Assembly (NCBI GenBank): GCA_040006935.1
Contig: JBDTVZ010000003.1
Span: 66,224 to 130,223, forward strand
DNA: 64,000 nucleotides
Direction of reading: 5' to 3'
Source of the DNA: Candidatus Dojkabacteria bacterium
GTDB taxonomy: Bacteria; Patescibacteriota; Dojkabacteria; J137
Shown here: positions 1 through 64,000 of the stretch, in pieces
How positions within the stretch are numbered: position 1 is the first letter of the stretch
Layout: each line of letters begins with the position of its first letter
Translations under genes and position numbers: made by a program
Notes under the pieces: generated by a model
Database searches by the model: none
What the model saw: only the letters and a program-made list of their open reading frames with translations
Told to the model about the DNA's origin: nothing

Positions 1-2
1 AA

Positions 3-497
3 TATCAAGGTATAAGAGAGACTGAGGGAAGCGTAGAACTAATTGCAAGAACTAGCGTAAAGACAGAGATAAACAACCTAGAACAAAATTTAAGAAGCTG
101 GTTAAAAGCCTATAATCAACTTATTGGTTCATCCGAGATAAAGACCATAGAGCTAATAAAACTATCTCTACTATTGGTAGAAATCGTGAGTCCAAGATTA
201 CATCCATTTTATGATATGAATGGCACTATAGCTATGTACTTGGGCTTATACTACTCGGCTAAGAAATATGGTGAAGAAATAAAATTTGAACCGGATAATT
301 TTATAATGATTGGCAAGAAAGTGCTACAGGGTAATAAAATCGCATTAGGATTCTTTTCACTTTCACTGCTCAGGAATAATTTAATCAATACAGAATCATC
401 CCAATATTTCTTGAGAAAGTACTTTAAGCTCAATCAAACAGCATCTAATACCATAAACAGTTTCTTAAACTCTTTGAGAAAGAAATCCCGCAACTAG
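3..497 (+). CDS. 5'-truncated CDS; Fic/DOC-like protein with degenerate motif HPFYDMNGTIAM (canonical HPFx[DE]GNGRxxR)
   Basis: The reading frame is open from the window start in the same frame as ORF 174..497. The motif has both arginines and the central Gly replaced. Confidence 0.35.
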   Translation, partial: YQGIRETEGSVELIARTSVKTEINNLEQNLRSWLKAYNQLIGSSEIKTIELIKLSLLLVEIVSPRLHPFYDMNGTIAMYLGLYYSAKKYGEEIKFEPDNFIMIGKKVLQGNKIALGFFSLSLLRNNLINTESSQYFLRKYFKLNQTASNTINSFLNSLRKKSRN

Positions 498-515
498 TGC
501 GGGATAATATCTTTT
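483..515. terminator. Bidirectional hairpin (cccgcaactagtgcggg) with a T-run on both strands, between a convergent gene pair
   Basis: A 6-bp GC stem is followed by tttttt on the + strand and by a T-rich tract on the - strand. It lies between the stop of ORF 3..497 and the stop of rpoD. Confidence 0.45.
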
Positions 516-528
516 TTGAACTCAATTC

Positions 529-1809
529 TTAATTTAAATAGTCCTTCAAAGCCTGAGCAATCTCGTCACTCTTCATCCTCCGTAGGGCTTTAGCTTCAAT
601 CTGCCTAATTCTTTCTCTGGTAACATTAAACTCATGTCCTACTTCTTCCAAAGTTCTTGCAACTCCATCTCTCAATCCAAATCTTAATTCTAATACTTTT
701 CTCTCTCTATCCGAAAGTGTTGAAAGAATATCATTAATTTGTTTTTTAAGATAAGACCATGTTGCTAATTCCTGAGGTGAGGATGTAAATTCATCTGGAA
801 TAATGTCACTTAACGAACTACTATCACTCTCTCCTTCATTCATTGGAGCCTCTAGGCTTTGAGGTTTTTGAGCAATCTTAATAATCTCATTTACTTTATC
901 TACAGTTAGTTCCATTGCTTCTGCAATTTCTTTTGTAGAAGGCTTTCTTCCTAACTTAGATGCGAGTTGACTTGAGACTTTACTTAACTTATTAATAGTT
1001 TCAATCATGTGCACAGGAACTCTAATTGTTCTTGCTTGGTCTGCAATTGCTCTAGTTATAGCTTGTCTAATCCACCAAGTTGCGTAAGTTGAGAACTTAA
1101 ATCCTTTTCGATATTCAAATTTATCAACAGCTCTCATTAAACCAAGATTACCTTCTTGAATTAAATCCAAAAGGTCTAATCCTCTCTTTAGGTAATTCTT
1201 AGCTATGGAAACTACAAGCCTTAAGTTAGCAGTGGTTAATAAGTTTTTAGCTTCGATTCCTTCTTTAAGAGTCTTATTTAAGAATTTTTTATCCTTCTCT
1301 TCTAGTCTTTTTTTAGCAGCATCGATTACAGGATGTTTGATGATTTTCTTCGACATTAGCTTTTCAGCTTTATCATAAATTGGATCAGCCTTGTCCTCTG
1401 CTAATTTAGCAATAACTATAATGAATTCTTTTTCTGCTTCCTCTATTCTCTTTGCGAAAAAAACTTCTTCCTCGGCACTTAATAATGGGATTTTCCCAAT
1501 TTCATGAAGGTAAGCTCTGATTGGATCAGTACTTACATGAGATTTTATTTGCTTTAGAATTTTAATTTTTTCCTCAAAAGTCATTCTCGAAGATGTTGCA
1601 GCATCAAATGCATAAGTCGCAGAATCTGCTGGCTCAATAATTTCTACCTCAGCTTCCTGTAAAGTTGATACAATGTACTCTAGTAGCTGTAAATTATCCT
1701 CAATATCTGGAAAGACTTCTAAAATGTCATCCTGGGAAAGGTAACCTTGCTTTTTACCAAGTATTAAAAGGCCTTTTACCTTCTCTTTAGACTCAGATGA
1801 TATTGACAT
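529..1809 (-). CDS. rpoD: RNA polymerase sigma-70 factor RpoD
   Basis: Regions 2-4 motifs are present: [51 protein letters not shown]. The C-terminus has the region 4 helix-turn-helix. Confidence 0.93.
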
Positions 1810-1854
1810 CAGTTCAAGTTAACAAATATGATATAGGGAGTGACTTAATTAGAA

Positions 1855-2730
1855 ATGAACTTATACAAAAATAAAAAAGAACAAAACAATTCATTAAGAA
1901 ACGAGCTTCAATACCTCGAGCTTAAAAACACTGACTTCTTTGCCAGGAAAGCTGTTCGGAATAATCGCATCACGCTCTCGAGTATTTTAACAAACTGTTA
2001 TAGTAAATTAAAAGATCTTGTACGTTCCTCTACTTTAGCCGGCATTATTATACCATCAATATTCGTAATCACAGGGTTTTTATTTATCTACCAACAGTTT
2101 TTCCCTGAAATTAAACAATTGATTGAGAAAAATTCAAACTATTTGGACCAAGGTAATATTTCTCCCGTAACTGATAAATATATAAATGTAAGTGAATATA
2201 TTTCAAATCCCTCTGGATTACCAGAACTAACTAAATCAGCATTAAAAGAAAATATCTTATTAAAAGACGATACAAGTTTAGCCTTTAACGAAACTTTTTA
2301 TATCTCTATTCCCTCTTTAGGAATGGATAAACTCCCTGTAACTCCTAATGTAGACAGTACAAGTGAATCAGCATACAATAGTGTTTTAACTAGTACACTA
2401 GCGCATTTTAAAAGTACTGGGTTACCAATATCACCAGTAGAAAATAATATTGTAATTTACGGACATAGTGCCAGCCCTAATTATGGTCCTAAACCAACCG
2501 ATCCTTATGTAGCATTCTCATTCTTACCAGACATTAAAGTCGGTGATGATATTTATATAGAAATGTCTGGTCAACAATTTCACTTTAAAACTTATAGAAA
2601 TAAAATCGTAGATCCAACAGATACTTCGATAATCACAGGTACAAAGGGAAGTAGAACACTTACTCTCTTCACATGTTTCCCATTAGGTAGTAATTCCCAA
2701 AGATTTATTTCAATAGCGAGAGAAGTTTGA
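1855..2730 (+). CDS. Sortase family transpeptidase
   Basis: A TLxTC catalytic Cys motif (TLTLFTCFP) is followed by a conserved Arg (RFISIA). An upstream GHS His motif and an N-terminal TM segment are present. Confidence 0.55.
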   Translation: MNLYKNKKEQNNSLRNELQYLELKNTDFFARKAVRNNRITLSSILTNCYSKLKDLVRSSTLAGIIIPSIFVITGFLFIYQQFFPEIKQLIEKNSNYLDQGNISPVTDKYINVSEYISNPSGLPELTKSALKENILLKDDTSLAFNETFYISIPSLGMDKLPVTPNVDSTSESAYNSVLTSTLAHFKSTGLPISPVENNIVIYGHSASPNYGPKPTDPYVAFSFLPDIKVGDDIYIEMSGQQFHFKTYRNKIVDPTDTSIITGTKGSRTLTLFTCFPLGSNSQRFISIAREV

Positions 2731-2758
2731 AGCTCATAATTGGCAAAATCCCGTACTG

Positions 2759-3250
2759 ATGATAAAATCCCTTCATATTAATCTATTTCAAATGCTAGAT
2801 AACGATAACGAAACTCTTGAAAATTCAATAGGTGATTCTAAAATCTTCACCTCAGATGAAATTGGGCAAATTACACATATTTTTAGACAAGGTCGATCGA
2901 AACTGATTGATCTACTAACCTATTTCATTCTTGACAAAGAAATAATAGAAGAATTGGTGGAGGAAGTTAACTTTGATAGCATTAGGAATTTAGTTTTAGA
3001 AGAATTAAGCAAAATGTCACCAAAGGAGAAAGAAGATGCAGCCGAAAAGATGAGAGAATTTAGGGATACATTTGGTTCGAAACTACGAGAGGTTGATACA
3101 ATAAGAAAAAATGTATATGCTAGAGAAAATATAAAGAGTAGATATAGCGATGAAACCTTTCACGAAGGGACAACTGCATGGTTACTAGAAAGGATTCTAT
3201 TTGAGCTCTCTACCGAAATAATTGATTTGAGTAATTCAGAGCTCTCTTGA
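2759..3250 (+). CDS. Hypothetical protein
   Basis: ORF only; acidic and helical, with no recognisable motif. Confidence 0.3.
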   Translation: MIKSLHINLFQMLDNDNETLENSIGDSKIFTSDEIGQITHIFRQGRSKLIDLLTYFILDKEIIEELVEEVNFDSIRNLVLEELSKMSPKEKEDAAEKMREFRDTFGSKLREVDTIRKNVYARENIKSRYSDETFHEGTTAWLLERILFELSTEIIDLSNSELS

Positions 3251-3366
3251 AAGTAATTATAAGCCACACTACTCATTCACTCAGCATTTAATCCAGGCCG
3301 TGTTACAGCCTATTCAGCTCAGTGTCATTGTGAGACATCGTCGTAGTAATGGCACTGTTTAAACTA

Positions 3367-4125
3367 TTACTTAATAAAATATTTACCCAACCATTTTTTC
3401 ATAAACGGCACTTCCATAAACTTTGCCACACCATAGAAAGCAACATTTAGTTCGCCCCAACCAATTAAAGCAGAAATTGATATTTCTAGGATTTTTCCTG
3501 ATGGAACATTGGTAATTGAGTATAGAATAATTCTGCTATTTAGTATTTCCCAAGCCAAACCTGTTAACAAACCAGCTAAAAATGGAGCAAAGAAAGTTAA
3601 AAATTTACCTTGAAATGTGTCAGAAAGAAAATTTTCTACATCAAAGATTGATAAAATAGACCCTGTTAACAGCGTAGCAAAAAATAGAAGAATAGGTATA
3701 AACCAAACATCAACCACTCCTCCTCTCTGGAGTTGATAAATTGAGACAATTATTGTTCCGATTACACTTACAATAAGAAGAAGCCAATAAACTATTTTAT
3801 TAGGATTTGGTAATTTGATAAAGCTCAATTTTCTAAGTTGACCCTCTACCCACAGTGTTGTTTCTAGAATAAAAGGCACAGAAACTATATAAGCAAAGAT
3901 TAAGATGAAAATTAAGTATTCCGCAGGAGCAGAAATAGGATATTCCCAAAGTTTAAACATTAAAACACCAAAAATATCTGAAATTATTCCTCCGACAAGC
4001 CCTAAAATAATACTTAGAAATACATAGTTCTTGTAACTAAACTTCTTAAAGAATAATTTCTGAGAGATAAATGCCCAGCCAAACAAATATACTGCATGAA
4101 GAAAAACGATAAAAGGGTATTCCAT
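3367..4125 (-). CDS. Polytopic membrane protein, unknown function
   Basis: Multiple hydrophobic helices; no motif recognised. Confidence 0.4.
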   Translation of the reverse strand: MEYPFIVFLHAVYLFGWAFISQKLFFKKFSYKNYVFLSIILGLVGGIISDIFGVLMFKLWEYPISAPAEYLIFILIFAYIVSVPFILETTLWVEGQLRKLSFIKLPNPNKIVYWLLLIVSVIGTIIVSIYQLQRGGVVDVWFIPILLFFATLLTGSILSIFDVENFLSDTFQGKFLTFFAPFLAGLLTGLAWEILNSRIILYSITNVPSGKILEISISALIGWGELNVAFYGVAKFMEVPFMKKWLGKYFIK

Positions 4126-4171
4126 ATAGAATAATTAACAGTTTTATAATTAATAGATTATACAGTTATAG

Positions 4172-4210
4172 AAATAAAAAATGAAGATAATCTTTTCAAA
4201 TTATCTTCAT
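4172..4210 (-). terminator. Rho-independent terminator downstream of ftsZ
   Basis: A 9-bp stem (gaagataat/attatcttc) is followed on the - strand by TTTTTTATTT. Confidence 0.55.
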
Positions 4211-4238
4211 TTACTCATTCTCTCATTTACTAATTTAA

Positions 4239-5405
4239 TTATTCATTCCCGTAATCCTTTCTTCTTCTCAAAAAGCTTGGCAAAGATTCCAAATCATCCT
4301 CACTATCCGCAACTGGAGCTTGTCTTTGAAGATTACCCATCATATTAGGAGATCTTACTTCAGGTTTCTTAACAAAACTTGAAGCATTACTATTTGATGA
4401 CGAAGAAGACTCTCCTGGTCTATTCATTGCAATGAATTCACCAGTGTTATAGTCCATATCAAATCCGCAGGCTAATACAGTTACTTCAAATTTATCTTCA
4501 TAAGAAGGATCAATACTTGCTCCAAAAATAAATGTCGCATCTGGATTAATTTTATCTTTAATAATTTCCGCAGCGGAAGATATTTCTAACATTCCTAAGT
4601 CTTTTCCACCGATTACATTGAATAGGACTCCTTTTGCTCCGTCGATTGAAACCTCCAGTAAAGGACTTTCAATTGCTTGTTTTGCTGCCATTGCTGCTCT
4701 ATTTTCACCAGATGCTTGTCCAATTCCCATCAAAGCAGTTCCTCCATCAGCCATTACAGATTTAACATCTGCAAAGTCTACATTGATTAAACCAGTTTGA
4801 GTAATTAAATTCGAAATACTTTTAACAGCTTGTGCTAAAACGTCATCTGCTCTCTTCATTGCATCTAGGAAAGATACATTTTTATCTAAAGATTCTAAAA
4901 GCTTTTGGTTAGGAACTACAATTAATGTATCTACTTTATCTCTTAGTTCCTCAATTCCCTTCAAAGCTGAGTCCATCCTTCTTTTCATTTCGAAGTGGAA
5001 TGGTTTAGTTACAACTCCAACAGTTAATGCTCCTAAATTTTTTGCAATTCCTGCTACTATTGGTGCTGCCCCAGTACCAGTTCCACCACCCATTCCTGCT
5101 GTGATAAAAACCATATCTGCTCCAGCCATATGTTCATGAATTTGATCCACACTCTCTTCGGCAGCTTTTCTTCCAATTACTGGATTTCCTCCACTTCCTA
5201 AACCTCTTGTAATTTGCTCTCCAATTCTTAACTTTGTATCTGCTTTGGAACTTAACAATGCTTGTGCATCTGTATTAACAGCAATAAATTCAACATCTTG
5301 AATGTTGTACTCAGAAACCATTGTATTAAGGGCGTTTCCTCCTCCTCCTCCGACTCCAACAACTTTAATTTTTGCGCTTAGCGATGCTTGGGGTTTAACT
5401 AACAT
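4239..5405 (-). CDS. ftsZ: Cell division GTPase FtsZ
   Basis: Tubulin signature GGGTGTGAAP. The N-terminus reads VVGVGGGGGNALNTM. The C-terminal tail is disordered. Confidence 0.95.
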   Translation of the reverse strand: MLVKPQASLSAKIKVVGVGGGGGNALNTMVSEYNIQDVEFIAVNTDAQALLSSKADTKLRIGEQITRGLGSGGNPVIGRKAAEESVDQIHEHMAGADMVFITAGMGGGTGTGAAPIVAGIAKNLGALTVGVVTKPFHFEMKRRMDSALKGIEELRDKVDTLIVVPNQKLLESLDKNVSFLDAMKRADDVLAQAVKSISNLITQTGLINVDFADVKSVMADGGTALMGIGQASGENRAAMAAKQAIESPLLEVSIDGAKGVLFNVIGGKDLGMLEISSAAEIIKDKINPDATFIFGASIDPSYEDKFEVTVLACGFDMDYNTGEFIAMNRPGESSSSSNSNASSFVKKPEVRSPNMMGNLQRQAPVADSEDDLESLPSFLRRRKDYGNE

Positions 5406-5699
5406 ATGATCAAAAGTTTAAATGTAAGGATAAGTAACTATAATACTAAATTACTTATGTCTAAAATGCAAGTAAAATATGTACTCAGGTGGGCTTTAAA
5501 TGATCACAGAGTTTGAACTTTTGAAAATACTCTACCACATTAGTATATATTTAAAGGGTTAGAATGAGTAATAAGTTAATACAATTCAACTAGCCCTGAA
5601 ATTCACCCTCTCTCTTTTAAGCTGCCGACCGGCAAGGCAGATTTCAATGACACTTATTCTTTTAAGAATTGATTATTGATGTTTGGTATTGGTTATTCC

Positions 5700-7013
5700 T
5701 TACGGTGCTAATGTCTTGAAGATTCCAGTAATTCGTCCTAATAGCCCTCCTGTTGGAGATGAAGTCCTCTTTTTATTTACAGATCCTCCAGTTGAATATC
5801 TGGAACTATCACCTCTTGCGACTTCATCGTTTAATGCATAAAGGATTAACCCTTGTGCTGCTGAAAATGCTGGTGTTGCAAGCCCTTCTACTAACCCTTC
5901 CAATCCTTTTGGATTTCCTACTCTTGCTGGGACTCCGAATGCTTTTTTAGCCATGTTTGCAAGTCCAGGGATTTGTGAAGATCCTCCTGTTATGACTATT
6001 CCAGCTGGGAGTTTAAATTCATAGCCTGCTTGGTCAATGTTTTGAATAACTAATTCGAAGATCTCGCTTACTCTCTCTTCTACAATCACGTTAAATAATT
6101 TTCTTGAGATAGTCTTAATTCCTTCTATTCCTAGTGAACTTACATCTATAATATCTTTCTTTTTCTCTTCAGAATCATCTTCATCTTCTTCGTCTCTGGA
6201 TTTCGACTTTGTTCCAATACCCTCTACTCCTTTGAATAATGCTCCGGCATTTATTTTCACTTTTTCTGCTTCATCCAAAGACAATCTTAATCCTGCTGCT
6301 AAATCTCTTGTAATATTGCTACCACCAAAAGAGATTGATGTGCTGTAAGTAACTTCATCTTCTACAAATGTTGTAATAGAAACTGTCCCTCCACCTATAT
6401 CTAATAGAAGTACACCTAATTCTTTTTCTGTTGGTGTTAACACTGAATGTGATGCCGCCCAACCGGTGAATACAATTCCATCTAGTTTAAGACCAATGCT
6501 TTGTATACACTTTTCTAAGTTATGTTTTGCTGTTACTGGAACAGAAATAATATGCGAATCTACCTCTAACCTTGTACCAGTCATTCCTAGTGGGACTTTA
6601 ATTCCAGTTTGTTGATCTACAATGAATTCTCTTGGGATTAAATGAATAATTTCTCTAGATTGAGGGATGGCGACTGTTTTTGCCTGTTCTAATGCTCTAA
6701 ATACATCGTCTTCTGTGATTTCTGTGTCAGAAATTGCTACTACACCTTTATTATTATTAGAAAGAATTTGTTTTCCATTTATAGTTACATATGCGGAGGA
6801 AACCGTTAATCCAGCCATTCTCTCTGCTCCACTTAACGAAGAAGCAATTGAATTGATAGCTTCGTCAATTCCGGTAATTTCACCTTTCTTAATTCCATGT
6901 GCTGGGTAAGAAGCCTCTCCTATAACCTTAGCTTTCCCTTCCTCGTCAACTAAAGCTATGATTGTGCACACTTTTGTAGATCCGATATCAATTGCTGTTA
7001 TTATATTTGCCAT
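5700..7013 (-). CDS. ftsA: Cell division protein FtsA (actin-like ATPase)
   Basis: The N-terminus IAIDIGSTKVCT has an actin-fold phosphate 1 motif and conserved FtsA blocks. It lies directly upstream of ftsZ. Confidence 0.9.
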   Translation of the reverse strand: MANIITAIDIGSTKVCTIIALVDEEGKAKVIGEASYPAHGIKKGEITGIDEAINSIASSLSGAERMAGLTVSSAYVTINGKQILSNNNKGVVAISDTEITEDDVFRALEQAKTVAIPQSREIIHLIPREFIVDQQTGIKVPLGMTGTRLEVDSHIISVPVTAKHNLEKCIQSIGLKLDGIVFTGWAASHSVLTPTEKELGVLLLDIGGGTVSITTFVEDEVTYSTSISFGGSNITRDLAAGLRLSLDEAEKVKINAGALFKGVEGIGTKSKSRDEEDEDDSEEKKKDIIDVSSLGIEGIKTISRKLFNVIVEERVSEIFELVIQNIDQAGYEFKLPAGIVITGGSSQIPGLANMAKKAFGVPARVGNPKGLEGLVEGLATPAFSAAQGLILYALNDEVARGDSSRYSTGGSVNKKRTSSPTGGLLGRITGIFKTLAP

Positions 7014-7194
7014 AGAATCTCTTTAACTTAAATTAAATGTTATTTCTATATTTTAACAGATTTATTGTTATTTAATAACATTACTGATTAAAAGTACATA
7101 ACGTTAAAACGTTGGAAATTTAGAACGTTATAAAGATTACCTCAACGTTTCCAATATTACAACTTTTAATTTTGTAACTTTTCAACGTGGGTTG
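7014..7194. promoter_or_regulatory. ftsA upstream region with four AACGTT palindromes and the motif TACATAACGTTAAAACGTT
   Basis: Repeated AACGTT hexamers are seen directly. A near-identical TACATAACGTT(T)AAAC word recurs at about 49722 in the sodA/apbE divergent region. Confidence 0.35.
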
Positions 7195-8253
7195 TTAAAT
7201 TCCAGAATATTTTTCTGTTCTAAAGTCTATTATGCTTAAGTTATTATACTCTCCACTAGAAATTAGTACATTTAAATCTCTAACCTGATCTAATGCTGGC
7301 CTACGTGGATAAAACAAAAGTTGTTTCCCTGTATCAGTATCAAATACAAAAGTATCCCCTGCTCGGTAATCAATATCAATAATATTTAATGGTATTTTCA
7401 AAATAAGTTCTTGTATTTTTAGAACGAACTCTATGCTTGTTTCGCTCACCTCCTCCCCTATTCCCGTTTTATCCAGAAGCCTTACTAAATCTGAGTAGAC
7501 TGATTGTGATACTACGGCTTGTGCTTGTTCAAAATATGCATTTATTTTTCCTTGTGCTTCACTTTTAAACATATCTATATATCTGTCTTTATCTTCTTTT
7601 GTTGCTTTAGACCAAAGATTCCCTGCGTCAATATTAGCTTGGTCTTCTTCAAATCTTTTTTTAACTGAAGGATCGTCTTCTTTAAGTTTTCCGTCTAGAG
7701 CTGATGATTCTTGTCCTGTGAGTTCTATTTTTGGTGCTGGCAAACTTCCCACTTCCATTGCCCTATTATTTAGAAGGCTTATTTTGTCCTTTGAAACTAC
7801 TACTACTACTGGAGTACTTTCTACAATATCTACTTTTATTAATCCTGTAATATCTTTAGAAACATATACGGCTAACACTTCTCCATACTTACTTTTTATG
7901 AGATTTTCTATTTCGCCAGGACGAATTTTTAAAATATTCTTACCCTTATAAACATCTAAAAGATTTAGAATATCTTTACTATCGACTCTAACAATACCTA
8001 CTATTTGAATATCTTGGACTAAAAATATTTTATCATTATTAAATAAGAAGATTCCGAATCCAGCGATAATGATAACTATTGCCATTAGGAAATATTTTTT
8101 AAGCGATCCTATTTTATCTGCAACATCTCCTGCCATATCTTTCAGAAGCAGTTTTCTCCTTTGCTTTTTATAATCAATTTTTGGTTCTTTATTCCTTCCA
8201 AACATACAACTCATATTACACGAGCATGAAGATGAAGTCATGATGAATATCAT
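7195..8253 (-). CDS. ftsQ: Cell division protein FtsQ/DivIB-like (POTRA domain)
   Basis: A short basic cytoplasmic tail and a single TM are followed by a POTRA-like beta region. The position upstream of ftsA-ftsZ matches the usual gene order. The listed ORF extends to 8358, but those extra 35 codons lie in a GC-rich repeat element and are probably not translated. Confidence 0.55.
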   Translation of the reverse strand: MIFIMTSSSCSCNMSCMFGRNKEPKIDYKKQRRKLLLKDMAGDVADKIGSLKKYFLMAIVIIIAGFGIFLFNNDKIFLVQDIQIVGIVRVDSKDILNLLDVYKGKNILKIRPGEIENLIKSKYGEVLAVYVSKDITGLIKVDIVESTPVVVVVSKDKISLLNNRAMEVGSLPAPKIELTGQESSALDGKLKEDDPSVKKRFEEDQANIDAGNLWSKATKEDKDRYIDMFKSEAQGKINAYFEQAQAVVSQSVYSDLVRLLDKTGIGEEVSETSIEFVLKIQELILKIPLNIIDIDYRAGDTFVFDTDTGKQLLFYPRRPALDQVRDLNVLISSGEYNNLSIIDFRTEKYSGI

Positions 8254-8462
8254 ATGTACAGGCCTGCCCTGAGCGTAGCCGAAGGGCTGAGATGTTTGGA
8301 GTATTTGCCCAGCTGTAAAATCCCCCGGCACTCCTGCCTGCCTCTGGCATGGTTGCAAAGGGAGAATTCCTCCTTTTTAAAGGAGGTGGCCAGCTTTAGC
8401 TGGACGGAGGATTTCTACCGCACCGAAAGCATGACAAAGATTTTGTGCGGTCCTTATTGGTA
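8254..8462. repeat. GC-rich repeat element copy A (core ctcctgcctgcctctggcatgg at 8331-8352) with several internal hairpins
   Basis: The segment is strongly GC-rich against the AT-rich genome. It shares the CTTGCCTGCC..TGGCATGG core with copies at 10303-10343 and 15535-15563. It contains the hairpins cctccttt/aaaggagg, ccagct/agctgg and ccgcac../gtgcgg. Confidence 0.6.
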
Positions 8463-8463
8463 A

Positions 8464-8490
8464 TAAAAAAAAAGACCCTCACGGGTCTTC
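8464..8490 (-). terminator. rpsO rho-independent terminator (bidirectional)
   Basis: The hairpin agaccc-tcac-gggtct is followed on the - strand by nine T. Confidence 0.7.
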
Positions 8491-8509
8491 TTTAAAATTC
8501 TTAATATAC

Positions 8510-8800
8510 TTAAATTCCTAATTCTTTAAAAGTTTTAGTAACTTTAGCTTGATCTTCAACAGTTCTTTCTACATATTTAATCAATCTTCTTCTGTCTCCA
8601 ACCAACTTCAATAGACCTCTTCTAGAGTGCTTATCTTTTTTATTAGTCTTTAAATGACTAGATAAATACTTAATTCTCTCTGTTAACAAAGCGATTTGTA
8701 CAAGAGGAGATCCAGTATCTTTATCATGTTCTCCATACTTCTTAATTAACTCAGTTTTTTGAGTTTTATCTTTGTTGAAATTTGACTTCTTACTTGACAT
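8510..8800 (-). CDS. rpsO: 30S ribosomal protein S15
   Basis: S15 signature [38 protein letters not shown]. Confidence 0.88.
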
Positions 8801-8854
8801 ATCTTAATTCGGAATTAAATAATGGTTATATTATAGTACAAAAGACTTTATTAA

Positions 8855-9061
8855 TCAATCAGGTAAGTCATCTTTATCTTCCCCTCTATTTGTTAACCTT
8901 GAAAACAGATTTTGAGCGCTGTCTTTAAAAGTTAAGGCCGATTTCACTGTTGAACGTACTGCTTTGTAATCTGAAAGAGTAAGGTCAGTAAGCTCTGATA
9001 CGTTCTGCACAGGTTTTCTAACATCCTCCAACATTGCTGTGACTTTGTTAATAAGCCTCAT
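8855..9061 (-). CDS. Hypothetical small protein (a hydrophobic stretch is encoded in-frame upstream with no ATG)
   Basis: ORF only. The frame stays open upstream and encodes ILLTLAIAFAIAGISFAI, so a non-ATG start is possible. Confidence 0.3.
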   Translation of the reverse strand: MRLINKVTAMLEDVRKPVQNVSELTDLTLSDYKAVRSTVKSALTFKDSAQNLFSRLTNRGEDKDDLPD

Positions 9062-9269
9062 TATTGCGAAGGAAATCCCAGCTATTGCGAAAGCAATGGC
9101 TAGAGTTAGTAATATTTTTACAAAATCGTCTGTAGGTATAATATTTTTTAGGATAATATGTTAAATTCTCTCTTATTATTATATTTTTTTAATCTTAATT
9201 AAGCAAGGAATTAATTGACAAAATAGCCAATTTAGCTATAATTATTCTACTTACGTTAACTACTCGCAT

Positions 9270-9656
9270 ATGCATAAAAATAAAGATGGAAAAGTAACAG
9301 CGTCACTTACTGAAGTTAAAAATAGAACGGGAGACATTTTTGCACTTGTTGATGAATTCGGAGAGGTATATTTAACTTCGTATAATAAGGTTAGGTATAA
9401 GATTACCAAAACAGATATTGCTGATTATATTGATCTGAAGGATTCTCCTACTAAAACAGAAAAGAAAGAAGTTAAGAAAGTTATTAAACAGGATAAATCG
9501 ATCACACAGGAAGAATTAAGACCAAAAGTTGTGACAGAAGGGTCTGCTGTGAACAATGTTTTAAGCAAAATATCTAAGGTTTTACCTTGGGATAGAGATA
9601 ATAAAATGGAAAGAAAATTTGCAGATAATGCAAGAAGTCCTTTAGTTAGTAATTAA
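9270..9656 (+). CDS. Phd/YefM-family type II antitoxin-like protein with an extended charged C-terminus
   Basis: The N-terminus SLTEVKNRTGDIFALVDEFGEVYLTSYNKVRYKI fits the Phd/YefM fold pattern. It sits immediately upstream of a PIN-domain gene. Confidence 0.5.
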   Translation: MHKNKDGKVTASLTEVKNRTGDIFALVDEFGEVYLTSYNKVRYKITKTDIADYIDLKDSPTKTEKKEVKKVIKQDKSITQEELRPKVVTEGSAVNNVLSKISKVLPWDRDNKMERKFADNARSPLVSN

Positions 9657-9673
9657 ATATTAATGTTAATAAT

Positions 9674-10048
9674 ATGAAAGAAGTTGTATTAGTTGATACT
9701 GGAATAATTGTAGAGTATCTAAGAACAGGCAAAGGCGTACTCCCCTCTGCTTATGAGAGCTATGAGATGGTAATATCTGCATCAACTTACACTGAGCTTT
9801 TAGCAAGTAAAACTTTTGAAGATGAGGCTTTAAAAAAAGAAGTGTTGGAATTTTGTGAGAAGTACTTCTCTATTAAGGATGTTACAGCTGAAATTGCTAT
9901 GAAGGCAGCTGAGGTTTTAAGAAATGCAGAGGTAACTCTTGCAACTGCATATATTGCAGCAACAGCCTTGGAGCATAATATTAAAGTATTAACTGATGAT
10001 CAGAAGAAATTTAGTGAAGTCTCAGGACTTATCTTCATGAATATGTAA
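9674..10048 (+). CDS. vapC: PIN-domain ribonuclease toxin (VapC-like)
   Basis: The N-terminal VLVDTGIIVEYL carries the PIN first acidic residue. A conserved C-terminal LTDDQKF Asp is present. Size is about 124 aa. Confidence 0.6.
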   Translation: MKEVVLVDTGIIVEYLRTGKGVLPSAYESYEMVISASTYTELLASKTFEDEALKKEVLEFCEKYFSIKDVTAEIAMKAAEVLRNAEVTLATAYIAATALEHNIKVLTDDQKKFSEVSGLIFMNM

Positions 10049-10071
10049 CTAGATTATTGAACAAGATTTTA

Positions 10072-10094
10072 AACCGGTGGAAGCCGGTTTTTTA
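10072..10094 (+). terminator. Rho-independent terminator after the toxin-antitoxin operon
   Basis: aaccgg-tggaag-ccggtt followed by tttttt. Confidence 0.6.
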
Positions 10095-10161
10095 TTTCAA
10101 AGTCATCTGCTATAATTGCATGCATTTGATATCGCGAAACTTTTCGAACATGTTATCAGAG

Positions 10162-10235
10162 TCGGAGAGTAGTTCAATTGGCTAGAATACGCGTTTTGGG
10201 AACGCGGGGTTGCAGGTTCGAGTCCTGTCTCTCCG
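10162..10235 (+). tRNA. tRNA-Pro (anticodon UGG)
   Basis: A manual cloverleaf fold works. The acceptor CGGAGAG/CUCUCCG pairs. The D-arm is GUUC..GAAU. The anticodon stem is CGCGU/ACGCG with loop UUUGGGA (U33, G37). The T-arm is GCAGG-UUCGAGU-CCUGU. The discriminator is A and no CCA is encoded. It is flanked by an extended inverted repeat, atcagagtcggagag...ctctccgactctgat. Confidence 0.8.
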
Positions 10236-10420
10236 ACTCTGATAATAGTAGTTCAACCCGCCTGTCCGCGCAGTCGGGCAGGTTGGTTAGAATACGCGTT
10301 TTGCTTGCCTGCCTCCTTGGCTGCCTTGGGCATGCTGGCATGGGGAACGCGGGGTTGTCGAGTCCTGTCTCTCCGATTTATTAACAATTCAGTCCTGTTT
10401 GCCTGCCAAAGGCAGGTTTC
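10236..10420 (+). pseudogene. Decayed tRNA-Pro paralog carrying GC-rich repeat element copy B, followed by a ttgcctgcc-aaa-ggcagg hairpin
   Basis: Direct alignment to the intact tRNA-Pro shows the D-loop segment agtagttcaa..ttggttagaatacgcgtttt. A 26-nt GC insert (cccgcctgtccgcgcagtcgggcagg) sits in the D-loop. A 40-nt insert (gcttgcctgcctccttggctgccttgggcatgctggcatg, 10303-10342) lies between anticodon-loop positions 34 and 35. There is a 5-nt deletion in the T-stem. The 3' end tcgagtcctgtctctccga is kept but no complementary 5' acceptor exists. Confidence 0.6.
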
Positions 10421-10434
10421 TTCGATTTATTATT

Positions 10435-11046
10435 ATGAAAGATTTAGATACACAGGTTGAAAATCCTATAAGTATTATTGATAGCACGATAGAAGAAGCA
10501 TTGCCAGCCTACTTTGAAGGATTGAATATCCCCGAAGGTGCAATGAGTAAACTTGCAGCAACGCTCTTAGGTTATGCGAATAGCATTGTATATAAGCGTA
10601 GTGAAGATTATTCTGAAAGCCTTGCGTGTGGGGACTTTGCCAATGTCGCTACTTACCTTCTCGATTCTTTCTCCACGCATTACGGTTTAGACCAAGCCCT
10701 CATAGCTAAGATTATGATTTTCTATGAAGACGAGAGTTCGCATGCGAGAGTAAGTATGTATAACCCAGTTACGGGTAATTTTCTTTACTTTGAACCTCAA
10801 TCTCGTAGAGGAACAACCCTTTTACTAAAGAGTGAATCACTTAAAAAAGACCCTTATGACGCAATTCAAGATTTAGCAACCATCGCTAGTTCCCATATCG
10901 ATAAGATGCGTCAAGTTAAAGAGGTAAAATTCTATACAGATAAAGCTCGTTATGCGACTGAAAGAATAAATAAGAAAGGTAATAGATTGAATACATTCCC
11001 ATCCACAATACAACTTGATTCGAAACTCGCTGAGATTTTTGGATAA
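10435..11046 (+). CDS. Hypothetical protein
   Basis: ORF 10399..11046. The likely start is MKDLDTQ at 10435, because the upstream part overlaps the GC repeat. No motif recognised. Confidence 0.35.
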   Translation: MKDLDTQVENPISIIDSTIEEALPAYFEGLNIPEGAMSKLAATLLGYANSIVYKRSEDYSESLACGDFANVATYLLDSFSTHYGLDQALIAKIMIFYEDESSHARVSMYNPVTGNFLYFEPQSRRGTTLLLKSESLKKDPYDAIQDLATIASSHIDKMRQVKEVKFYTDKARYATERINKKGNRLNTFPSTIQLDSKLAEIFG

Positions 11047-11214
11047 GGTTTGATTAGGCATAAATGTACTGCCGCTTTTCGACCGGCTCCGGATTAAGTA
11101 TATAGTTTAAAGTTTTAAGCTCTAAACAATAGGTTCACATTCTATCCTGTTAGTTTGATTTAAGTTTACACACTTCTCTATTTGCTATAATCTAAGATGG
11201 ATTAAGCAAATCAA

Positions 11215-13008
11215 ATGAAATCTTCACGTTTAAGTTTAAAACAAAATTTCTCCACTCTAGTTTGGATAACAAAACTTGCCTTCTCCTTTAATAGAATCAA
11301 TTACGTTTTGTTAGGTATTTCTACGATTATTCAAGACAATATTCCTATCGCTACTTCTTTTTTAGCTGCCTTAATTATTGAGAAACTTGCAAATGGAGTG
11401 CGTACTTTTAATGACGAAATAATTACTCTGTTAGTTCTTATCTTCCTTACTGGTTTCATATCTAATTATATAAATAGTTTTAATCGTTATTTAACAGTGC
11501 GGTTTAATCAGGCATGGGAATTGAGAGCTTGGAATGTATTCTTGAACAAGACCTCGAGCTTAGACTTTCAACATCTAGAAAGCCCTGAGTATAGTCTTCT
11601 CATGCACAAGGTAAAAGAAACTGTAAATTGGAGAGGAAGCATTGTTGCACAAATTGTTCCAGAAGCAATTTCAGGATTTATTGGAATAATTCTGATTGCT
11701 GGAATTTTTATATCAATCAATCCAATATTTATAATCCTTATATTAATTCCGGAAATATTTCGATTTGTAATTAACAAGAAGTATGGGTTTGATTTATTTT
11801 CAATTTGGGATTCCCATGGCGAAACAAAACACCATGCATGGCATGCACAGGATTCCCTAGAAAAAACTGATGTTTTAAGAGAAGCTAAAATATATTCTTT
11901 CACGGTTAGCATACTTTCAAGATACAAAAGCGAAGTAGGTAAATTTATGAGCGAATCTTTAAAAAAGCTTAATCAGAGATATGCTCTCATAGGAATAGTT
12001 ACATTTTTTGATGTTATGATTTTAGTTTCTATTCAGATCTGGCTGATTCTACAAGTATTTGCTCAAATCATAAATATTGGCTCATATACATTCTATTTGG
12101 GAAGTATTACTACTGCATCAGATGCTTTTAATAGATTACAAATATCACTCTCTTCTCTACTTGAGCAACTTCCTTTTGTAGACGATTTTAGAAAATATTT
12201 AGAAATGGAAGATTTAGTAATTAAACCTGAAAATCCAGTAAAGATTTTACAAACAGCACCTAGAATTGAATTTCAAAATGTTTCGTTTAAATATCCAAAT
12301 TCTGAAGAATATGTCCTTAAAGATGTAAGCTTTACGATTGAACCGGGAGAAAAAATTGCATTAGTTGGAGAAAATGGTGCAGGTAAGACCACTCTTATTA
12401 AATTACTCGCGAGATTTTATGACGTCTCAGATGGAGAAATATTAGTTAATGATATTAATATTAGAGAAATTGACTTAGCTAGTTATTACAAACTTTGGGG
12501 AGTTCTATTTCAGTCTTTTGCAAAGTTATGGTTTTCTATACGGGAAAATATTGGAATTGGCAATACCGAAGATATTAATAACATGGAATTAATAAAAGAT
12601 GCTGCGAGAAAAGCAGATGCAGAAGAATTTATTAATAAACTTCCTATAAAATACGAGACTTTACTAAGCAAAGATTTTAAGAATGGAACCGACTTATCTG
12701 GAGGTCAATGGCAAAAATTAGGAATTGCTAGAGCAATGTTTGCAAATCCTAAATTAATTGTTCTAGATGAACCTACATCCGCCTTAGATGCGTTAGCCGA
12801 AGCAGAAGTATTCGAAAGTATTAATGAACTATCAAAGAACTCCACTGTTCTGGTAATTTCCCATAGATTTGCGACAGTGAGAAATGCTAATAGGATTTTA
12901 GTTTTAAAAGATGGGAAATTATTAGAACAAGGAACTCACAAAGAACTTTTGGAAAATGATAACCTCTATGCACAAATGTTTAACGAACAGGCTAAGGGTT
13001 ATTTATAA
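11215..13008 (+). CDS. ABC transporter, fused permease/ATP-binding protein (exporter type)
   Basis: Six N-terminal TM helices. Walker A GENGAGKTTL, ABC signature LSGGQWQKLGIARA, and Walker B LIVLDEPTSALD. Confidence 0.85.
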   Translation: MKSSRLSLKQNFSTLVWITKLAFSFNRINYVLLGISTIIQDNIPIATSFLAALIIEKLANGVRTFNDEIITLLVLIFLTGFISNYINSFNRYLTVRFNQAWELRAWNVFLNKTSSLDFQHLESPEYSLLMHKVKETVNWRGSIVAQIVPEAISGFIGIILIAGIFISINPIFIILILIPEIFRFVINKKYGFDLFSIWDSHGETKHHAWHAQDSLEKTDVLREAKIYSFTVSILSRYKSEVGKFMSESLKKLNQRYALIGIVTFFDVMILVSIQIWLILQVFAQIINIGSYTFYLGSITTASDAFNRLQISLSSLLEQLPFVDDFRKYLEMEDLVIKPENPVKILQTAPRIEFQNVSFKYPNSEEYVLKDVSFTIEPGEKIALVGENGAGKTTLIKLLARFYDVSDGEILVNDINIREIDLASYYKLWGVLFQSFAKLWFSIRENIGIGNTEDINNMELIKDAARKADAEEFINKLPIKYETLLSKDFKNGTDLSGGQWQKLGIARAMFANPKLIVLDEPTSALDALAEAEVFESINELSKNSTVLVISHRFATVRNANRILVLKDGKLLEQGTHKELLENDNLYAQMFNEQAKGYL

Positions 13009-13023
13009 ATTAGTTAAAATAAT

Positions 13024-13443
13024 ATGAAGGAGATTTATAAAGTTAAATTAGTATCACTAGTTGTACTCGAAAAGAACAATCAGATTCTGTTAATTAGGCG
13101 TTTGAATACTGGATGGGAAGACGGAAAGTATACTGTCCCGTCTGGACATTTAGAGGAAGGTGAAAAACCTTTAGAAGCAGCAGTGAGAGAGACAAGGGAA
13201 GAAGTTGGGGTTGAATTAAACACAGATGACTTGAAACTTGTGCATGTAGATTTTTTCGATAATTACATTCATCTATATTTTAAGTGTTCTAAATGGTCGG
13301 GAGAACCACAAATCATGGAACCCAATAAATGCGATGATATTTTATGGGCAAGTTATAATGATTTACCAGAAAACCTTGCTGGCCATGGACATGAAACATT
13401 GAGAGCCATAGGTGAGAATATATTATTTTCTGAATATGACTAA
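13024..13443 (+). CDS. NUDIX hydrolase
   Basis: Nudix box GHLEEGEKPLEAAVRETREEVGVEL. Confidence 0.8.
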   Translation: MKEIYKVKLVSLVVLEKNNQILLIRRLNTGWEDGKYTVPSGHLEEGEKPLEAAVRETREEVGVELNTDDLKLVHVDFFDNYIHLYFKCSKWSGEPQIMEPNKCDDILWASYNDLPENLAGHGHETLRAIGENILFSEYD

Positions 13444-13451
13444 ATTAATTT

Positions 13452-14084
13452 ATGAAGCTCACTCTCTTCTCACAAAATATTACTGAAAAACATATTAATA
13501 AGTTAGAGACCTATTTTCACAAACCACTGGCTAAAGTTAAATTTCTATATATAAATACTCCCGGTAATTACAAACCATATAAATCTGAATGGATGATAAA
13601 AAGTGAAAGAAAGTGGCAAAATATTTTTCCTAAATTTCAAGAATTCGATATCGAAAGGGCTTATAGAGTTGATAAAAATTTCGATTTCAAAACTTATTTC
13701 GAATCTTTCGATTTTATATTTATAAGTGGTGGGAATGTTTTTGTACTTTCATACTGGATGGAAAAAACAGGGTGTAGAGATATATTAAAAAAGTTAGTCG
13801 AAGAAGGAAAGGTTGTATACGGAGGAGAATCTTCTGGGGCTGTTTATGTATACAAAGACCTAGAAATTTATAGCGCAGCAGATGAGCCTAAAGATGCTCC
13901 AGCAGTAGTAAATGATGGTTTGGGTTTTATAGATTTTGCACCAATTCCCCATTGGGAGAATGAGAAATTTCAAAGTATTTTGGAAGATATAAAAAAACAA
14001 TTTGAAAGTAAAAATGTGACAACTTATACAATCGAGGACAATCAAGCTTTATTTATTGCTACAGATAAAGTTCAAATTATTTAA
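13452..14084 (+). CDS. Peptidase S51 (dipeptidase E-like) family protein
   Basis: FISGGNVFVL and the GESSGA nucleophile-elbow motif are typical of S51/PepE. Confidence 0.5.
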   Translation: MKLTLFSQNITEKHINKLETYFHKPLAKVKFLYINTPGNYKPYKSEWMIKSERKWQNIFPKFQEFDIERAYRVDKNFDFKTYFESFDFIFISGGNVFVLSYWMEKTGCRDILKKLVEEGKVVYGGESSGAVYVYKDLEIYSAADEPKDAPAVVNDGLGFIDFAPIPHWENEKFQSILEDIKKQFESKNVTTYTIEDNQALFIATDKVQII

Positions 14085-14099
14085 AATTATTTTTTTAAC

Positions 14100-14366
14100 A
14101 TGGAAGCAAAAACCGAAACACAAACTGCATCGCAACCAGAAAAACAAATTGAATATAAACCTGCTCTTTTGACAGAGTGGCAGGGTAAACTTGAAGGCAA
14201 GAATGTCACTGCGAATATTAACGGTAATATTGTAAAAGGTTCTGTAAAACAAATTATGATCTCGCAGACCTTCCCTAAAATTCTTATGGCTTTAATTCGA
14301 TCCCTAGACGGGAAGAGTTATATTGCATACGACTTAGACAAAGTTACAGTTGATGAGGTAATTTAA
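14100..14366 (+). CDS. Hypothetical small protein
   Basis: ORF only. Confidence 0.3.
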   Translation: MEAKTETQTASQPEKQIEYKPALLTEWQGKLEGKNVTANINGNIVKGSVKQIMISQTFPKILMALIRSLDGKSYIAYDLDKVTVDEVI

Positions 14367-15370
14367 TCTATATACGCGAAAGTTATTGTCGGCGTTTGGC
14401 CTAAGTAACCAATTTTATATTCCTCAATCTTATAATTTGGAAAGTTCCTACTTAGATACTTACTCACTATTTCGGGATTAGAGCTTATAAGACCTATCCC
14501 TCCATTGATCTCTAGGATTCTCCTATATTCATTTATTATGCCGTTGTATAAGGAGTTAATATCATCAATTCTTATTTGTTTACCCCAAGGTAAATTAGAA
14601 ACTGCGATATCGAATTGTCTAGTAAATTTAGTATGTGAAGCATCCTCCAAGTACAATTTAAAATCCTGATATCCAACTTTTGCTAGATTTTTCTTAGTTA
14701 TCTCCACTCTACTACTAAGAATATCCCCTCCAGAAACTTTCAGACCCTGATTGAACCCCTCACATAAAAAAGTTCCACTTCCACATAAATTATCTACTAG
14801 AGTTTTTGCATCAACTTTGCTTTTTAGAAAAGTAATCATAGCTGCCGCTATTGTTGGCCTTATACTTCCAAATTGTGACATATGTTCATACTCTCTTTGA
14901 TATAAACTTTTTGGGAATATTTTTAATAATACAGTTGCATTCTCTCCTTCCAGTGCAACTTTAACATCAAAGTTTGAATGATCTAAAGGAGAATATGAAA
15001 AGCCTAATATCTTAGTAAGCTTATCCGAAAACTGAGATTTGATTGAATCTTGTGAATAATCTTTATTTTTATAAACACTTGCTGTAATTGAAAAGAACGC
15101 TTTGATTTTTCTAATCCCTTTAATCCACTCAATGGCTTCAGAAAAATTCTCTTTGGTTAAAAGATTAATTATCGTTGTAATATTTGCACTTAATATTAAG
15201 ATTGACAAATCATCGACTGTTTTCAGATGGGCAAGTTGTGTAGTATCACCTAAAAAATCAAACTCCACATGTTTTTGCCTGCAACTTATGTTTGAAACTC
15301 CTTCAAGTTGCCTAATTTCTTCTGCTGAGATCTCTTCTATTCCTTTTACAACACTGGCAATAATTTTCAT
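14363..15370 (-). CDS. THUMP-domain RNA (guanine-N2) methyltransferase-like protein
   Basis: SAM motif LCGSGTFLCEGF. The catalytic motif is SNLPWG (a (D/N)PP(Y/F/W)-type). An N-terminal THUMP-like region is present. Confidence 0.6.
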   Translation of the reverse strand: MKIIASVVKGIEEISAEEIRQLEGVSNISCRQKHVEFDFLGDTTQLAHLKTVDDLSILILSANITTIINLLTKENFSEAIEWIKGIRKIKAFFSITASVYKNKDYSQDSIKSQFSDKLTKILGFSYSPLDHSNFDVKVALEGENATVLLKIFPKSLYQREYEHMSQFGSIRPTIAAAMITFLKSKVDAKTLVDNLCGSGTFLCEGFNQGLKVSGGDILSSRVEITKKNLAKVGYQDFKLYLEDASHTKFTRQFDIAVSNLPWGKQIRIDDINSLYNGIINEYRRILEINGGIGLISSNPEIVSKYLSRNFPNYKIEEYKIGYLGQTPTITFAYID

Positions 15371-15459
15371 GGTTAGATTATACTACCACAACGCAATACC
15401 TAAATTAAGAAGGATGAAAGTCTAGTGAAAAGATTCTACTGTTACACCCAGTCTTGCGG

Positions 15460-15487
15460 GAATGTTACGTAATTTTACGTAACATTC
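15460..15487. promoter_or_regulatory. Perfect 28-bp palindrome GAATGTTACGTAA-TT-TTACGTAACATTC, a putative operator
   Basis: Seen directly: 13-bp perfect arms, a 2-nt spacer and two TTACGTAA cores. It lies in the upstream region of the THUMP methyltransferase, next to the GC-rich element. Confidence 0.45.
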
Positions 15488-15500
15488 ACCTGTATTTGTG

Positions 15501-15641
15501 GTCATTGCGAGGAGGACTTATTGTGCCCTGCCCTGCTTGCCTGCCTTTGGCATGCTGGCATGGAGCGGAGTCGAAGGGTGGCAATCCCATTAGAAACCAA
15601 GTCCTTGGATTGCTTCTCAGTCTTAGACGGATCGCAATGAC
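15501..15641. repeat. GC-rich repeat element copy C, flanked by a 10-bp inverted repeat GTCATTGCGA/TCGCAATGAC; core gcttgcctgcctttggcatgctggcatgg at 15535-15563
   Basis: The GC-rich block shares the core with copies at 8331 and 10303. It is followed by agcggagtcgaagggtgg, which is also seen at 18806. A separate 26-nt perfect palindrome catgcctgactgc|gcagtcaggcatg lies at 15659-15684. Confidence 0.6.
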
Positions 15642-15722
15642 AACAAGAAATAGGCCGCCATGCCTGACTGCGCAGTCAGGCATGTAACACAGCTGGCGAT
15701 AATGTTGACTTCACAAGGGTAA

Positions 15723-16382
15723 TTAGCCTTTTTTATTAGCTTTCCATTCCTCTATCTCTGCATGATTCCCTGAAAGAAGAACTTCTGGAACTGTCCACTC
15801 TTCGCCTTCATCATTTTTGAAAGTACTTGGACGTGTGTATTGAGGATATTCGGGATTACCTTCTGTTGTTTCGTCTTGTAAAGATTCTTCACTTCCTAAA
15901 ACCCCTGGCATTAATCTTATTATAGAATCTAAAATCACCATCGAAGGTAGCTCTCCGCCAGACAAAACATAGTTTCCTATACTAATCTCTTCGTCAATTA
16001 AGTTTTCTACAATCCTATGATCAAAACCTTCGTAATGCCCACAAAGAATTACAACTCTATCAATTTCTTTAGAATATGTTTGTGCGAAAGTCTGATTCCA
16101 TTGCTTTCCTTTTGCACTCGTTAAGATTACTTTTGTTTTTGGATCTTTGTTTGGATAAACTCCAAGTGCTTTTAATGCGTTGTAAACAACTTCTAACTTT
16201 ATTAACATTCCTGGATTTCCACCAAAAGGTTTATCGTCAACGGTGTGGTGTTTATCTGTAGACCAATCTCGAAGATTATGAATATTTATTTTTACTAAAT
16301 TTTTTTCTTTTGCTCTTTTTACAATACTTTCGTTTAAGTACGAGTAGGAGTTTGGGAAAAGTGTAATTATGTCGAATTGCAA
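15723..16382 (-). CDS. trmD: tRNA (guanine37-N1)-methyltransferase TrmD
   Basis: MQFDIITLFP.., ILCGHYEGFDHR and SIGNYVLSGGELPSMVILDSIIRLMPGVLG are classic TrmD motifs. Confidence 0.92.
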   Translation of the reverse strand: MQFDIITLFPNSYSYLNESIVKRAKEKNLVKINIHNLRDWSTDKHHTVDDKPFGGNPGMLIKLEVVYNALKALGVYPNKDPKTKVILTSAKGKQWNQTFAQTYSKEIDRVVILCGHYEGFDHRIVENLIDEEISIGNYVLSGGELPSMVILDSIIRLMPGVLGSEESLQDETTEGNPEYPQYTRPSTFKNDEGEEWTVPEVLLSGNHAEIEEWKANKKG

Positions 16383-16521
16383 TGTAGTGAATAGTTAAGA
16401 GTTAAATAGTTAATAGATTTTATCATATCAGCTGAATCTGATCTTCTAACTGATCATTTATAAATTCTAATCGCTTTAGATCTTTAGATTTCGAAATTCC
16501 ATAAATCTAATTGCTAAATAT

Positions 16522-18732
16522 CTAAGAATCTAATTTCTCCAGCTTAGCGTACTCCATCATTAATTCTTTTTTCCCGTAAACTGGTCCGAAGTTGATGATC
16601 ACAATATCTGAATCTATATACTCTACTGTTCCTTTTCCAAAGTAATCATGCCTGACTTTATCACCAATACTTAAATCTACAGATGGTTTGTAAGGTTTAT
16701 CAATAGAAGAATCTGATGCTGCACTCCAACTTGTTTCGTAACCAATCGCTTCATCGTTTTGTAAATCTAAAATTGAATTATCAATGTCTTCAATAAATCT
16801 TGAAATTAGATTTCGTTGAGTCTTTCCAAAATATTTTCTGGACTTTGTGTACGTCATGAATAACTTTTTCTTTGCTCTTGTGATTGCAACATAAGCAAGA
16901 CGCCTTTCCTCTTCCATTTCGTGTTCGTCCATCATTGAGTTTGAATGTGGGAATAAATTTTCTTCCATTCCAACAACGAATACATATTCAAATTCCAATC
17001 CTTTTGCAGAGTGAATTGTCATTAACGTAACTGATTCTGACGAAACTTCTTTTTTACTAAAACTTTCTAATAAAGATATTTCTCCTAAGAAATTTTCCAA
17101 TGCTTCCTCTGGTTCTTGATCTTCAAATTTTGAAGCGAGTGAAATTAATTCTTTTAAGTTTTCAATTCTTGTTTCTCCTTCCGCAGTTCCGTCATCTAAC
17201 ATTTCTATATATTTTGTTTTTTCGAGAACAAGATTAATAAAGTCTATGATCTTCTTTTCTTTAGATTGTTTGATCAAATCCACAATCATTGATGCAAATG
17301 CTTTTAACTTCGGATTTATTCCGTCTTCCGTTTCCCGCTGACCGTTAACCTCGAGCAGGTATTGCAATGCACCCATGCCTTTCCCCTTGGCTAAAACTTC
17401 AAGATCCGTTGCGCTTTTATCTCCAATTCCTCTTCTCGGAGTATTTACCACTCTTTTAAAAGACGAATTATCCTTTGGGTTATAAATTAATCGAAGATAC
17501 GAAAGAATATCTTTAACCTCTTTTCTATCATAAAAACGAACTCCACCAACAATTTTATATGGAATATTATTTTGTAAAAATGCTTCTTCTAAAGTTCTTG
17601 ACTGTGCGTTTGTTCTATATAAAACTGCGAAATCATTAAATCCCTCTGGTGAATCTTTTTTTAATTTTTCAATTACTTCAGTTACATATAGCGCTTCATT
17701 CTCTTCGTTAAGTGCTTTGTACAAAACTATATTGTCTCCATTATCATTTTCTGTCCAAAGTTTTTTATCTTTTCTTCTTTTATTTTTTGAAATTACTTGA
17801 TGTGATGCTTCTAAAATCTTTTTTGTGGATCGGTAATTTTGTTCTAGTTTAATTACCTTTGCACTCGGGTAATCTTTTTCGAAGCTTAAAATGTTTTTAA
17901 TTGTTGCTCCTCTGAATGCGTAAATACTTTGATCGTCATCTCCAACACAACAAATATTTTTGTAATGCTCTGCCAACAATTTAATAATTGTATACTGAGC
18001 ATGATTTGTATCCTGGTATTCATCAACTAAAATATATTTAAATGCTTTTTGTAAATTAGTTAAAACTTCTTTGTTGTTTTTTAAAAGCTGAACTGTAAGC
18101 ATTAATAAATCATCGAAATCTACTGCGTTACTTTCTTTTAAAATTTTTTGATACTCTGGATAAACTCTGGCAACAGCTTGTTGAAAATATCCTTGTGCGG
18201 ATCCTGAATATTCTTGATGTGTAATTAATTCGTTTTTTGCAGAAGAAATATAGGAATGTATTGCGTATGCATTAAATTCTTTTGTGGAAATTTTTGCTGC
18301 TTCCATTGCATCTTTTGTAATTGCAATTTGATCACTGGAATCGTAAATGATGAAATTTCTGTTAATCCCAACTAATTCACCATATTTTTTTAAAAGCTTT
18401 AAACAAATGGAATGAAAAGTTCCCATCCAAGGTAAGTTTTCAGTTTGTTTATTCTCTGATGACTGATTACTGATAACTGACAACTTTTTTATTCTCTCTT
18501 TCATTTCCTCAGCAGCTTTATTTGTGAAAGTCATTGCAAGGATATTCATTGGGCCAGCTAAACCAGAATCAAGAATGTAAGCAAGACGATAGGTTAAAAC
18601 TCTAGTTTTACCAGATCCCGCACCTGCTAAAACCAAGACTGGACCTTCTGTAGCCAGAACAGCTTCTTTTTGTGGTGGATTTAAGATGTCTAAATTAATC
18701 ATGGGAAATTCAAAAGATTCTTTGAATGTTAT
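16522..18732 (-). CDS. uvrD: ATP-dependent DNA helicase UvrD/PcrA
   Basis: Walker A AGAGSGKTRVLTYR and helicase motifs II-VI (DEYQDTN, VGDDDQSIY, QNYRST, VLYRTN). A C-terminal Tudor-like tail is present. The ORF extends to 18831, but the conserved N-terminus begins near MITFKE/MINLDILNPPQKEAV. Confidence 0.9.
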   Translation of the reverse strand: MTFKESFEFPMINLDILNPPQKEAVLATEGPVLVLAGAGSGKTRVLTYRLAYILDSGLAGPMNILAMTFTNKAAEEMKERIKKLSVISNQSSENKQTENLPWMGTFHSICLKLLKKYGELVGINRNFIIYDSSDQIAITKDAMEAAKISTKEFNAYAIHSYISSAKNELITHQEYSGSAQGYFQQAVARVYPEYQKILKESNAVDFDDLLMLTVQLLKNNKEVLTNLQKAFKYILVDEYQDTNHAQYTIIKLLAEHYKNICCVGDDDQSIYAFRGATIKNILSFEKDYPSAKVIKLEQNYRSTKKILEASHQVISKNKRRKDKKLWTENDNGDNIVLYKALNEENEALYVTEVIEKLKKDSPEGFNDFAVLYRTNAQSRTLEEAFLQNNIPYKIVGGVRFYDRKEVKDILSYLRLIYNPKDNSSFKRVVNTPRRGIGDKSATDLEVLAKGKGMGALQYLLEVNGQRETEDGINPKLKAFASMIVDLIKQSKEKKIIDFINLVLEKTKYIEMLDDGTAEGETRIENLKELISLASKFEDQEPEEALENFLGEISLLESFSKKEVSSESVTLMTIHSAKGLEFEYVFVVGMEENLFPHSNSMMDEHEMEEERRLAYVAITRAKKKLFMTYTKSRKYFGKTQRNLISRFIEDIDNSILDLQNDEAIGYETSWSAASDSSIDKPYKPSVDLSIGDKVRHDYFGKGTVEYIDSDIVIINFGPVYGKKELMMEYAKLEKLDS

Positions 18733-18794
18733 CATAATTGTGGTTGAAAAGTTATAAAGTTCAAGGTGTGAAACTAAGTAATTCATTGCTATAG

Positions 18795-18825
18795 TAGGTG
18801 GCATGGTGAACGGAGTCGAACCATG
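18795..18825. repeat. GC-rich repeat fragment copy D (ggtggcatggtgaacggagtcgaaccatg), a hairpin with T-loop-like GGTTCGACTCC on the - strand
   Basis: It aligns to 15543-15575 (gctggcatggagcggagtcgaagggtgg). Its CATGGTGA...GTCGAACCATG ends match 31067-31132. Confidence 0.45.
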
Positions 18826-18851
18826 ACTCAAGAGCTGATATAATTCAGATT

Positions 18852-20609
18852 ATGAAGAAAATTATTACAATATTTCTACTAACTGCCTTACTTGTATCTC
18901 CCCTACTCGCTAAGGTTAGTAATGCAGCCACGCTTAAGAGAACTTTTACAAGAGAATATGACGTTGTTGATGACCATATAGTTGTAAAGGAAAGTAAGAG
19001 TTTCCAATTTGATAGTAATGGGCTACTAGTCCCTGCAGGTTCGGATGAACAATTTACAATTTTTAATCCCATCAATATAGATCCCGATAGAGATAGTAAA
19101 CTTCAAAAGACAAAAGATTCAATTATACTTCTGGATGGTGATGGGAATAATTTAACGTATACAACAGAAGCTACCGATGGAGATAATTTATTAATAAAGT
19201 TTAAATTTCCCCGTGATATTAGCTTTTACACCCCCTACTCTGTTTCCTTAGAATATAATTCCTATGGTTTATTAGTAAAGAGTGGAAATATTAGAGATGT
19301 GTATGTTCCGGCATTTGCACAAGATTATGTTTTCAGTGATTCTCAGTATGAAGAAGATGTTGAAACAAAAGTTGTGATTCCAAAAAGTTTAGGTGAAATA
19401 AATTTTGTGTTGCCGAATTCTACAAGGACTGAAGATTCAGATAATTTTATAATTAACTTTAATAAGGAAGATTTAGTCGGACAAACTGGATGGATTCAGA
19501 TTGGGACAAAACAATATTATAACTTTTCAATAAAACAATCTTACGTTCAAACGTCTCCATTTGGATTTATTCAAAATAGTTATAAGATATTAATTCCTCG
19601 GGATATTAATGCAGGTGTGATTAAACAACGAGTCTACTTTTCAAAAATTTCTCCTGAACCTTATTCCGTTACTAATGATGAGGAAGGAAATTTATTTGCT
19701 GAGTTTAGAGTCCCATCGAACGAATCTGGAGATATACTAATTGAAGGGTATGCAGAACTTAACCAAGATAATTCGGTTGATTTTAAAAATTCTGGAAAAC
19801 TTTCAGATATTGATCCACAGATAGTTAAAGGTAACACTTCGTCTGCACAATATTGGGAATCCGATAGTCCAGAAATTAAAGCTGCAGTTGCAGAAATTTT
19901 TACAGGAAAAGATATAAACAGCATGAGTATTTATGATATTTCACAGACTATTTACAATTTTGTAATTAATAAAATTGACTACAGCAATATAAAAAGATTT
20001 GGAATAAATGCAAGGCAAGGAGCACTTGCAACTCTCAAAGGTGGGGCAGCGGTATGTATGGAGTATTCTGATCTATATATTGCACTTATGAGAGCAGTTG
20101 GAGTTCCAACTAGAGCTGCATTCGGATTTGGTTATTCAGCTTTGGATAATGCCGACGCAGGAGATAATACTATTAATCACCAATGGGCAGAAGTTTATAT
20201 TCCATCAATTAAAAGTTGGATTGGAGTTGATACAACATGGGGAGAAAATGGGAATATTCTAATAGGTGGAGACTTAAATCACTTCTATACTCATGTTGCA
20301 AATAAATCTCCTACAACCCCAAGTACAACTGAAGTAAGGATATTAGGTAATACAAATGAAATTCCCGAAAGAGTTTCTAATGTAGATGCGATAGCATCTA
20401 TTCCAACAACAGAATTAATTACTCCGGAAGAAATGAAAGTTAAATATATAAAACCAAATACTTTCGATATAAATAATTTACCCGATAGTTCCTACAATAC
20501 TTTCAAAGTTTTGCTCGCACTTTTGATTACAATCGCAATCATTGCGCCATTTATAATAAGAAGAAAGTTAAAAAGAAAGATCGTAATTAAATCAATGAAT
20601 ATAACGTGA
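18852..20609 (+). CDS. Secreted/anchored transglutaminase-like cysteine protease domain protein
   Basis: Signal peptide MKKIITIFLLTALLVSPLLA. The transglutaminase core has Cys (GGAAVCMEYSDLYIALMRAVGVPTR), His (NHQWAEVYI) and Asp (GVDTTWG). A C-terminal TM plus KRK tail is present. Confidence 0.6.
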   Translation: MKKIITIFLLTALLVSPLLAKVSNAATLKRTFTREYDVVDDHIVVKESKSFQFDSNGLLVPAGSDEQFTIFNPINIDPDRDSKLQKTKDSIILLDGDGNNLTYTTEATDGDNLLIKFKFPRDISFYTPYSVSLEYNSYGLLVKSGNIRDVYVPAFAQDYVFSDSQYEEDVETKVVIPKSLGEINFVLPNSTRTEDSDNFIINFNKEDLVGQTGWIQIGTKQYYNFSIKQSYVQTSPFGFIQNSYKILIPRDINAGVIKQRVYFSKISPEPYSVTNDEEGNLFAEFRVPSNESGDILIEGYAELNQDNSVDFKNSGKLSDIDPQIVKGNTSSAQYWESDSPEIKAAVAEIFTGKDINSMSIYDISQTIYNFVINKIDYSNIKRFGINARQGALATLKGGAAVCMEYSDLYIALMRAVGVPTRAAFGFGYSALDNADAGDNTINHQWAEVYIPSIKSWIGVDTTWGENGNILIGGDLNHFYTHVANKSPTTPSTTEVRILGNTNEIPERVSNVDAIASIPTTELITPEEMKVKYIKPNTFDINNLPDSSYNTFKVLLALLITIAIIAPFIIRRKLKRKIVIKSMNIT

Positions 20610-21322
20610 TGTTGTTATTCGAAGAATCAGAATGTATACTAAAATATATGAAATCATATTTACACACAGACATTCAAACTGATTCTAATTCTGTTTTTAC
20701 CAAGCTATATTCTTGGAAATCTCCAGAAAGATATTGGGTACCAAGGGACCGTGCTTGGTTTACTGTATATACCATCTTCTTCTTATTGATAATTCTAGCT
20801 GGAGTACTTTTAAAAGAATTCATTTTTATACTTGCAGTTTTAGCATTCGCATTCTTGTGGTTTGTAAATGCAATAATCCCCCCTGAAATCACTGAACATA
20901 CAATTACAACTATTGGTGTTAGAACTTATGGGAAGTTATATCGATGGAAGAGCATAAAACATTTCTGGTTTTCCGAAAAAGATGACGTAGTTTTTTTACA
21001 TTTAGATATTAAAGAAGACGACACAAAGACAATTACTAAGAGAATAACCTTAATTTTAAATGAGCCCGGACAAGATAACGTAATATTTGATTTCTTAATT
21101 CGATTTATTGATTTTGGCGAGAAAGAAGAGATCTCTTTCAGTTATTTAACAAGACTTACAGAAGGGAAATATTATGAAATTGAAAAATACCTTCCAGATG
21201 AAAAGATTAAAATAATGCACGACAAAAAAGATGACGTTAAAAAGAATACTAATGAAAATTCTTCAAACAAAGGCACCTCTCTTTTAGACAAACTCGCAAG
21301 CATCAAAAACTCCAGCAAGTGA
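20606..21322 (+). CDS. Membrane protein, unknown function
   Basis: Two TM helices after an N-terminal segment. The start overlaps the previous stop (gtgATGA). Confidence 0.35.
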   Translation: MMLLFEESECILKYMKSYLHTDIQTDSNSVFTKLYSWKSPERYWVPRDRAWFTVYTIFFLLIILAGVLLKEFIFILAVLAFAFLWFVNAIIPPEITEHTITTIGVRTYGKLYRWKSIKHFWFSEKDDVVFLHLDIKEDDTKTITKRITLILNEPGQDNVIFDFLIRFIDFGEKEEISFSYLTRLTEGKYYEIEKYLPDEKIKIMHDKKDDVKKNTNENSSNKGTSLLDKLASIKNSSK

Positions 21323-21407
21323 TATAATCAACGTAAAATCTTGGTGATTCCGGCTGGAGCCAGGAGAATTTAAGTTCAATTCTTTATCTTAGCCTTATTC
21401 TTAAAAA

Positions 21408-21481
21408 GCATCTGTAGCTTAATTGGATAGAGCTTTGCTTTGCGGAAGCAATGGTTGTGAGTTCGAGTCTCACCAGGTGCA
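21408..21481 (+). tRNA. tRNA-Arg (anticodon GCG)
   Basis: Manual fold: acceptor GCAUCUG/CAGGUGC, D-arm GCUU..GAGC, anticodon stem UUGCU/AGCAA, loop UUGCGGA, T-arm GUGAG-UUCGAGU-CUCAC. Confidence 0.7.
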
Positions 21482-21555
21482 ATATAAAGGATAAGATTAA
21501 GAATTTAGGAATATTAGGCCTTAATTCTGAATTCTTAAACTCAATTCTTAATATT

Positions 21556-21615
21556 TGGAGAGGTGGCTGAGTGGTTGTCAGCCAGAGGCTGATCCGCCTT
21601 TGGCGGAAAAGTGCT
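21556..21615 (+). pseudogene. tRNA-Ser 5'-half duplicate with a 29-nt GC-rich D-loop insertion (tcagccagaggctgatccgcctttggcgg)
   Basis: ggagaggtggctgagtggttg and aaagtgctcgtct are identical to the intact tRNA-Ser 5' half at 21651. The insert lies between them and similarity ends after the anticodon stem. Confidence 0.6.
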
Positions 21616-21650
21616 CGTCTTGGGTCAAGGTAATATTATGCATGTAAATT

Positions 21651-21735
21651 GGAGAGGTGGCTGAGTGGTTGAAAGTGCTCGTCTCGAAAACGAGTGTTCC
21701 GCAAGGGATCGCAGGTTCGAATCCTGTCCTCTCCG
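21651..21735 (+). tRNA. tRNA-Ser (anticodon CGA), long variable arm
   Basis: Manual fold: acceptor GGAGAGG/CCUCUCC, anticodon stem CUCGU/ACGAG, loop CUCGAAA, variable arm GUUCCGCAAGGGAUC, T-arm GCAGG-UUCGAAU-CCUGU, discriminator G. Confidence 0.8.
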
Positions 21736-21752
21736 TAGAACTTAGTACGCAG

Positions 21753-21795
21753 TGAATCCTGCTTGCCTGCCGGAATGAAATGAAGGCAGGTCCTC
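21753..21795 (+). repeat. Duplicated tRNA-Ser 3' end (gaatcctg..tcctctccg) interrupted by the 29-nt element cttgcctgccggaatgaaatgaaggcagg
   Basis: Direct comparison with 21716-21735. The element carries the CTTGCCTGCC..GGCAGG hairpin, the same motif as the repeat family and the hairpin at 10395. Confidence 0.55.
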
Positions 21796-21825
21796 TCCGT
21801 TCTACTTTTCTGTTAAAATATTATC

Positions 21826-22242
21826 GTGATTGATAAAAAAATTAATAAAAAGAAAGATATTATTGTACCTGGTGGAGTCGATCAGTACATTGATAATCAG
21901 CCAGTAGAGGTTCAAGAAAAGTTAAATATTATTAGATCCACAATAAGGGAAGTCGCTCCAGGATCTATCGAAACTGTCAGCTATTTTCAAATACCTGGAT
22001 ATTCATACGAAGGCTATGACTACAACGGAATGTTTACCTGGTTCAGTTTCAGTAGTCCCAATATTCGCTTACATGTACGGCCACCTGTATTACAAAACTT
22101 TTCTGATGAAATTAAAGATTATACTAAAACTAAAGCGATTCTAAGCTTTCCCCTGAACGAAGAAATTCCCGTTAGTTTGGTAAAGAAACTTGTGAAAGCA
22201 AGTATTCAAGAAATGAAGGGAAAGAAGGAATCAAAGCAATAG
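21826..22242 (+). CDS. DUF1801 (YdhG-like) domain protein
   Basis: Sequence pattern recalled from this family; weak. Confidence 0.4.
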   Translation: MIDKKINKKKDIIVPGGVDQYIDNQPVEVQEKLNIIRSTIREVAPGSIETVSYFQIPGYSYEGYDYNGMFTWFSFSSPNIRLHVRPPVLQNFSDEIKDYTKTKAILSFPLNEEIPVSLVKKLVKASIQEMKGKKESKQ

Positions 22243-22308
22243 TTATAAACGGTGGCGGAAATAGAATGAAGACCCATACTCTCCGTCTCTTTTTGCTAAA
22301 ATAACTTT

Positions 22309-22617
22309 ATGAATAAAATTATTTCTGGTGGTGTAGCACACAAAATGCCAGCCGATTTACGAAAAGCTTTATCTTCTGACTCAAAAGCGCTTGCATCGTG
22401 GGAAAGCCTAACACCTCTTGCGCGTAATGAATGGATTTGCTGGACAATTGATGTTAAAAAAATTGAAACAAGAAATGAACATGTTGCAAGAGTTATCTCA
22501 GAACTCAAAGAAGGAATGCGAAGGCCCTGTTGCTGGTTAGGTTGTACTCATCGTAAAGACAAAGCAATAAGTCCTTCTGTGCAATTTGTATTAAACAAGA
22601 GATCGAAAGTTAAATAA
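22309..22617 (+). CDS. YdeI/OmpD-associated family protein
   Basis: LTPLARNEWICWTIDVKKIETRNEHVARVISELKEGMRR matches the family C-terminal block. The GC content is locally higher than in neighbouring genes. Confidence 0.5.
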   Translation: MNKIISGGVAHKMPADLRKALSSDSKALASWESLTPLARNEWICWTIDVKKIETRNEHVARVISELKEGMRRPCCWLGCTHRKDKAISPSVQFVLNKRSKVK

Positions 22618-22672
22618 ATTTTAACCTTTATCTTTTTCTTATTATAATTACTACTAGCAGAAGTATTAATAT

Positions 22673-23008
22673 ATGAAAAAGTTCCTATTCATTTGTGGCA
22701 AAAATAAATTAAGAAGCCCTACTGCCGAATTTGTCTTCAGTGATTATAATGACATTGAAACAAGATCTGCAGGTATAAATAATGATGCTGAATATATTGT
22801 TTCTTCTAAAGATATTGAATGGAGTGATTATATTTTTTTGATGGAAAAGAAATATAAAGTGAAGTTAAAGAGTATGTTTAGTGATCTCCTTAAAAATAAA
22901 AAGATTGTCATTCTAAATATTCCCGACATCTATGGCTACATGGATCCTAAATTAATTAAGGAATTAAAAGTAAAAATGCAACCCTGGATATCTGTGATAA
23001 AAAGCTAA
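22673..23008 (+). CDS. Low-molecular-weight phosphotyrosine phosphatase-like protein (CX5R P-loop)
   Basis: N-terminal FICGKNKLRSPTAE matches the C-X5-R(S) motif. The protein is shorter than typical. Confidence 0.45.
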   Translation: MKKFLFICGKNKLRSPTAEFVFSDYNDIETRSAGINNDAEYIVSSKDIEWSDYIFLMEKKYKVKLKSMFSDLLKNKKIVILNIPDIYGYMDPKLIKELKVKMQPWISVIKS

Positions 23009-23094
23009 GTTATAGCCCTGTCCTCTCAAAATTTTTCAAGATCTCTGCTTGCACGCTATACCTCAAAATGTCAAAATAAGTTGGAGGACTTAAT

Positions 23095-24216
23095 ATGACT
23101 AGAAAAGAATTACACACATTAGCTTATTCCTTTTACGTACTAATTTTAGTATTCATTATAGCAGGACTCTATATTGGCTATGTCCCCATAGACCTTGGAA
23201 ACAATTTGCTTCATCTTCAAGAAGGAAACCTTATTTCCTTCAATCCTGAATTTGTCAGAAGAACTCAGGAAATATCTGCTGTCTATGTTTTATTTTCTAC
23301 CGTTATTAGTGCACTTGGTGCATTAGTTTCGATTGGAACACGAAATATTTTTGAGATACTTGCACTTTTTTTAGTTGGAATGCTTCCTAAAGAACATAAT
23401 CATTGGGGTGTTGTTTTTGACCAGAAAACAAATCAGCCAATCTCATTCGTACCTATTAGATTGTTTCAGACGAATGGAAATAAGAAAGAATTTCTTACAC
23501 AAACAGTCACTGATACAGATGGTCGATATAGATTGCATGTGAATGAAGCTAATGTAAACGAAAGGTATCTTATAGAAATATACTATCCAGGTTACGAAAC
23601 TATTTCACAGGATGTTAATCAGTATTTAATTCTTGGTAATTATGATTTGATTCATGATATTCCATTAGTGAAATCTGATTCGGTAACGAATAAACTGAAA
23701 TCACTTTTCTATTATTACCGTCCCAAAATACTTAAGTATTTATTTCTAATTATTTACTATAGCTATATTCTACTGTGGATTTTTAATATCTTTCTACTTA
23801 TTAATTCACCGATATTTCTTAACTTTTTTTCTGTTTGTGTCCTTACTATTACTTTAGTTTGGAATGTAAAAATACTTAGATCTAAGTTAAGACCAATCAC
23901 TGGAAAGATTATTGATGCCGAAGGTAAAAAACCCCTATCTAAAGCCATAGTTAAAATTTACACTAATAAAAACCAATCTATTTCTACTGTAACTGATGAG
24001 AGTGGGATTGTAAATTTAGATATACCATCAGGTGTTTATAAAATGCTTGTTAGTGCTGAGGGTTATTTAATGCTTTCCGAAGACCCTGTAGGTTTAAAGT
24101 TAGTAAAAGTAAGTAAGGATGGATTTATCGATGAAGATGTTTTACTAAAAAAAGATACTTCAAAAGCTACGAGCTCAAAGAAAGATGGTTCAGAACTCCT
24201 AAATCCTTTTGAGTGA
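23095..24216 (+). CDS. Membrane protein with two carboxypeptidase-regulatory-like (CarboxypepD_reg) beta-sandwich domains
   Basis: Repeated blocks VFDQKTNQPISFVPIRLFQTNGNKKEFLTQTVTDTDGRYRL and ITGKIIDAEGKKPLSKAIVKIYTNKNQSISTVTDESGIVNL; several TM helices. Confidence 0.45.
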   Translation: MTRKELHTLAYSFYVLILVFIIAGLYIGYVPIDLGNNLLHLQEGNLISFNPEFVRRTQEISAVYVLFSTVISALGALVSIGTRNIFEILALFLVGMLPKEHNHWGVVFDQKTNQPISFVPIRLFQTNGNKKEFLTQTVTDTDGRYRLHVNEANVNERYLIEIYYPGYETISQDVNQYLILGNYDLIHDIPLVKSDSVTNKLKSLFYYYRPKILKYLFLIIYYSYILLWIFNIFLLINSPIFLNFFSVCVLTITLVWNVKILRSKLRPITGKIIDAEGKKPLSKAIVKIYTNKNQSISTVTDESGIVNLDIPSGVYKMLVSAEGYLMLSEDPVGLKLVKVSKDGFIDEDVLLKKDTSKATSSKKDGSELLNPFE

Positions 24217-24256
24217 TCTTTGTTAAGATTGTAAATATATAATTTAATCTAAAATT

Positions 24257-24523
24257 ATGGAACAAAAATTCTACAAACAATGCCAATCGTGCGGGATGCC
24301 ACTAGAAGATGGTAAAAATTCAGGCACAGAAAAAGATGGTAGCAAAAGTTTAAAATATTGCAATCTTTGTTATGCTAATGGAGAATTTTTGCAACCCGAT
24401 GCAACAATGGAAGGAATGCAAAAGATCACAGACGATGCATTAAAGGAAAAAGGTTGGTGGGCACCTTTAAGATGGATGGCAAAGATGCAAATTCCAAGCT
24501 TAGAAAGATGGGAAATTAAGTAA
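24257..24523 (+). CDS. Putative zinc-ribbon domain protein
   Basis: The CQSCGMPL....YCNLCY arrangement of four Cys. Confidence 0.45.
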   Translation: MEQKFYKQCQSCGMPLEDGKNSGTEKDGSKSLKYCNLCYANGEFLQPDATMEGMQKITDDALKEKGWWAPLRWMAKMQIPSLERWEIK

Positions 24524-25139
24524 TTATTGGCTTTAGAACCATTGCAGCATAGTTATCTGAGAAAGCTTCAACTTCAATCTGACGATAAGCCTCCTCTTGT
24601 TTTAGTCGTTCTTCTTTATCTTCAATATCTGATGGTCGTTTATTTGGAATGGGAAGTTGACTCAACGGCTTTTCTCCATAATTCCATTGATAACCTCCTA
24701 CGAAGTCAGTAACATTTATATTCATAAGATCTCTATTGTCCTGCGTGTACTTTTCAAAATGAAGTATATGTCCAAATTCATGGAGAAATATAAACAAAGT
24801 GACCAAATATGAGTTATTTCTCAAGAAGTCTTCGCTGATGTTAAGTTTTTGCTCAATAATTTTCAAAGAATATGGACGATTCAATTTTAAATATGAATAT
24901 AATTCATCTGGTTTTCTAAGATAATATAAATTCAAAGTTATTCGCGGATCAAGCTCTGTACGCTGATCATTCCATAGTTGTGCATAAGCAAGTCTATAGT
25001 AATTAGCGTTATCTTCGTATTTAATTTTCGTTCCTTCAAATTTTGAAAAAAATTCCTTAAATTTATCTTTACTTGATGGATACGCTTGATATATTTCTTG
25101 GAAGATATGATTCAGCTCTGAATATTTACTAACATCCAT
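24516..25139 (-). CDS. Putative HExxH metallopeptidase-like protein
   Basis: LHEFGHILHF motif only. Confidence 0.35.
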   Translation of the reverse strand: MDVSKYSELNHIFQEIYQAYPSSKDKFKEFFSKFEGTKIKYEDNANYYRLAYAQLWNDQRTELDPRITLNLYYLRKPDELYSYLKLNRPYSLKIIEQKLNISEDFLRNNSYLVTLFIFLHEFGHILHFEKYTQDNRDLMNINVTDFVGGYQWNYGEKPLSQLPIPNKRPSDIEDKEERLKQEEAYRQIEVEAFSDNYAAMVLKPIIT

Positions 25140-25158
25140 TTTGATAAAATAATAAATA

Positions 25159-25437
25159 TTATTTCTTCTTCCCAGTAAGATTCAGAGTATTTGAAGGATC
25201 ACTATGAGTTCCTCCGGAATTTACATGCTTGTCTCCTATTTGCGCTCCATTCTTAATTATATGAACAAGCGCCATTCCATGACCTCTTCCTAAATCGAAA
25301 TCGGCTTTTAACCATTCTAAAATAACTCCAGCTTTTGTGTTGGAATCAAAACCTTTCTCTTTAGCCATAGCAATGAAATCATTTGGTGTTTTTCCAGTTT
25401 TTACTTCAATATTATCTAAGTATGCTTGAAATGACAT
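25159..25437 (-). CDS. DUF4287 family protein
   Basis: MSFQAYLDNIEVKTGKTPNDF...GHGMALVHII resembles the DUF4287 pattern as recalled. Confidence 0.45.
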   Translation of the reverse strand: MSFQAYLDNIEVKTGKTPNDFIAMAKEKGFDSNTKAGVILEWLKADFDLGRGHGMALVHIIKNGAQIGDKHVNSGGTHSDPSNTLNLTGKKK

Positions 25438-25505
25438 GATTAAAATTTAATATGTATATTTAGATTTTAGCAGACAGATACGTTGTTCTAAAGTAAAATA
25501 TTCAA

Positions 25506-25769
25506 ATGACAAAAGAAGAAATATTAAAACAATTTCAAAAAATACCTAGTGTAGGGAAAGCGGTTTCTGAGGATCTCTACTCTCTTGGTTATAGATCTGT
25601 CGAAGATTTAAAAGATGAAGATCCAGAAAGAATGTATGTGAAATTATGTGAACAAACTGGAATAAGAGTTGATAGATGCATGCTCTATACTTTTAGATGC
25701 ATTGTTTATTTTGCTTCAAACAAAACTCACGATCCTGAGAAGTTAAAGTGGTGGATTTGGAAAGATTAA
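25506..25769 (+). CDS. Helix-hairpin-helix 'pathogenicity locus' (Cdd1-like) family protein
   Basis: IPSVGKAVSEDLYSLGYRSVEDLKDEDPERMYVKLCEQTG matches the family pattern as recalled. Confidence 0.4.
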   Translation: MTKEEILKQFQKIPSVGKAVSEDLYSLGYRSVEDLKDEDPERMYVKLCEQTGIRVDRCMLYTFRCIVYFASNKTHDPEKLKWWIWKD

Positions 25770-25813
25770 ATAAATTTTCTGATACAATATTCAATAATTA
25801 TTAATTTTCCTTC

Positions 25814-25957
25814 ATGACAAAATCTTCAAAAATCACAATTATAATTCTCTCTATACTTCTTGTTGCTAGCATTCTTCTAAATTTAGGTCTCGGTTTCATT
25901 GCACTAGACCGAACAATACGAGTTAATGAACTTCTTGGTGGAAATGACGGTCCATAA
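25814..25957 (+). CDS. Possible 47-aa membrane peptide (MTKSSKITIIILSILLVASILLNLGLGFIALDRTIRVNELLGGNDGP)
   Basis: Found by direct reading; it is below the ORF-track size cutoff and has one TM helix. Confidence 0.25.
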   Translation: MTKSSKITIIILSILLVASILLNLGLGFIALDRTIRVNELLGGNDGP

Positions 25958-26021
25958 CTCTCCATTTGTCTTTAAATTCAAAATATATCATAATAAACAC
26001 TGATAATATTTTTATACTTAT

Positions 26022-26483
26022 TTGACCTTGAGTAAGAAAGCAGCTGTTATATATGCAACCCATGGAGGAAATGCAGAACTTGTTGCAGAAGCATTAGCGG
26101 ATGGACTAATTGAATCAAAAGTTGAAGTTGATTGTTTAAGGTCAGAACAAACTAAAGCAACCGATTTACTGTCTTATGATTTTGTAGTTTTAATCTGCTC
26201 TACTTATGATGTAGGGCATTTGAATGACAAAATGATTAGATTAAACAATGAGTTAAGAAGTTCTGGAGATACTTTTAAAGGAAAGCAAATTGAAATTATT
26301 GGATTAGGAGACTTAGAGCATTATGATATTTTTTGTGGAGCAGCAGATATTTTAGAAGAAACAGTAAAATTAATTGGTGCTGTTCAAAAAACAGATACTG
26401 TCAGATTTAGTGGTTATCCCTACGAAAAACTTATAGAGTTTAAAAAGTGGGGAATGGAATTAAGTAAATTATGGAAAGACTAA
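26022..26483 (+). CDS. Flavodoxin-like protein
   Basis: Short-chain flavodoxin fold pattern (AVIYATHGGNAE..., IGLGD). It sits immediately upstream of the oxidoreductase genes. Confidence 0.5.
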   Translation: MTLSKKAAVIYATHGGNAELVAEALADGLIESKVEVDCLRSEQTKATDLLSYDFVVLICSTYDVGHLNDKMIRLNNELRSSGDTFKGKQIEIIGLGDLEHYDIFCGAADILEETVKLIGAVQKTDTVRFSGYPYEKLIEFKKWGMELSKLWKD

Positions 26484-28417
26484 CAGTAAAAATTGCAGGA
26501 CAATCCGGACAAGGTGTAAATGTTCTTGGGGAAATTCTAACCAAAGCATTTAAGCGCTCTGGTCTATATACTTTTGGATATAGAGAATATCCTTCCCTTA
26601 TAAAAGGAGGTCACTCTACTTACCAAATTGATGTATCAAACAAACAGATTCTAAGTCCTTCACAAAATATTAATATTTTATTCGTTTTAAACAAACAAGC
26701 TACTCTTTGGTATCAGGATTCTTTCATTAATGAGAAACCATCAGTGATTTTTCATGATATTTCTAATCCCAGAATAAATAAGACTGAGAACGATGTAATT
26801 AAAAAAAGTAATACTGACATGGTGTATGTTCCAGCTCTACGTTTAGCACAAGAAGTAGGTGGAAACGAACTAACATCAAACATAGTTAGCTTAGGAACCA
26901 TTTGGAGAATACTTGGGCTTGATAAAGAAATTTTAGTAGATGTTATTAGAGCTAAGTTTGCATCTAAACCGAAAATTGTAGAAATTGATGTTGCCTGCGC
27001 TATTAAAGGTTTTGATTATGTTAATTTTGAGGTTCCTTCTTTTACAAAGCGAATTATAAAAGAGGATGAAATATCTAATGAGGAGAAAGTAAAAAGGCAT
27101 GTACTAAATTCGTCTAATAGGTCTTTATTAAATCTGAAAAATTTATTGAAGGATTTAACTAATGAAAAACACCACACATCGGAAAACATTGTAGTAACCG
27201 GGAACGAAGCTGCTGCACTTGGTGCGATAAACGCTGGAATGAGAATCTATTATTCTTATCCAATGACTCCAACAAGCGATATTATGGAACATTTTGCAGA
27301 TTACGAACAGGAGACTGGTGTTATTGTTAAGCAGGCAGAAGATGAAATTACAGCAGCAGCTATGACAATCGGATCCATGCATATGGGTACAAGAGCAATG
27401 ACTGGAACTTCTGGAGGTGGGTTTGATTTAATGACAGAACATGTAAGTCTATCTGGAATGATTGAAGTTCCATTTGTCTGTATATTGGGTCAAAGGCCAG
27501 GGCCTGCGACAGGAATGCCAACTTGGACAACTCAAGGGGATTTACTTTTGGCAATAAATGCAGGTCACGGAGAATTTCCAAGATGTGTTTTAGCTGTAAA
27601 AGATGCAGAAGATACTTTCTATAAAATTCAAGAAGCATTTAATATTGCAGAAAATTTTCAAATTCCAGTTGTAGTTTTAACTGATAAATACATAGCAGAA
27701 AGTTCATTTCAGATTAATAAATTAAACGATAAAAAAATTCCAATCGAAAGAGGTCCATTAGTTCTTAATGTGGAAGATTTAGAAAAACTTAAAAGCACTG
27801 ATAGATATAAATTTACAGAATCTGGGATTTCCCCTCGATGGTTACCTGGAAGTAAAGCTGCAGGTTTTAATGCACAAAGTGATGAACATGATGAACAAGG
27901 CAACACAACAGAAGAAGCAATTCCCGCCCACAGAATGTTAGAAAAGCGAATGAAAAAAATGGAGATATTATTGAAGTCTCTTCCCGAGCCAACAATTTAT
28001 ACAAATAAACCTAAGCTAAATGTGATTTTAGAAAAGAGAATAGAGAAAAGAGAAACTGAAAACTCAAAACTAAAAACTATTAACTTAATCGGTTGGGGAA
28101 GTACTTATTGTGTTGTTAAAGATTTGATGAAAGAATATTTCGAAGAGAATGTAACTGTAAATTATTTACACTTTGAATATATTTGGCCATTAAGAACTGA
28201 TGTGCTTATGAAATTTGTGAAGGAACATCGCGATGCAATTTTAGTTGAAATAAACCTACAAGGTCAGTTAGGGAAATTAATAAGAATGGAAACTGGAATT
28301 GATTTAAAAAATAAGATACTGAAATGGGATGGAAGACCATTTTTTGTAGAAGAACTTAAAGAGAAGATTGATGTCATTGCGAGGAATGAAATGACGAAGC
28401 AATCTCATACATTTTAA
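26471..28417 (+). CDS. 2-oxoacid:ferredoxin/flavodoxin oxidoreductase, fused gamma-alpha subunit
   Basis: The N-terminal gamma domain reads KIAGQSGQGVNVLGEIL. The alpha domain reads VVTGNEAAALGAINAGMRIYYSYPMTPTSDIMEHFA. Confidence 0.75.
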   Translation: MERLTVKIAGQSGQGVNVLGEILTKAFKRSGLYTFGYREYPSLIKGGHSTYQIDVSNKQILSPSQNINILFVLNKQATLWYQDSFINEKPSVIFHDISNPRINKTENDVIKKSNTDMVYVPALRLAQEVGGNELTSNIVSLGTIWRILGLDKEILVDVIRAKFASKPKIVEIDVACAIKGFDYVNFEVPSFTKRIIKEDEISNEEKVKRHVLNSSNRSLLNLKNLLKDLTNEKHHTSENIVVTGNEAAALGAINAGMRIYYSYPMTPTSDIMEHFADYEQETGVIVKQAEDEITAAAMTIGSMHMGTRAMTGTSGGGFDLMTEHVSLSGMIEVPFVCILGQRPGPATGMPTWTTQGDLLLAINAGHGEFPRCVLAVKDAEDTFYKIQEAFNIAENFQIPVVVLTDKYIAESSFQINKLNDKKIPIERGPLVLNVEDLEKLKSTDRYKFTESGISPRWLPGSKAAGFNAQSDEHDEQGNTTEEAIPAHRMLEKRMKKMEILLKSLPEPTIYTNKPKLNVILEKRIEKRETENSKLKTINLIGWGSTYCVVKDLMKEYFEENVTVNYLHFEYIWPLRTDVLMKFVKEHRDAILVEINLQGQLGKLIRMETGIDLKNKILKWDGRPFFVEELKEKIDVIARNEMTKQSHTF

Positions 28418-28427
28418 TTTATCATTA

Positions 28428-29339
28428 ATGAGTTGCTGTACACCAAACTACAATTTAGAATCGGGAGATGTAAAAATTTCTGATTATTACAGCGAAGTCC
28501 AACCGACTTGGTGTAGTGGTTGCGGTGATTATGCAATTTGGAGTGCTATCAAAAGAGCACTAGTAGAATTAAATATTGCATCACACGAAGTACTATTCTG
28601 TTTTGATATAGGTTGTAATGGAAACATGAGTGATAAAATTCAAGGATATAGAATTCACTCACTACATGGGAGAGTTTTACCTTTAGCCGCTGGTGCAAAG
28701 TTAGCAAATCCAAATGTAAAAGTTATTGCCTTTGCTGGTGATGGTGCAACTTATTCTGAAGGATTAAGTCATTTTGTAAATTCTGTAAAATCAAATTATC
28801 CAATTACTTTGTTTGTTCACGATAACGGAAATTATGGATTAACAACTGGACAAGCTTCCGCAACAACCCCAGAAGGTGCGCCCAGAACAGCAAGCCCCGA
28901 TGGTCCAACATCAAGTAGATTAAACCCAATTGAGCTTGCAATGACCTGCTCTCCTAGTTTTGTAGCAAGAGGTTTTAGTGGAAATATTAGACAACTTGTA
29001 GAAATATTTAAAGAGGCGATTATGTTTCAAGAGAAAGGGTTTGCGTACGTTGATATTCTACAGTCTTGCCCAACGTATAATAAAGAAACTACACACGAGT
29101 GGTATCAACAGAGAATTTATAATATTAATGACACTAAAGGATATAAAGTGGACGATTTGAAAAAAGCAAAAGAAATTGCGATGGATTTGGAAAATAAAAT
29201 TGCGACTGGAATTCTGTACAGAAATGATAAAATGAGAAGTTATATTGATAAACTAGAATATAGGAAAGATTATAAAACAACTCCTGTAGAAGAAGTTAAA
29301 AAATATTCCATAGACGAACTTGCTAAAAGATTTATATAA
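28428..29339 (+). CDS. 2-oxoacid:ferredoxin oxidoreductase beta subunit (TPP-binding)
   Basis: The N-terminal Cys cluster WCSGCGDY and TPP motif GDGATYSEG are present. Confidence 0.75.
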   Translation: MSCCTPNYNLESGDVKISDYYSEVQPTWCSGCGDYAIWSAIKRALVELNIASHEVLFCFDIGCNGNMSDKIQGYRIHSLHGRVLPLAAGAKLANPNVKVIAFAGDGATYSEGLSHFVNSVKSNYPITLFVHDNGNYGLTTGQASATTPEGAPRTASPDGPTSSRLNPIELAMTCSPSFVARGFSGNIRQLVEIFKEAIMFQEKGFAYVDILQSCPTYNKETTHEWYQQRIYNINDTKGYKVDDLKKAKEIAMDLENKIATGILYRNDKMRSYIDKLEYRKDYKTTPVEEVKKYSIDELAKRFI

Positions 29340-29345
29340 ACTCAA

Positions 29346-30674
29346 ATGGAGAAATTACTAAAGAAAATTAAACCTAAAGATTTTGTAAAAGCTGTCGTAG
29401 TGTTTCAATTATCTATTGTTCTATTCTTTGCATCTGTTGTGATCAATAATAACGATACTGTTCCGGGAAGAGGCTTTGAATCTGCAAAAGTTAATGTTAT
29501 TCAAGTTGGATCCACTTTGATTATTTTTACAACCTTTGTATTCTTAGCCTACGCATTGTTTACCTACTCAAGTTCCAAGAAAGATTTGGAGACTGGATTC
29601 AAAAAACTTTTTAAATCTTGGAAGAGTTTGCTTTTTATTGGACTACTCTCTTTGTCATTAATAATCTCGACAGAGATTTCTCCATTTAGAGAAATTGCAA
29701 CACAAGGAAATATTTTTAGATTCCAAGGATTAAGTACATATTTACCAATGATTTTATGTGCTTATGTTTTATATAAATGCGTAAATAGAAAAACTATTCA
29801 TTTAATATTTATCTCAATAATTGTTTCCGGATTATTTCAAGCGTTTATGGCTTTTAGTCAGATTTATACTTTAGCAAAAAATGACCCCTCTAAATTGAGT
29901 GATGGGATTTGGATTAATGGTTATTATGGACAGGCCAATTTCTTTTCATCACATTTATTATTAGCAATCATTTTGGCTTCCTACTATCTATCTACAAAAT
30001 CTCTTAGATTGCTGAAAGATAAGAAACAGAAGTTAGGAGTTATCACAGTCATAATAGTTGTACTTTCAATCTTAATTCCTGCAATGATACTTTCGTATTC
30101 AGAATGGGGTTGGGTTAGTTTATTACTTAGTGCTGCTGTTATTCTTAGTTATGAACTAATGCCAAAGAGAATATTTAAAATTTTTATTGTTACTCTTACT
30201 GGATTAATTTCAGCAGCAGCTCTATTTATAATTTCACATTTCCCTGTTTACGAACTTCGGATAGAAATTTGGCAGAGAATAAGAGATATTTTCTTTCAGA
30301 ATTCTAATGTTAATAACTTTAAATATGTAATCTTTGGCTATGGATTTGATACTCTTGCAGATGTTTTCAAATTATTTGGAAATTTCCCAACGTTAGTTAT
30401 AGATAGAGCTCATAATATTATTTTTGATATTTTAATTCAAACTGGAATTGCAGGTTTAGGTTTCTTTTTAGTAATTATTGCAAGGTTAGGTTTTCACTTT
30501 AATAAAATGATTAATAATAGACTTCTGTTTTTTACAATTGCAGCATTTGCACTTTGGATATTTAAATCCCTTGTAAACGAGTACTCGATTACAAATCTCT
30601 TTCATTGGGTAATATTAGGAGCCTGTGCTTTGCAGATTCTGATGATTGATGAGGACAACGATGTGATAATTTAA
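29346..30674 (+). CDS. O-antigen ligase/polymerase-like (Wzy_C) membrane protein
   Basis: It has ten or more TM helices and a conserved DRAHNIIFDILIQTGIAGLGFF block. Confidence 0.5.
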   Translation: MEKLLKKIKPKDFVKAVVVFQLSIVLFFASVVINNNDTVPGRGFESAKVNVIQVGSTLIIFTTFVFLAYALFTYSSSKKDLETGFKKLFKSWKSLLFIGLLSLSLIISTEISPFREIATQGNIFRFQGLSTYLPMILCAYVLYKCVNRKTIHLIFISIIVSGLFQAFMAFSQIYTLAKNDPSKLSDGIWINGYYGQANFFSSHLLLAIILASYYLSTKSLRLLKDKKQKLGVITVIIVVLSILIPAMILSYSEWGWVSLLLSAAVILSYELMPKRIFKIFIVTLTGLISAAALFIISHFPVYELRIEIWQRIRDIFFQNSNVNNFKYVIFGYGFDTLADVFKLFGNFPTLVIDRAHNIIFDILIQTGIAGLGFFLVIIARLGFHFNKMINNRLLFFTIAAFALWIFKSLVNEYSITNLFHWVILGACALQILMIDEDNDVII

Positions 30675-30693
30675 GTAATCTAACAATTTCATT

Positions 30694-30990
30694 ATGGAAG
30701 AAAGTCTCAATAGAACTGAATCATTAGGCACAGATATTAAATCTATCGCTGACTTTTTTGCAAACTTTATGCCATTATCCGAAACTATCTATTCATTTTC
30801 AGCGTTTACTAGCTTAGGTGTAACTGATGTTGAAAGATTAAAAGTTATTTGTAAAGATCTTTTAGCAAAAGACGAAAGTGAGGATACTGTGGGTTTTGTA
30901 AGAGAAATGCTAGATACAATGTATTCTAAAAAATGGCACGATACTTTAGGAAAAGAAATTTCTAAAGATGATGACCCTCAAAGCTTCTAG
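30694..30990 (+). CDS. Hypothetical small acidic protein
   Basis: ORF only. Confidence 0.3.
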   Translation: MEESLNRTESLGTDIKSIADFFANFMPLSETIYSFSAFTSLGVTDVERLKVICKDLLAKDESEDTVGFVREMLDTMYSKKWHDTLGKEISKDDDPQSF

Positions 30991-31066
30991 AGAACGAGCA
31001 TAGCGATGTTCGATAGTTAGCTTTGTGCGCACCTTTATAGGTATCCCTTAAGAAACTTCATTAAGT

Positions 31067-31132
31067 CATGGTGAGTCCTTCAATAAGCTCATGCAGATGC
31101 AGGCAAACACGACAAACTCTGTCGAACCATGA
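31067..31132. repeat. Long imperfect hairpin with CATGGTGA...GTCGAACCATGA ends, immediately downstream of argS
   Basis: Same termini as the 24-nt hairpin at 18801-18824; 7-bp terminal stem tcatggt/accatga. Confidence 0.4.
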
Positions 31133-31133
31133 G

Positions 31134-32846
31134 TTACATCTTCTCCACCACGTCAATTCCCAAAAGATTAAGACCATTTTTTAGAACCTGAGCAGTTGCT
31201 TGAGTTAACGAAATCCTTGCATTTTTATCATCTTCTGTTTCTGCATTTAACACTCTGCAGTTTGCATAGAAAGAATTGAATGCTTGTGCAAGTTCATAAA
31301 GATAATTACAAACTGAGTGAGGTGTAATATTAATACCAGCTTCTTCAACAACATCTGAATAGTTGTTCAGAATTTTTAATAGTGATATTTCATATTCAGA
31401 ATTCAATACTTTAGACTCATCGTAAGAGCTGCTTTCTGATTTTGTTAAGATCGAATTAGCTCGTGCATATGTATAAAGTAGGTATGGCCCAGAGTAGCCT
31501 TCAAAACTCAAGAACTGTTCTGGATCGTAATTAAAATCTTTATGAAATTCGTGTGATAAGACTAGAAATTTAAGTCCCGCATTTGCAACATTATGAACAA
31601 TAGATTTTTTCTCTTCTTCTGTGTAATCTCGAAGTTCAGAAATCTTTTTATACGCAACTTCTTCAATCTCGTTTAAAACATCCATCCCTTTTATACTACC
31701 ACCCATTCTAGAACTGAACTTCTTTCCTCCCCTTAACATCCAACCAAACGGAATATGGAAATATCTACCTTTTGTCTCTGGTTGAATAATATTTAAAACA
31801 TGAATAACAACTTTAAAATAATCTTTCTGTTCTACAGATGTCGTTACAATGCACTTTTCAATATTTGGATATTCTTGAAATTTTAAATGAGCAAGTCCTA
31901 AATCTTTTGCGGAGTAAGTTGGATTACCTTCACTTGTGATGAATACCCAGTTTGTTAAACCGACCTTTTCTCCACGATAAATAATCGCTCCTTCACTTTC
32001 TTCAAATACATCTTTCTTATGCTTCTCTACAATTTCTAAAGCATCTTCATAAATTTCACTTTCTGGATATTGTCTATCAAAAATAATTCCTAAGCTTTTC
32101 CAAACTTCTTTTTGGTGTTCTAAACTATCCTCTCTTAATTTTTTATATGTTTTGAAATTTTCGTTATCTTCTTTTTTATAAATATCTTTATTTATTTGTT
32201 TTATGTGTTCCGCAACAACTGGATCTTCTTTAAAAGCTGTTGCTCCTTTTACATAACAATCATCAATAAATTTCATCTTTTTTTGATGATCCCAGCTTTC
32301 GAATTCTGTTGGAGTGTCTGTATTTAAATACCCCCAAGTTGTTTTTGCAACTTGCATTCCAACATCTCCAAAATAGTTTGCCTTTATAACTTTGTAACCT
32401 AGATTTTCGTGCAATCTGACCATAGATAAACCTGAAACTGCACTCTTCAAATGACCTACGTGAAAAGCTTTATGAGTATTTGGTTGCCCGAATTCAATCA
32501 TTACTTCTTTTCCTTTTCCAAAAGAGCTTTTCCCGAAAGTATCTGCTTCTTCAATAATTTTCCTCACTAAGTTTTTATATATTAAAGAATTTGTAGTGAA
32601 ATTAATAAAACCTGGTTTTACTGCATTTACTTTAGTTACTAATTTAGATTCCGGGATGTTTTTAACAATTTCTTCCGCAATCTCCATAGGACTTCTTTTG
32701 AGCTGACCTGAAAGCCTCATCGCTACATTAGTGGAAAAATCACCATGGGATTTGTCTTTTGGAGCATCAATTTCAACAATCGATTCAATATTTAAAGCTT
32801 TTAGAGCATATTCTGTAAGGGTTTTAAGTTCTTCTTTTATATTCAT
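31134..32846 (-). CDS. argS: Arginine--tRNA ligase
   Basis: Class I HIGH motif (PNTHKAFHVGHL). ArgRS N-terminal additional domain and C-terminal DALR anticodon-binding region are present. Confidence 0.88.
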   Translation of the reverse strand: MNIKEELKTLTEYALKALNIESIVEIDAPKDKSHGDFSTNVAMRLSGQLKRSPMEIAEEIVKNIPESKLVTKVNAVKPGFINFTTNSLIYKNLVRKIIEEADTFGKSSFGKGKEVMIEFGQPNTHKAFHVGHLKSAVSGLSMVRLHENLGYKVIKANYFGDVGMQVAKTTWGYLNTDTPTEFESWDHQKKMKFIDDCYVKGATAFKEDPVVAEHIKQINKDIYKKEDNENFKTYKKLREDSLEHQKEVWKSLGIIFDRQYPESEIYEDALEIVEKHKKDVFEESEGAIIYRGEKVGLTNWVFITSEGNPTYSAKDLGLAHLKFQEYPNIEKCIVTTSVEQKDYFKVVIHVLNIIQPETKGRYFHIPFGWMLRGGKKFSSRMGGSIKGMDVLNEIEEVAYKKISELRDYTEEEKKSIVHNVANAGLKFLVLSHEFHKDFNYDPEQFLSFEGYSGPYLLYTYARANSILTKSESSSYDESKVLNSEYEISLLKILNNYSDVVEEAGINITPHSVCNYLYELAQAFNSFYANCRVLNAETEDDKNARISLTQATAQVLKNGLNLLGIDVVEKM

Positions 32847-32880
32847 ATCTTGTGATTATATTTGTAGATATGGAAGATTG

Positions 32881-34743
32881 TCAATCTACAAAGTCTAATA
32901 CTACTGCATTTGGATGAAATGTAAGTAAGTCATCAATTTTATCTCTATTATTCTTAGTAACTTTTATTATTAAATTTAAATCCTTATCTCTATTTTTTAT
33001 TGCCTTTTCTAAAAGTTCAAATATGAGTTTATAATCTCGGGAGGAGAATTTGTCTTTTTGAAAAAACTTTTTCATTAAAGATTCTATATCAAGAAAAATC
33101 CCATTTAATAAATTTTCTTTCCTAAAATCAAACCTATTTGTTTCGTATACAAAAGAAGGCGAGGAAATACTTAGGAAAACTCTACTCTGAACTTTTAATT
33201 GATTTAATTCTACTTTTTTAAGAATTTTATAAAAGAAAGATAAATCTTCAATTGTGGAAACTGCTGGTAATATTAAATCAATATTTTTATGTTCGTATTC
33301 GTCCATTAGTTTTTTTAAAACCAAGAGTTCTGTTGTGATAACTTCTGTGTAATCTAAAGGAGTCATTCTTTCGTGGTTGTAATCTATTAACTTGAGTAAG
33401 AAAGGATTCTCACTATTTTGAAAAGCAATTCCCGATAGACTTGTGGTATATTTTTTAAATAAATCATAATAGTCACTCAATGAGAAAGTTTTTTTTGTGA
33501 AGTCATAAAAATCTCCCATGTCTGTAAAAACACCATTATATTTTTTCATTATTGAAAATATTTCTGTACCAGCAGCTTTAGTATCAATAAAAATATCCAC
33601 TTCTTTTGAATACTCTTCAGAGAATGATTTCCTCTCCAAACTTTTTAGTCTTCTTATCAAACTGAATCCTCTATCATCTCTTTTATCTGATGATTTTTCT
33701 GTGTAATCTGGAATTGTACTACTTATTTGTGAAAGCTCTTCAGCAAAAGTTGCCTCAAGAATATCTTTCTCTGCACCAATAATTCCTTGATTACTCCAAA
33801 TTTCTTTTTGCTTTTGTTGAAACGAATGAATCCCAGTATAAGTTAAATTAAAGAAGTAAGCTTTTCCTCTACTAATTCCAAAGTCAGCCGAGAGATCTTT
33901 TTTAAAAATCTTGTCTGCTTTCTCCGCATATTTAGAGACTTCTTTTAATTTAGCATCCGAAATTTTTTGTTTACCTTGCCAAGCTTTAGATACTGGAACA
34001 CTAATTAGTTCGTCTTTTTTTCTAACAAACATTCTATTTTGTAAATTTATCTTTTTCTCCAGAATATTATTAGTTGATAAATCAACCATGTATTCATCTG
34101 CATAAAAAAGATCGTTATCAATGTCCCCATATTCTGCTTGTATAATGACTTCTTTTGACAAGGAACTTGTATTTATTTTCCCGGTTACTTCAAATTCAGG
34201 AACTCGTAAAACTAAAATGGAGATTGTAGCAATATCAAAGTTATCAATATTAAGCCGTGAATTCAAAAGTTCACCTGTAAATAATTCTGACCACATATCT
34301 TTGAGCTCTTTTATAAACTCATCAATATTTTTTACAATTACTTGTCTTTCTTTAAGAATATCTAACAGAACGGGATTAGATGTGTGGAATGTTGGAATTA
34401 AATTTAACAAATGAGTCTTTCCAAATCTATTCAATATATTGAATTCGTGTAGTAAACTTTTGATAAAAATCTCACGAAGTTCAGTATCAGTAATTGAATT
34501 CTTTATTTTTTTTGCAAGGGAGTCTAAATCTTTTGCATTTTCAGTCGAAAGTATTCCCAAAATATTTGCATCACTTATAAATTCATCAAATCCTTCTGTA
34601 GTAATTACAAAACCATCCAATGTTGGAAGCTTAGACCGATTAAGTCTAAATTCATCTACACCTTTAGCACCAACAATTTGGAAATCTTGTTTAGTAATTT
34701 CATAAGTTGGAATTATGTATTTTGGTGCAAAATTTTTTGCCAT
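32881..34743 (-). CDS. Divergent protein with a PEP-utilising-enzyme N-terminal (PPDK_N-like) domain
   Basis: N-terminal YIIPTYEITKQDFQIVGAKGVDEFRLNRSKLPTLDGFVITTEGFDEF resembles the pyruvate phosphate dikinase PEP/pyruvate-binding domain start. The rest is unrecognised. Confidence 0.35.
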   Translation of the reverse strand: MAKNFAPKYIIPTYEITKQDFQIVGAKGVDEFRLNRSKLPTLDGFVITTEGFDEFISDANILGILSTENAKDLDSLAKKIKNSITDTELREIFIKSLLHEFNILNRFGKTHLLNLIPTFHTSNPVLLDILKERQVIVKNIDEFIKELKDMWSELFTGELLNSRLNIDNFDIATISILVLRVPEFEVTGKINTSSLSKEVIIQAEYGDIDNDLFYADEYMVDLSTNNILEKKINLQNRMFVRKKDELISVPVSKAWQGKQKISDAKLKEVSKYAEKADKIFKKDLSADFGISRGKAYFFNLTYTGIHSFQQKQKEIWSNQGIIGAEKDILEATFAEELSQISSTIPDYTEKSSDKRDDRGFSLIRRLKSLERKSFSEEYSKEVDIFIDTKAAGTEIFSIMKKYNGVFTDMGDFYDFTKKTFSLSDYYDLFKKYTTSLSGIAFQNSENPFLLKLIDYNHERMTPLDYTEVITTELLVLKKLMDEYEHKNIDLILPAVSTIEDLSFFYKILKKVELNQLKVQSRVFLSISSPSFVYETNRFDFRKENLLNGIFLDIESLMKKFFQKDKFSSRDYKLIFELLEKAIKNRDKDLNLIIKVTKNNRDKIDDLLTFHPNAVVLDFVD

Positions 34744-34833
34744 TTTATTTTGAAAATTTGGGAAACCTAAAAAAGTTTACATTAAAAAGTATCCTTTAAC
34801 AAGGAAACCCATATCAGAAGTGAATAACAATGA

Positions 34834-36225
34834 TTAGGCAGTCATTCTTTCTAGAGCTTTTTTTACTGCCTCCTGGTCGGTAAAATGATATTCAACCGAT
34901 CCAAAAGCAAGTGACTTTTCGTGTCCTTTACCTTCCGCTATAACAACATCTCCGGCCCTTGCTATTCTTATTGCAAATTGAATAGCATCGTAACGTGAGT
35001 TTGTATTGTTTTCATCAAAAGAGTAAATAATATTTTCTCTCTCTGGTGTAGTTTCTAATCCTACTTCTTTCATTAATTCTTTATCCTCAATCTTCGTTTT
35101 ATCAGAAGCCATATAATTATTAAATTCTTCGGAAGTAGCAAAACGTTTTATTAATTTAGCCCCTGTTTTTTCTGCTCCTTTAATAATTTGACTGTTAATA
35201 TCATATAGCTCTTCTATTCTTGGATCTTCTGCCGTTACTATTGTAATATCCGAAAGGTTACCAGAGATTTCTCCCATTGCTCCTCTTTTTTCCACGTCTC
35301 TAAGCCCTGCAGAACCAAATATAGTAATTAATCGACCCGATCTCCCCAATAAATCTTTGGCAGCATCTAAAGACCTTTCTAACGAATCGGCATTATGTGC
35401 AAAATCAACAATTACAAAGAATGGTTGTCTTTGCATTATTTCCATTCTTCCCACAACTCCTTGGTATTCACTCAATGTTGCTGCTGCTTTATTTGCTGTA
35501 ACTCCTAAAGATATTGCTGCTAAGGTAGCTGCGAAAGAGTTTTCAACATTATATTCTCCAATTACTGGAATATTAAATTTGAAACTTTTATACTTATATG
35601 TGATAAATCCTTTCCCCAATTCCACATCTGTAAGTTGTTGAGAAACAGAATATTCAATTTCTTTAATTTTTTGACCATGTATTTTGTTTCGTAGGAGAAT
35701 ATATTCTTTTAGAAATTTATAACTTTTTTGATCATCAAAGTTGTAAATTACTGTTCCGTTATCTTCCAGCGCATCAATGAGTCTGCACTTTGCACGTGCG
35801 TATTCTCCCCAAGTTTTATGATAATCTAAATGATCTCGCTTTATATTAGTGAACACTGCTGTTCTAAATTTTAGAAAACCTAGTCTTCCTTGATCTAAAG
35901 CATGCGAAGAAGTTTCTATTACAACATATTCCACACCATTATCTTTCATTTTTCTTAAATATTTTTGCATATCCACAGGATCTGGAGTTGTTACATGGAA
36001 TCCTGTTTCTATTTCTTCATTCCCTGCGATTGCACCAACTGTAGATACAATTCCTACTTTGTAACCGTTTGATCGTAAAATATCGAAAATCATTGCGGAT
36101 GTTGTGGATTTCCCGGAAGTACCCGTAACTCCTATTAGTTTTAAATCTTTAGCAGGATAGTCATAGTATCTTGCAGCTAAAAGAGATAAATATTGTCTGT
36201 AAATTCTTTTGATTTTTCTAAACAT
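34834..36225 (-). CDS. Mur ligase family protein (MurE-like UDP-MurNAc-tripeptide synthetase)
   Basis: ATP-binding IGVTGTSGKSTT, DHLDYHKTWGEYARAK and IVDFAHNADSLERSL are Mur ligase central and C-terminal motifs. Confidence 0.6.
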   Translation of the reverse strand: MFRKIKRIYRQYLSLLAARYYDYPAKDLKLIGVTGTSGKSTTSAMIFDILRSNGYKVGIVSTVGAIAGNEEIETGFHVTTPDPVDMQKYLRKMKDNGVEYVVIETSSHALDQGRLGFLKFRTAVFTNIKRDHLDYHKTWGEYARAKCRLIDALEDNGTVIYNFDDQKSYKFLKEYILLRNKIHGQKIKEIEYSVSQQLTDVELGKGFITYKYKSFKFNIPVIGEYNVENSFAATLAAISLGVTANKAAATLSEYQGVVGRMEIMQRQPFFVIVDFAHNADSLERSLDAAKDLLGRSGRLITIFGSAGLRDVEKRGAMGEISGNLSDITIVTAEDPRIEELYDINSQIIKGAEKTGAKLIKRFATSEEFNNYMASDKTKIEDKELMKEVGLETTPERENIIYSFDENNTNSRYDAIQFAIRIARAGDVVIAEGKGHEKSLAFGSVEYHFTDQEAVKKALERMTA

Positions 36226-36325
36226 AAAAATTGTTTGAATGTTTTAAAGTTATAAAGTTGAAAGGTTAAATAAATAACATTTCAACTTTTCAACCTTGTA
36301 ACTTTCTAATTTCTTGGTTATTCCT

Positions 36326-36976
36326 CTATTGATTTTTAATTTTTAATTGATCCACTAGTTGCTGATAAACTTCATCAATACTTTTGCTTGCATCTATTCG
36401 TACCAATATTCCTCTCTTTCCATAAATTTCTAAAATCTCTTCGTTATCTTTATGGAAATCTTCTAATCTTTTCTTAATTGATTCAGGATTATCGTCTTCT
36501 CTTCTCTCCAGAATTCCTCCATCGTTTTTATCACATTTCCCTTCAATTTTTGGTGGATTGAAGATTAGATTGTAGTTAGATCCACATACAGAACATTCAT
36601 ACCTGTTAGACATTCTTTTAATTGCCTCTTCGTCTGAAAGTTCAAAATAAACTACTTTATCTAATTTTTTGTTTGCTTTAAATAAAGAAAAATCCAATAA
36701 ATCAATTTGAGTATCTCTTCTAACTGCACCGGATAAAACTAAATTCTCAAATTGAGTATTATGAAGATAAATTTGAAGAAGACCAAAAACAAAGTTATCC
36801 GCCAAAAACCCTTCATCCATAGATTTTCGAATTAACTGCTGAATTTCTTTCTCACCATCGGAAATCCCTCTCATTAAATCTCCCGTGGAAACTCTTTCAA
36901 ATTTAAATTGTTCTACAAGTTTTTCGGCTTGTGTGTCTTTGCCAGAACCCGAAGGTCCAATAAAAAGAAGTATCAT
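36326..36976 (-). CDS. adk: Adenylate kinase (zinc-lid type)
   Basis: P-loop GPSGSGKDTQAEKL and a lid with CSVCG...GKCD. Confidence 0.88.
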   Translation of the reverse strand: MILLFIGPSGSGKDTQAEKLVEQFKFERVSTGDLMRGISDGEKEIQQLIRKSMDEGFLADNFVFGLLQIYLHNTQFENLVLSGAVRRDTQIDLLDFSLFKANKKLDKVVYFELSDEEAIKRMSNRYECSVCGSNYNLIFNPPKIEGKCDKNDGGILERREDDNPESIKKRLEDFHKDNEEILEIYGKRGILVRIDASKSIDEVYQQLVDQLKIKNQ

Positions 36977-37723
36977 TTATCCTAAAATTAATAATATTGA
37001 TGTAATTATCAATAAAACATAAGATAAAGTAAATACACTAGTAGAGAAATAGTATAGTATTTTCTCTATTAAATGATCCGCCTTACTCTTGTATTCACCC
37101 ATCTCATGTTTGAAGAATAGTCCTAAAAATAATCCGGCCACTAACCCTCCTATATGTGCCCAATTATTTACTCCACTTCCAGGTAAAAATCCATAAATTA
37201 ACGAAACTACAACGATTGGAAGAACATCGTAAATACTGAAAGGTAAATCTATTCCATATCTTCTATTTTTAAGTGACCCAGATATTAAAACTCCACAAAG
37301 TGCAAAAATACTTCCACTAGCTCCAAGGGTTGCAATATCTATTCCTAAAAATAGGCTCACTATAATTGTAAGAACCATTGACGCTATTCCTCCAAGAATG
37401 TAGATTATAAAGAATTTTTTATCTCCATATGTATACACAACTTTCTTTCCAATCGTGTAAAGTGCAAGCATATTCAATAGGAAATGAATGAATTCTATGT
37501 GTAAAAAGTTAGCAGTAATTATCGTCCAAAATTGTCCACTGAATATAGATTGCAATGACATTCCACCTAAAAGTACAAATACTTGAGTTAAAGTTCTTCC
37601 AGAAGAACCAGAAGCAAAATCAGGAGATAATAATTGAAATAGAGTCGCGAAAATAAATACTAAAATATTTACTAGGAGAACAAGGTTGAAAAAGTTAAAT
37701 TGAAATTTTACTCGAAATTCCAT
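36977..37723 (-). CDS. Rhomboid family intramembrane serine protease
   Basis: GASGSIFALCGVL (GxSG) and AHIGGLVAGLFLG (catalytic His) in a six-TM protein. Confidence 0.8.
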   Translation of the reverse strand: MEFRVKFQFNFFNLVLLVNILVFIFATLFQLLSPDFASGSSGRTLTQVFVLLGGMSLQSIFSGQFWTIITANFLHIEFIHFLLNMLALYTIGKKVVYTYGDKKFFIIYILGGIASMVLTIIVSLFLGIDIATLGASGSIFALCGVLISGSLKNRRYGIDLPFSIYDVLPIVVVSLIYGFLPGSGVNNWAHIGGLVAGLFLGLFFKHEMGEYKSKADHLIEKILYYFSTSVFTLSYVLLIITSILLILG

Positions 37724-38502
37724 TAGAAAAATATTAAATCTTCTATTCGATCGTCATTTCTTATGAAATTGAATAATGATTTATTGTCGTCAAAGGGTGA
37801 ATATGTATTTTTTAAATCTTCATCCTTAATTAATTTTCTAAGCGTTACATTTATTAAAGGACAGTTAATTTTATATTTTGGATTTGCAACAGCTTCTACT
37901 TTCGCATTTTTTGAAATGATGTAGTAGGCAAGTCCACGTTCTCTTTTTAAAACTCCGTAATCCATTGGTACTTGATCTTTTCGGGAAATTTTTGCAAAAA
38001 TTATTGGTGCTAATCCAATATTTACAAATGTGTACATGTAGCCAGTTGGTATTGCGAGTTTTTCTCCTGGCATAAGCTTAACTATTACCATGTCTTCAAC
38101 ATAAGTTTCCATTTGAAAAATGTCTTCTTTTTCTACATTCTTTTGCATAACTACCATCATTTCTCCGGAAATTAATTCCACCATACAATGATATTTCTCT
38201 TTAACTTCTTCGCTTTGATAAATATGTGTTTTAATAAATTCAATTCCAAGAAGACCGTAGGGAATGTATAGTAAATCGTAGGTTAGTGCACTTCCATTTC
38301 CTGTATTTCGTTCGTAAATATTTTTATGTTCTTTATAAACGTTCTCAGGATATTTTAATTGTTGATTTAAAAGTACTGGGATAATATCTTGTAGCGTTAC
38401 AAATTGTTCACAATTACAACAAACGTCATCACCAAAAATTATTCTTCCTCTGCTCTCGTCAACCTTAAGTGAAAATCCACAAATATTCGTTAGGTCGATC
38501 AT
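37723..38502 (-). CDS. Cupin-fold protein, possible cupin-type sugar-phosphate isomerase
   Basis: PGEKLAIPTGYMYTFVNIG resembles cupin motif 2 with His replaced by Tyr. Confidence 0.3.
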   Translation of the reverse strand: MIDLTNICGFSLKVDESRGRIIFGDDVCCNCEQFVTLQDIIPVLLNQQLKYPENVYKEHKNIYERNTGNGSALTYDLLYIPYGLLGIEFIKTHIYQSEEVKEKYHCMVELISGEMMVVMQKNVEKEDIFQMETYVEDMVIVKLMPGEKLAIPTGYMYTFVNIGLAPIIFAKISRKDQVPMDYGVLKRERGLAYYIISKNAKVEAVANPKYKINCPLINVTLRKLIKDEDLKNTYSPFDDNKSLFNFIRNDDRIEDLIFF

Positions 38503-38649
38503 AAATTTCCATGCTTTAATAAATAATTTAATGCATTGAAAAAGTGCAAATTTTCCAGAGGTAGAAAAATTTTATTCTATTGAGGGCAACATTGTCAAAT
38601 CTGAGATTTATAAACGCCACCAGTAAAGTGTATCAGCCGTTTGGTGTTA

Positions 38650-39021
38650 CTAGACTAGTAAGAATAATATCGTGAAAATTACTGAAATTAAAAATGATAA
38701 GAATATTATTTGTGCGGCCTTCTCCTGGTCTTTTCTTCTAAATTCTTTTTGAACTATAGTTTCTTTTTCCCCTAATGATTTAAAATTAAATATTCCTCTC
38801 ATTGCAAAACCAGCGCAGAAATGAAATTGTGCTTGTAATATTCCAATGGCGGATGCAAATAATGGGAAGAGAATAATTACACGGAATATAGTTGGAATAC
38901 CTAAAAGAAAAAGTATAATTGCAACAACTACAGAAATTGTGATTCCAACGAAGCCACTCCTTCGTCTATATTCAATTTCATCTTTCCCAATATTGCAAAC
39001 TCCTGGAATATATTCTTTCAT
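38650..39021 (-). CDS. Small membrane protein
   Basis: Three hydrophobic helices. Confidence 0.35.
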   Translation of the reverse strand: MKEYIPGVCNIGKDEIEYRRRSGFVGITISVVVAIILFLLGIPTIFRVIILFPLFASAIGILQAQFHFCAGFAMRGIFNFKSLGEKETIVQKEFRRKDQEKAAQIIFLSFLISVIFTILFLLV

Positions 39022-39077
39022 TTTAATTAATCTTCTTAAGTATCAACTAACTTTTCAACTTTTTGAACCTTTAAACT

Positions 39078-40169
39078 TTATAACTCTTTCAATTGTTCCC
39101 ACAATTCCTTTTCATTTTTTGAAATTTTCTCAGGAATTTTTACTAAGAGCTTTACATATTGATCACTATTCCCATTTCCTCTAAATTTTGGACCTCCTTT
39201 CTCTCTCAATCTTAAAATCTTTTCTGGCTGTGTGCCCGATGGAACTTTCATAATTACATCACCATGCACAGTAGGTACCTTAATTTCTCCACCTAGAACT
39301 GCGGTGACTACATCTATTTCTTTATCCATATAAATATCGTCTCCTCGCCTTTCGAGCACTGGATGGGACTTTACTTCGATTGTTATGTATAAATCTCCAG
39401 AAGTTGCGCCATTTTCTCCAGCATTTCCTCTTCCACTAAATTTTAGTGTAACTCCATCAGGAATGCCTGCAGGAATATTCATTTTGAAAGATTCATTTTG
39501 GGAAGTAACACCACTTCCTCCACACTTATAGCACTTCTCGGAAATTTCTTGACCAGTTCCGTGGCAAGTAGGACACTCTGTTACAACTTGCATTGAGCCA
39601 AAAAAAGTATTCTGCATTTGTCTGATTTGACCTTTCCCTCCACAAGTGTGGCAAGTTTTTTTCTTACCATCTTTTGAACCAGTTCCATCGCATTTATCAC
39701 ATTTTGTTCTTTTCTTATACTCAATTTCTAATTCTTTACCAAAGATTGCATCCAAAAATTCTACTTGGAGAGTTAGTTCTAAATCTGCTCCTCTATTATT
39801 TCTACCTCTTGATGTTCGGGCAGCTCCTGATCCAAAATCAAATCCACCTCCGAAGAAATTACCTAAAAGATCCCCTAAATCTCCAGCTCCAAAATCAAAA
39901 TCTCCTTGGCCAAAACCACCGAAGTTAGATCCTCCCCCGCCGAAAGCTTGAGTTCCTGCAAAACCATACTGATCGTAGGCTTGCTTCTTTTGTGAATCGG
40001 AAAGAATATCATAGGCTTCTTGTGCTTCTTTAAATTTCTCCTCTGCGCCAGCAGCCTTATTTTTATCAGGATGAAACTCTTTTGCGAGTTTTCGATATGC
40101 TTTTTTTATTTCGTCTTTAGATGCTGATTTTGAAACACCTAAAACTTCGTAATAATCTCTTTTTGCCAT
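39078..40169 (-). CDS. dnaJ: Molecular chaperone DnaJ
   Basis: J-domain with HPD (YYEVLGV...EFHPDKN), a G/F-rich linker, and four CxxCxGxG zinc-finger repeats. Confidence 0.93.
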
Positions 40170-40411
40170 AAATCATTAAAAATTTCTAAGTATTTTATCA
40201 TTTAGCAGGTAAAGTGGCTAGATGCTAATTAATTTCAAAAACAAGTTTATAACTTGAAATTTCTGAATTGTTTGAAAATTGAATATTTGTTATTTGAAGT
40301 TTGTATAAACTGCCACTCCAAGGAGTAATCCAACATTTCTGGCAGGGAAAGAATATATTCTTTCCCTACCAAACTGCCAAGAAAAGATAACAGGTGGTAA
40401 AGTCAATATTA

Positions 40412-40792
40412 TTAATTCATCTGATATAACGCAATCTTGTAGCCATTTGGATCCTCGAAAAGAAGTTCTTTTGCTTCCCACATATTACTGAATATCCTTG
40501 CTTTAATTTTTCCACCAGAGTTTTCAATCAATTGATAGTAAGCTTCGATATCATCTACTTCTATATAAAATATTATTCCCATCCCTCTGTCATGATTTTC
40601 GGCAATGTATTTATAATCTTCGAAAGGTTCTTTGGTTTCCAAAACAAAATGCATTCCAAAATTCCCTAGACTTAGTACAACTTTATCATTTTCGAATTGA
40701 GTTATAGTTGCCCCAATTGCTTTATAGAACTCGTAAGTGGACACAACATCTGAAGTATATAAAACATTGAAAGATGAGTCTGGCTTATACAT
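40412..40792 (-). CDS. VOC/glyoxalase-bleomycin resistance family protein
   Basis: Size and betaalphabetabetabeta pattern; weak. Confidence 0.4.
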   Translation of the reverse strand: MYKPDSSFNVLYTSDVVSTYEFYKAIGATITQFENDKVVLSLGNFGMHFVLETKEPFEDYKYIAENHDRGMGIIFYIEVDDIEAYYQLIENSGGKIKARIFSNMWEAKELLFEDPNGYKIALYQMN

Positions 40793-40796
40793 AAAC

Positions 40797-41912
40797 TTAT
40801 TTTAAAAGTTTATCAATTTCTTTTACTATTTTTTCACTTTCATCAAAACTTCTTATAAATCCTTGTACAGGTTCTCTCGGATTTAACGCAATTAACTCAT
40901 CTAAAGCTTCTACAACTTTATCCCAATCATCTCCAATGTATCTACACAATGGGTTTCTTAAAGCATACTCAATATTTCCTTTGTCTAATCTATCAATATT
41001 TTTAGTCCAGACTACCTTTTTCTCAAACAATTCAGTTTCCATTAAAGTTGCAGCACTTGGCTTTGCAATTATCACATCCGAAATATTATACATGTCTTGA
41101 ATATTGTTAATGTATCCTAGAATTTTTACATGTTTATTGTCTCCGAACTGCCTATCTAGTTGCTCCTTGAAATACTCTATCTTTCCTGCAAGTACAATTA
41201 AGTTATATTTATCTGCCTCAACTATATAGTTAATTGCTCTTTTTAAGGCCTTAGTTCCAACTCCACCACCAGTAAGTAAAACTGTTGGTCTGGTTGTGTC
41301 TAAATTTAGATCTTTAACAACTTGTGCCTTATCTGTTAATTTTGCAAGATTTGGATTTATTGGAAATAAAGGATAAACAATTTTACTAATATCTACTCCA
41401 TATTTTACTAATGAATTAACTGCTTCACCTGTTGGACAAATTATTAAGTCTGCCGCGGTATCTGCCCAGCCCATTGGAACTATCATTGGGTCTACCACTA
41501 CTTCTACAAGCTTAAAATTCTTTAACCTCTCTTTGGCTGCTTTTGCAATTATTGCTACAACGGGGTGATTGCAAATTACGATATCTGGTTTTTCATTTTT
41601 AATGATATCCACACATTCTTCAAGCAACATGCCTACTGTGTATTTAGAAAAAAACTCATACCCAACAACTGTTTGCATTGTTAACCAGAAGAGTGCATTG
41701 TGAACTGAAGCTAATGCTCTGTTTCCGGAAACTAAGGCATAGGATTTATCCGAGTTATTAAATGGCTCAATATCCGCCACTTTGAATAAATCTATGGTTT
41801 TAACATCGTATTTACCTGGAAATACTTTCTCAAACTCAATAGTAAGTGAGTTTGCAGCCATTTTGTGGCAAGAACCCGCATCTGTTATCACTTGTAATAT
41901 CTTTTTCTTCAT
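40797..41912 (-). CDS. Diacylglycerol glycosyltransferase (MGDG synthase/GT28, UgtP-like)
   Basis: N-terminal ILQVITDAGSCHKMAANSL (the GxGH motif of MGDG-synthase N-domain) and a C-terminal GT28 domain. Confidence 0.5.
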   Translation of the reverse strand: MKKKILQVITDAGSCHKMAANSLTIEFEKVFPGKYDVKTIDLFKVADIEPFNNSDKSYALVSGNRALASVHNALFWLTMQTVVGYEFFSKYTVGMLLEECVDIIKNEKPDIVICNHPVVAIIAKAAKERLKNFKLVEVVVDPMIVPMGWADTAADLIICPTGEAVNSLVKYGVDISKIVYPLFPINPNLAKLTDKAQVVKDLNLDTTRPTVLLTGGGVGTKALKRAINYIVEADKYNLIVLAGKIEYFKEQLDRQFGDNKHVKILGYINNIQDMYNISDVIIAKPSAATLMETELFEKKVVWTKNIDRLDKGNIEYALRNPLCRYIGDDWDKVVEALDELIALNPREPVQGFIRSFDESEKIVKEIDKLLK

Positions 41913-41958
41913 AAAAATACACTGAAATTAACTATGAATTATACCATAATGCAAATAC

Positions 41959-42756
41959 TTACAGCTTTCTGACTATTACAAAGTGGCTTATTCCAAAGAT
42001 GTGTAGGGGAGTTTTTTCTAGGAATAAGAAAGTTTTCTGAATAAGTTTCCCAACTAGTCCTAGCCTTCTTACTGCTCCGTCAAAACCTGGGAATATTTGA
42101 GTATATTTAACAAATTCTGAGTTTGAAGTAGATTTTTTTATCATATTTTTTAACTCAGAACCCCAATAACTTCGAACATGAGGTGCAAATTTCTTATAAA
42201 TAATATTAGGCATCCAAGGTAATAAAGGAATATTTCCCCAATAATATTTTCCCCCTAAAAACATTCCGTGCTGTTCAAAAGGCCATAATCTGTTAGGAGT
42301 AAAGAAGACCATAAGTCCACCTTTTTTCAGAACTCTGAAACATTCCTGAAGAGTTTTTAAATCAACTTGAACATGCTCCAGAACTTCGTTATGGAAAACT
42401 ATATCAAAAAAATCATCCTCAAAGACAAGGTTCTCTCCGGGGCAATTAACTATATTCTTTGGGTTAACGACTGACGGTTGACGGTCACCGTTTTCCCTTT
42501 TGCGCTTTCCTAGATCTTCTTTTAATTTTACAACTTGATCATTATCATATTCTGAACCATACACATTATCAAAACCTGAAAGTTTTGCAAATTCTTCTAA
42601 CCAAACTCCTTCTCCGCAGCCCATATCTAGAACCTTTTTATTTGAGAAATCTACATATTTTTTAATTAAATCTAACCTTCTTTGAAATCCAGCCGTAAAT
42701 GCTGTTCCCGGTTTTCCAAGGTGTGCAAATTTTGTGTGTTCAGACATTACTTTCAT
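41959..42756 (-). CDS. Class I SAM-dependent methyltransferase (with an in-frame GC-rich insertion)
   Basis: Motif I VLDMGCGEGVW. The GC-rich palindromic segment at 42462-42512 encodes KRKRENGDRQPSVVNP. Confidence 0.6.
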   Translation of the reverse strand: MKVMSEHTKFAHLGKPGTAFTAGFQRRLDLIKKYVDFSNKKVLDMGCGEGVWLEEFAKLSGFDNVYGSEYDNDQVVKLKEDLGKRKRENGDRQPSVVNPKNIVNCPGENLVFEDDFFDIVFHNEVLEHVQVDLKTLQECFRVLKKGGLMVFFTPNRLWPFEQHGMFLGGKYYWGNIPLLPWMPNIIYKKFAPHVRSYWGSELKNMIKKSTSNSEFVKYTQIFPGFDGAVRRLGLVGKLIQKTFLFLEKTPLHIFGISHFVIVRKL

Positions 42757-42854
42757 AAATGTATATTCAGATTTCTAAAATTATACTATATAACCCACCT
42801 CTCGTAACTCGTAACCCGTAATCCACTATGATACAATGAAGCGTACTATTTAAA

Positions 42855-45107
42855 TTGATATTTATTTTCATGGCACGAAGAAAAAAACATGTAACCTACG
42901 ATAGTAAAGAAACCCGAACAGTTTTGGGACTAATATTACTTTTAGTATCTCTATTCTTTTTAGTATCTATTTTTACAGTTTCAACAGAAGCGAATATTTT
43001 TACTCAAACTAGAAACCTATTTGGCCAATCAACAATTTTAACAGCATTTTTTTTATTTTCTTTGGGACTTTATAATTTAGGTTCCGAGCTTCCTTTCACA
43101 AAACCCTTAAGTTTATTTGCGCAAGGAGTTTTAGTGGTTTTAATTCCGGCTTTAATTACCTCTTTTGCAACGGGAGAATTTGAAATATACAGATACTCTG
43201 GAGATATTGATAAGATTTTAGGTGGAAGTGTTGGTTATTTTATAGTTACAAATGTAATGCAGGAAACAATTCCTACTCAACCAGCAACTAGATTAATTTT
43301 ATTACTTGGAACTTTAATATTTATTCCTGTTGCACTTTCACTTTCTATTAGTCAAATTATTGAATACACCTTGAAAGGAATTAATGCCATTAGAAACTTC
43401 TTCTCTGCAAATGTTAATGATGAGGACGAAGAAGAGGAGCAAGAGCCAGAAAAAGCAGCTCGATTTGGAGATTTTAATAATTTAATTAAAGATAAGAAAA
43501 ATAAAGACTCTTCTCAACAAAATTCTCAAGAAGACGCAATCCCTAGACGTGATAGAGTAAATATCAATAAAGAAAAAACCGCAGGAGAATTACAATTTTT
43601 AGAAGAGAAAATTGATAGAGAAACGTTAACTCAAGAAACTTTAAATTATTCTAATTGGGAGTTTCCACCTCTAGATATATTAGAAAATACAAAGAAATCT
43701 ACTGGCAAGGAACCTACTATAGAACGAAATGCCAAGATAATAGAACAGACACTTGAAAGCTTTGGTATTGATGCAAAAGTAGAAGAAAGTGATGTTGGAC
43801 CTTCTGTAGTTCGTTACTCACTTAATATTCCTCTTGGAACGAAAGTAGAAAAGGTTTCGGGATTAAGTGCAAATCTTGCCTTAGCATTAGGTGTTGATTC
43901 GAAGGCAGTAAGGATTGATACAATTCCGGGAACTACCTACTTGGGTATTGAAATACCTAGATCTAATAGAGAAATGGTTAGATTTAAAGAATTAATAGAA
44001 TCTAACGCAATGAGGAAAAAAGATTTAGCTTTGCCTATTCCTATCGGAAAAGATATTGATGGCTCAACAGTTGTGGCAGATATTCAAAAAATGCCTCACT
44101 TACTTATTGCAGGAGCTACAGGTTCTGGTAAATCTGTACTTACCAACTCTTTCATATCCGCATTATTAATGGAGAAAACTCCTGACGAATTGCGATTAAT
44201 ATTAGTTGATCCTAAACAAGTAGAATTTTCAGATTATAATGGTATTGCACACCTGCTCACTCCAGTTATCACTGATATGAGGGAAGTTGTTGACTGGCTA
44301 AGATACGCTGTCCACGTTATGGAGAAAAGATATGGAGTTTTGGCAAAAGAACAAGTGCGAAATATTCAGGGTTATAACGAGAAGAAGGGATTCCCTGCTA
44401 TGCCGTACATAGTGATAGTTATAGATGAAATGGCGGACATGATGATGACAGGTAATAAAGGAGAGACCGAAACACAAATTGTTAGACTAGCACAGAAAGC
44501 GAGAGCTGTTGGAATTCATTTAATATTAGCGACTCAAAGACCATCTGTGAATGTTATTACTGGTATTATCAAAGCTAATATTCCCGGGAGAATAGGTATG
44601 AGTGTAACCAGCTCTACAGATTCGAGGGTTATTTTAGATAGAATGGGAGCTGAAAGTTTAATGGGTCGAGGAGATCTCTTATATAAAGCACCGGATAAGA
44701 CAAAGTCCTCCAGGCTTCAAGGTGGAAACATAGAACAAGTTGAGATTGCAGACATAGTAGATAATATAAAAACTCAAGCACCTGAGGTTGCATACTTAAC
44801 AATAAAAGATATTCGAGAATACATAAATGATAGTTCAGGAGTCAATGGTGATTCCGAGGATTTTGGTCAGGGAAGTAATTCTTCACAAGGCTCTCTTTTA
44901 GAACAATCTATTAGAATAGCCGTGCAATACCAAAAAGGTTCTAGTTCGTTTCTACAAAGAAAACTTAATATTGGATTTAATAAGGCAGCGCAATTAGTCG
45001 AAGAACTTGAAGAACTGGGTGTGGTTGGTCCTCAAAATGGAGCTAAGCCTAGACAAGTTTTAATTTCTGATGCAGAGGAATTTATAGCTAGTATGAAAGC
45101 AATGTAA
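42855..45107 (+). CDS. ftsK: DNA translocase FtsK/SpoIIIE
   Basis: N-terminal TM helices, Walker A LLIAGATGSGKSV, Walker B VIVIDEMADMM and a C-terminal gamma (KOPS-binding) winged helix. Confidence 0.9.
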   Translation: MIFIFMARRKKHVTYDSKETRTVLGLILLLVSLFFLVSIFTVSTEANIFTQTRNLFGQSTILTAFFLFSLGLYNLGSELPFTKPLSLFAQGVLVVLIPALITSFATGEFEIYRYSGDIDKILGGSVGYFIVTNVMQETIPTQPATRLILLLGTLIFIPVALSLSISQIIEYTLKGINAIRNFFSANVNDEDEEEEQEPEKAARFGDFNNLIKDKKNKDSSQQNSQEDAIPRRDRVNINKEKTAGELQFLEEKIDRETLTQETLNYSNWEFPPLDILENTKKSTGKEPTIERNAKIIEQTLESFGIDAKVEESDVGPSVVRYSLNIPLGTKVEKVSGLSANLALALGVDSKAVRIDTIPGTTYLGIEIPRSNREMVRFKELIESNAMRKKDLALPIPIGKDIDGSTVVADIQKMPHLLIAGATGSGKSVLTNSFISALLMEKTPDELRLILVDPKQVEFSDYNGIAHLLTPVITDMREVVDWLRYAVHVMEKRYGVLAKEQVRNIQGYNEKKGFPAMPYIVIVIDEMADMMMTGNKGETETQIVRLAQKARAVGIHLILATQRPSVNVITGIIKANIPGRIGMSVTSSTDSRVILDRMGAESLMGRGDLLYKAPDKTKSSRLQGGNIEQVEIADIVDNIKTQAPEVAYLTIKDIREYINDSSGVNGDSEDFGQGSNSSQGSLLEQSIRIAVQYQKGSSSFLQRKLNIGFNKAAQLVEELEELGVVGPQNGAKPRQVLISDAEEFIASMKAM

Positions 45108-45115
45108 TAATCCAA

Positions 45116-45319
45116 TTATTGTGGAAAACTTACAGGAACAGTTCCAGCATTAAGATGATTTTCCAAACTTTTAGTGAACAGTGTGGTTTTTGGCATGTCT
45201 AAAACAATGAGGCTAAACTCTTCTCTATCTCCTGATGCAGATTCAAAAACTTCCCACGCAATAGCAGCTATAAGTATAACTATTCCTGCGTAAATTAAAT
45301 ATTTCCATTGTTTATTCAT
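45116..45319 (-). CDS. Small membrane protein
   Basis: One TM. Confidence 0.3.
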   Translation of the reverse strand: MNKQWKYLIYAGIVILIAAIAWEVFESASGDREEFSLIVLDMPKTTLFTKSLENHLNAGTVPVSFPQ

Positions 45320-45320
45320 C

Positions 45321-45971
45321 TTACTTAGCGTCCTGAACGTAAAAGAAAAAATTAAATTGCAATGTTAATTTGAATTGCTTGTTTGGATCCGAGTTTTCTA
45401 ATTCCTTTCCAACTTTTCTAGTGATTACTGCACTTCCTATATCAAAAATAGTTACATTGTTTTCCATGTCACTTATAAAGTTTGTAAGGGTATCTCTATC
45501 TCCTTCAAGTAACAAACTCACTGATTGGGCCTGTACTTGCCGTGTTACCTGGAATTTTTTAATAATATCATTTGTGTTTGTCACACTTGTAAAAGTTGAG
45601 TTTAGTAAATTTACTCCATCTTTGAGAACATAACCATCTACTTCACTTAGAACACTTATTTGATCATATTGATTGGGGAAAGCTGTATTAAATTTATCTA
45701 CAAGGGTTTGTTTGTTATCTTGCTCTTGTACTAAGTTTTCTATTGTGGTTCTCTTTTGCTCTAGCTGGTCAATGGCTTCTTGTCTTCTTACATTTTGTGC
45801 TGCCTGTGCAGTAAATGCACTATAAGATGGAAGAATTCCTATTAAAACCATTAAAAGTACGAAGAGAACTGTAACTGCCGAAACAAAATACGTTTTCTTC
45901 TGAGAGGTATTCAACAACTCATTTAATCTATTTTGCCTTATTTGTGATTTCGTTTCTGCTTCTGACATCAT
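45321..45971 (-). CDS. Bitopic membrane protein, PilO-like (type IV pilus assembly) architecture
   Basis: Short cytoplasmic N-terminus, one TM, a coiled coil, then a periplasmic domain. Confidence 0.3.
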   Translation of the reverse strand: MMSEAETKSQIRQNRLNELLNTSQKKTYFVSAVTVLFVLLMVLIGILPSYSAFTAQAAQNVRRQEAIDQLEQKRTTIENLVQEQDNKQTLVDKFNTAFPNQYDQISVLSEVDGYVLKDGVNLLNSTFTSVTNTNDIIKKFQVTRQVQAQSVSLLLEGDRDTLTNFISDMENNVTIFDIGSAVITRKVGKELENSDPNKQFKLTLQFNFFFYVQDAK

Positions 45972-46642
45972 TGTAAGCTGGTGCGTTTATTATTTTTTAT
46001 TACTGCTGTTAAAACATAATCTCCTTTTAAGTCTTGAACATCTTGTTGATTAATTGTTAAGTTACTGAATGTAACTGATGAGAAGGAGGGCGAATTTCTT
46101 AAGCTTGCCTCTAAGCTTCTTAATAAGTCTAAATCCTCTGTTCCATAAACCGAAACAAATCCATCGGCAACTTTTATTGTTAAATCTGCGCCGGGATTAG
46201 TTACATACGAATAAATTTCTTTGATTATATCTGCACTGTTTGATGAGGAATCCCATAATTTTGTGTAAACATCTTCTTTTGTTGCGAACAGCCTTAGTTT
46301 TGGTTCAACATCTGTTGCGTAAAAATTCAATCTTTCTGTTAATGAATCTATTTGTTTCTTTTTATTTTTTGCATCAGTATCAACAATTACTTTGGCAACA
46401 AATGCTGCGGCAATTAAAATTATTGTAACCATCACCACATACCTTGCTTTATCTACAATCCAGTCGTAAATTTTATCCCATGCAGTTTTTGGGGGTTGAA
46501 GAGGTTTTAATAAATTAAAGGTTACAGATTTTGCCATTAGATTAAATCTAAATTTAGATTGCAAATTTATTGTATCATAAGGAATAAATATTGTTGCAAT
46601 GTTAGAAAGTTTTAAAGTTGAAAGGTTATTCTGATAATACAA
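45968..46642 (-). CDS. Bitopic membrane protein, PilN-like architecture
   Basis: TM plus coiled-coil plus periplasmic domain; overlaps the downstream gene by 4 bp, which suggests translational coupling. Confidence 0.3.
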   Translation of the reverse strand: MYYQNNLSTLKLSNIATIFIPYDTINLQSKFRFNLMAKSVTFNLLKPLQPPKTAWDKIYDWIVDKARYVVMVTIILIAAAFVAKVIVDTDAKNKKKQIDSLTERLNFYATDVEPKLRLFATKEDVYTKLWDSSSNSADIIKEIYSYVTNPGADLTIKVADGFVSVYGTEDLDLLRSLEASLRNSPSFSSVTFSNLTINQQDVQDLKGDYVLTAVIKNNKRTSLQ

Positions 46643-46683
46643 ACTTTAAAACATTTAAACTTTCAACCTTTTAACAAAGACTT

Positions 46684-47478
46684 ATGACTTATTTTATCTG
46701 TAGAATTCCATTTGGAACTTCGGAATTAAAAATTAAAACCTTAAATGAAATTCCCGATTCTACCGCAGAGGAAATTTCATACTTTATAAATGCTTTTTAC
46801 AATGAGCTAAATCCTAATCTTGCAAATACTTCTGCATATAATTTTAATCATGGGCAAATAGGAATTCCTATTTTTTTGAAAAAAGAGTTTTTAGATTTTT
46901 TATCACAGCATCTGGAACTCGCAGCCGCTACTGAATTTGAATATCAACCTTTTAGTATCTTAGATCCTGATTTAGATTTGAATAGTAATTTGATAAGTGT
47001 AGATAAAAGATCACTTTCTGTAACGAAGAACGATGACATCTCTCTTGAAAGTCCAATAAATCGTAAACACTTTACGATAGATATTTTAAGTGACTTCTTA
47101 ATTAGAGAAAAAGCACTTTCTGATTTTTTAATTGTTTCCGACTCCGTATTCTTAGCCAGGGGAAAACATCCATGGGCTATTGATATTACAGACCATACAG
47201 TGCAGGATTTTACTTTAGAGATTAGAAACGAATCAGTTGTGATTGAACCAATGGAAGTGAAAACCATGAAAAATACTTTTGGTGTTATAGATGAAATCTC
47301 ACCAGTTCAGTATATTTTTATACAAGGCAAATATACAAATTTACCGAAGATAATAGGAACTATTGCGAAGAGAGAAAGGAGCTTAGGAGGTTTAAGTGAA
47401 GTTTCGAGAAAGTATGGAGTAACGATTCATGCTCTGGATAAAAATGATAAACTTACAACTTTTACACCCCGACATTAA
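46684..47478 (+). CDS. Hypothetical protein
   Basis: ORF only. Confidence 0.3.
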   Translation: MTYFICRIPFGTSELKIKTLNEIPDSTAEEISYFINAFYNELNPNLANTSAYNFNHGQIGIPIFLKKEFLDFLSQHLELAAATEFEYQPFSILDPDLDLNSNLISVDKRSLSVTKNDDISLESPINRKHFTIDILSDFLIREKALSDFLIVSDSVFLARGKHPWAIDITDHTVQDFTLEIRNESVVIEPMEVKTMKNTFGVIDEISPVQYIFIQGKYTNLPKIIGTIAKRERSLGGLSEVSRKYGVTIHALDKNDKLTTFTPRH

Positions 47479-48662
47479 AAACTCAAATTCGGTTCTCTAT
47501 CAATCTCACCAAATTCTTTTGGATCAAGATAAACTTCCTTATTATTTTTCATTCTTAACTCGTCATTCGTAATTATATTTGCAACGATTCCAATCATCGC
47601 TGCATTATCCCCAGTTAGCTTATTTGAATATGGAAACCTAAGTTTAATATTTTTATTTAAAGATTTCCTAATTAGTGACCTCAATTGCGTACTTGCAACA
47701 ACTCCCCCCCCTAGCCAAATTTCTTTAGGATTATAAATCTTGACAGCTTTCTCTAGCTTAAGAACAACTTGCATTAAAGCTGCATGTTCAAAAACTACAC
47801 ATAAATCTTTAATCGTTTCTGAGTTTAAATTACTTTCTCCAAATTTTGAAATGAAATCTCTGAAGGCTGTTTTTAAACCAGAATAACTAAAGTTTAAATC
47901 ACCAGAATGTTGCATGGGAATTGGAAGGTTATATTCTTTTTGTGAATGAATATTTACACCTTTTACAATTACGCTCTGATTTTTATTAATAATTTCTAAT
48001 TTAATATTTTTTCTATTCTCTTTAGCAAATTTTGAAATTGTTGGACCTGCTGGATAACCAAGGCCTAAAAACCTTCCACATTTATCAAAGCATTCACCAC
48101 AAGCATCGTCTACAGTTTCTCCAATTTTTTTATACTTTCCAAAATCTTCTACAAGAATAAATTCAGTATGACCTCCAGAAACAAGAACACCAATTGCTGG
48201 GAATTGAGGTATTACTGCCCTCTCCTTTAGGAGAGGAGGGACCGCTTGCGGTGGGTGAGGTAATTTAGAGTTTCTTTCTGCAAAAGCAGAAAGTAAATGT
48301 CCCTCCATATGGTTCACATTTACTAAAGGTTTACTATATTTCTCTGCAAGTTCTTTTGCTTTTTTAATTCCTACCTCTAACGCTATTGCTAATCCTGGAC
48401 CTTTTGTAACTGCTATTGAATCTATTTCTTCGATTGTTTTCCCAGATCTCTTTAATGCTTCAATTACAACTGAATCTATTCTTTCTTGATGAGCTAATTT
48501 TGCAATGGATGGAACTACTCCACCGTATTGTTTATGTAAATCAATTTGAGACGGTTGGAAGTTAGACAGAACTGTATTTCCTAGCAAAACTGCAACAGAA
48601 GTTTCGTCACAAGAAGTGTCGATGGCGAGGATCAAGTTTTGTTTTTCTGGTAGAATTTGCAT
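47475..48662 (-). CDS. tsaD: tRNA N6-adenosine threonylcarbamoyltransferase TsaD (Kae1/YgjD)
   Basis: N-terminal ILAIDTSCDETSVAV and metal-binding HMEGHLLSAF (HxxxH), then VLVSGGHTEF. An approximately 16-aa GC-encoded insert (LPHPPQAVPPLLKERAV) precedes the conserved IPQFPAIGVLVSGGHTEF block. Confidence 0.88.
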   Translation of the reverse strand: MQILPEKQNLILAIDTSCDETSVAVLLGNTVLSNFQPSQIDLHKQYGGVVPSIAKLAHQERIDSVVIEALKRSGKTIEEIDSIAVTKGPGLAIALEVGIKKAKELAEKYSKPLVNVNHMEGHLLSAFAERNSKLPHPPQAVPPLLKERAVIPQFPAIGVLVSGGHTEFILVEDFGKYKKIGETVDDACGECFDKCGRFLGLGYPAGPTISKFAKENRKNIKLEIINKNQSVIVKGVNIHSQKEYNLPIPMQHSGDLNFSYSGLKTAFRDFISKFGESNLNSETIKDLCVVFEHAALMQVVLKLEKAVKIYNPKEIWLGGGVVASTQLRSLIRKSLNKNIKLRFPYSNKLTGDNAAMIGIVANIITNDELRMKNNKEVYLDPKEFGEIDREPNLSF

Positions 48663-48818
48663 CCCTGATTATACCATGCAGGAATGAAGAATTACGAATT
48701 ACAAGCTAAGAATATTCATTCGTCATTCATAACTTGTAATTTGATTAACTGCCAAATGACAGATTGGGTAACATCTCCAAGCTCGAGCTGCCTAGAGAGT
48801 GTTATCGGTGGTATAGCT

Positions 48819-49061
48819 TTACCTTTTCTTCGCAGCCCCTGTAATAGACAAGAATATTAAAGCACCTACAGTTGAAGTTAATAAATATCCCCAATTACCG
48901 TAAGCTGAAAGACCTAATAAACTAAACACTAGCCAACCAACAAAACTTCCAATCATTCCAACTATTACGTTTCCTAAACATCCAAAACCTCTTCCACTCA
49001 AAATTAATCCTGCAAGCCAACCCGCTAACGCACCAATTGCCAACGTTATAAGAATTTCCAT
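48819..49061 (-). CDS. GlsB/YeaQ/YmgE family membrane protein
   Basis: Gly-rich two-helix pattern LAIGALAGWLAGLIL...GMIGSFVGW. Confidence 0.6.
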   Translation of the reverse strand: MEILITLAIGALAGWLAGLILSGRGFGCLGNVIVGMIGSFVGWLVFSLLGLSAYGNWGYLLTSTVGALIFLSITGAAKKR

Positions 49062-49078
49062 AAGAATTTAATTAATAA

Positions 49079-49678
49079 TTAATTTAAAAACCATTCATTA
49101 ACCTTTTCCCAATTTATTATATTCCACCAAGCTTCTATGTAATCTGGCCTTTTGTTTTGATATTTTAGGTAATAAGCATGTTCCCAAACGTCTAGTCCTA
49201 GTAACGGAGTCTGACCATTCATTACTGGAGAATCTTGATTTGGTGTACTAATAATTTCTAATTTCCCATCTTTTAAAACTAACCAGGCCCATCCACTTCC
49301 AAATCTTTTTGTAGCAGCGTCTGTGAATTTTGTTTTGAATTCATCAAAGCTTCCTAACTGCTCTGTTATCGCATCCTTAAGTTCTCCTACAGGTTCTTTT
49401 GAACTATTTGAACTTAAGCTCTCCCAAAACATTGTATGATTTGCATGACCTCCCCCATTGTTTATTACTGCTTGTTTTATATCTTCCGGAATTTTATCAA
49501 TTTCTTTCAATAAAGTTACAACATCTTTTGCTAATAAATCTTCGTGATCTTTTAAAGCTGCATTTAGATTTTCAATGTATTTTGCATGGTGTTTATCATG
49601 ATGAATAGTCATAGTCTTCTCATCAATAAATGGTTCGAGAGCGTTATATTCATAGGGTAGCGGAGGAAGTGTGTGCAT
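49079..49678 (-). CDS. sodA: Superoxide dismutase (Fe/Mn)
   Basis: [14 protein letters not shown] and [19 protein letters not shown] metal-ligand motifs. Confidence 0.92.
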
Positions 49679-49797
49679 ATATTAAAATTAAAAGTTAAAA
49701 TGTTTAAAAGTTGCAAAGTTACATAACGTTTAAACATTACAACGTTGTAACTTTTTAACAGTCAGATACATTATACACCTTACTCTACTGTCATAGT

Positions 49798-50667
49798 ATG
49801 AAACTTATAATTCAGGAAAAGAATTTCATGAACACGGTAATTACTATTAAAGTTGTGCAAAAAAAGCAAGCAACTGTAGCTATTTTAGATGCAATTGAAA
49901 ATGCTTTTGGGGAATTTGATCGAATTGTAAAGCAGTACACACGTTTTAACGAAGATAGCGAACTTTCTAATTTGAATAGAAATAGTGGGAGTTGGGTGAA
50001 AATTAATCAAGAATTTTTTGATTTAATTAAATACATGTTGAACCTTGCCGAAGAAACAGAAGGTTGCTTTGACCCTACTATAATAGATTTTTTAGAAACA
50101 TATGGATATGATAAAAATTATGACTTCTCAAAATTAGACAATCCTAAACTTGATGGCTTAGTTAAAAATATTGCAGATTCTAGAGCTTCTTTTAAAGATA
50201 TTGAACTTGATGAAAAAAATTTGAAAGTAAAATTAGTAAAAGGACAAAGAATCGATTTAGGTGGAGTTGGAAAAGGATATGCAATAGATTGTGCTTTTGA
50301 CCAGCTAAAAAATATTTGCCAAGATTTCCTGATTGATGCTGGTGGTGATATTAGAGCAACTGGTAAAAATGAAAAAGGTGAAATTTGGAAAGTTGCCTTA
50401 AAAAACAAAATCGATGATAAAGTTGGAGATATTGGATTTATAGAGTTAGATGATGAATCTGTCGCATCCAGTGGCTCGTGGGCAAGAAAAGTAAAACAAT
50501 TTCATCATTTAATAAACCCAAGGACTGGTCTACCAGAAAATAAATTTACTACTGTTTATGTGATTGCAAAAAAGGCAATCGATGCAGATGCATGGGGAAC
50601 TGCTTTATTCGTAGGGGGTGAGAAGTATATAAAAAAACATAAAGATTTAAGGTATCTCACTGTCTAA
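49798..50667 (+). CDS. apbE: FAD:protein FMN transferase ApbE
   Basis: IDLGGVGKGYAID, the ApbE signature. Confidence 0.7.
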   Translation: MKLIIQEKNFMNTVITIKVVQKKQATVAILDAIENAFGEFDRIVKQYTRFNEDSELSNLNRNSGSWVKINQEFFDLIKYMLNLAEETEGCFDPTIIDFLETYGYDKNYDFSKLDNPKLDGLVKNIADSRASFKDIELDEKNLKVKLVKGQRIDLGGVGKGYAIDCAFDQLKNICQDFLIDAGGDIRATGKNEKGEIWKVALKNKIDDKVGDIGFIELDDESVASSGSWARKVKQFHHLINPRTGLPENKFTTVYVIAKKAIDADAWGTALFVGGEKYIKKHKDLRYLTV

Positions 50668-50680
50668 AATTTTTACTTGC

Positions 50681-51274
50681 CTAGGGCATAGCAAGATCTT
50701 CCGGAACTTCTTCCATTTTCTTAATCCTACTTTTAGAATTAAAGAAGAATATTGCTTCAATTGCCACAGCTGCAATTGGAACAAGAATTAATACATAATC
50801 CTCTACTCTATAAAGTCGCAAATACACTACTGCTCCAATAGAAATACACAACAACAAACCTCTTCTAGTGGCATTAAAAAGTGATGCTTTTTCGTAGAAA
50901 TTTTTAAAGAAAAGCTTATCCACGAACAAATGAATACTCGAGAAAAAACAGAATATTGATGCAAGAATACTTACAGCTAGAAGATACGCATTCGGAGAAA
51001 GATAACTCAAAATTAACCCTCTATCTATTAAGCTTTGTATTTCTGCATTAAGTTGTTTAGAATCATCTACGCCAATATTCTTTTCCTCTATTAATTTCTG
51101 AACCATGTCAAGATTTAATGGAGAAATATCAGGACTAACAATCATGTACCTAGCAATGAATGCAAAGAACACTCCGACAATAAAGAATACAAAAAAGTGC
51201 CTCATGCTATGAATGTAAAAACAAAGCCAGTTTGCTATACTAAGTGAAACTATTACTAAAAATTTATGAATCAA
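50681..51274 (-). CDS. Membrane protein, unknown function
   Basis: Four or five TM helices. Confidence 0.35.
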   Translation of the reverse strand: MIHKFLVIVSLSIANWLCFYIHSMRHFFVFFIVGVFFAFIARYMIVSPDISPLNLDMVQKLIEEKNIGVDDSKQLNAEIQSLIDRGLILSYLSPNAYLLAVSILASIFCFFSSIHLFVDKLFFKNFYEKASLFNATRRGLLLCISIGAVVYLRLYRVEDYVLILVPIAAVAIEAIFFFNSKSRIKKMEEVPEDLAMP

Positions 51275-52069
51275 TCAAACGGGCAAAATAATAATACAAG
51301 TTTTGCTGGTTCTAGTACAGCAAGCTCTTACCAAGATATAAAAGTAACTAGTTCTCCTCCATTACCTATGAATCAATCTAGTTTTCGACAATCAGAACCG
51401 CGAAGAAGAGAAAGCGACGATAGGCCAGGCTGCATCACAGCAGGTTGTGGGTGCAGAGCATTTGGATGCGGTATTTTTATTGTAATCGTACTATTTATTA
51501 TTGGTGCAGTATTTATTGTAGTAAATAAACCATCGGGAATTTGGGACTCGGTAGTTACATTCCTTAATGCTGGTGTTGCAATTCCGGAATATAATGGAAC
51601 AACCTCAGATAGTGCAAAAAATAAAATAAATGATCAAATTACAAAAGTTGGTGAGAATCAAATTACAATGGACCAAGACTCTTTTACTGCAATAGTGCGG
51701 GAAAGACTTCCGGATTTAAAAAACCCAGTTGTAGAAATAAAACCAGACATGATAAAAGTCTATTGGGAATTGGATCAAACAGTTCCAAGTAATCCACTTT
51801 ATGGTGAGATTGAAATAAAACTAGAAAATCAGAAACTAGCAATTAGCAAAGTAGGCGTTGAAAGAATCGGTACCCCTGCTTTCTTAAACGACTTTGTTTC
51901 TAATACAGCACTATCCTTGCTAGGTAATAAAAGCAGTGCACAGAAAGATAGTCCATATAGTTTGCTCTACAATTTCCTATCTCCAGACCAAAACATAACA
52001 ATTAAAAATGTAAGCTTGGAAAAAGGCCAAGCAATAATAACAATAGATATAAAAGCGAATTTATTCTAA
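51266..52069 (+). CDS. Membrane-anchored protein with a Cys-rich GC-encoded segment (GCITAGCGCRAFGCG)
   Basis: ORF. A locally GC-rich stretch lies at 51400-51480, followed by a TM helix. Confidence 0.35.
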   Translation: MNQSNGQNNNTSFAGSSTASSYQDIKVTSSPPLPMNQSSFRQSEPRRRESDDRPGCITAGCGCRAFGCGIFIVIVLFIIGAVFIVVNKPSGIWDSVVTFLNAGVAIPEYNGTTSDSAKNKINDQITKVGENQITMDQDSFTAIVRERLPDLKNPVVEIKPDMIKVYWELDQTVPSNPLYGEIEIKLENQKLAISKVGVERIGTPAFLNDFVSNTALSLLGNKSSAQKDSPYSLLYNFLSPDQNITIKNVSLEKGQAIITIDIKANLF

Positions 52070-52992
52070 TGATAAGAATTTTTTCCGGAACGGATAGCTT
52101 CGAAAGTTATTCCCTTGCAAAAAAACAAGCAGAAAAGTTAGCAGCGGATAATAACGAAGAAATTAAAATCCTTAATGCTAATGAGATTGATAATCCCGCA
52201 GAATTTATTCAATACATAGAAGGCGTAGGGATGTTTTCTGGTGGCTATATTGTTTTTCTAAAAAGACTTTCCGGAAATAAAAAACTACTAGACTATTTTA
52301 GTGATAATTACGATAAATTAAAAATTTATAATATTATTTTATGGGAAGAATCAAAATTAGATGGAAGGCTTAAATTCTTTCTTAAATTAAAAAAAGATAA
52401 CGGCTCCTTTACTTTCGATTTACCTAATGACCGAGATTTAAAAGCTTGGTTAAACAAAGAAGCTAAAGACAAAGGAATTAAATTTTCAGACTTTCAACTT
52501 AATATTCTAATTGAAAACCTCGGAATAGATAAGTGGAGGTTAATTAATGAGTTAGAAAAAATATCAATCTACCTTTCCGCAGAACAAAAAGATTCTTTGG
52601 GAAATGATGAATTTAACAAAATAGTAGGTTTCGAAGTTTCTGGAGATATTTGGAAACTAGTCGATGCTTTTAGTAATAGAAGATCGAAAGAATGTTTAGA
52701 AGAATACTCTAAAATTTCGTCTTTTGAAGATAATGGACAGTATATTATTGCAATGATGGAAAGAGAATTATCTAATCTTGCTCTGCTTCATTTTGCGAAG
52801 AGAGAAGGCTTGCAGGATAATGAAATTGGTATGCACCCTTTTGTTTTACAGAAATTAAAAGCAAAGGTTAGAAATTTTAGCTTAATCGATATAAATAAAT
52901 ACCTTAAAAAGCTATTTGATTTAGATAGATCTATAAAAAATGGTGATATTGATGAAAAGGTTGGTTTGAGCTTGTATATACTCTCGCTTTGA
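52069..52992 (+). CDS. holA: DNA polymerase III delta subunit-like (HolA)
   Basis: N-terminal IRIFSGTDSFESYSL resembles the delta N-terminal block. Size is about 300 aa. Confidence 0.5.
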   Translation: MIRIFSGTDSFESYSLAKKQAEKLAADNNEEIKILNANEIDNPAEFIQYIEGVGMFSGGYIVFLKRLSGNKKLLDYFSDNYDKLKIYNIILWEESKLDGRLKFFLKLKKDNGSFTFDLPNDRDLKAWLNKEAKDKGIKFSDFQLNILIENLGIDKWRLINELEKISIYLSAEQKDSLGNDEFNKIVGFEVSGDIWKLVDAFSNRRSKECLEEYSKISSFEDNGQYIIAMMERELSNLALLHFAKREGLQDNEIGMHPFVLQKLKAKVRNFSLIDINKYLKKLFDLDRSIKNGDIDEKVGLSLYILSL

Positions 52993-53002
52993 AGAATAAG
53001 CT

Positions 53003-53082
53003 GGACCGCCCACACCATGAATTACTTCCGGGGCGGTATGACCTCTCCCTAACCCTCTCCTTAAAAGGAGAGGGAATCGGAC
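53003..53082. repeat. GC-rich double hairpin (gaccgcc..ggggcgg and ccctctcc-ttaaaa-ggagaggg) downstream of holA
   Basis: The hairpin ccctctcc/ggagaggg is the same sequence as the in-frame insertion in tsaD (48218-48240). Confidence 0.5.
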
Positions 53083-53104
53083 CCTTCGTTTTCTCAAACC
53101 TTTA

Positions 53105-54328
53105 GTGTACAATATACATATGAAGAAATCATTTATTTTCTTTACAACTTTAATTCTACTTTGTTCCTTTCTACAAACTAAGGTTTCTGCTCTAACCGTA
53201 ATTTCCAGAGACACTATTGGAATTGAGAAAGCAATTACAAAAGATGATTTAGCATTCAGTCTTCCTCAAGAAATTGTTGTTGCTCCAATTTTCCTTGGAG
53301 TAGAAAGCAGTAAAATCTCTCAAAAAGAGTGGGTGGAATCTCTTTATTACTACACTATACAAAAACTTGGCTTTACCGACTTACCATTTCATTACATAGT
53401 TTCAACTACAGGAGAAGTCTACCAGGGAAATTTGGGTGGCGATGAGAGAAAGGTAAATGTAGAAGGAATTGGTTCAAATGTAATTTTAATTGCATATTTA
53501 GCAAACGGAAAACAAAATACATTTGATTCTAAATCCGATGACTCATTACAGAATTTGTTACTCACTGTTGCGAATAAGAATTCGATTAAACCTGAAAATA
53601 TTGTAGCAAGTGGAGTTAAATTTATTAGAGATAAAGAAAACAAAACAATTCATATACAATCTAGCGAAATATTTGGTAACTGGGCAGCAAAATTAGAAGA
53701 CTATAAAGGATTTGTAGCAGCAAACTACTCTCCTCAACCAAAATCTTACACTGTAGAAGTTAGTAACCTTGCTCTTTCATCAGTAGAAGCACTACCCGGC
53801 GAAGAAGTTACAGGAACAATTACTGTAAAAAACACTGGGGACAATGGATTATATGGTGGAACGGATAATGAAATAGTTGCTACAAAAGCAGATGGGGGTT
53901 CGAGTCAATTCTTTATTAACAATGTATGGTTATCTAGAAGTCAATTTAGTTTAATGGCGGAAAATCAGAATATTCTTCCAAAACAAGAGACAGCTCTTAA
54001 CTTTAAAATTAAAGCTCCTCTTGCAAAAGGTGATATTGGTGAGGATTTTATTTTAAAAACTTTAGGTGGTGGAGATATTTCTGCTGCACCAATTACTTTA
54101 AAGTTAACACTAAAACCTTCCGATAAAAGAATTATTCAAATTCAAAATACTGAGCTTGGATATTTAAAAGTTAGGGGCGAACCTTCTACTTTAGGAGCGG
54201 AAATCGGCCAAGCAGCAAGCGGAGAAAGATATTTTGTAGTAGAAGATGCAGGGAATGGATATTTAAGAATAGATTTAGGAAATGGATCAACAGGTTGGGT
54301 TGCAGGATGGCTAGTTAATGATATTTAA
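53105..54328 (+). CDS. Secreted N-acetylmuramoyl-L-alanine amidase (Amidase_2/PGRP-like) with a C-terminal SH3b domain
   Basis: Signal peptide. GFTDLPFHYIVSTTGEVYQGN matches the amidase_2 block. C-terminal LGYLKVRGEPSTLGAEIGQ...GWVAGWLV is SH3b-like. Confidence 0.45.
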   Translation: MYNIHMKKSFIFFTTLILLCSFLQTKVSALTVISRDTIGIEKAITKDDLAFSLPQEIVVAPIFLGVESSKISQKEWVESLYYYTIQKLGFTDLPFHYIVSTTGEVYQGNLGGDERKVNVEGIGSNVILIAYLANGKQNTFDSKSDDSLQNLLLTVANKNSIKPENIVASGVKFIRDKENKTIHIQSSEIFGNWAAKLEDYKGFVAANYSPQPKSYTVEVSNLALSSVEALPGEEVTGTITVKNTGDNGLYGGTDNEIVATKADGGSSQFFINNVWLSRSQFSLMAENQNILPKQETALNFKIKAPLAKGDIGEDFILKTLGGGDISAAPITLKLTLKPSDKRIIQIQNTELGYLKVRGEPSTLGAEIGQAASGERYFVVEDAGNGYLRIDLGNGSTGWVAGWLVNDI

Positions 54329-54345
54329 TTTTTTATAAATATTTT

Positions 54346-54570
54346 ATGCAAGCACAAGAAAAAGTAGTTGAAGATCTATCAATCCCTAATAAATTCTTTA
54401 GCGGAACAGGTCCTACATTTCAATATATAGATCGCTTCAAAACTGGTGATCACACTTTAACAATTGCTACAATACAGCAGACGAATGTAAGTACAGAGGC
54501 AAAGGACTATTTTAATGCTATTTTTGATGAAACCGTAACAAAATCAGTAAAAAGTTATCATTGGTTATAA
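54346..54570 (+). CDS. Hypothetical small protein
   Basis: ORF only. Confidence 0.25.
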   Translation: MQAQEKVVEDLSIPNKFFSGTGPTFQYIDRFKTGDHTLTIATIQQTNVSTEAKDYFNAIFDETVTKSVKSYHWL

Positions 54571-54827
54571 TTAGTAATAATTCTGTTAATCTATTTATAT
54601 CGAAAAATTCCGAAGGAGGTATAGGTTTGTACTTTTCACCTACTAGTGAACTAAGCTTTAATGAAAACAGATTAATAGATGACTTGGTTTCGGATAGGAT
54701 CTGCGAGAAAGTCACTGGCTATGTACCATTTATAACAAATGGTACTCCTGGTAATTATGAATATAATACAGCTTTATCAAATTTTAAAACTGCTACAGAT
54801 GGAAAGGTTTTTAAGTCGGCAGTATAA
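54561..54827 (+). CDS. Hypothetical small protein
   Basis: ORF only. Confidence 0.25.
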   Translation: MVIISNNSVNLFISKNSEGGIGLYFSPTSELSFNENRLIDDLVSDRICEKVTGYVPFITNGTPGNYEYNTALSNFKTATDGKVFKSAV

Positions 54828-54972
54828 GAAATAAGCTCGAACAAAACTCCTAACCAAAATTAATTAATCACTAAATCGATTGTATCGGCACCACAAAGCT
54901 TTGCAGATGCAGTTTAATCTACTGGTTCAGGGTTTTTATAACTGAAGGAGTTCTTACTAAAAAGGGACTCCT

Positions 54973-55884
54973 TTAACGAAATCTAAAAAATACTTTGAGG
55001 ATGCTGTACCAAAATTTATTTATCACCAAATCAATTGTATCTTCATACTCAACTTCATCACCTCCAAACCCATCTTTAAATCTACTGTATCCGTCGGATT
55101 TATCTTTTTGAATTCCCATTAAATCTAACTTTTTGTATCCATGGTTTTGTCCAAATTTAATAACTTCCCAAACTAATAAATATATTGGCATTACTTTTTT
55201 GTGCAAGTCACTGGAACCTCCATATGGATAATATAAAGTATCTCCAAATCCTATTAAAAACCATGAGCCTAAAGGTATTTGTTGATAATATGCAGTTGCA
55301 ATGTAAGTAACTGGTTTCTGATGACTGACAACTGATGACTCATTTAATACTTCCCAAACTTTTTTTATATATTCAGAATCACGATCATTATACTCTTGTC
55401 TACTAACTGTCTCTTCATGCAATTTTAGGAATTCATTTAAAGCGTCTTCTGATTGCGAAATTTTTATTTCAACATTATTCTTTTTAGCAATTTTAAGATT
55501 ATATCTGTGCTTTTGCTTCATTGCTGCAAGTAACTCCTCTTCTCTTTTTTCAAGATTAATAATCACAGTTCGTTGAAGTTGAGTCGGTCTACCTTTATTA
55601 ATTTTGACTGTTGACTCATGACTGTTGACTTCAGTAATGCCTTCTCCATCAATTGTTTTAGCGTTATCAGGGTCAATGCTGACATAAACACAACCAGCTT
55701 CTTTTGCTTTGTTATAAATTTCTTGAAGGTTAACTTTGTTTAAATCTGCACGCGGAATATATCCAATGGATTTATTAATTAATGGAATAGGTGTAGTTTG
55801 AAACCAAGTTCCACCTGCATCGTAAACTTTATTGCCTAAAGCTTCTTTAACTTTTTTCCAGTAAATTGAATTTAAAAAATGCAT
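54973..55884 (-). CDS. FemAB-family peptidoglycan peptide-bridge transferase-like protein
   Basis: Overall FemX/FemAB-like pattern (N-terminal ..WKKVKEALGNKVYD.., YIPRADL); moderate. Confidence 0.45.
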   Translation of the reverse strand: MHFLNSIYWKKVKEALGNKVYDAGGTWFQTTPIPLINKSIGYIPRADLNKVNLQEIYNKAKEAGCVYVSIDPDNAKTIDGEGITEVNSHESTVKINKGRPTQLQRTVIINLEKREEELLAAMKQKHRYNLKIAKKNNVEIKISQSEDALNEFLKLHEETVSRQEYNDRDSEYIKKVWEVLNESSVVSHQKPVTYIATAYYQQIPLGSWFLIGFGDTLYYPYGGSSDLHKKVMPIYLLVWEVIKFGQNHGYKKLDLMGIQKDKSDGYSRFKDGFGGDEVEYEDTIDLVINKFWYSILKVFFRFR

Positions 55885-55951
55885 ACATTAGTTTGTTGAT
55901 AAACAAATTATAACGTAATAATATTAGGTTAGTAATTTTTATTTACATAAA

Positions 55952-56785
55952 ATGGATCAGAAAAAACCTTCGCGATTACCTCTAATATTAGCAGTCCTCG
56001 CACTTATAGGATTATGCATTGTGAGTATTATTGCCATAATTTTAGGCCTTGTTCTAATTAACAGGAATCGAGAAGATGTTAAAAATAATAGTAATGATAC
56101 TGGAACTGTAAGTTCACCAGTTGTAAATCCGCCGACTCCTGAACCAATCCCAGTTGCAACAAAATGCAGAATTGATAACTCCCCTACAATAGATTCGACT
56201 GATGCATATGAAATAAATGTAAAAAGACCGTTTGTTTCGGGTTGCGAATCTCAAGCGCAAAATGATCTCAATCAATATATTATTGACTCGATAAACCAAG
56301 ATGAAAAGACAGTTAAATTTACCGATCCTTCTGGAAGTGCTAAAAATTCATTGGATTTGGACTATGAAGTTGTATCAAATAGCACAAAGTTTATAAGCAT
56401 TCTTATCAAAGGATATATTTATTTAGGAGGAGCTCATGGTGATTCAGTTTTCATTCCAATAAATTATGATCTTGTTCATAATAAAATTATTAAATTCGAA
56501 GATCTAGAAACAGACCCCCTTTTTGTTTCTAAAATATCATCTTATTCTATAAATGCTTTAAAAATAAAACTTAACGAACCCGAGCTTGATTCTTCCATAG
56601 AGTCTGGAGCAAGTGCGGACTCTGCTAATTTTCAAATCTTTAATCTGTATAAAAACGGTATCAAAATAACTTTTGGAGATTATCAAGTTGGACCATATGC
56701 ATTAGGACCACAAGAAGTATTAGTGCCTTGGAGTGAAGTTTCTAACTATGCATCACTAGAAATTCAAGATCTATTAGGAGTTTAG
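55952..56785 (+). CDS. Secreted DUF4163/DUF3298 (RsiV/PdaC-type) domain protein
   Basis: N-terminal TM/signal, then ...YLGGAHGDSVFIPINYDLVHNKIIKFEDL, typical of DUF3298. Confidence 0.45.
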   Translation: MDQKKPSRLPLILAVLALIGLCIVSIIAIILGLVLINRNREDVKNNSNDTGTVSSPVVNPPTPEPIPVATKCRIDNSPTIDSTDAYEINVKRPFVSGCESQAQNDLNQYIIDSINQDEKTVKFTDPSGSAKNSLDLDYEVVSNSTKFISILIKGYIYLGGAHGDSVFIPINYDLVHNKIIKFEDLETDPLFVSKISSYSINALKIKLNEPELDSSIESGASADSANFQIFNLYKNGIKITFGDYQVGPYALGPQEVLVPWSEVSNYASLEIQDLLGV

Positions 56786-57396
56786 GATAATTCCTGAAAT
56801 CTAAAACAATCCTCTGTATGATCCATAACAAGCCCTGTTGCTTGCATATGTGCATACATGATTGTTGATCCTACAAATTTAAAACCTCTTTTAATTAAGT
56901 CTTTAGAAAGTGCATCCGATTCTTTTGAATTTGCGGGAATTTCTTTTGGAGTTTTCCAATGATTAATAATTGGTTTATTATTTACAAAAGACCAAATGTA
57001 TTTAGAAAAACTTCCGTATTCATTTTGAATTTCTAAAAACAATTTTGCATTATTTATTTCAGACCTTATCTTTAATTTATTTCTAATTATTTCTGGATTT
57101 AATAAAAGTTCTTGAAATTTACTCACATCATATTTTGCAACTTTACTAACATCAAAATTTGCGAACGCTTTTCTATAACCTTCTCTTCTTTTTAAAATCG
57201 TACTCCAACTTAATCCTGCTTGAGCCCCCTCTAAAATTAAAAACTCAAAGTGAATTTTATCATCATGAATAGGAACTCCCCATTCCGTATCGTGATATTT
57301 AATCATTTCATCGAAAGAATTTTGTACCCAAAAGCAGCGTGAACGATTCCCCTCTTCAGAGGGGATTAAGGGGTGTGTTTCATTCAACTTTTTCAT
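56782..57396 (-). CDS. tag: DNA-3-methyladenine glycosylase I (Tag)
   Basis: RCFWV..YHDTEWGVP...EGAQAGLSWSTIL are Tag motifs. The roughly 19-aa N-terminal extension is encoded partly by a GC hairpin at 57349-57364. Confidence 0.8.
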   Translation of the reverse strand: MKKLNETHPLIPSEEGNRSRCFWVQNSFDEMIKYHDTEWGVPIHDDKIHFEFLILEGAQAGLSWSTILKRREGYRKAFANFDVSKVAKYDVSKFQELLLNPEIIRNKLKIRSEINNAKLFLEIQNEYGSFSKYIWSFVNNKPIINHWKTPKEIPANSKESDALSKDLIKRGFKFVGSTIMYAHMQATGLVMDHTEDCFRFQELS

Positions 57397-57760
57397 ATTC
57401 TTCTATCCAAACAATTATCGTTTGCAAAATATTATTAATATTACTTTTTACACTGTGATCGCTAAATCTAATAAGATTGATTCCTATAGCCAAAAGTTCT
57501 TTCTCTCTTTTAAGATCATAATCAAATTTATCTTCGTTATGACTATTCCCATCAATCTCAATAGCCAATTTTAATTCAGAACAATAGAAATCTACAATAT
57601 AGTTTCCAATAGGCCTTTGTCTATGAAAATCAAAACCTAATAGTTTTTTATTTCTAATTTCTTTCCATAATAAAACCTCAGAAAGTGTACTTTTATTTCT
57701 GAGGTTTCTTGCTAACTGTTTAAGTTTAGGGTTGTAAGGAATTATTTCTCTCATGAACAC
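57380..57760 (-). CDS. DUF559 (Vsr-like endonuclease domain) protein
   Basis: LRNKSTLSEVLLWKEIRNKKLLGFDFHRQRPIGNYIVDFYC...IEIDGNSH matches DUF559. Confidence 0.65.
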   Translation of the reverse strand: MFMREIIPYNPKLKQLARNLRNKSTLSEVLLWKEIRNKKLLGFDFHRQRPIGNYIVDFYCSELKLAIEIDGNSHNEDKFDYDLKREKELLAIGINLIRFSDHSVKSNINNILQTIIVWIEEYEKVE

Positions 57761-57838
57761 ATTCCTAAATCCCTTCTCAAGAAGGGACTTTCTTTAGTCT
57801 CAATACTCATGGTTTAAGTTCTCTTAATTCCTAATTAA

Positions 57839-58993
57839 TTAAACTTCTCTTCTTAAAGGCATTAGAAGATGCATAAACTTCTCATCACCCAAGTCTCTAA
57901 AAACGGAAGCAGATAGAGCACCCTTAGTCTCAAATTTGAGCTTATCTCCAGAGATGTGCGCAACAATATCTTGTAAATATCTCAAATTATATGCTGCATT
58001 TAAATCACTTTCCCCTTCTATGTTTTCCACTTGAATAATAGTTTCGTTTTCCCCAACATCTGCAACACTAGATTTTAATTTAACTTGTTTATTTTCCAAA
58101 TCTAAATCAAATAAAGTTTTATAAGCTAAATTGCTTCTCGCAAAAGTACTAATTACTTTTATTGCAGATTCAAACTCTTTTTTTTCCACATCAAATGTAT
58201 AGCTTGAAGAGTCTGGAAGAATTCTTTTATAGTCTGGATAAGGTCCTTCTAAAAGCCTCACGCTAAATTCAATTTCTTCAATTTTAAAAATTATTTGTGA
58301 TTTGTTCTCACTCAGGTAAACATCTACAGCCTCTACCTCGCTCATATCACTAACTATTTTCATCATTTCTTGAAGATATTTTGCGGGAACAATAATTTGT
58401 TGTGTTGTTAATTCTTTATTTAATTCCTTAACTTTAATTTCTCTTTTTGAAAGTCTAAAACCATCTAAACCTATTAAATTTATTGATTTAGAATCTTCAT
58501 CCGCTGAAACTTCAAATAAAACTCCTGTTTGTTGTATTTTTCCTGGACTCATATCTGTTGAGCAACTGAAAATAACTTTGTCTAAACTCTTTAAAAGTTC
58601 TTCCGAATCAATAGAAAAAAATTTAGTTTCAGTTACCTTTGGTAAAACAGGATACTCTGCGGCTGGAATTGTATTAAAGTTTGCTTTAGATTTACTCGTT
58701 TTAACATTCAAAACAGTATCCTTTAGCTCAAGCTCAACATTATCTGAAGTAGATGCTGATACAAAATCAGCAAGGAATTTTGCTGATACAGTAATGCTTC
58801 CCTCTGTTTCAACTACTCCAGGTATCCACACATTTATCCCCATGTCTAAGTTAGTTGCAGATAGTTTAAGGTCGTTTTTAGTAACGTCCAATTTAACATT
58901 GGAGAGAATTGGGATATTTGGTTTGGAACTCACTGCCCTACTTGCATAATTCAAAAGTTTGGAGAGTTTTTCATGATTTAAGGTTATCTTCAT
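57839..58993 (-). CDS. dnaN: DNA polymerase III beta sliding clamp
   Basis: Three-domain beta-clamp pattern; N-terminal MKITLNHEKLSKLLNYASRAV; length 384 aa. Confidence 0.85.
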   Translation of the reverse strand: MKITLNHEKLSKLLNYASRAVSSKPNIPILSNVKLDVTKNDLKLSATNLDMGINVWIPGVVETEGSITVSAKFLADFVSASTSDNVELELKDTVLNVKTSKSKANFNTIPAAEYPVLPKVTETKFFSIDSEELLKSLDKVIFSCSTDMSPGKIQQTGVLFEVSADEDSKSINLIGLDGFRLSKREIKVKELNKELTTQQIIVPAKYLQEMMKIVSDMSEVEAVDVYLSENKSQIIFKIEEIEFSVRLLEGPYPDYKRILPDSSSYTFDVEKKEFESAIKVISTFARSNLAYKTLFDLDLENKQVKLKSSVADVGENETIIQVENIEGESDLNAAYNLRYLQDIVAHISGDKLKFETKGALSASVFRDLGDEKFMHLLMPLRREV

Positions 58994-59267
58994 ACTTAAT
59001 ATTTAATAAGTAGTAATTAATAGCATTAGGGACTGTAGATATGTGTAAAACTTTGTAAATTCCATTTATTATAACAGCTTCCGGAGGGTTTTTGAACTGT
59101 GGATAATCCATGTGTATAGTTTCGGCTAGAAATAGGTCAAAATCAGTTAAGAGGTAAGAATTAAGAGTTAAAATTTTGTGTATTATCTCAAGGGGATAAA
59201 AGGATAAGTTAATAAAATTTCAGTAAGCAAACCCTTTTCATGTGTGGAGAAGTTTTAAAAAACTGAT
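58994..59267. promoter_or_regulatory. AT-rich region with DnaA boxes (perfect TGTGGATAA at 59098-59106; partial boxes at about 59245), a candidate oriC segment
   Basis: The 9-mer box is seen directly. The region is AT-rich and lies between dnaN and yidD. Confidence 0.45.
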
Positions 59268-59558
59268 CTATATATCTGTGTTTCTTTTTATAGAAAAGTG
59301 TTTAGGTACAGGGTCATAGCCGCCTTCTGCCATAGGATTGCATCTTAGTATTCTAAAAAATCCCATAATACTTCCTCTTATTAATCCAAAGCGATCAACT
59401 GCCTCGTAAGTATATTGCGAACAGGAAGGTTCGTGAATACAAACTCTGTAATCAATATACTTAGCCCAGAAAGAATGATCAAAAGAAAATAGTTTTTGAT
59501 AAATCCTAATTAAAAATTTACCTATGTTTTTTGGAATGTTAAAAATAAATCTAATCAT
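59268..59558 (-). CDS. yidD: Membrane protein insertion efficiency factor YidD
   Basis: [10 protein letters not shown]...[46 protein letters not shown]. Confidence 0.8.
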
Positions 59559-60240
59559 TGTTTTCTGTTATAACAAATATTTTATCAACTGGAATGTCAC
59601 CTGCTCTGACTATAGGTTTAAAGGTAAATATTTTAAAAATTTTAAGACCTACTTTTTCTATTCTTTCTTTTAACTCCTCTTCAGTGAAATAGTTTGTATA
59701 AGTCTCTAATTTCTCTGAAACTTTCAAACGAGGATCTTGTGAAGTTAAATAAGGTTCTTCTTCAAATCCCTTAAACGTGCCTTTGTGACCAGACATTAAA
59801 AATAAACCATTTTTTACTAATATTCTTTTAATTTCTTTAAAAAGTTCATCGACTTCTTCATCCGGTATATGGATTATGGAAAAGCCTGCAATTATAGAAC
59901 CAACAGAATTAGCATCTAAAGTCTTCAAATACGTAAGCATCTCTTCCTTTACAATTTTTAAACTATTGTCTTTAAACCTTTCTTTCAATATTTCGCAAAA
60001 CTCAGGAACAAACTCAACTGCTGTAATATTTTTTAAATTATTATCATACAAATATTTAATATAATTACCAGGACCACTTCCTAAATCTAAAATTTCTCGA
60101 TTTTCCAAGTGCCTTCTTTTTAGTAATTCAATAAATAGATCAACCGCTTCGAAATTATCAAAGTCATTACCAAAATCTTCGAAGTAAAGGCCTGCAATTT
60201 TTGAGTAATCATCTTTTGTCTTCGCTCTTTTCTTATCCAT
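59551..60240 (-). CDS. Class I SAM-dependent methyltransferase
   Basis: Motif [16 protein letters not shown]. Confidence 0.55.
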
Positions 60241-60408
60241 ATTTGAATTATAGCCTTTTTTATTATTTTACTGATAAATTTTTATTATAAGTTATCCACA
60301 TGGATAACTTTCTGATGTATAATTCTTAAGACTTCTGGAAAAACTTAGCTATCTTATATTATTAAAGATCAATAATTCTAAAATTGATCTTAATTTAAAT
60401 TTTTTTAA
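60241..60408. promoter_or_regulatory. dnaA upstream region with palindromic DnaA box pair gTTATCCACAtggataac (60291-60308), candidate oriC/dnaA promoter
   Basis: A perfect TTATCCACA is directly abutted by a near-perfect inverted copy. A gatcaataattctaaaattgatc inverted repeat follows. Confidence 0.5.
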
Positions 60409-61806
60409 ATGAAAATAACGGATCCCAAACAACTTTGGAAAGTATCTTTAGCGCAAATAGAAATTAAATTAGACGCCCCAGCTCAATTCAAAATGTTTTT
60501 CCAGGATACAAAGTTATTAAAAGTTGATGGAAAGCTTGCTGTTATTGGAGTTCCAAATCCATATACATCTGAATGGTTAAAATCGAGATACGAAAATCTT
60601 ATTAGGGATACTTTAACCTACGTTTACGGGGACACCTTAAACCCCATGTTTGAAGTTTATCAAAAGGAAATAGTAAACGATATTCAAAATGAAAACTCGT
60701 CGCCACTACTCACAATGCAAAACGGTGTTATGGGAAGTGTTATCGACTTAGTTTCGAAAGCTGGTTTAAATCCAAAATATTCTATGTCTAATTATATAAT
60801 TGGAAATTCAAATCGAATTGGCCATGCTGCTGCGCTTGCAGTTATTGATAAACCAGGAATGTCCTACAACCCTTTGTTTGTTTACGGAAAAACTGGCGTT
60901 GGGAAAACACATTTATCTCAAGCAATTGGGCGATCTATTTTGGAAAGAAATTTAAAATCGAAAATTCTTTACGTTTCCTCAGAAGGTTTTTTAAACGACA
61001 TGGTTAAAGGAATTAAAACAGGAAGCCAGGAAAAAATTCGACAAAAATATCGACAAATAGATATTTTAATAATCGATGACATGCAGTTAATTTCTAGGTG
61101 GGTAAGTACTCAAACAGAATTTTTTAATACCTTCAACGAACTTTATAATGCAGGGAAACAAGTAATTTTAATTGCAGATAGAAGACCAGAAGATATTCAA
61201 AATTTAGAATCAAGACTTCGTTCTCGAATGCAAGGTGGAATGGTTGTTGAGATAGCCCAGCCAGATTACGAAACAAGGCTTGCGATTTTACAAAGAAAAG
61301 CAGATTCTTCCGGCTTCACATTAAAACAACAAATTCTAGAATTTATTGCAAAAGCTGTTAATGATAATGTTCGAGAACTCGAAGGTGCTCTACAAAAAGT
61401 TGCCCTATTTAATCAAATGAAACCAGGAGGAGATTTAACTTTAGAAGAAGTTGCACACACTATTGGACGTGATGCAAAAACAAGAAGAGAACAAATCAAA
61501 GTCCCTAAAGTTTTAAAAGAAGTTTGTAGATCTTTTGGAGTTACAGCGAAAGATTTAAAAGGACCAAGTAGGACAAAAGAATTAGCTTTGGCAAGACAAG
61601 TAGCAATGTTTATACTAAGAGAAGAATTCAATTACAAATTAGAAGAGATTGCAAAATTTTTAAATAGGCAGGATCATACTACTGTGATTCATGCGATAGA
61701 TAAAATTAAAAGTAAGATGATGATTCAAGAAGGATTTAATACTCAAGTTTCTCATATAATTACTGCGATACAAGAGGCTGCTGCAGTAAGTGATGATTTT
61801 GAATAA
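60409..61806 (+). CDS. dnaA: Chromosomal replication initiator DnaA
   Basis: AAA+ Walker A GKTGVGKTHL, box VII, and the C-terminal DnaA-box-binding HTH (..RQVAMFILREEFNYKLEEIAKFLNRQDHTTVIHA). Confidence 0.93.
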   Translation: MKITDPKQLWKVSLAQIEIKLDAPAQFKMFFQDTKLLKVDGKLAVIGVPNPYTSEWLKSRYENLIRDTLTYVYGDTLNPMFEVYQKEIVNDIQNENSSPLLTMQNGVMGSVIDLVSKAGLNPKYSMSNYIIGNSNRIGHAAALAVIDKPGMSYNPLFVYGKTGVGKTHLSQAIGRSILERNLKSKILYVSSEGFLNDMVKGIKTGSQEKIRQKYRQIDILIIDDMQLISRWVSTQTEFFNTFNELYNAGKQVILIADRRPEDIQNLESRLRSRMQGGMVVEIAQPDYETRLAILQRKADSSGFTLKQQILEFIAKAVNDNVRELEGALQKVALFNQMKPGGDLTLEEVAHTIGRDAKTRREQIKVPKVLKEVCRSFGVTAKDLKGPSRTKELALARQVAMFILREEFNYKLEEIAKFLNRQDHTTVIHAIDKIKSKMMIQEGFNTQVSHIITAIQEAAAVSDDFE

Positions 61807-61814
61807 ACTAATTT

Positions 61815-62411
61815 ATGTCTAAAATTTACATTTCTCGTCACGGTGATTATTCCAATCCGAACAACATTAATCCTTTTCGTAGTGATGAGGTATCTCTTTC
61901 ACCAAAAGGAATTGAACAAATTGAGCAAAATGCAGAGTTTTTAAAAGACAAGAATATTGCAGCAATATTTTCCAGCCCAGTAAATCGTTGCAAACAAAGC
62001 GCAGAAATTTATTCAAAAATTTTAAAACTTCCAATAAAATTCACAACTGATTTAATTGAAGTGGGCAGTCCATATCAAGGTACAAATAATGATACTTATC
62101 ACGATGAACTTGCAGGAAGTTCTCTTTATGCAAATGAACAACACTTAGCAAACAAAGGAGAACCTGCTGACGAAATAATTGAAAGAATGAAAAACATAAT
62201 AAGAAAAGCTCTAGAAGAATATAAAAATAAAAATATACTTATTGTAAGCCATGGTGATCCAATTGAACTTCTTTTTGCATATGAGACAGGACTAAGTTTA
62301 AATTACGAAAAAAGATTAGAGGAGCAACTCAAATATATTCCAAAAGGTGGATTAATCGAAATGAATTATGAAGGGAATAAATTTATGAATTATAAGAATT
62401 TAAATTTCTAG
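61815..62411 (+). CDS. Histidine phosphatase (phosphoglycerate mutase-like) family protein
   Basis: RHG motif at the N-terminus (ISRHGDYSN) and a second His in VSHGDPIE. Confidence 0.55.
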   Translation: MSKIYISRHGDYSNPNNINPFRSDEVSLSPKGIEQIEQNAEFLKDKNIAAIFSSPVNRCKQSAEIYSKILKLPIKFTTDLIEVGSPYQGTNNDTYHDELAGSSLYANEQHLANKGEPADEIIERMKNIIRKALEEYKNKNILIVSHGDPIELLFAYETGLSLNYEKRLEEQLKYIPKGGLIEMNYEGNKFMNYKNLNF

Positions 62412-62540
62412 AACCGTAGATCTCAATACCTTACCACCTGTTTTACTCAAGTGTTATTTCAGCCTAGAAATGTTACTCAACCTCTTGACAACAATATCCT
62501 AAATTGTAATAATTCCAATATAGTTAATTACTAAATCAGG

Positions 62541-64000
62541 ATGTTATCAAAATTATTCACGGCAACTCTCACTGGACTAGATTGCACAATTGTAGAAGTC
62601 GAAGTAGATTACAAAAAAGGAGAGGCATACTTCTCTATTGTTGGCCTTGCAGATAAATCAATTCAAGAGGCAAAAGATCGAATTCCACCAGCAATTCGAA
62701 ACTCTGCTGCTTCATTTATTCCAATGAGAATTGTGATGAGTTTAGCACCAGCACAACTTTCTAAATCTGGACCAAGTTACGACCTACCACTAGCACTGGG
62801 GTATTTAATAGCCTCTGATCAAATTTCTATCGATCCAAAAGATAAATTATTTATTGGAGAACTTGCACTGGATGGAAGACTTCGCCCAGTTCGCGGGATT
62901 TTACCAATAACAGATGCCGCAAAAAAACTTGGATTTAAAGAAATTTATTTACCATCAGACAATGCCAGTGAGGCAAGCGTTGTAAAAGGAATTAACGTTT
63001 ATTCTGTAAATCATCTTCGACAATTAATTGATCATTTTAATGGACTGGAAATCCTAAAACCAGAAAAAGAAACTGAATTTATAATTGAAGATAATCAAGA
63101 ATACAAATTTGATTTATCTCAAGTTAAAGGACAAGAACATGCAAAAAGAGCTCTGGAAATTGCAGCTGCTGGTGGACACAACATTCTCCTGTCGGGAGTT
63201 CCAGGTTCGGGGAAAACAATGTTAAGTAGATGTTTACCTACAATTCTTCCGCGAATGGAAATAGAAGAAAGTTTAGAAGTAACTAGAATTCATAGTGTTG
63301 CAGGACTTACTTCAAAAAATAATCCAATTATAAAAATTCGACCATTTCGTTCACCGCACCATACAAGTTCACAAGTTGCATTAGTTGGTGGTGGAGCATT
63401 TCCAAAACCAGGCGAAATCTCACTAGCACATCGAGGGGTATTGTTTCTAGATGAGTTTCCAGAATTTTCAACTCAAGCACTAGAAGCATTACGACAACCA
63501 TTAGAAGATAAAGTTGTGACAATCTCCAGAGCACAAGGCACTCTAACTTTCCCTGCAAATTTCATACTCGCAGCGGCAATGAATCCTTGTAGATGTGGCT
63601 ATAGAGGAGACCCGGTTAAGCAATGTACATGTACTCCGCTGGAAATTATTCGATACCAAAAAAAAGTTTCTGGTCCAATTCTAGATCGAATTGATTTATT
63701 AATTCGAGTACCAAAGGTTGAAAATAATAAACTATTTAGTGAATTAAAAAGTGAAAGCTCACAAGTAGTTCGTGAAAGAGTTCAAAAGGCAAGGACTATG
63801 CAAGTAGAAAGATTTAAATCGACAGGATTATTTTGTAATTCTGATATGAATCAGAAAGATTTAGATAAATTTGTGGAACTGGATCCATCTTCAAGAAATA
63901 TTTTAAATCTTGCAGTAAATAAAATGAATTTAAGTGCACGCGCCTATTATCGACTTTTAAAAGTCTCTAGAACAATTGCGGATTTAAGAGGAAGGGAAAA
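62541..64000 (+). CDS. YifB/ComM-family Mg-chelatase-like AAA+ ATPase (3'-truncated by the window end)
   Basis: Found by direct reading from ATG 62541 with no stop before 64000. N-terminal Lon-like domain, Walker A LSGVPGSGKTM, Walker B VLFLDEFPEF, and a CRCGYRGDPVKQCTC zinc-ribbon insert typical of ComM. Confidence 0.75.
   Translation, partial: MLSKLFTATLTGLDCTIVEVEVDYKKGEAYFSIVGLADKSIQEAKDRIPPAIRNSAASFIPMRIVMSLAPAQLSKSGPSYDLPLALGYLIASDQISIDPKDKLFIGELALDGRLRPVRGILPITDAAKKLGFKEIYLPSDNASEASVVKGINVYSVNHLRQLIDHFNGLEILKPEKETEFIIEDNQEYKFDLSQVKGQEHAKRALEIAAAGGHNILLSGVPGSGKTMLSRCLPTILPRMEIEESLEVTRIHSVAGLTSKNNPIIKIRPFRSPHHTSSQVALVGGGAFPKPGEISLAHRGVLFLDEFPEFSTQALEALRQPLEDKVVTISRAQGTLTFPANFILAAAMNPCRCGYRGDPVKQCTCTPLEIIRYQKKVSGPILDRIDLLIRVPKVENNKLFSELKSESSQVVRERVQKARTMQVERFKSTGLFCNSDMNQKDLDKFVELDPSSRNILNLAVNKMNLSARAYYRLLKVSRTIADLRGRE

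Follow-up and report, generated by a model that had tools for sequence, protein, structure and literature searches.

Why should short GC-rich palindromic sequences be scattered through the genome of an AT-rich bacterium, and do they belong together? The window, by which we mean the whole stretch of DNA analysed (64 kb; 33 % GC), comes from an uncultivated member of the Dojkabacteria (CPR). It contains five matches, at no more than one mismatch, to the motif G(C/T)TTGCCTGCC (GYTTGCCTGCC), where 0.62 +/- 0.78 would be expected, and 0 of 100 dinucleotide shuffles reached five. A further, 5'-truncated copy brings the total in the window to six, with starts at 8336, 10303, 10397, 15535 and 21761 on the forward strand and 31108 on the reverse strand, a 5:1 split that does not amount to a significant bias. 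The copies are 16-40 nt long with conserved ends (5'-G(C/T)TTGCCTGCC ... GGCA(T)G-3'), and the core family can be written CTTGCCTGCC...GGCATG. The sequence TGCCTGCC is found five times, between 8.3 and 21.8 kb and on the forward strand every time. With a GC content of 47-69 %, the copies are indeed out of character for the host, as the initial annotation had maintained. The observation itself was also real, and the shared core is present at 8331-8352, 10303-10343, 15535-15563 and 21765-21790, where it had been reported. However, the list lacked the sixth, degenerate and reverse-oriented copy (31075-31108), and the supposed copy at 21577-21606 turned out to be a different insert made of two hairpins.

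Copy A (8336-8351, forward; 16 nt, GCCTGCCTCTGGCATG) is the 5'-truncated member and lies in the rpsO-ftsQ spacer, flanked by TCCT^ and ^GTTG; it has no empty site for comparison. Copy B (10303-10342, forward; 40 nt, GCTTGCCTGCC[TCCTTGGCTGCC]TTGGGCATGCTGGCATG) interrupts the anticodon loop of a dead tRNA-Pro at TTTT^GGGA, and copy C (15535-15562, forward; 28 nt, GCTTGCCTGCCTTTGGCATGCTGGCATG) interrupts a hairpin with a GAGCGNAGNCGA loop at CCCT^GAGC, where stem and loop meet. B corresponds to C with an internal tandem duplication of 12 nt, the two being identical at 27 of 28 positions, and an identical 11-mer is present at 4 sites. In a repeat search, 10312-10343 and 15532-15563 agreed at 91 % over 32 nt, and 8329-8360 paired at 66 %. 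Copies D (10397-10415, forward; 19 nt, GTTTGCCTGCCAAAGGCAG; at TCCT^GT) and E (21761-21789, forward; 29 nt, GCTTGCCTGCC..GGCAG, with a CCTGCC/GGCAGG hairpin; at TCCT^GTCC) occupy the same tRNA position, at a homologous TCCT^GTC step, in 3' fragments of tRNA-Pro and tRNA-Ser, respectively. The sixth copy (31075-31108, reverse; GTTTGCCTGCATCTGCATGAGC..., one mismatch to the motif) follows GTCGT^ within a hairpin loop closed by CATGGT/ACCATG.

For at least four of the six copies (B, C, D and E), a paralogous sequence in the window lacks the insert, and the comparison shows a clean insertion. The intact tRNA-Pro(UGG) gene (10163-10236, forward) provides the empty reference for a dead copy (10247-10376, forward; tRNA positions 6-76) that is 98 % identical to it; a long-gap pairwise alignment gave 63 matches, one mismatch and a 5-nt deletion, with clean inserts of 26 nt (insert F) and 40 nt (copy B). 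The second tRNA-Pro fragment (10388-10425, forward), which comprises the 3' end only, hosts copy D; its limits and those of the copy were set by eye against the intact 3' end, the alignment, with 13 matches only, having missed the insertion. Similarly, aligning the intact tRNA-Ser(CGA) gene (21651-21735, forward) with a 3' fragment (21748-21800, forward) revealed the 29-nt copy E, and with a 5' fragment (21557-21620, forward; 34/34 identical) a further insert, G. Away from tRNA sequences, alignment of 8263-8286, the empty form, with 15527-15578 gave a 28-nt insert (copy C), and of 18802-18826 with 31067-31133 a 34-nt insert (the sixth copy). We also considered tRNA introns of the bacterial group I or archaeal BHB kind and rejected them: in the host copies the 5' acceptor strand is missing, as are 5 nt of the T-stem, the insertion point falls at 34/35-35/36 instead of 37/38, and ARAGORN and Rfam call only the intact genes.

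The junctions of the six copies are strikingly uniform. All read T^[G...G], with CCT^ in four and TTT^ and CGT^ once each, and the base 3' of the copy is G in five and T in one; the insertion junction is ambiguous by one G, and the copy ends are short. No target-site duplication was found at any copy, including the four insertions with known empty sites. The targets are single-stranded parts of hairpin-forming DNA, whether an anticodon loop, the boundary that follows the T-stem in truncated tRNA copies, or the loop of another repeat hairpin.

The window is rich in hairpins, with 17 GC-containing perfect ones compared to 4.8 +/- 2.2 in Markov simulations, and what had been listed as one family is in fact a pool of at least three unrelated hairpin types. 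Insert F (10257-10282, forward; 26 nt, 81 % GC, CCCGCCTGTCCGCGCAGTCGGGCAGG), which the alignment places in the D-loop of the dead tRNA-Pro, and insert G (21578-21607, forward; 30 nt, two hairpins), in the D-loop of the tRNA-Ser 5' fragment, are both unrelated to the core. F shares a CGCAGTC centre with H (15659-15684; CATGCCTGACTGCGCAGTCAGGCATG), a perfect 26-bp palindrome. A second hairpin family, with the loop GA(G/A)CGNAGNCGA, includes 18795-18825 and 8262-8287; the former had been taken for a partial core copy but has only TGGCATGG in common with the core and otherwise belongs here. The unit at 8262-8287 (forward; GCCTGCC-CT-GAGCGTAGCCGA-AGG-GC) is the canonical form of the GAGCGNAGNCGA-loop hairpin, which occurs widely among bacteria and viral contigs. 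This unit serves as the uninterrupted reference for the hairpin at 15527-15579 (forward) that alignment shows to be split by copy C. Likewise, the unit at 18802-18826 (forward; CATGGT-GAACGGAGTCGA-ACCATG) has its split counterpart, again by alignment, at 31067-31133 (forward), where the sixth copy resides. Copy C and its host hairpin are in turn contained in a 151-nt composite hairpin (15496-15646). The initial annotation had copy C bounded by a 10-bp inverted repeat, GTCATTGCGA/TCGCAATGAC; this is present at 15501 and 15632, but extends with one mismatch to 15 bp (TTGTGGTCATTGCGA / TCGCAATGACAACAA; 15496-15510 / 15632-15646) and bounds the composite, with the core nested inside. No target duplication flanks this repeat, and the composite termini (TCATTGCGAGGAG) recur in a Shapirobacteria locus (L077). 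In a related phenomenon, a GC-rich two-hairpin segment lies in frame inside tsaD (48213-48263, reverse), adding 11-12 residues to a variable loop relative to the closest orthologues.

Folding against shuffled sequences separated these elements. D, E, F, G and H folded better than shuffles (z = -1.6 to -5.4), with copy E at -2.7, insert G at -4.2 and palindrome H at -5.4; the composite gave -4.2. The earlier statement that each copy forms GC hairpins holds for D, E, G and H (z = -2.6 to -5.4) but not for copy B (z = -0.4); copy C gave z = -1.8, and the 28/40-nt core folded no better than shuffles. Terminal complementarity is confined to 5-6 bp (CTGCC/GGCAG), with at most one hairpin per copy.

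Comparison with sister genomes, which the initial annotation had recommended, revealed a difference in presence. The core elements are absent at the syntenic loci of sister Dojkabacteria (UvrD 70-83 % identical): loci L081-L086 contain no TGCCTGCC or GGCATGG, have one tRNA-Pro and no dead copies, and their spacers are shorter or different. Also missing from the sisters are a lineage-specific block of ~980 bp directly downstream of tRNA-Pro, which holds the tRNA fragments and an orphan ORF (10435-11046), and, from the uvrD-upstream spacers, a ~65-nt segment holding 18802-18826.

Could the copies nevertheless be functional RNA hairpins, that is, cis-acting terminators, mRNA stabilisers, processing signals or a small-RNA family, that selection has maintained? 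Copies D and E fold into stable hairpins, the composite is strongly structured, a T-rich tract follows D just downstream of tRNA-Pro, and E. coli REPs have such secondary roles (PMC3733652). Against this, the elements are not conserved in the orthologous spacers of sisters whose UvrD is 81-83 % identical, their orientation relative to flanking genes is mixed, and several reside inside non-functional tRNA fragments. Moreover, in an Rfam 15 search of the window only three tRNAs reached the gathering threshold, and at E <= 10 nothing meaningful appeared in 8150-8520 or 15350-15760; the core thus has no match to a known rRNA or ncRNA, a derivation that the initial annotation had raised against its own family. 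A scan for intrinsic terminators found those of rpsO and of a PIN gene but passed over every family copy, only D having a T-rich tail. We therefore regard a conserved RNA function as unlikely. It is less probable still that there is no family at all, and that we are looking at low-complexity GC/CTG-type runs produced by local slippage or hairpin-templated repair, or at an artefact of assembly. C(C/T)TG repeats abound in the core (CCTG CTTG CCTG CC), copy B contains its 12-nt tandem duplication, and the source contig is a metagenome assembly. However, the 11-mer shared by four sites and the near-identity of B and C cannot arise independently, the GC-rich sequence has no local AT-rich template, comparison with the tRNA paralogues shows the inserts to be precise, and sister genomes that were assembled independently contain analogous hairpin islands as well as a partial tRNA-Ser 5' copy.

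A third possibility is that tRNA-targeting integrases left the dead tRNA pieces behind as att-site duplications, the inserts being the joined left and right ends of islands since deleted, in the manner of solo LTRs. The anticodon loop and T-arm are classical sublocations of integrase crossover, the ~980-bp block with its fragments and orphan ORF is specific to this lineage, and the partial tRNA-Ser 5' copy recurs in sister locus L082. This explanation does not account for the same element in non-tRNA hairpins (15535, 31108) and in a spacer (8336), nor for targets that have only Y-T^G in common when integrases need a core of 7 nt or more. Furthermore, no integrase or transposase was found among the ORFs of the window by inspection by eye and by Pfam searches of ten ORFs (7.2-20.6 kb), and the orphan ORF has no phage family match. 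Scars of integration thus seem about as improbable an origin as RNA function.

Taken together, insertion relative to paralogous empty sites, conserved ends, the common T^G junction and absence from syntenic sisters favour mobility in the broad sense. Of the three options that the initial annotation had left undecided, namely a MITE-like mobile element, a structured small RNA family and protein-binding sites, the first survives in that sense, but not strictly, given the lack of target-site duplications and the short terminal complementarity. On balance we consider that the CTTGCCTGCC...GGCATG sequences are lineage-specific, very short (16-40 nt), non-autonomous GC-rich insertion elements, and that they are probably mobile hairpins of the REP/GC-cluster kind moved as single-stranded DNA. 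Several points count against this view: the six copies all come from one 64-kb window, among whose ORFs no transposase was found within the scope given above; the 28/40-nt core folds no better than shuffles, and REP tags are absent; a scan of the JGI metagenome collection with the 22-nt core found no true copy; and the high density of inserts in the dead tRNA-Pro copy could also stem from gene conversion or integrase scars. The elements would depend on an enzyme encoded elsewhere that copies or moves them in trans, most plausibly a single-strand DNA transposase of the HUH/Y1 type and the IS200/IS605-RAYT kind. Enzymes of this kind cut single-stranded DNA adjacent to a short, specific sequence next to a hairpin, and their insertions leave no duplication. 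The Y1 transposase associated with REPs cuts single-stranded DNA at C^T dinucleotides as well as at short sites adjoining REP hairpins; the substrate of IS608-type elements is single-stranded DNA of the lagging strand (PMC3333891). Insertions would survive only where harmless, in dead tRNA fragments, spacers and other repeats, and the core family would be one of several GC-rich hairpin families accumulating and nesting in the few non-coding spacers of this genome.

A more ambitious and rather doubtful extension joins two layers into one unrecognised phenomenon. In this view a hairpin, (R)GCCTGYC-CT-GAGCGNAGYCGA-AGG, with a conserved 11-12-nt loop, is common to bacteria from many phyla, phage-like contigs (31-72 % GC) and gymnosperm mitochondria, where it is known as 'Bpu'; its occurrence in such carriers would imply a common, very old mobilising or recognising machinery. 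CPR-specific mini-elements would then home into single-stranded loops, both those of such hairpins and those of tRNA-shaped DNA, with dead tRNA copies acting as sinks. If correct, hairpin-loop-targeted insertion of single-stranded DNA would act generally on reduced genomes and shape their tiny spacers.

Returning to mobile mini-elements as the favoured explanation, we compared them with known systems. They resemble the REP/REPIN sequences mobilised by RAYT/TnpA-REP in Proteobacteria, which are imperfect palindromes of 20-40 nt able to form a stem-loop, in being short GC-rich sequences in spacers, often nested or paired into larger hairpins, without target duplication and with proposed single-stranded movement by an HUH Y1 enzyme cutting beside the hairpin (PMC3333891, PMC3733652). 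They differ in having no conserved, unpaired GTAG or CGTC tag at the foot of the hairpin (as defined in PMC3733652), their ends being G(C/T)TTG... and ...GGCA(T)G. In addition, the B/C core copies show little palindromic symmetry, the copy number of six is that of 64 kb, no RAYT/Y1 gene was seen among the window ORFs, and the elements reside in a CPR bacterium of 33 % GC. With IS200/IS605-type elements, whose target is a fixed tetra- or pentanucleotide, and with PATEs, the miniature elements derived from them, they share insertion 3' of a short specific sequence into single-stranded DNA without duplication, and possibly a strand bias; T precedes all six copies and CCT four of them, in what is a small sample. 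Subterminal hairpins at both ends, as in IS200/IS605, are not found, and PATEs have distinct left- and right-end hairpins and exceed 100 nt.

Yeast mitochondrial GC clusters are GC-rich, hairpin-forming elements of 30-50 nt in a very AT-rich genome. Like the present copies, they are polymorphic between relatives, mutually nested, located beside tRNA genes and occasionally within genes, but they belong to a eukaryotic organelle, fall into classes with characteristic flanking A+T/AG repeats and have no sequence similarity. Rickettsia palindromic elements also populate an AT-rich reduced genome, where they invade RNA genes and, in frame, protein genes, with which the tsaD segment here may be compared; they are, however, 100-150 bp long with defined consensus families, and the core family was not seen inside a functional gene in the window. 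The Bpu elements of Cycas and Ginkgo mitochondria resemble not the CTTGCCTGCC core but the host hairpins, that is, the second family (8262-8287, 15563-15579 and 18802-18826; stem flanking a GAGCG-N-AG-(N)-CGA loop, five matches compared to 0.05 in controls), which matches them in architecture and has a core, CCTGAGCGTAGC(C)GAAGGG, that is nearly identical; Bpu elements differ in that they end in AAGG direct repeats and have an 8-bp stem, and the loop of the bacterial units is longer by one base (PMC8297867). Since the core copies were pasted without target duplication into dead tRNA fragments and the loops of other hairpins, they are best read as a further case of miniature mobile palindromes, of which the REPs of E. 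coli and the elements of Rickettsia and of yeast mitochondria are known examples.

The core copies are 47-69 % GC in a window that is 33 % GC and encodes the housekeeping genes FtsQ, S15, TrmD, UvrD and TsaD. The initial annotation had grouped a series of GC-rich segments into one family. The copies it proposed are present in the window sequence where it placed them, and the shared core is indeed repeated: a repeat search of the window aligned 10312-10343 with 15532-15563 at 91 % identity over 32 nt, TGCCTGCC occurs five times, always on the + strand, and GYTTGCCTGCC with at most one mismatch matches five times against 0.62 expected, a number reached in none of 100 shuffles. However, the list was heterogeneous, in that 21577-21606 (insert G) is a different hairpin, as is insert F (10257-10282), and 18795-18825 has only TGGCATGG in common with the core and belongs to a second family of hairpins. 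The core family is nevertheless real. A search pattern for it would be G[CT]TTGCCTGCC-N(1-30)-GGCA[GT]G. It has six members, counting a 5'-truncated copy at 8336; all statements on copies in this genome refer to the 64-kb window. Allowing for that truncation, all six start with G(C/T)TTGCC, and they end in GGCA(T)G or a decayed form of it. The core of copies B and C forms a poor hairpin when its fold is compared with shuffles.

The decisive evidence on the nature of the copies came from long-gap alignment of paralogous "empty sites" in the window. Here intact tRNA genes adjoin their interrupted paralogues, providing unusually clean before/after insertion sites. Just 3' of the uninterrupted tRNA-Pro(UGG) (10163-10236) lies a dead copy spanning tRNA positions 6-76, which matches it at 63/64 aligned bases and is interrupted by the 26-nt insert F, a separate hairpin type, in the D-loop, by the 40-nt copy B (10303-10342; TTTT^GGGA, where ^ marks the junction) in the anticodon loop and by a 5-nt deletion. 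Copy D (10397-10415; TCCT^GT) sits in a further 3' fragment of tRNA-Pro; its insertion was not recovered by long-gap alignment and its boundaries were placed by eye. Copy E (21761-21789; TCCT^GTCC) lies at a tRNA position identical to that of copy D, in a 3' fragment flanking an intact tRNA-Ser(CGA), and the 5' fragment beside that gene is identical at 34/34 positions and holds the 30-nt two-hairpin insert G in its D-loop. The interrupted copies were ruled out as tRNAs with introns, since the host copies are truncated.

The remaining hosts are not tRNAs. Copy C (15535-15562), to which copy B corresponds apart from an internal 12-nt tandem duplication, interrupts a second-family hairpin found uninterrupted at 8263-8286 as CCTGCCCT^GAGCG(T/G)AG(C/T)CGAAGGG. 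The degenerate sixth copy (31075-31108, reverse strand) interrupts a CATGGT...ACCATG hairpin in its loop; this hairpin occurs without an insert at 18802-18826. The empty-site alignments thus support four insertions (B, C, E and 31075-31108), with D assigned by eye and copy A (8336-8351) being the 5'-truncated member. T precedes all six copies and CCT four of the six; the next base is G in five and T in one. The junction table revealed no target duplication at any of the six, and the junction position is ambiguous by one G. These results show that a defined short sequence was copied and pasted in a precise, duplication-free and nested manner, and that its targets in hairpin-forming DNA are loops or the places where loop and stem join, with a T^G junction that is mostly CCT^G. 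Because the clean before/after sites fix this duplication-free junction, the transposition chemistry becomes testable.

Syntenic loci of sister Dojkabacteria were available as L081 and L085 (GCA_047445235.1; UvrD 83 % identical), L082 and L083 (UvrD 81 %), L084 (UvrD 70 %) and L086. In the comparison with sister genomes suggested by the initial annotation, neither TGCCTGCC nor GGCATGG occurs in the sister loci, and blastn-short likewise returned no copies there. Sister tRNA-Pro genes are single and directly adjoin the neighbouring gene. The window has, between tRNA-Pro and an ABC-transporter gene, a block of ~980 bp (10237-11214) that is absent in sister genomes; it contains two dead tRNA-Pro pieces and an orphan 203-aa ORF (10435-11046), and could be what is left of a tRNA-targeted island. 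The orphan ORF has no Pfam match, and a PHROGs search with it and four other ORFs gave no matches. The uvrD-upstream spacer of the window is longer than in relatives by ~65 bases, the 18802 hairpin among them. The rpsO-ftsQ spacers (94 nt in L084, 240-350 nt elsewhere) carry GC-rich hairpins that differ from genome to genome and cannot be aligned. Absence or divergence at the loci of relatives indicates that the core elements are young and lineage-specific, and not conserved structured RNAs. UvrD itself differs by four residues, GC-rich, at 17321-17359, too small a change to read meaning into, and a TrmD search of genome contigs returned no close relative, TrmD being too conserved.

Two further features of the tRNA loci were noted. 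The intact tRNA-Pro is enclosed in an extended 15-bp stem (10155-10243; ATCAGAGT+CGGAGAG paired with CTCTCCG+ACTCTGAT) that sister genomes lack. In L082 (7385-7470) and L083, a 17-nt partial tRNA-Ser 5' end, adjoining a GAGCGTAGTCGAAGG hairpin, precedes the real gene by ~115 nt, so such duplication is older than the split from the window's lineage.

A metagenome scan with the 22-nt core produced a single match, which lies in coding sequence (FAWGMLAWM) of a contig of 52 % GC and is due to chance. Among the matches listed from a scan of viral contigs for GCTTGCCTGCC..GGCAKG, the contigs have a mean GC content of 59 % and T is not favoured in the flanks; a recurring set of matches falls in DNA that codes for motif IV of C5-cytosine methyltransferases (GGFPCQPYSMAGKR). 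In five loci (L249, L260, L321, L325 and L256) the motif-IV DNA resembles, with frame-breaking indels, the reverse-complemented core of B and C (CCATGCCAG...GGCAGGCAAGC). We judged the likeness an anchor-driven coincidence.

The second family, by comparison, is not lineage-specific. Its unit, which we refer to as the GAGCGNAGNCGAAGG unit or GAGCGNAGNCGA hairpin, has a short stem and a loop GA(G/A)CG-N-AG-N-CGA (consensus (R)GCCTG(C/T)C-CT-GAGCG-N-AG-Y-CGA-AGG-G), and is found in the window at 8262-8287, 15563-15579 and 18802-18826. The expression GAGCG.AG.CGAAGG gave five matches across unrelated loci totalling 1.36 Mb, against a mean of 0.05 over 1,500 composition-matched control motifs. Two of the matches are the window's own (8271 and 15563), and the others lie in Dojkabacteria L082 (7426-7441), an anammox planctomycete (L046) and an Armatimonadota MAG (L053); a looser motif adds Shapirobacteria L077 and window position 18808. 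In viral contigs of 31-72 % GC the motif occurs in at least 120 loci (L088-L207). Among the viral matches listed, 79 % of 135 have flanks that are complementary over 4 bp or more, and in 29 of 124 distinct flanked matches the left flank extends to CCTG(C/T)C. The stems co-vary and the units sometimes form tandem arrays. By crude ORF calling, no gene family recurs beside the unit in more than 13 of the 120 viral loci listed. The bacterial units belong to no Rfam family, and literature searches by sequence, made with the units and the termini, brought up only the consensus of Bpu, a 36-bp mitochondrial element of Cycas and Ginkgo (AAGGTTATCCCTTTCCTGAGCGTAGCGAAGGGAAGG) with the same stem-loop and core (PMC8297867). 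A motif that ranges from bacteria of several phyla to viral contigs and the mitochondria of cycads merits separate study.

Copy C had been described as bounded by a 10-bp inverted repeat resembling the ends of a MITE. The repeat is present, but it extends to 15 bp and closes a 151-nt composite hairpin (15496-15646; z = -4.2) in which copy C is nested two levels down. The composite terminus TCATTGCGAGGAG is found again at three places in Shapirobacteria L077, in one case as an inverted doublet. L077 has a hairpin repeat, (T)CATTGCGAGGAG...CGACGAAGCAATC, with termini matching the composite, as a REPIN-like inverted doublet and a single copy directly after trmD (3903-4017 and 7655-7690). Just upstream of the composite, the rlm-trmD spacer contains an AT-rich perfect palindrome with 12-bp arms (15460-15487; GAATGTTACGTA-ATTT-TACGTAACATTC), which may be an operator or terminator, and hairpin H (15659-15684) is a perfect 26-bp palindrome. 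RNase P-like strings suspected by eye in 15380-15720 were supported by no model.

Overall, perfect hairpins containing GC are in 3.5-fold excess in the window (17 versus 4.8 +/- 2.2). Further isolated GC-rich hairpin modules, assigned to no family, lie in spacers or at gene junctions at 3324-3355, 5600-5650, 52995-53095 and 57348-57365, examples being GTCATTGTGAG..., a CCCTCTCC hairpin and CCCCTCTTCAGAGGGG. Within tsaD (47475-48662), a GC-rich two-hairpin segment is carried in frame (48213-48263, - strand; LPHPPQAVPPLLKERAV region) and adds 11-12 residues to a variable loop relative to the closest orthologues, calling to mind the protein-coding palindromes of Rickettsia. Its CCTCTCC/GGAGAGG hairpin resembles an intergenic hairpin at 53053-53074.

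In our view the core copies are probably genuine miniature insertion elements, GC-rich and forming a family specific to this lineage. Functional RNA hairpins seem an unlikely alternative: the copies are unconserved, of mixed orientation and in several cases inside dead genes. Rfam returned only tRNAs and noise, for the whole window at the gathering threshold and for both large spacers at E <= 10, so that the core matches no known ncRNA there, a possibility that had been raised at the outset; nor did a terminator scan of the window pick up the core copies. It is about equally doubtful that they are integrase scars or solo ends, which the tRNA context would favour, but some targets are not tRNAs and the targets have no common core sequence. 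Slippage or an assembly artefact is more improbable still, given an 11-mer identical at four sites, precise junctions and analogous structures in sisters.

How might such insertion elements move? We propose that an HUH/Y1 enzyme of the IS200/IS605-RAYT type would act in trans and mobilise them in single-stranded form. These enzymes act on lagging-strand or extruded ssDNA, which they cut next to hairpins at short specific sequences, and leave no duplications, and TnpA-REP cleaves at C^T and TGCC^TGAT (PMC3333891). The 5:1 strand bias of the copies fits mobilisation of ssDNA, although it does not reach significance. Inspection of the ORFs of the 64-kb window by eye, and of ten between 7.2 and 20.6 kb with Pfam, showed no transposase.

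CPR/Patescibacteria genomes are small, densely coded and usually called repeat-poor. If active, miniature hairpin elements could drive spacer turnover, tRNA-locus rearrangement and new protein loops such as that in tsaD. With six copies known, the core family offers unusually clean evidence that insertion into hairpin loops takes place at T^G and without duplication. It works like REP, MITE and PATE elements; however, since it lacks the conserved tags of REPs, has no visible transposase in the window and forms a poor hairpin in B and C, we do not file it under any of the three. Rather, we place it among the selfish hairpin DNAs to which REPs, GC clusters and RPEs belong.

Follow-up and report, generated by a model that had tools for sequence, protein, structure and literature searches.

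Organization of the tRNA-Pro locus

The window analyzed here, a 64,000-nucleotide stretch of DNA, comes from a MAG of Candidatus Dojkabacteria (CPR), and the locus of interest lies within a 213.5-kb contig whose gene content is normal. All features described below lie on the plus strand. An intact tRNA-Pro(UGG) gene without an encoded CCA occupies positions 10163–10237, where ARAGORN calls tRNA-Pro(tgg) and Rfam assigns a score of 61.8 bits to RF00005 (10163–10236). It is one of three tRNAs that Rfam reports in the window at gathering and E-value thresholds, and its sequence is identical to that of tRNA-Pro in the relatives L001 and L025. Comparison with relatives places a putative −10 region of its promoter (ctgctataatt) at 10107–10117, 44 nt upstream of the gene, versus 10–15 nt in the relatives, where boxes of the same type stand directly 5′ of tRNA-Pro (ctgctataatt in L003, ggtataat in L001 and L025). 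The consensus promoter scan made no call at 10107–10117.

The intact gene is framed by a perfect 17-bp inverted repeat (I1), a feature additional to those in a preliminary description of this DNA. Its arms, located by the repeat finder at 10153–10169 and 10229–10245, are complementary at 17 of 17 positions and consist of the tRNA-Pro acceptor stem plus 10 flanking nucleotides. The leader part of the left arm is TTATCAGAGT (10153–10162), and the right arm carries ACTCTGATAA (10236–10245), the exact reverse complement of the 10 nt that precede the tRNA. Pairing of leader with trailer lengthens the acceptor stem to at least 17 bp in the predicted RNA structure. Complementarity of this type was not found in 12 related loci. 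An inverted copy that is perfect, absent from relatives and extends the acceptor stem by 10 nt has the hallmarks of a quasipalindrome template switch, and the right arm may accordingly be read, from its sequence signature, as a fold-back template-switch junction.

A partial tRNA-Pro duplicate interrupted by GC-rich inserts

Directly downstream, a partial duplicate of the gene spanning tRNA positions 6–73 extends from 10247 to 10376 (copy 2). Four collinear blocks, recovered with the repeat finder and BLAST, connect it to the intact gene: 10247–10256 matches 10168–10177 (10/10), 10283–10303 matches 10178–10198 (20/21), 10343–10357 matches 10198–10212 (15/15) and 10358–10376 matches 10218–10236 (19/19). 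Together, 64 of the 65 retained bases are identical. A chance match is excluded by the collinearity of the blocks and by BLAST E-values of 6e-5 and 1e-3 for single blocks within the 64-kb window. The preliminary description had seen here an intact tRNA-Pro(UGG) followed by a decayed copy, and the tRNA calls and block alignment bear this out, as they do the defects that it listed. Specifically, five nucleotides of the T stem and loop (CAGGT) are deleted and acceptor positions 1–5 are absent, so that copy 2 has neither a 5′ acceptor strand nor a T-stem 5′ strand.

Copy 2 is not a canonical tRNA gene by either RF00005 or ARAGORN. Rfam finds no tRNA match over it at the gathering threshold or at E ≤ 5, and ARAGORN, run at standard thresholds and with the intron options that the preliminary description had proposed as a check, calls the intact gene only. 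When the inserts are removed in silico, ARAGORN calls copy 2 as tRNA-Pro(tgg) at a relaxed threshold. As RNA, copy 2 is predicted to form three independent hairpins and no cloverleaf, with a z-score of −2.0.

Two GC-rich inserts separate the blocks. Insert 1 (CCCGCCTGTCCGCGCAGTCGGGCAGG, 10257–10282) is a 26-nt hairpin in the D-loop, exactly as previously quoted; it folds with an 8-bp stem and is homologous to 15657–15686 and to an insert in the relative L031. Insert 2 (CTTGCCTGCC...GGCATGCTGGCATG, 10304–10342) splits the anticodon and belongs to direct-repeat family D1. It was first given as 40 nt and measures 39 or 40 nt, its boundary being ambiguous by 1–2 nt through a shared G/TG. It contains an internal 12-nt duplication and matches 15536–15563 at 26 of 28 positions and 15534–15546 over 13 nt exactly. 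No exact donor was found for the inserts, the best match being 93%. Neither insert is accompanied by a target-site duplication, and the elements are single hairpins of 18–40 nt, which sets them apart from MITEs.

In the predicted fold, the inserts lengthen the D and anticodon helices of copy 2 coaxially. At its junctions this prediction shows continuous helix extensions where an archaeal-type tRNA intron would have the 3-nt bulges flanking a 4-bp helix of a BHB motif, and no EndA-like domain occurs among 49 window ORFs. Group I introns in Patescibacteria tRNA genes likewise interrupt the anticodon loop and occur in the same bacterial radiation, but they measure hundreds of nucleotides, hold a ribozyme core, reside in complete genes and are spliced (PMC13011429). 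At 26 and 40 nt, with no match to Intron_gpI or, tRNAs apart, to any other Rfam family between 8000 and 22000 at E ≤ 5, the GC-rich regions included, and with flanking "exons" that are incomplete and cannot form a tRNA, the inserts are not group I introns, in agreement with the initial assessment.

Nested tRNA-Pro 3′ ends within 0.9 kb of additional DNA

Copy 2 belongs to a nested series of three repeats of the tRNA-Pro 3′ end, all within some 0.9 kb of extra DNA that separates the working gene from the ancestral 3′ end. The second, fragment 3 (10391–10432), comprises the tRNA-Pro 3′ end (AGTCCTGT ... TTCTTCGA) and the flank TTTATTA and corresponds to direct repeat D4 (10367–10383 and 10416–10432, 88%; repeat finder). 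An 18-nt hairpin (TTGCCTGCCAAAGGCAGG, 10399–10416; −6.1 kcal/mol, z −2.3) divides the fragment, and a U-rich tract follows. The hairpin at 10402–10416 and the U-tract may form a terminator, a candidate on which the consensus terminator scan made no call. Spacing is tight, with 10 nt between the intact gene and copy 2 and 14 nt between copy 2 and fragment 3. This second spacer (10377–10390) consists of TTTATTA, a tRNA-Pro 3′ flank of the ancestral type, and ACAATTC. In relatives the corresponding flank reads TTTATAA (L001), TTTAATA (L025), TTTAAAG (L040) or TTTAAGC (L045). At the present locus the intact gene lacks such a TTTA-type flank, whereas copy 2, fragment 3 and the distal remnant described below each have one. 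A simple tandem duplication is rejected, as the copies differ in 3′ flank and the junction is inverted.

Beyond fragment 3, the inserted DNA contains a lineage-specific ORFan gene, orf203 (10435–11046). Searched against 5.8 billion proteins and 1.84 billion cluster representatives, it matches itself only, and whatever the sensitivity no homologue turns up; it has no Pfam, PHROG or NCBIfam match and no tblastn match in any relative. Its GC content of 0.377 and GC3 of 0.304 lie about 2 SD above average, and its AlphaFold model, at pLDDT 35, is unusable.

The third repeat, at 11144–11161 (TCCTGTTAGTTTGATTTA), preserves the ancestral tRNA-Pro 3′ end and its flank in decayed form and is recognized through a promoter-anchored register. 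The anchor is a promoter-like box of the ABC transporter gene (TATTTGCTATAATCTA, 11179–11194), of which an identical 16-mer occurs at position 2760 of L001, 19 nt after the tRNA-Pro of that relative. The remnant stands in the same ungapped, fixed register with this conserved promoter as in L001. In the test window 11146–11164, 12 of 19 bases match, a fit equalled by a fraction of only 6.7e-4 of the 19-mers in the window. The remnant is significant in this fixed register only, and free local alignment of the tRNA to 11047–11180 is not significant. On this sequence comparison, the putative promoter box marks the ancestral right boundary of the insertion. In the manner of att sites, tRNA repeats at 10358–10383, 10391–10432 and 11144–11161 bound DNA that is absent from the empty site of relatives. 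The second copy had initially been termed a paralog; it is indeed a copy of tRNA-Pro, although that term misses the nested repeats in a 0.9-kb lineage-specific insertion beside an inverted-repeat junction. Fragment 3 and the decayed remnant are themselves additions to the earlier inventory.

The tRNA-Pro site in related genomes

Every syntenic relative carries one tRNA-Pro between the PIN gene and the downstream gene, which identifies copy 2 as lineage-specific. The preliminary description had proposed a comparison of orthologous loci, and this shows that the single tRNA-Pro is uninterrupted and unaccompanied by a second copy. L001, L002 and L003 keep the order FtsQ-S15-x-x-PIN-tRNA-Pro-ABC with one tRNA-Pro, and the gap between PIN and ABC measures 1167 nt here versus 170–294 nt in these three. 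Additionally, orf128-PIN-tRNA-Pro is kept, with a single copy, in L025, L037, L040, L045, L052, L073 and L074. The closest relative by TrmD, L087 (84%), has a sequence that stops just before the tRNA-Pro locus.

A related arrangement occurs in L031, a member of the Dojkabacteria whose TrmD is 56% identical to that of the host. Its partial tRNA-Pro copy carries a homologous 28-nt hairpin at the identical D-loop position, and each of the two fragments, in the host and in L031, has the anticodon-stem variant of its own genome. Since random colonization of junk DNA does not predict such a recurrence, a site preference or a coupling of duplication and insertion is suggested.

Among further candidates, the Paceibacteria-type "fragments" of 11–18 nt downstream of tRNA-Pro, at least one set is no duplication but forms the 3′ terminus of a structured element of 150 nt that is conserved. 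The CPR elements downstream of tRNA-Pro have no Rfam match.

A GC-rich palindrome family and tRNA-Ser fragments

The inserts belong to a family of CCTGCC...GGCAGG palindromes with 8 matches at 6 loci in the window versus 0.04 expected, all intergenic. The heptamer GCCTGCC occurs 6 times versus 1.24 expected, always on the plus strand. Copies related to the inserts lie at 15527–15563, 15657–15686, 8331–8351, 10399–10416 and 21762–21790, and these five sites substantiate the earlier view that the GC segments arose by insertion of a repeated GC element. An intergenic palindrome cluster at 15527–15686 (hairpin −11.9 kcal/mol, z −5.3) holds both insert types in their best-preserved form: 15527–15563 resembles insert 2 and 15657–15686 is a version of insert 1 with a perfect 11-bp stem. 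Another member, CTCCTGCCTGCCTCTGGCATGG (8331–8351), lies in a variable GC-rich mosaic between FtsQ and rpsO (8255–8440). Palindrome clusters occupy 8255–8440 and 15440–15700, and for the latter whole-region folds give z-scores of −5.6 and −4.9. The family was not found at the other Dojkabacteria loci examined.

Fragments with hairpins also flank tRNA-Ser(CGA), which brings the affected tRNAs to two of the window's three. Neither tRNA-Ser fragment (21555–21620, 21754–21800) figured in the preliminary description. Upstream of the intact gene, a partial 5′ copy covering positions −2 to 35 (21555–21620) matches 21649–21671 over 23 nt and 21672–21684 over 13 nt exactly. Its D-loop holds a 30-nt double-hairpin insert at 21578–21607 (−11.3 kcal/mol, z −4.8). 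The first bases of this insert, TCAGCC, repeat the adjacent GGCTGA in inverted orientation, which would likewise fit a template switch. A partial 3′ copy at 21754–21800 (GAATCCTG ... GTCCTCTCCGT) is split by a hairpin of CTTGCCTGCC, a loop and GGCAGG. The insertion point in this copy, the T-stem/acceptor junction after CCTG, is the same as in fragment 3 of tRNA-Pro. Moreover, tRNA-Ser 5′ fragments lie upstream of the gene in both the host and L001, each matching the gene of its own genome, which hints at a systematic process or at retention.

The palindromes satisfy the basic description of REP/BIME and other small GC-rich stem-loop repeats of bacteria (PMC3733652, PMC3184786), being GC-rich imperfect palindromes of 18–40 nt that are multi-copy, extragenic, clustered in palindrome mosaics, predicted to fold into hairpins and devoid of target-site duplications. 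They differ in that the family copies listed above share no GTAG or CGTC tag and that neither a Y1 transposase domain nor a RAYT-like gene is seen in the window. They also differ in their host, whose DNA is 33% GC, and in that several copies sit in loops of tRNA fragments, one such position being shared by two genomes.

Mobile GC clusters of yeast mitochondria are likewise short GC-rich palindromes in a very AT-rich genome, located between genes and occasionally within them. Their likeness to the palindromes described here is phenomenological only, as they belong to another domain of life and are unrelated in sequence.

Proposed history of the locus

Overall, we favor reading the region, as the probable explanation, as a non-functional, lineage-specific duplication and insertion scar of tRNA-Pro(UGG) that was colonized by REP-like hairpins. 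The history would have begun with the entry of DNA bearing the ORFan gene at the tRNA-Pro 3′ end, which would have displaced the old 3′ end, now decayed at 11144–11161. Local replication errors would then have duplicated parts of the tRNA-Pro gene. In the clearest such event, the nascent strand would have folded back on the inverted repeat of the acceptor stem and copied 10 nt from its leader, producing ACTCTGATAA; a return to the template at position 6 would have re-copied the tRNA, giving copy 2 and the ancestral flank TTTATTA. Finally, the redundant copies may have been colonized by short GC-rich CCTGCC...GGCAGG palindromes of the REP/BIME kind, with the colonizing hairpins settling in or beside hairpin loops. 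Copy 2 is probably transcribed only as the 3′ trailer of pre-tRNA-Pro and then discarded.

Quasipalindrome-associated template switching is an established replication-error mechanism in bacteria, and one preprint reportedly discusses the birth of hairpins by template switching. The locus resembles such events in that an imperfect acceptor-stem repeat has been made perfect and longer by an inverted copy, after which the template would have been copied again. It differs in the coupling to a 68-nt duplication and to later hairpin insertions, and the mechanism is read here from the sequence signature.

Alternative explanations

The partial copies could instead be att remnants of successive integrative elements that entered the 3′ part of tRNA-Pro, each leaving an attR direct repeat, with the elements later deleted down to their GC-rich ends and orf203 alone left; we regard this as possible though unlikely. 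Fragments of tRNA genes left beside intact tRNAs by the insertion of foreign DNA are well documented (van der Gulik et al. 2023, PMC9897764). The locus resembles such attL/attR fragments in several ways: DNA that relatives lack, together with direct repeats of the tRNA 3′ part, comes after an intact tRNA, the old 3′ end is displaced and decayed beside the ancestral flank, decay grows with distance from the gene, and the non-functional fragments might confuse annotation. Synteny among Dojkabacteria, moreover, breaks downstream of tRNA-Pro, and in another CPR pair, L041 and L065, the former has an empty site to which the latter adds a GC-rich insert of 57 nt and a 17-nt repeat of the tRNA-Pro 3′ end. 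Against this explanation, no integrase, transposase or other recombinase domain was found in the 49 window ORFs or beside the tRNA in L025 and L031, and the bounded DNA, about 0.9 kb, holds as cargo a single ORFan with neither domain nor homologue. Repeats spaced by 10 and 14 nt, one of them spanning positions 6–73, would further demand that two whole elements vanished with no repeat removed. The exact inverted copy of the leader is left unexplained, as are hairpins that interrupt the fragments inside the D and anticodon loops instead of lying at fragment ends. Searches of IMG/VR with the tRNA-Pro 3′ end, the D-loop insert pattern and the hairpin core returned phage tRNA genes or chance coding matches and nothing attP-like, and the plasmid search gave no match.

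Less likely again is that the GC hairpins are new small mobile elements of CPR bacteria that recognize tRNA-shaped DNA hairpins, their insertion being coupled to partial duplication of the target. The defined sites would be the D-loop between AGTAGTTCAA and TTGG, the anticodon, and the T-stem/acceptor junction after CCTG. The first of these holds homologous hairpins in the own tRNA-Pro fragments of two distant genomes and the last is used in both tRNA-Pro and tRNA-Ser fragments; over-representation and strand bias of the palindromes and the involvement of two of three window tRNAs point the same way. If this were true, the working tRNA would be kept while fragment-plus-hairpin scars build up on either side. 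The D-loop case is, however, confined to two genomes. Of two scans of JGI metagenomes for the D-loop hairpin, one gave zero matches and the other, which sought any 15–45-nt insert at this site, gave a single chance match, involving tRNA-Val and tRNA-Asp of an unrelated bacterium. No target-site duplication, shared target motif or candidate enzyme was found, the family is absent at other Dojkabacteria loci examined, and its members also occur in ordinary intergenic palindrome clusters with no similarity to tRNA. The targeted insertion proposed in the preliminary description is thus suggested by the homologous L031 hairpin at the same D-loop site, and neither enzyme nor target motif lends it further weight.

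An artefact of assembly or amplification, either an inverted multiple-displacement amplification (MDA) chimera or two population alleles placed in tandem, is improbable. The source is a MAG, and the intact tRNA is followed by a junction at which neighbouring sequence is repeated in inverted form, as is typical of MDA chimeras. The locus nevertheless lies well within its long contig of ordinary genes, and three partial copies with different hairpins plus a tRNA-Ser analogue 11 kb away do not amount to a single chimeric join. Independent assemblies agree, L031 having the same D-loop hairpin and L001 the tRNA-Ser 5′ fragment, and a 17-bp inverted repeat should be too short to mislead assemblers at k ≥ 21.

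Least probable, and hardly to be credited, is a functional RNA, whether a tRNA-Pro with removed or tolerated inserts, a regulatory trailer or the tRNA-derived scaffold first envisaged: identity at 64 of 65 bases could reflect constraint, the coaxial helix extensions recall expansion segments and unusual tRNA and rRNA insertions are recorded in Patescibacteria (PMC13011429, PMC11270868), but a copy lacking the 5′ strands of the acceptor and T stems can form neither cloverleaf nor acceptor helix, matches no tRNA or intron model, has inserts much smaller than a group I intron, occurs in none of the relatives and is predicted to form three separate hairpins at a z-score of only −2.0, and recent origin or gene conversion with its neighbour explains the identity equally well.

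Implications

For annotation, the region downstream of tRNA-Pro(UGG) is to be treated as a pseudogene scar, not as an intron-bearing or split tRNA, and similar fragments flank other tRNAs in CPR genomes. Under the favored reading of a duplication and insertion scar, even very small, streamlined CPR genomes tolerate local scars of this kind at their tRNA genes, and a proliferating family of GC-rich palindromes forms GC islands in DNA of 33% GC. Should a wider census confirm the recurrence of hairpins at the same D-loop site, it would point to an undescribed, structure-specific insertion process.

Anatomy of the tRNA-Pro locus

The ABC transporter protein encoded beside tRNA-Pro is 100% identical to one from a Candidatus Dojkabacteria MAG, which places the window on a CPR/Patescibacteria chromosome of ~33% GC. 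The window carries three tRNA genes, each detected by ARAGORN and Rfam on the plus strand: tRNA-Pro(UGG) at 10163–10237, tRNA-Arg(GCG) at 21408–21481 and tRNA-Ser(CGA) at 21650–21736. The neighbours of tRNA-Pro are FtsZ, FtsA, FtsQ, rpsO, a PIN-domain gene, an ABC transporter, NUDIX and peptidase S51. Downstream of tRNA-Pro, the gene is repeated as four collinear blocks, here termed copy 2, at 10247–10256 (10/10 identical to tRNA-Pro), 10283–10303 (20/21), 10343–10357 (15/15) and 10358–10376 (19/19), which jointly span tRNA positions 6–73 with identity at 64 of 65 retained bases. The D-loop is interrupted by the 26-nt insert 1 (10257–10282) and the anticodon by the 39/40-nt insert 2 (10304–10342), while CAGGT is deleted from the T arm and acceptor-stem positions 1–5 are absent. 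The preliminary description of an intact tRNA-Pro(UGG) followed by a decayed paralog with GC-rich insertions holds as an observation, every feature being recovered in place and far above chance; its interpretation, a targeted insertion of a GC element into a tRNA copy or a tRNA-derived scaffold, is supported only in part.

As that description had proposed, ARAGORN was run with intron options, and at normal stringency it reports the intact tRNA-Pro gene only; after in-silico excision of the inserts and with the threshold relaxed, copy 2 is called tRNA-Pro(tgg). Copy 2 has no Rfam match even at E<=5, and its predicted fold has D and anticodon helices lengthened by the inserts and no cloverleaf. 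Further downstream, fragment 3 (10391–10432) comprises the last 16–24 nt of tRNA-Pro with the flank TTTATTA, split by an 18-nt hairpin, TTGCCTGCCAAAGGCAGG. It is followed by a 203-codon ORF (orf203, 10435–11046, plus strand) of slightly high GC, which matches no family and finds no homologue in sets of 5.8 billion proteins and 1.84 billion cluster representatives.

Orthologous loci and a putative ancestral 3' end

Three relatives, with ABC proteins 60–70% identical, share the gene order FtsQ-S15-x-x-PIN-tRNA-Pro-ABC, contain a single tRNA-Pro and have a PIN-to-ABC gap of 170–294 nt versus 1167 nt in the window. The comparison of orthologous loci, also proposed at the outset, yields a single uninterrupted gene in all Dojkabacteria-type loci with orf128-PIN-tRNA-Pro synteny, so copy 2 is specific to the window's lineage. 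A 19-mer common to intact tRNA-Pro and copy 2 matches 70 loci among 185,579 species-representative genomes, none with two matches. Copy 2 is not a replacement for any second tRNA-Pro found elsewhere.

Upstream of the ABC gene lies a promoter-like 16-nt box that the compared locus L001 shares without a mismatch, 19 nt past its tRNA-Pro. In the same ungapped register from this box, the window reads TCCTGTTAGTTTGATTTA and L001 reads TCCTGTCTCTCCGATTTA, an identity level to the L001 tRNA-Pro end that only 6.7e-4 of the window's 19-mers reach; free local alignment for a tRNA-Pro 3'-end remnant near the box is not significant. By its register, TCCTGTTAGTTTGATTTA (11144–11161) may be read as what decay has left of the former tRNA-Pro 3' end, in which case ~0.9 kb would have been inserted between the tRNA-Pro body and that end. 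In the closest relatives, tRNA-Pro is followed by a TTTA-type flank; in the window, this flank comes after copy 2, fragment 3 and the putative remnant, and the sequence directly 3' of intact tRNA-Pro is ACTCTGATAA, with no such flank.

Inverted junction and a proposed template switch

Reverse-complemented, ACTCTGATAA matches exactly the 10 nt preceding tRNA-Pro, which places the acceptor stem within a perfect 17-bp inverted repeat that is present in none of the relatives compared; the probability that ten further bases at a given position are complementary by chance is ~1e-6. From this arrangement we infer a template-switch mechanism, in which the nascent strand would fold back on the acceptor-stem inverted repeat, copy part of its own leader, resume on the template at position 6 and copy the tRNA anew. 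Such fold-back and re-copying would give the arrangement leader–tRNA–inverted leader–tRNA(6–73)–ancestral flank. At tRNA-Ser, the D-loop insert of a gene fragment begins with TCAGCC, an inverted copy of neighbouring GGCTGA, which may represent a smaller template-switch signature of the same kind.

The divergent dnaN (minus strand) and dnaA (plus strand) lie at 57.8–61.8 kb (57839–61806), coinciding with the cumulative GC-skew minimum near 61 kb, and the replication origin is probably at ~59–60.4 kb. Given these landmarks, transcription of the three tRNA genes, all on the plus strand, probably runs head-on to replication, a circumstantial context for template switching.

A family of GC-rich hairpins

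Inserts 1 and 2 are members of a family of imperfect palindromes, rich in GC, whose outer stem is CCTGCC...GGCAGG/GGCATG; a pattern for the family has 8 matches at 6 loci in the window versus 0.04 in shuffles. GCCTGCC occurs 6 times versus 1.24 expected, always on the plus strand. The segment 15536–15563 is identical to insert 2 at 26 of 28 positions, and insert 1 corresponds, in degraded form, to the perfect hairpin at 15657–15686. Family copies also occur within intergenic palindrome mosaics at 8255–8440 and 15440–15700. Gene fragments on either side of tRNA-Ser hold additional family members: upstream, a 5' copy (positions −2 to 35) has a double hairpin in its D-loop, and downstream a 3' copy is split by CTTGCCTGCC-loop-GGCAGG at the T-stem/acceptor junction, the same site as in fragment 3. 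The family most resembles REP/BIME repeats (PMC3733652, PMC3184786), from which it departs, as far as testable, in tag and RAYT; no target-site duplication, common target motif or GTAG/CGTC tag is found at the inserts.

The 260-nt cluster at 15440–15700 contains a 12-bp AT-rich hairpin (15460–15487), a 10-bp closing stem (15501–15510/15632–15641) and two GC hairpins, with fold z-scores of −5.6 and −4.9, one per strand; a BIME-like mosaic and a structured RNA are both conceivable. The FtsQ-rpsO spacer, minimal in locus L003, is a variable GC-rich mosaic of CCTCTTTTAAGAGGGGTGG, a variable hairpin and GGGGTGT... in the window (8255–8440), L001 (858–886) and L002 (5256–5299), and is a further hotspot of GC-rich modular insertions in Dojkabacteria. 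The short GC-rich module GAGCG(T/G)AG(C/T)CGAAGG(G) occurs at 8271–8286 and 15564–15579 and in L001 at 13905–13919. The PIN-gene terminator hairpin, ACCGG-loop-CCGGTTTTT, was compared among L001 (2583–2611), the window (10071–10090) and L025, where it lies ~70 nt upstream of tRNA-Pro; in L001 only, its loop holds an extra 19 nt (cctgctcacctctggagag), another small hairpin-loop insertion. A sub-threshold match to Rfam RF03531 at 16844–16939 (minus strand; 44.6 bits versus a gathering score of 65.2) is probably coding-sequence similarity, since it falls within a UvrD-like helicase ORF and RF03531 is a C. difficile sRNA within a helicase gene.

Sequences downstream of tRNA-Pro in other CPR genomes

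In Paceibacteria-type CPR genomes, tRNA-Pro and a terminator are followed by a conserved ~150-nt element (L072:105–255(−), L016:2734–2885(+), L063:7307–7455(−), L058:4698–4847(−), L064:4686–4815(+), L070:2302–2448(+)). It has a long apical hairpin, a 3' end (GTCTCTGnnTCTCCrAC) resembling that of tRNA-Pro, 37 pairs predicted by RNAalifold, four with compensatory changes, and no Rfam match even at E<=1, which makes it a candidate for a small RNA that lacks annotation. A second GC-rich motif, GGCGACGG...(G)CCTAGT...CCGAAGGG, recurs within ~250 nt downstream of tRNA-Pro in L005, L009, L014, L024, L033, L035, L043 and L049 and matches no Rfam family. Locus L065 (tRNA-Pro 3465–3539 and the next 75 nt) carries a 57-nt GC-rich insert (cagagcgaagcgaaaggagg...tcccgctaagcggga) together with 17 nt repeated from the tRNA-Pro 3' end; within this insert lies GAGCGAAGCGAAAGG, similar to the GAGCG(T/G)AG(C/T)CGAAGG(G) module. 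The related L041 (35–53 onward) has an uninterrupted flank there, and the two together offer a clean comparison of filled and empty site for a very small insertion at the 3' end of a tRNA.

A probable scar at tRNA-Pro

The copy 2 region is probably a scar without function, left at a tRNA gene by duplication and insertion: foreign or novel DNA would have entered at the tRNA-Pro 3' end, template-switch duplication would have yielded the partial copies, and REP-like GC palindromes would have colonised the scar afterwards. That the partial copies are instead att remnants of integrase-mediated events is unlikely. Such events account for the outer architecture of the locus and have precedents in PMC9897764 and in the L065/L041 pair, but they do not explain why the junction is inverted, why the repeats lie almost next to one another, why hairpins sit inside them or why no recombinase is present; no integrase or transposase is found in the window ORFs or beside the tRNA in L025 and L031.

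Recurrence elsewhere bears on a somewhat more doubtful explanation, that the GC hairpins are a structure-targeting mobile element. L031, a Dojkabacteria contig with a TrmD just 56% identical to that of the window genome, carries a partial 5' tRNA-Pro copy (positions 1–32) upstream of the intact gene, with a 28-nt hairpin, CCTGCCTGACTGCATCACGCAGGCAAGG, at the exact D-loop position of insert 1 and clearly homologous to insert 1 and 15657–15686. A mobile hairpin would account for this recurrence, but comes without an enzyme, a target motif or further examples, and metagenome and viral scans return no more cases of such D-loop hairpin fragments. The window and L031 fragments each have their own genome's anticodon-stem variant. 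In L001, a fragment matching the 5' part of its own tRNA-Ser lies upstream of that gene, and L084 (GCA_964620955.1) has at 10946–11020 (minus strand) a 5'-truncated tRNA-Pro-like copy without the 5' acceptor strand (positions ~12–73, one acceptor mismatch), which abuts a TATAAT box and receives no ARAGORN call. The translation of a small ORF just downstream of the L084 copy looks GIY-YIG-like by eye. The tRNA fragments are either old and homogenised by gene conversion or made by a recurrent position-specific process.

An assembly or MDA artefact is improbable: tRNA-Pro has three partial copies that differ from one another, tRNA-Ser shows a parallel arrangement, and assemblies made independently contain similar structures. 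A functional RNA, or a tRNA bearing introns, is the least credible reading of all: the lack of acceptor and T stems contradicts it, as does the fact that the relatives have no such copy.

Fragments of tRNA genes and small palindromic repeats are an ordinary kind of feature. The tRNA-Pro case is a previously undescribed instance within a CPR genome, and the identical D-loop insertion site in two distant genomes is a curious feature that merits a wider census.

Follow-up and report, generated by a model that had tools for sequence, protein, structure and literature searches.

The 64-kb window, by which we mean the whole stretch of DNA analyzed here (from a metagenome-assembled genome of Candidatus Dojkabacteria, Patescibacteria/CPR, with a GC content of 32%), contains downstream of trmD an AT-rich palindrome. 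Judged by its conservation, it is a new cis-element of the CPR, of a familiar type and conserved deep within the group. We favor, with about even confidence, the interpretation that it is an operator-type recognition site for a DNA-binding protein at the 3′ boundary of the uvrD-trmD operon.

The palindrome, GAATGTTACGTAATTTTACGTAACATTC (15460-15487, no strand assigned), was read directly from the sequence, and its conservation was established from 12 other independent loci. A previous sequence-only reading had described it as a perfect 28-bp palindrome. Its sequence and position were exact, and it does have two perfect 13-bp arms, GAATGTTACGTAA (15460-15472) and TTACGTAACATTC (15475-15487), but the TT between them (15473-15474) is non-complementary and leaves two mismatches against the palindrome's own reverse strand. 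The conserved core comprises 26 bp, AATGTTACGTAAAWTTACGTAACATT (15461-15486), at the two ends of which are the minimal conserved 9-bp arms AATGTTACG (15461-15469) and CGTAACATT (15478-15486). The two TTACGTAA cores recognized earlier are indeed present, at 15465 and 15475, both within the palindrome, and they are the only such octamers in the window; they also form a perfect direct repeat with a 10-bp period. As had been reported, the palindrome is intergenic next to trmD; it abuts a GC-rich island (15488-15714). More precisely, the intergenic gap measures 352 bp, from the trmD stop codon (15723) to the ATG of a UPF0020/THUMP-type methyltransferase gene (15370), and the palindrome is 90 bp from that ATG.

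The claim that such a structure is far beyond chance in 64 kb did not hold when only the window is considered. Perfect inverted repeats with a spacer of at most 12 and arms no shorter than 13 bp turned up in 14 of 300 dinucleotide-preserving shuffles (4.7%), and the real window contains three. Judged by the window alone the palindrome is only borderline unusual, and we accept it as real because of its conservation rather than because of these statistics. No second copy was found in the 64 kb (no other TTACGTAA, and no match at up to three mismatches), and a search of the window for a regulon, using half-sites, cores and TTACG clusters, returned only a pair inside a gene and, before ftsK, a threefold direct repeat of CGTAAC. 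The proposal that other TTACGTAA palindromes might define a regulon thus found nothing further within the window, and each matching Patescibacteria genome has a single pattern match. A dispersed repeat of the REP or MITE type was rejected, given the single copy in 64 kb and the syntenic location across genomes.

We assessed conservation by scanning 185,579 species-representative genomes with the pattern GTTACGTAANNTTACGTAAC. Of the 25 loci obtained, six were from Patescibacteria: three from Dojkabacteria, two from Saccharibacteria and one from a complete chromosome of 1.14 Mb. Five of these six share the longer core AATGTTACGTAAAWTTACGTAACATT, beyond what the pattern demanded, and the sixth (L017) has changes in its outermost positions. 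Scanning metagenomes provided two additional independent loci, and four more were retrieved via proteins, independently of the DNA pattern. Two of the latter (L040 and L041), fetched with a wHTH-Nudix protein, carry the exact 26-mer, and the other two (L046 and L047), fetched with TrmD at 60% and 55% identity, carry the 9-bp arms. A lack of conservation in orthologous intergenic regions, which the earlier reading had named as refuting evidence, was decisively not observed, as 10 other independent loci (Dojkabacteria, Saccharibacteria and others) have the core and two more keep the arms AATGTTACG/CGTAACATT with an altered interior. The core is identical in eight of the 10; in L013 and L017 its outermost base is changed on one or both sides. 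The interior of L046 is a different 8-nt sequence, ATTATTTG, and that of L047 is 18 nt, exactly 10 bp longer, the sole length variant. If the binder were a rigid dimer, such a 10-bp increase between half-sites would be unusual, which counts against a protein site.

In all 13 loci the arms are invariant at positions 4-10, counted from the dyad. Compensatory arm substitutions were not seen across the site-bearing loci, and the changes in L013 and L017 yield A:C or C:A mismatches rather than G:U pairs. TrmD proteins of the core-bearing loci are 62-85% identical, and the DNA flanking the sites is unalignable even against the nearest relatives, whose TrmD proteins are 80-85% identical. These patterns argue that the dyad is under strong purifying selection, and the combination of fixed arms with a replaceable interior points to a constraint on sequence, not on structure. 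Three trmD loci (L044, L045 and L048) do not have the palindrome, which is therefore dispensable.

The sole gene invariably linked to the palindrome is trmD (15723-16382, minus strand). At all 13 site-bearing loci trmD is upstream and aimed at the site, and it usually closes a uvrD-(x)-trmD block, the first gene of which is a uvrD/pcrA-type helicase (16522-18831, minus strand, with the true start probably near 18705). The site is located 30-900 bp downstream of trmD overall and 30-240 bp from its stop codon if nothing intervenes. Intervening sequences include a kinase-like gene (L022, L036 and L037), a 107-aa ORF (L021), and about 510 bp with no confirmed gene (L013). In the window, trmD and the palindrome are separated by the GC-rich island, which is genome-specific and absent from all other loci. 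It is closed by a 10-bp inverted repeat (15501-15510 and 15632-15641), followed by a perfect GC palindrome (15659-15684), and by this comparison is not part of the conserved element.

The gene on the far side of the site differs between loci. We found a wHTH-Nudix gene in L021, L022, L036, L040 and L041, a gene for a 528-aa protein followed by wHTH-Nudix in L013, a lipoprotein gene in L038, an erythromycin-esterase-like gene in L017, ROK kinases in L047, and convergent genes in L008, L027 and L046, which include both Saccharibacteria loci. In the window this place is taken by a UPF0020/THUMP-type RNA methyltransferase gene (14363-15370, minus strand). Past the methyltransferase, synteny resumes with a Peptidase_S51 gene and an ABC ATPase (as in L022) and with PIN, S15 and FtsQ (as in L040 and L041), indicating that the methyltransferase fills the slot occupied by wHTH-Nudix in relatives. 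No wHTH-Nudix homologue was found in the window, and methyltransferase orthologues in other genomes are not beside trmD and have no TTACGTAA there.

The wHTH-Nudix protein was considered as the binder and rejected. Its gene is adjacent to the palindrome in five loci and one gene off in L013, but the palindrome does not travel with it. The palindrome stays with trmD in seven lineages that have no adjacent Nudix gene, and it accompanies the Nudix gene in none of the three cases (L027, L042 and L043) in which that gene is away from trmD, with no palindrome upstream. What accompanies the displaced gene instead is a different inverted repeat, AGTGAA-N6-TTCACT, in L042, and its right arm alone in L043. 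In its fuller form, (T)AGTGAA-N6-TTCACT(AGA), this repeat is found with wHTH-Nudix in L040, L041 and L042, and the right arm alone is also found in L021. Comparison with L040, L041, L042 and L021 (right arm) identified a degenerate version in the window upstream of the methyltransferase gene, CAGTAGAATCTTTTCACTAGAC (15420-15441, minus strand). It is a cis-element distinct from the palindrome and a remnant of the ancestral upstream region.

For the flanks, we took together all 22 half-sites from the 11 pattern-matching loci and read each from the dyad outward. The first 13 positions give TTTACGTAACATT and are followed by ten unconserved positions, after which positions 24-27 read T-G-T-G, with G25 in 17 and G27 in 16 of the 22 half-sites against a G background of 16%. 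A weak enrichment of A is seen beyond TGTG. In the window, the corresponding motif on the trmD side is TGTGG (15497-15501, plus strand), 10 nt beyond the edge of the conserved core; its last base, 15501, is the first base of the inverted repeat that closes the GC-rich island. Of the 13 loci, 10 have a (T/A/C/G)GTG on their trmD side, including both spacer variants, L046 and L047, and in L047 each arm keeps (A/T)GTG at the same distance despite the additional 10 bp. The ACGT cores are 10 bp apart and the two TGTG motifs are 20 bp further out on each side, and all of them are on one helix face.

On the methyltransferase side of the window, the mirror motif TGGG (15447-15450) is joined to a decayed -10-like hexamer, TGTAAC, which lacks the A2 and T6 of TATAAT (together 15441-15450, minus strand). 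The same position reads TGGG with TATAAG in L022 and L008, and TGTG with TAGAAT in L036. Counting TATATG in L013, four relatives have -10-like boxes 14-26 nt from the dyad edges, and the dyad would therefore cover the -35 region of one or two outward-facing promoters. In L022 and L036 these boxes serve the kinase-like gene (with a TATAAT box in L022) and wHTH-Nudix, which are divergent. The methyltransferase gene has a TATAAT -10 box of its own (15377-15382, minus strand) 6 nt before the ATG, consistent with a leaderless-type start, and this TATAAT-6/7 nt-ATG layout recurs in the relatives. The center of the dyad is about 95 bp upstream of this box.

Recognition by a protein is favored because the arms are invariant without compensatory changes, the interior is replaceable, the one length variant differs by one helical turn, and the motifs in the flanks share the dyad symmetry and keep their distance from each arm. 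From these features we infer that a candidate DNA-binding protein conserved in Patescibacteria recognizes the double-stranded palindrome. It would contact two inverted AATGTTACG half-sites, normally 8 nt apart and with their centers on one helix face, each paired with a (T)GTG motif about 10 nt further out. Binding would most likely control or insulate transcription across the 3′ boundary of uvrD-trmD. This may occur by repression of the outward-facing promoters that abut the palindrome in relatives, or alternatively by blocking read-through from trmD into whatever gene lies beyond.

The operator proposed in the sequence-only reading thus survives in part. The dyad is conserved and is a putative protein-recognition site, but it is not tied to the methyltransferase, whose orthologues do not have it, and no regulon emerged in the 64 kb. 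Likewise, a placement over the core promoter, of the -35 type, is seen in L022, L036, L008 and L013, but not in the window, where the methyltransferase -10 box is about 95 bp away. In this genome, the promoter-like box has decayed and the ancestral wHTH-Nudix gene has been replaced by the methyltransferase gene. Direct repression of the methyltransferase is unlikely, since the adjacent box now reads TGTAAC and the ATG of the gene is preceded, at 6 nt, by a separate TATAAT; any effect on it would be indirect, through upstream binding at about -100 or through a roadblock. Classical promoter repression cannot be the general role of the palindrome, because in L008, L027 and L046 the site is between convergent genes, where there is no promoter.

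We compared the palindrome with known regulatory sites. The CIRCE operator of HrcA (TTAGCACTC-N9-GAGTGCTAA) is similar in having 9-bp inverted arms and a spacer of 8-9 nt, in its sequence conservation across phyla or classes with one or few copies per genome, and in that it can work at either level, as an operator in DNA or as a hairpin in RNA. It differs in sequence and location, as CIRCE is upstream of groESL/dnaK operons whereas the palindrome is downstream of trmD. The window has a degenerate CIRCE-like repeat of its own before dnaJ (40202-40228). Because that repeat keeps only 6-bp arms, the trmD-linked dyad is unusually constrained.

A search of the literature for the motif, and for dif and LexA in Patescibacteria, yielded only a resemblance to the RDRM, the operator of Deinococcus DdrO, TTAYGT-N5-ACRTAA, exemplified by TGTTATGTTATTTACGTAAG at ddrB (PMC8533742). 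The half-site TGTTAYGT/ACRTAACA is nearly the same, both have an AT-rich spacer, and the palindrome adjoins an operon with a DNA-repair helicase (uvrD). However, the spacer is 5 nt in the RDRM and 6 nt here (TTACGT-AAATTT-ACGTAA, 18 bp versus 17), and the RDRM is multi-copy, degenerate and located in the promoters of repair genes, whereas the palindrome is single-copy and downstream of its operon. Neither an XRE/COG2856 (DdrO-IrrE) pair nor lexA was seen among the scanned ORFs. With an N6 spacer, a single copy and a position downstream of uvrD-trmD, the palindrome was not assigned to the RDRM/DdrO operators, and we treat the likeness as a lead that may reflect resemblance only. Operators of homodimeric HTH or wHTH repressors in divergent promoters share the dyad symmetry, and in L022 and L036 the palindrome is between divergent genes, one of which encodes a wHTH protein (wHTH-Nudix). 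Unlike such operators, the palindrome does not follow wHTH-Nudix, persists between convergent genes and tolerates an additional 10 bp.

The main rival to the DNA site is an RNA hairpin in the trmD 3′ UTR, to which we give a minor but real probability. Here the uvrD-trmD transcript, and a convergent one where present, would carry at its 3′ end a stem-loop formed by the palindrome, which would serve as a terminator, a block to 3′ exonucleases or a processing signal, perhaps bound by an RNA-binding protein. The DNA dyad is also an RNA hairpin and is always inside the likely trmD 3′ UTR, an observation that goes against the DNA-site reading. The site is always downstream of trmD and can be co-transcribed with it, at 30-240 nt when there is no gene between, and the predicted hairpin has a free energy of -18.1 kcal/mol (z = -7). 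RNA would easily tolerate the variants, which keep a 9-bp stem with a loop of 8 or 18 nt. In addition, loci without the site have other hairpins after trmD, such as AAATAGGTAGACCTATTTT in L045, and a U-rich run follows the palindrome on the convergent strand in L008 and L027. A terminator scan flagged the palindrome, on the plus strand only.

Against this, the sequence of the stem is fixed, with no compensatory substitutions across bacterial classes, and a plain terminator needs no such fixity; the arm changes of L013 and L017 likewise give A:C/C:A mismatches and not G:U pairs. Conservation of this kind fits protein recognition better than a plain terminator. There is also no consistent U-tract in the trmD direction, as illustrated by CAUUCCCGC in the window, CAUUGAGGG in L008 and CAUACUGG in L017; the window and roughly half of the loci have no such tract. 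Other terminators here are A-run/stem/T-run hairpins of unrelated sequence (e.g., 4179-4212 and 57673-57707). A terminator typical of this genome was rejected, as the sequence class differs and roughly every second locus has no U-tract. Inspection of the pooled half-sites gave no sign that RNA pairing extends into the flanks, as the N10-11 segments are not complementary. A known RNA family was rejected as well: with the Rfam 15 covariance models only three tRNAs scored above the gathering threshold, only chance-level matches (E > 4) fell within 15300-15800, and there was no match at gathering or permissive thresholds.

Alternatively, the palindrome may be a single-copy chromosomal landmark of Patescibacteria, a domesticated protein site of the mobile-element type, bound by a conserved protein so as to organize or insulate the origin-proximal uvrD-trmD region. 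We regard this as unlikely. If true, it would make the palindrome a non-canonical centromere or condensin-loading site, a roadblock to replication or transcription, or a packaging-type site, and not a gene-specific operator. Inverted pairs of the 9-mer AATGTTACG were found in 72 viral contigs, in many cases accompanied by further copies close by. In L076, an AT-rich stretch is surrounded by at least nine ATGTTACGT repeats, a region bordered on one side by a DnaA box, and in three independent phage groups a AATGTTACG pair is located about 1.4 kb upstream of terS-terL. These occurrences show that proteins recognizing this word exist in mobile DNA, an independent precedent that also speaks for the protein site favored above. 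The phage and plasmid iterons, in L076 and others, share with the palindrome an identical 9-mer, often in inverted pairs; in them it clearly serves as a repeated binding word, adjacent to DnaA boxes and AT-rich DNA or close to genes for terminase. They differ in forming multi-copy arrays in the mobile DNA of unrelated hosts (GC 31-58%), whereas the CPR site is single-copy, chromosomal and syntenic. The only proteins shared beside the arms in viral contigs were those of the terminase genes, in the three phage groups, and these have no homologue near the CPR sites.

It is quite unlikely, in our judgment, that there is no dedicated regulator and that the arms are the -35-proximal parts of two back-to-back outward promoters, with a symmetry that arose by duplication of a module consisting of an arm, about 16 nt and a -10-like box. 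Such an origin would account for the symmetric flanks, with TGTG and then kAnAA at a fixed distance from each arm, for the shift of arm spacing by 10 bp with each module undisturbed, and for the genes that start on both sides in L022 and L036 with TATAAT/TATAAG boxes. However, the arm matches TTGACA weakly (GTAACA, 4/6), and the trmD side usually has no gene to transcribe and offers poor hexamers (GTCATT, GTGAAC, GAAAAG). TGTG is, moreover, one position off the TGn-TATAAT register of this genome's own promoters, and ordinary promoters are never conserved at 26 of 26 positions between bacterial classes.

We consider a site for chromosome maintenance or mobile DNA, whether dif/Xer, a serine-recombinase crossover, a parS-like centromere or a borrowed site of the pac or iteron type, to be very unlikely. 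In its favor, each matching Patescibacteria genome has one pattern match, genes turn over on both sides of the palindrome, and its 28 bp, which vary only at the center, could be divided as 11-6-11 or 12-2-12. It has the same arms as the iteron-like arrays of phage and plasmid contigs and as the pairs upstream of terS-terL. The palindrome is origin-proximal in the window, no canonical parS is present in the 64 kb, and in the complete chromosome OY969472.1 it is at 50.9% of the sequence, a position best explained by an arbitrary start of the record.

Several observations oppose such a site. The positions of dnaN (57839-58993), dnaA (60409-61806) and perfect DnaA boxes, among them the DnaA-box palindrome AAGTTATCCACATGGATAACTT (60289-60310), place oriC about 45 kb from the palindrome. 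The best change point in coding-strand skew is at 58.5-61.5 kb; the minus strand is leading from about 59 kb down to position 1, with no switch at 15.5 kb. From the distance to these genes and boxes and from the unbroken skew, we conclude that the palindrome is not at the terminus. Its spacer is 8 or 18 nt and changed in sequence in L046 and L047, which is incompatible with the crossover region of a recombinase, and its center is a symmetric AAATTT in most loci. It is also absent from three trmD loci, and neither a recombinase nor a ParB gene was found among 64 scanned ORFs, 49 in the window and 15 in site-bearing relatives. The dif site of XerCD is alike in its 28 bp, its palindromic arms, its variation at the center and its one intergenic copy per chromosome, but the palindrome is off the terminus, has a variable spacer and a symmetric center, and has no in-register match to ATAA-N6-TTATG. 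A dif/Xer site was rejected on position, skew, and the variable length and sequence of the spacer. Canonical parS (TGTTTCACGTGAAACA) was also rejected, as the window has no match within three mismatches and the TGTT/ACGT blocks are in another register.

Finally, a functionless palindrome arising by chance, for example by 10-bp slippage duplication of the self-complementary TTACGTAA, would agree with the 10-bp direct repeat of the two cores and with the 4.7% of shuffled windows, but it is extremely improbable and is excluded by conservation: 10 other independent genomes, although highly diverged and with randomized flanks, have the 26-mer in the same syntenic position.

The palindrome is a practical synteny marker for the uvrD-trmD block, and it marks a local hot spot of gene replacement, where wHTH-Nudix, methyltransferase, lipoprotein and kinase-like genes are found beside it. 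By itself it does not indicate a new kind of mechanism. Members of the CPR are mostly uncultured and have very few recognizable regulators, and to our knowledge almost nothing is known about cis-regulatory DNA in this group. A 26-bp element that is letter-perfect from Dojkabacteria to Saccharibacteria may therefore serve as bait for finding a conserved CPR DNA-binding protein or, if the palindrome acts as RNA, the same bait could identify an RNA-binding protein.

Distinct from the AT-rich palindrome at 15460-15487, a second inverted repeat, (T)AGTGAA-N6-TTCACT(AGA), is conserved across Patescibacteria in the company of genes for wHTH-Nudix (MutT-like) proteins. It lies upstream of these genes in three of the loci retrieved for comparison (L040, L041, and L042), and its right arm alone is present upstream of wHTH-Nudix in two others (L043 and L021). 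The repeat is probably the autoregulatory operator of the wHTH-Nudix genes. A degenerate copy is kept in the window on the minus strand (15420-15441), despite a methyltransferase having replaced the wHTH-Nudix gene there.

Words related to those of the palindrome were also found in viral contigs and in other bacteria. The arrangement AATGTTACG-N(2-30)-CGTAACATT is carried by 72 viral contigs (IMG/VR; L049-L120), most commonly with a spacer of 14 nt (22 contigs), and in many of the 72 the 9-mer recurs close to the pair. For three independent groups of phages, terS-terL is located approximately 1.4 kb downstream of the AATGTTACG/CGTAACATT pair. One viral contig, L076, has a region (3600-3960) that resembles the origin of a plasmid or phage: at least nine ATGTTACGT iterons surround an AT-rich stretch, a DnaA box lies at one edge of the repeats, and a gene for a resolvase is close by. 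Decamers of the GTTACGTAAC type, arrayed in tandem with a period of roughly 10-11 bp, were seen in L005, L009, and L012, which represent a single MAG of 65-69% GC, as well as in L015 and L029-L033. The sequences concerned are this high-GC MAG, which is bacterial, one MAG from the Elusimicrobiaceae, and several phage contigs. These arrays are iteron-like, but their context is unrelated to that of the site conserved in Patescibacteria.

Seven islands of 55-66% GC were listed in the window, within a genome of 32% GC (8251-8450, 10237-10410, 15488-15714, 21547-21650, 21740-21775, 48194-48274, and 52990-53090). Short GC hairpins and blocks such as CTTGCCTGCC..GGCATGCTGGCATGG or GAGCGnAGnCGAAGGG are common to the first four, and the islands have the appearance of small insertions that form a family specific to this genome. 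A 10-bp inverted repeat (15501-15510/15632-15641) closes the island adjoining the AT-rich palindrome, and after it comes a perfect GC palindrome of 26 bp (15659-15684). Partial duplicates of tRNA-Pro (10237-10390) and tRNA-Ser (21547-21650) adjoin the intact genes (10163-10237 and 21650-21736, respectively), and both are split by GC-rich inserts, in one case precisely at the anticodon-loop region. Only the intact copies were called by ARAGORN and Rfam.

The region at 57839-61806 is a probable replication origin. Here dnaN (57839-58993, minus strand) and dnaA (60409-61806, plus strand) are divergent, a perfect DnaA-box palindrome, AAGTTATCCACATGGATAACTT, is found upstream of dnaA (60289-60310), and a second perfect DnaA box, TTATCCACA, is near the gene pair (59098-59106). 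Allowing up to one mismatch, DnaA boxes are over-represented in the window (36 observed vs. 20 expected), and the coding-strand skew has its change point at 58.5-61.5 kb.

Other repeats were noted upstream of genes. [quoted passage not shown] Three direct repeats with a 7-nt period (CGTAAC/CGTAAC/CGTAAT, 42803-42822) lie ahead of ftsK in a divergent promoter region; they share the word CGTAAC with the palindrome arms. Upstream of dnaJ (39078-40169, minus strand) is a CIRCE-like inverted repeat, TTAGCA-N15-TGCTAA (40202-40228); of the 9-bp arms of canonical CIRCE, it retains just the outer 6 bp.

In several genes of the window, a TATAAT-like box was observed just 6-10 nt ahead of the start codon, without a Shine-Dalgarno sequence (15377-15382, with the ATG at 15370; also 18852, 31134-32846, 47475-48662, 59551-60240, and others). 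This layout suggests that leaderless mRNAs are widespread in the Dojkabacteria source organism and its relatives.
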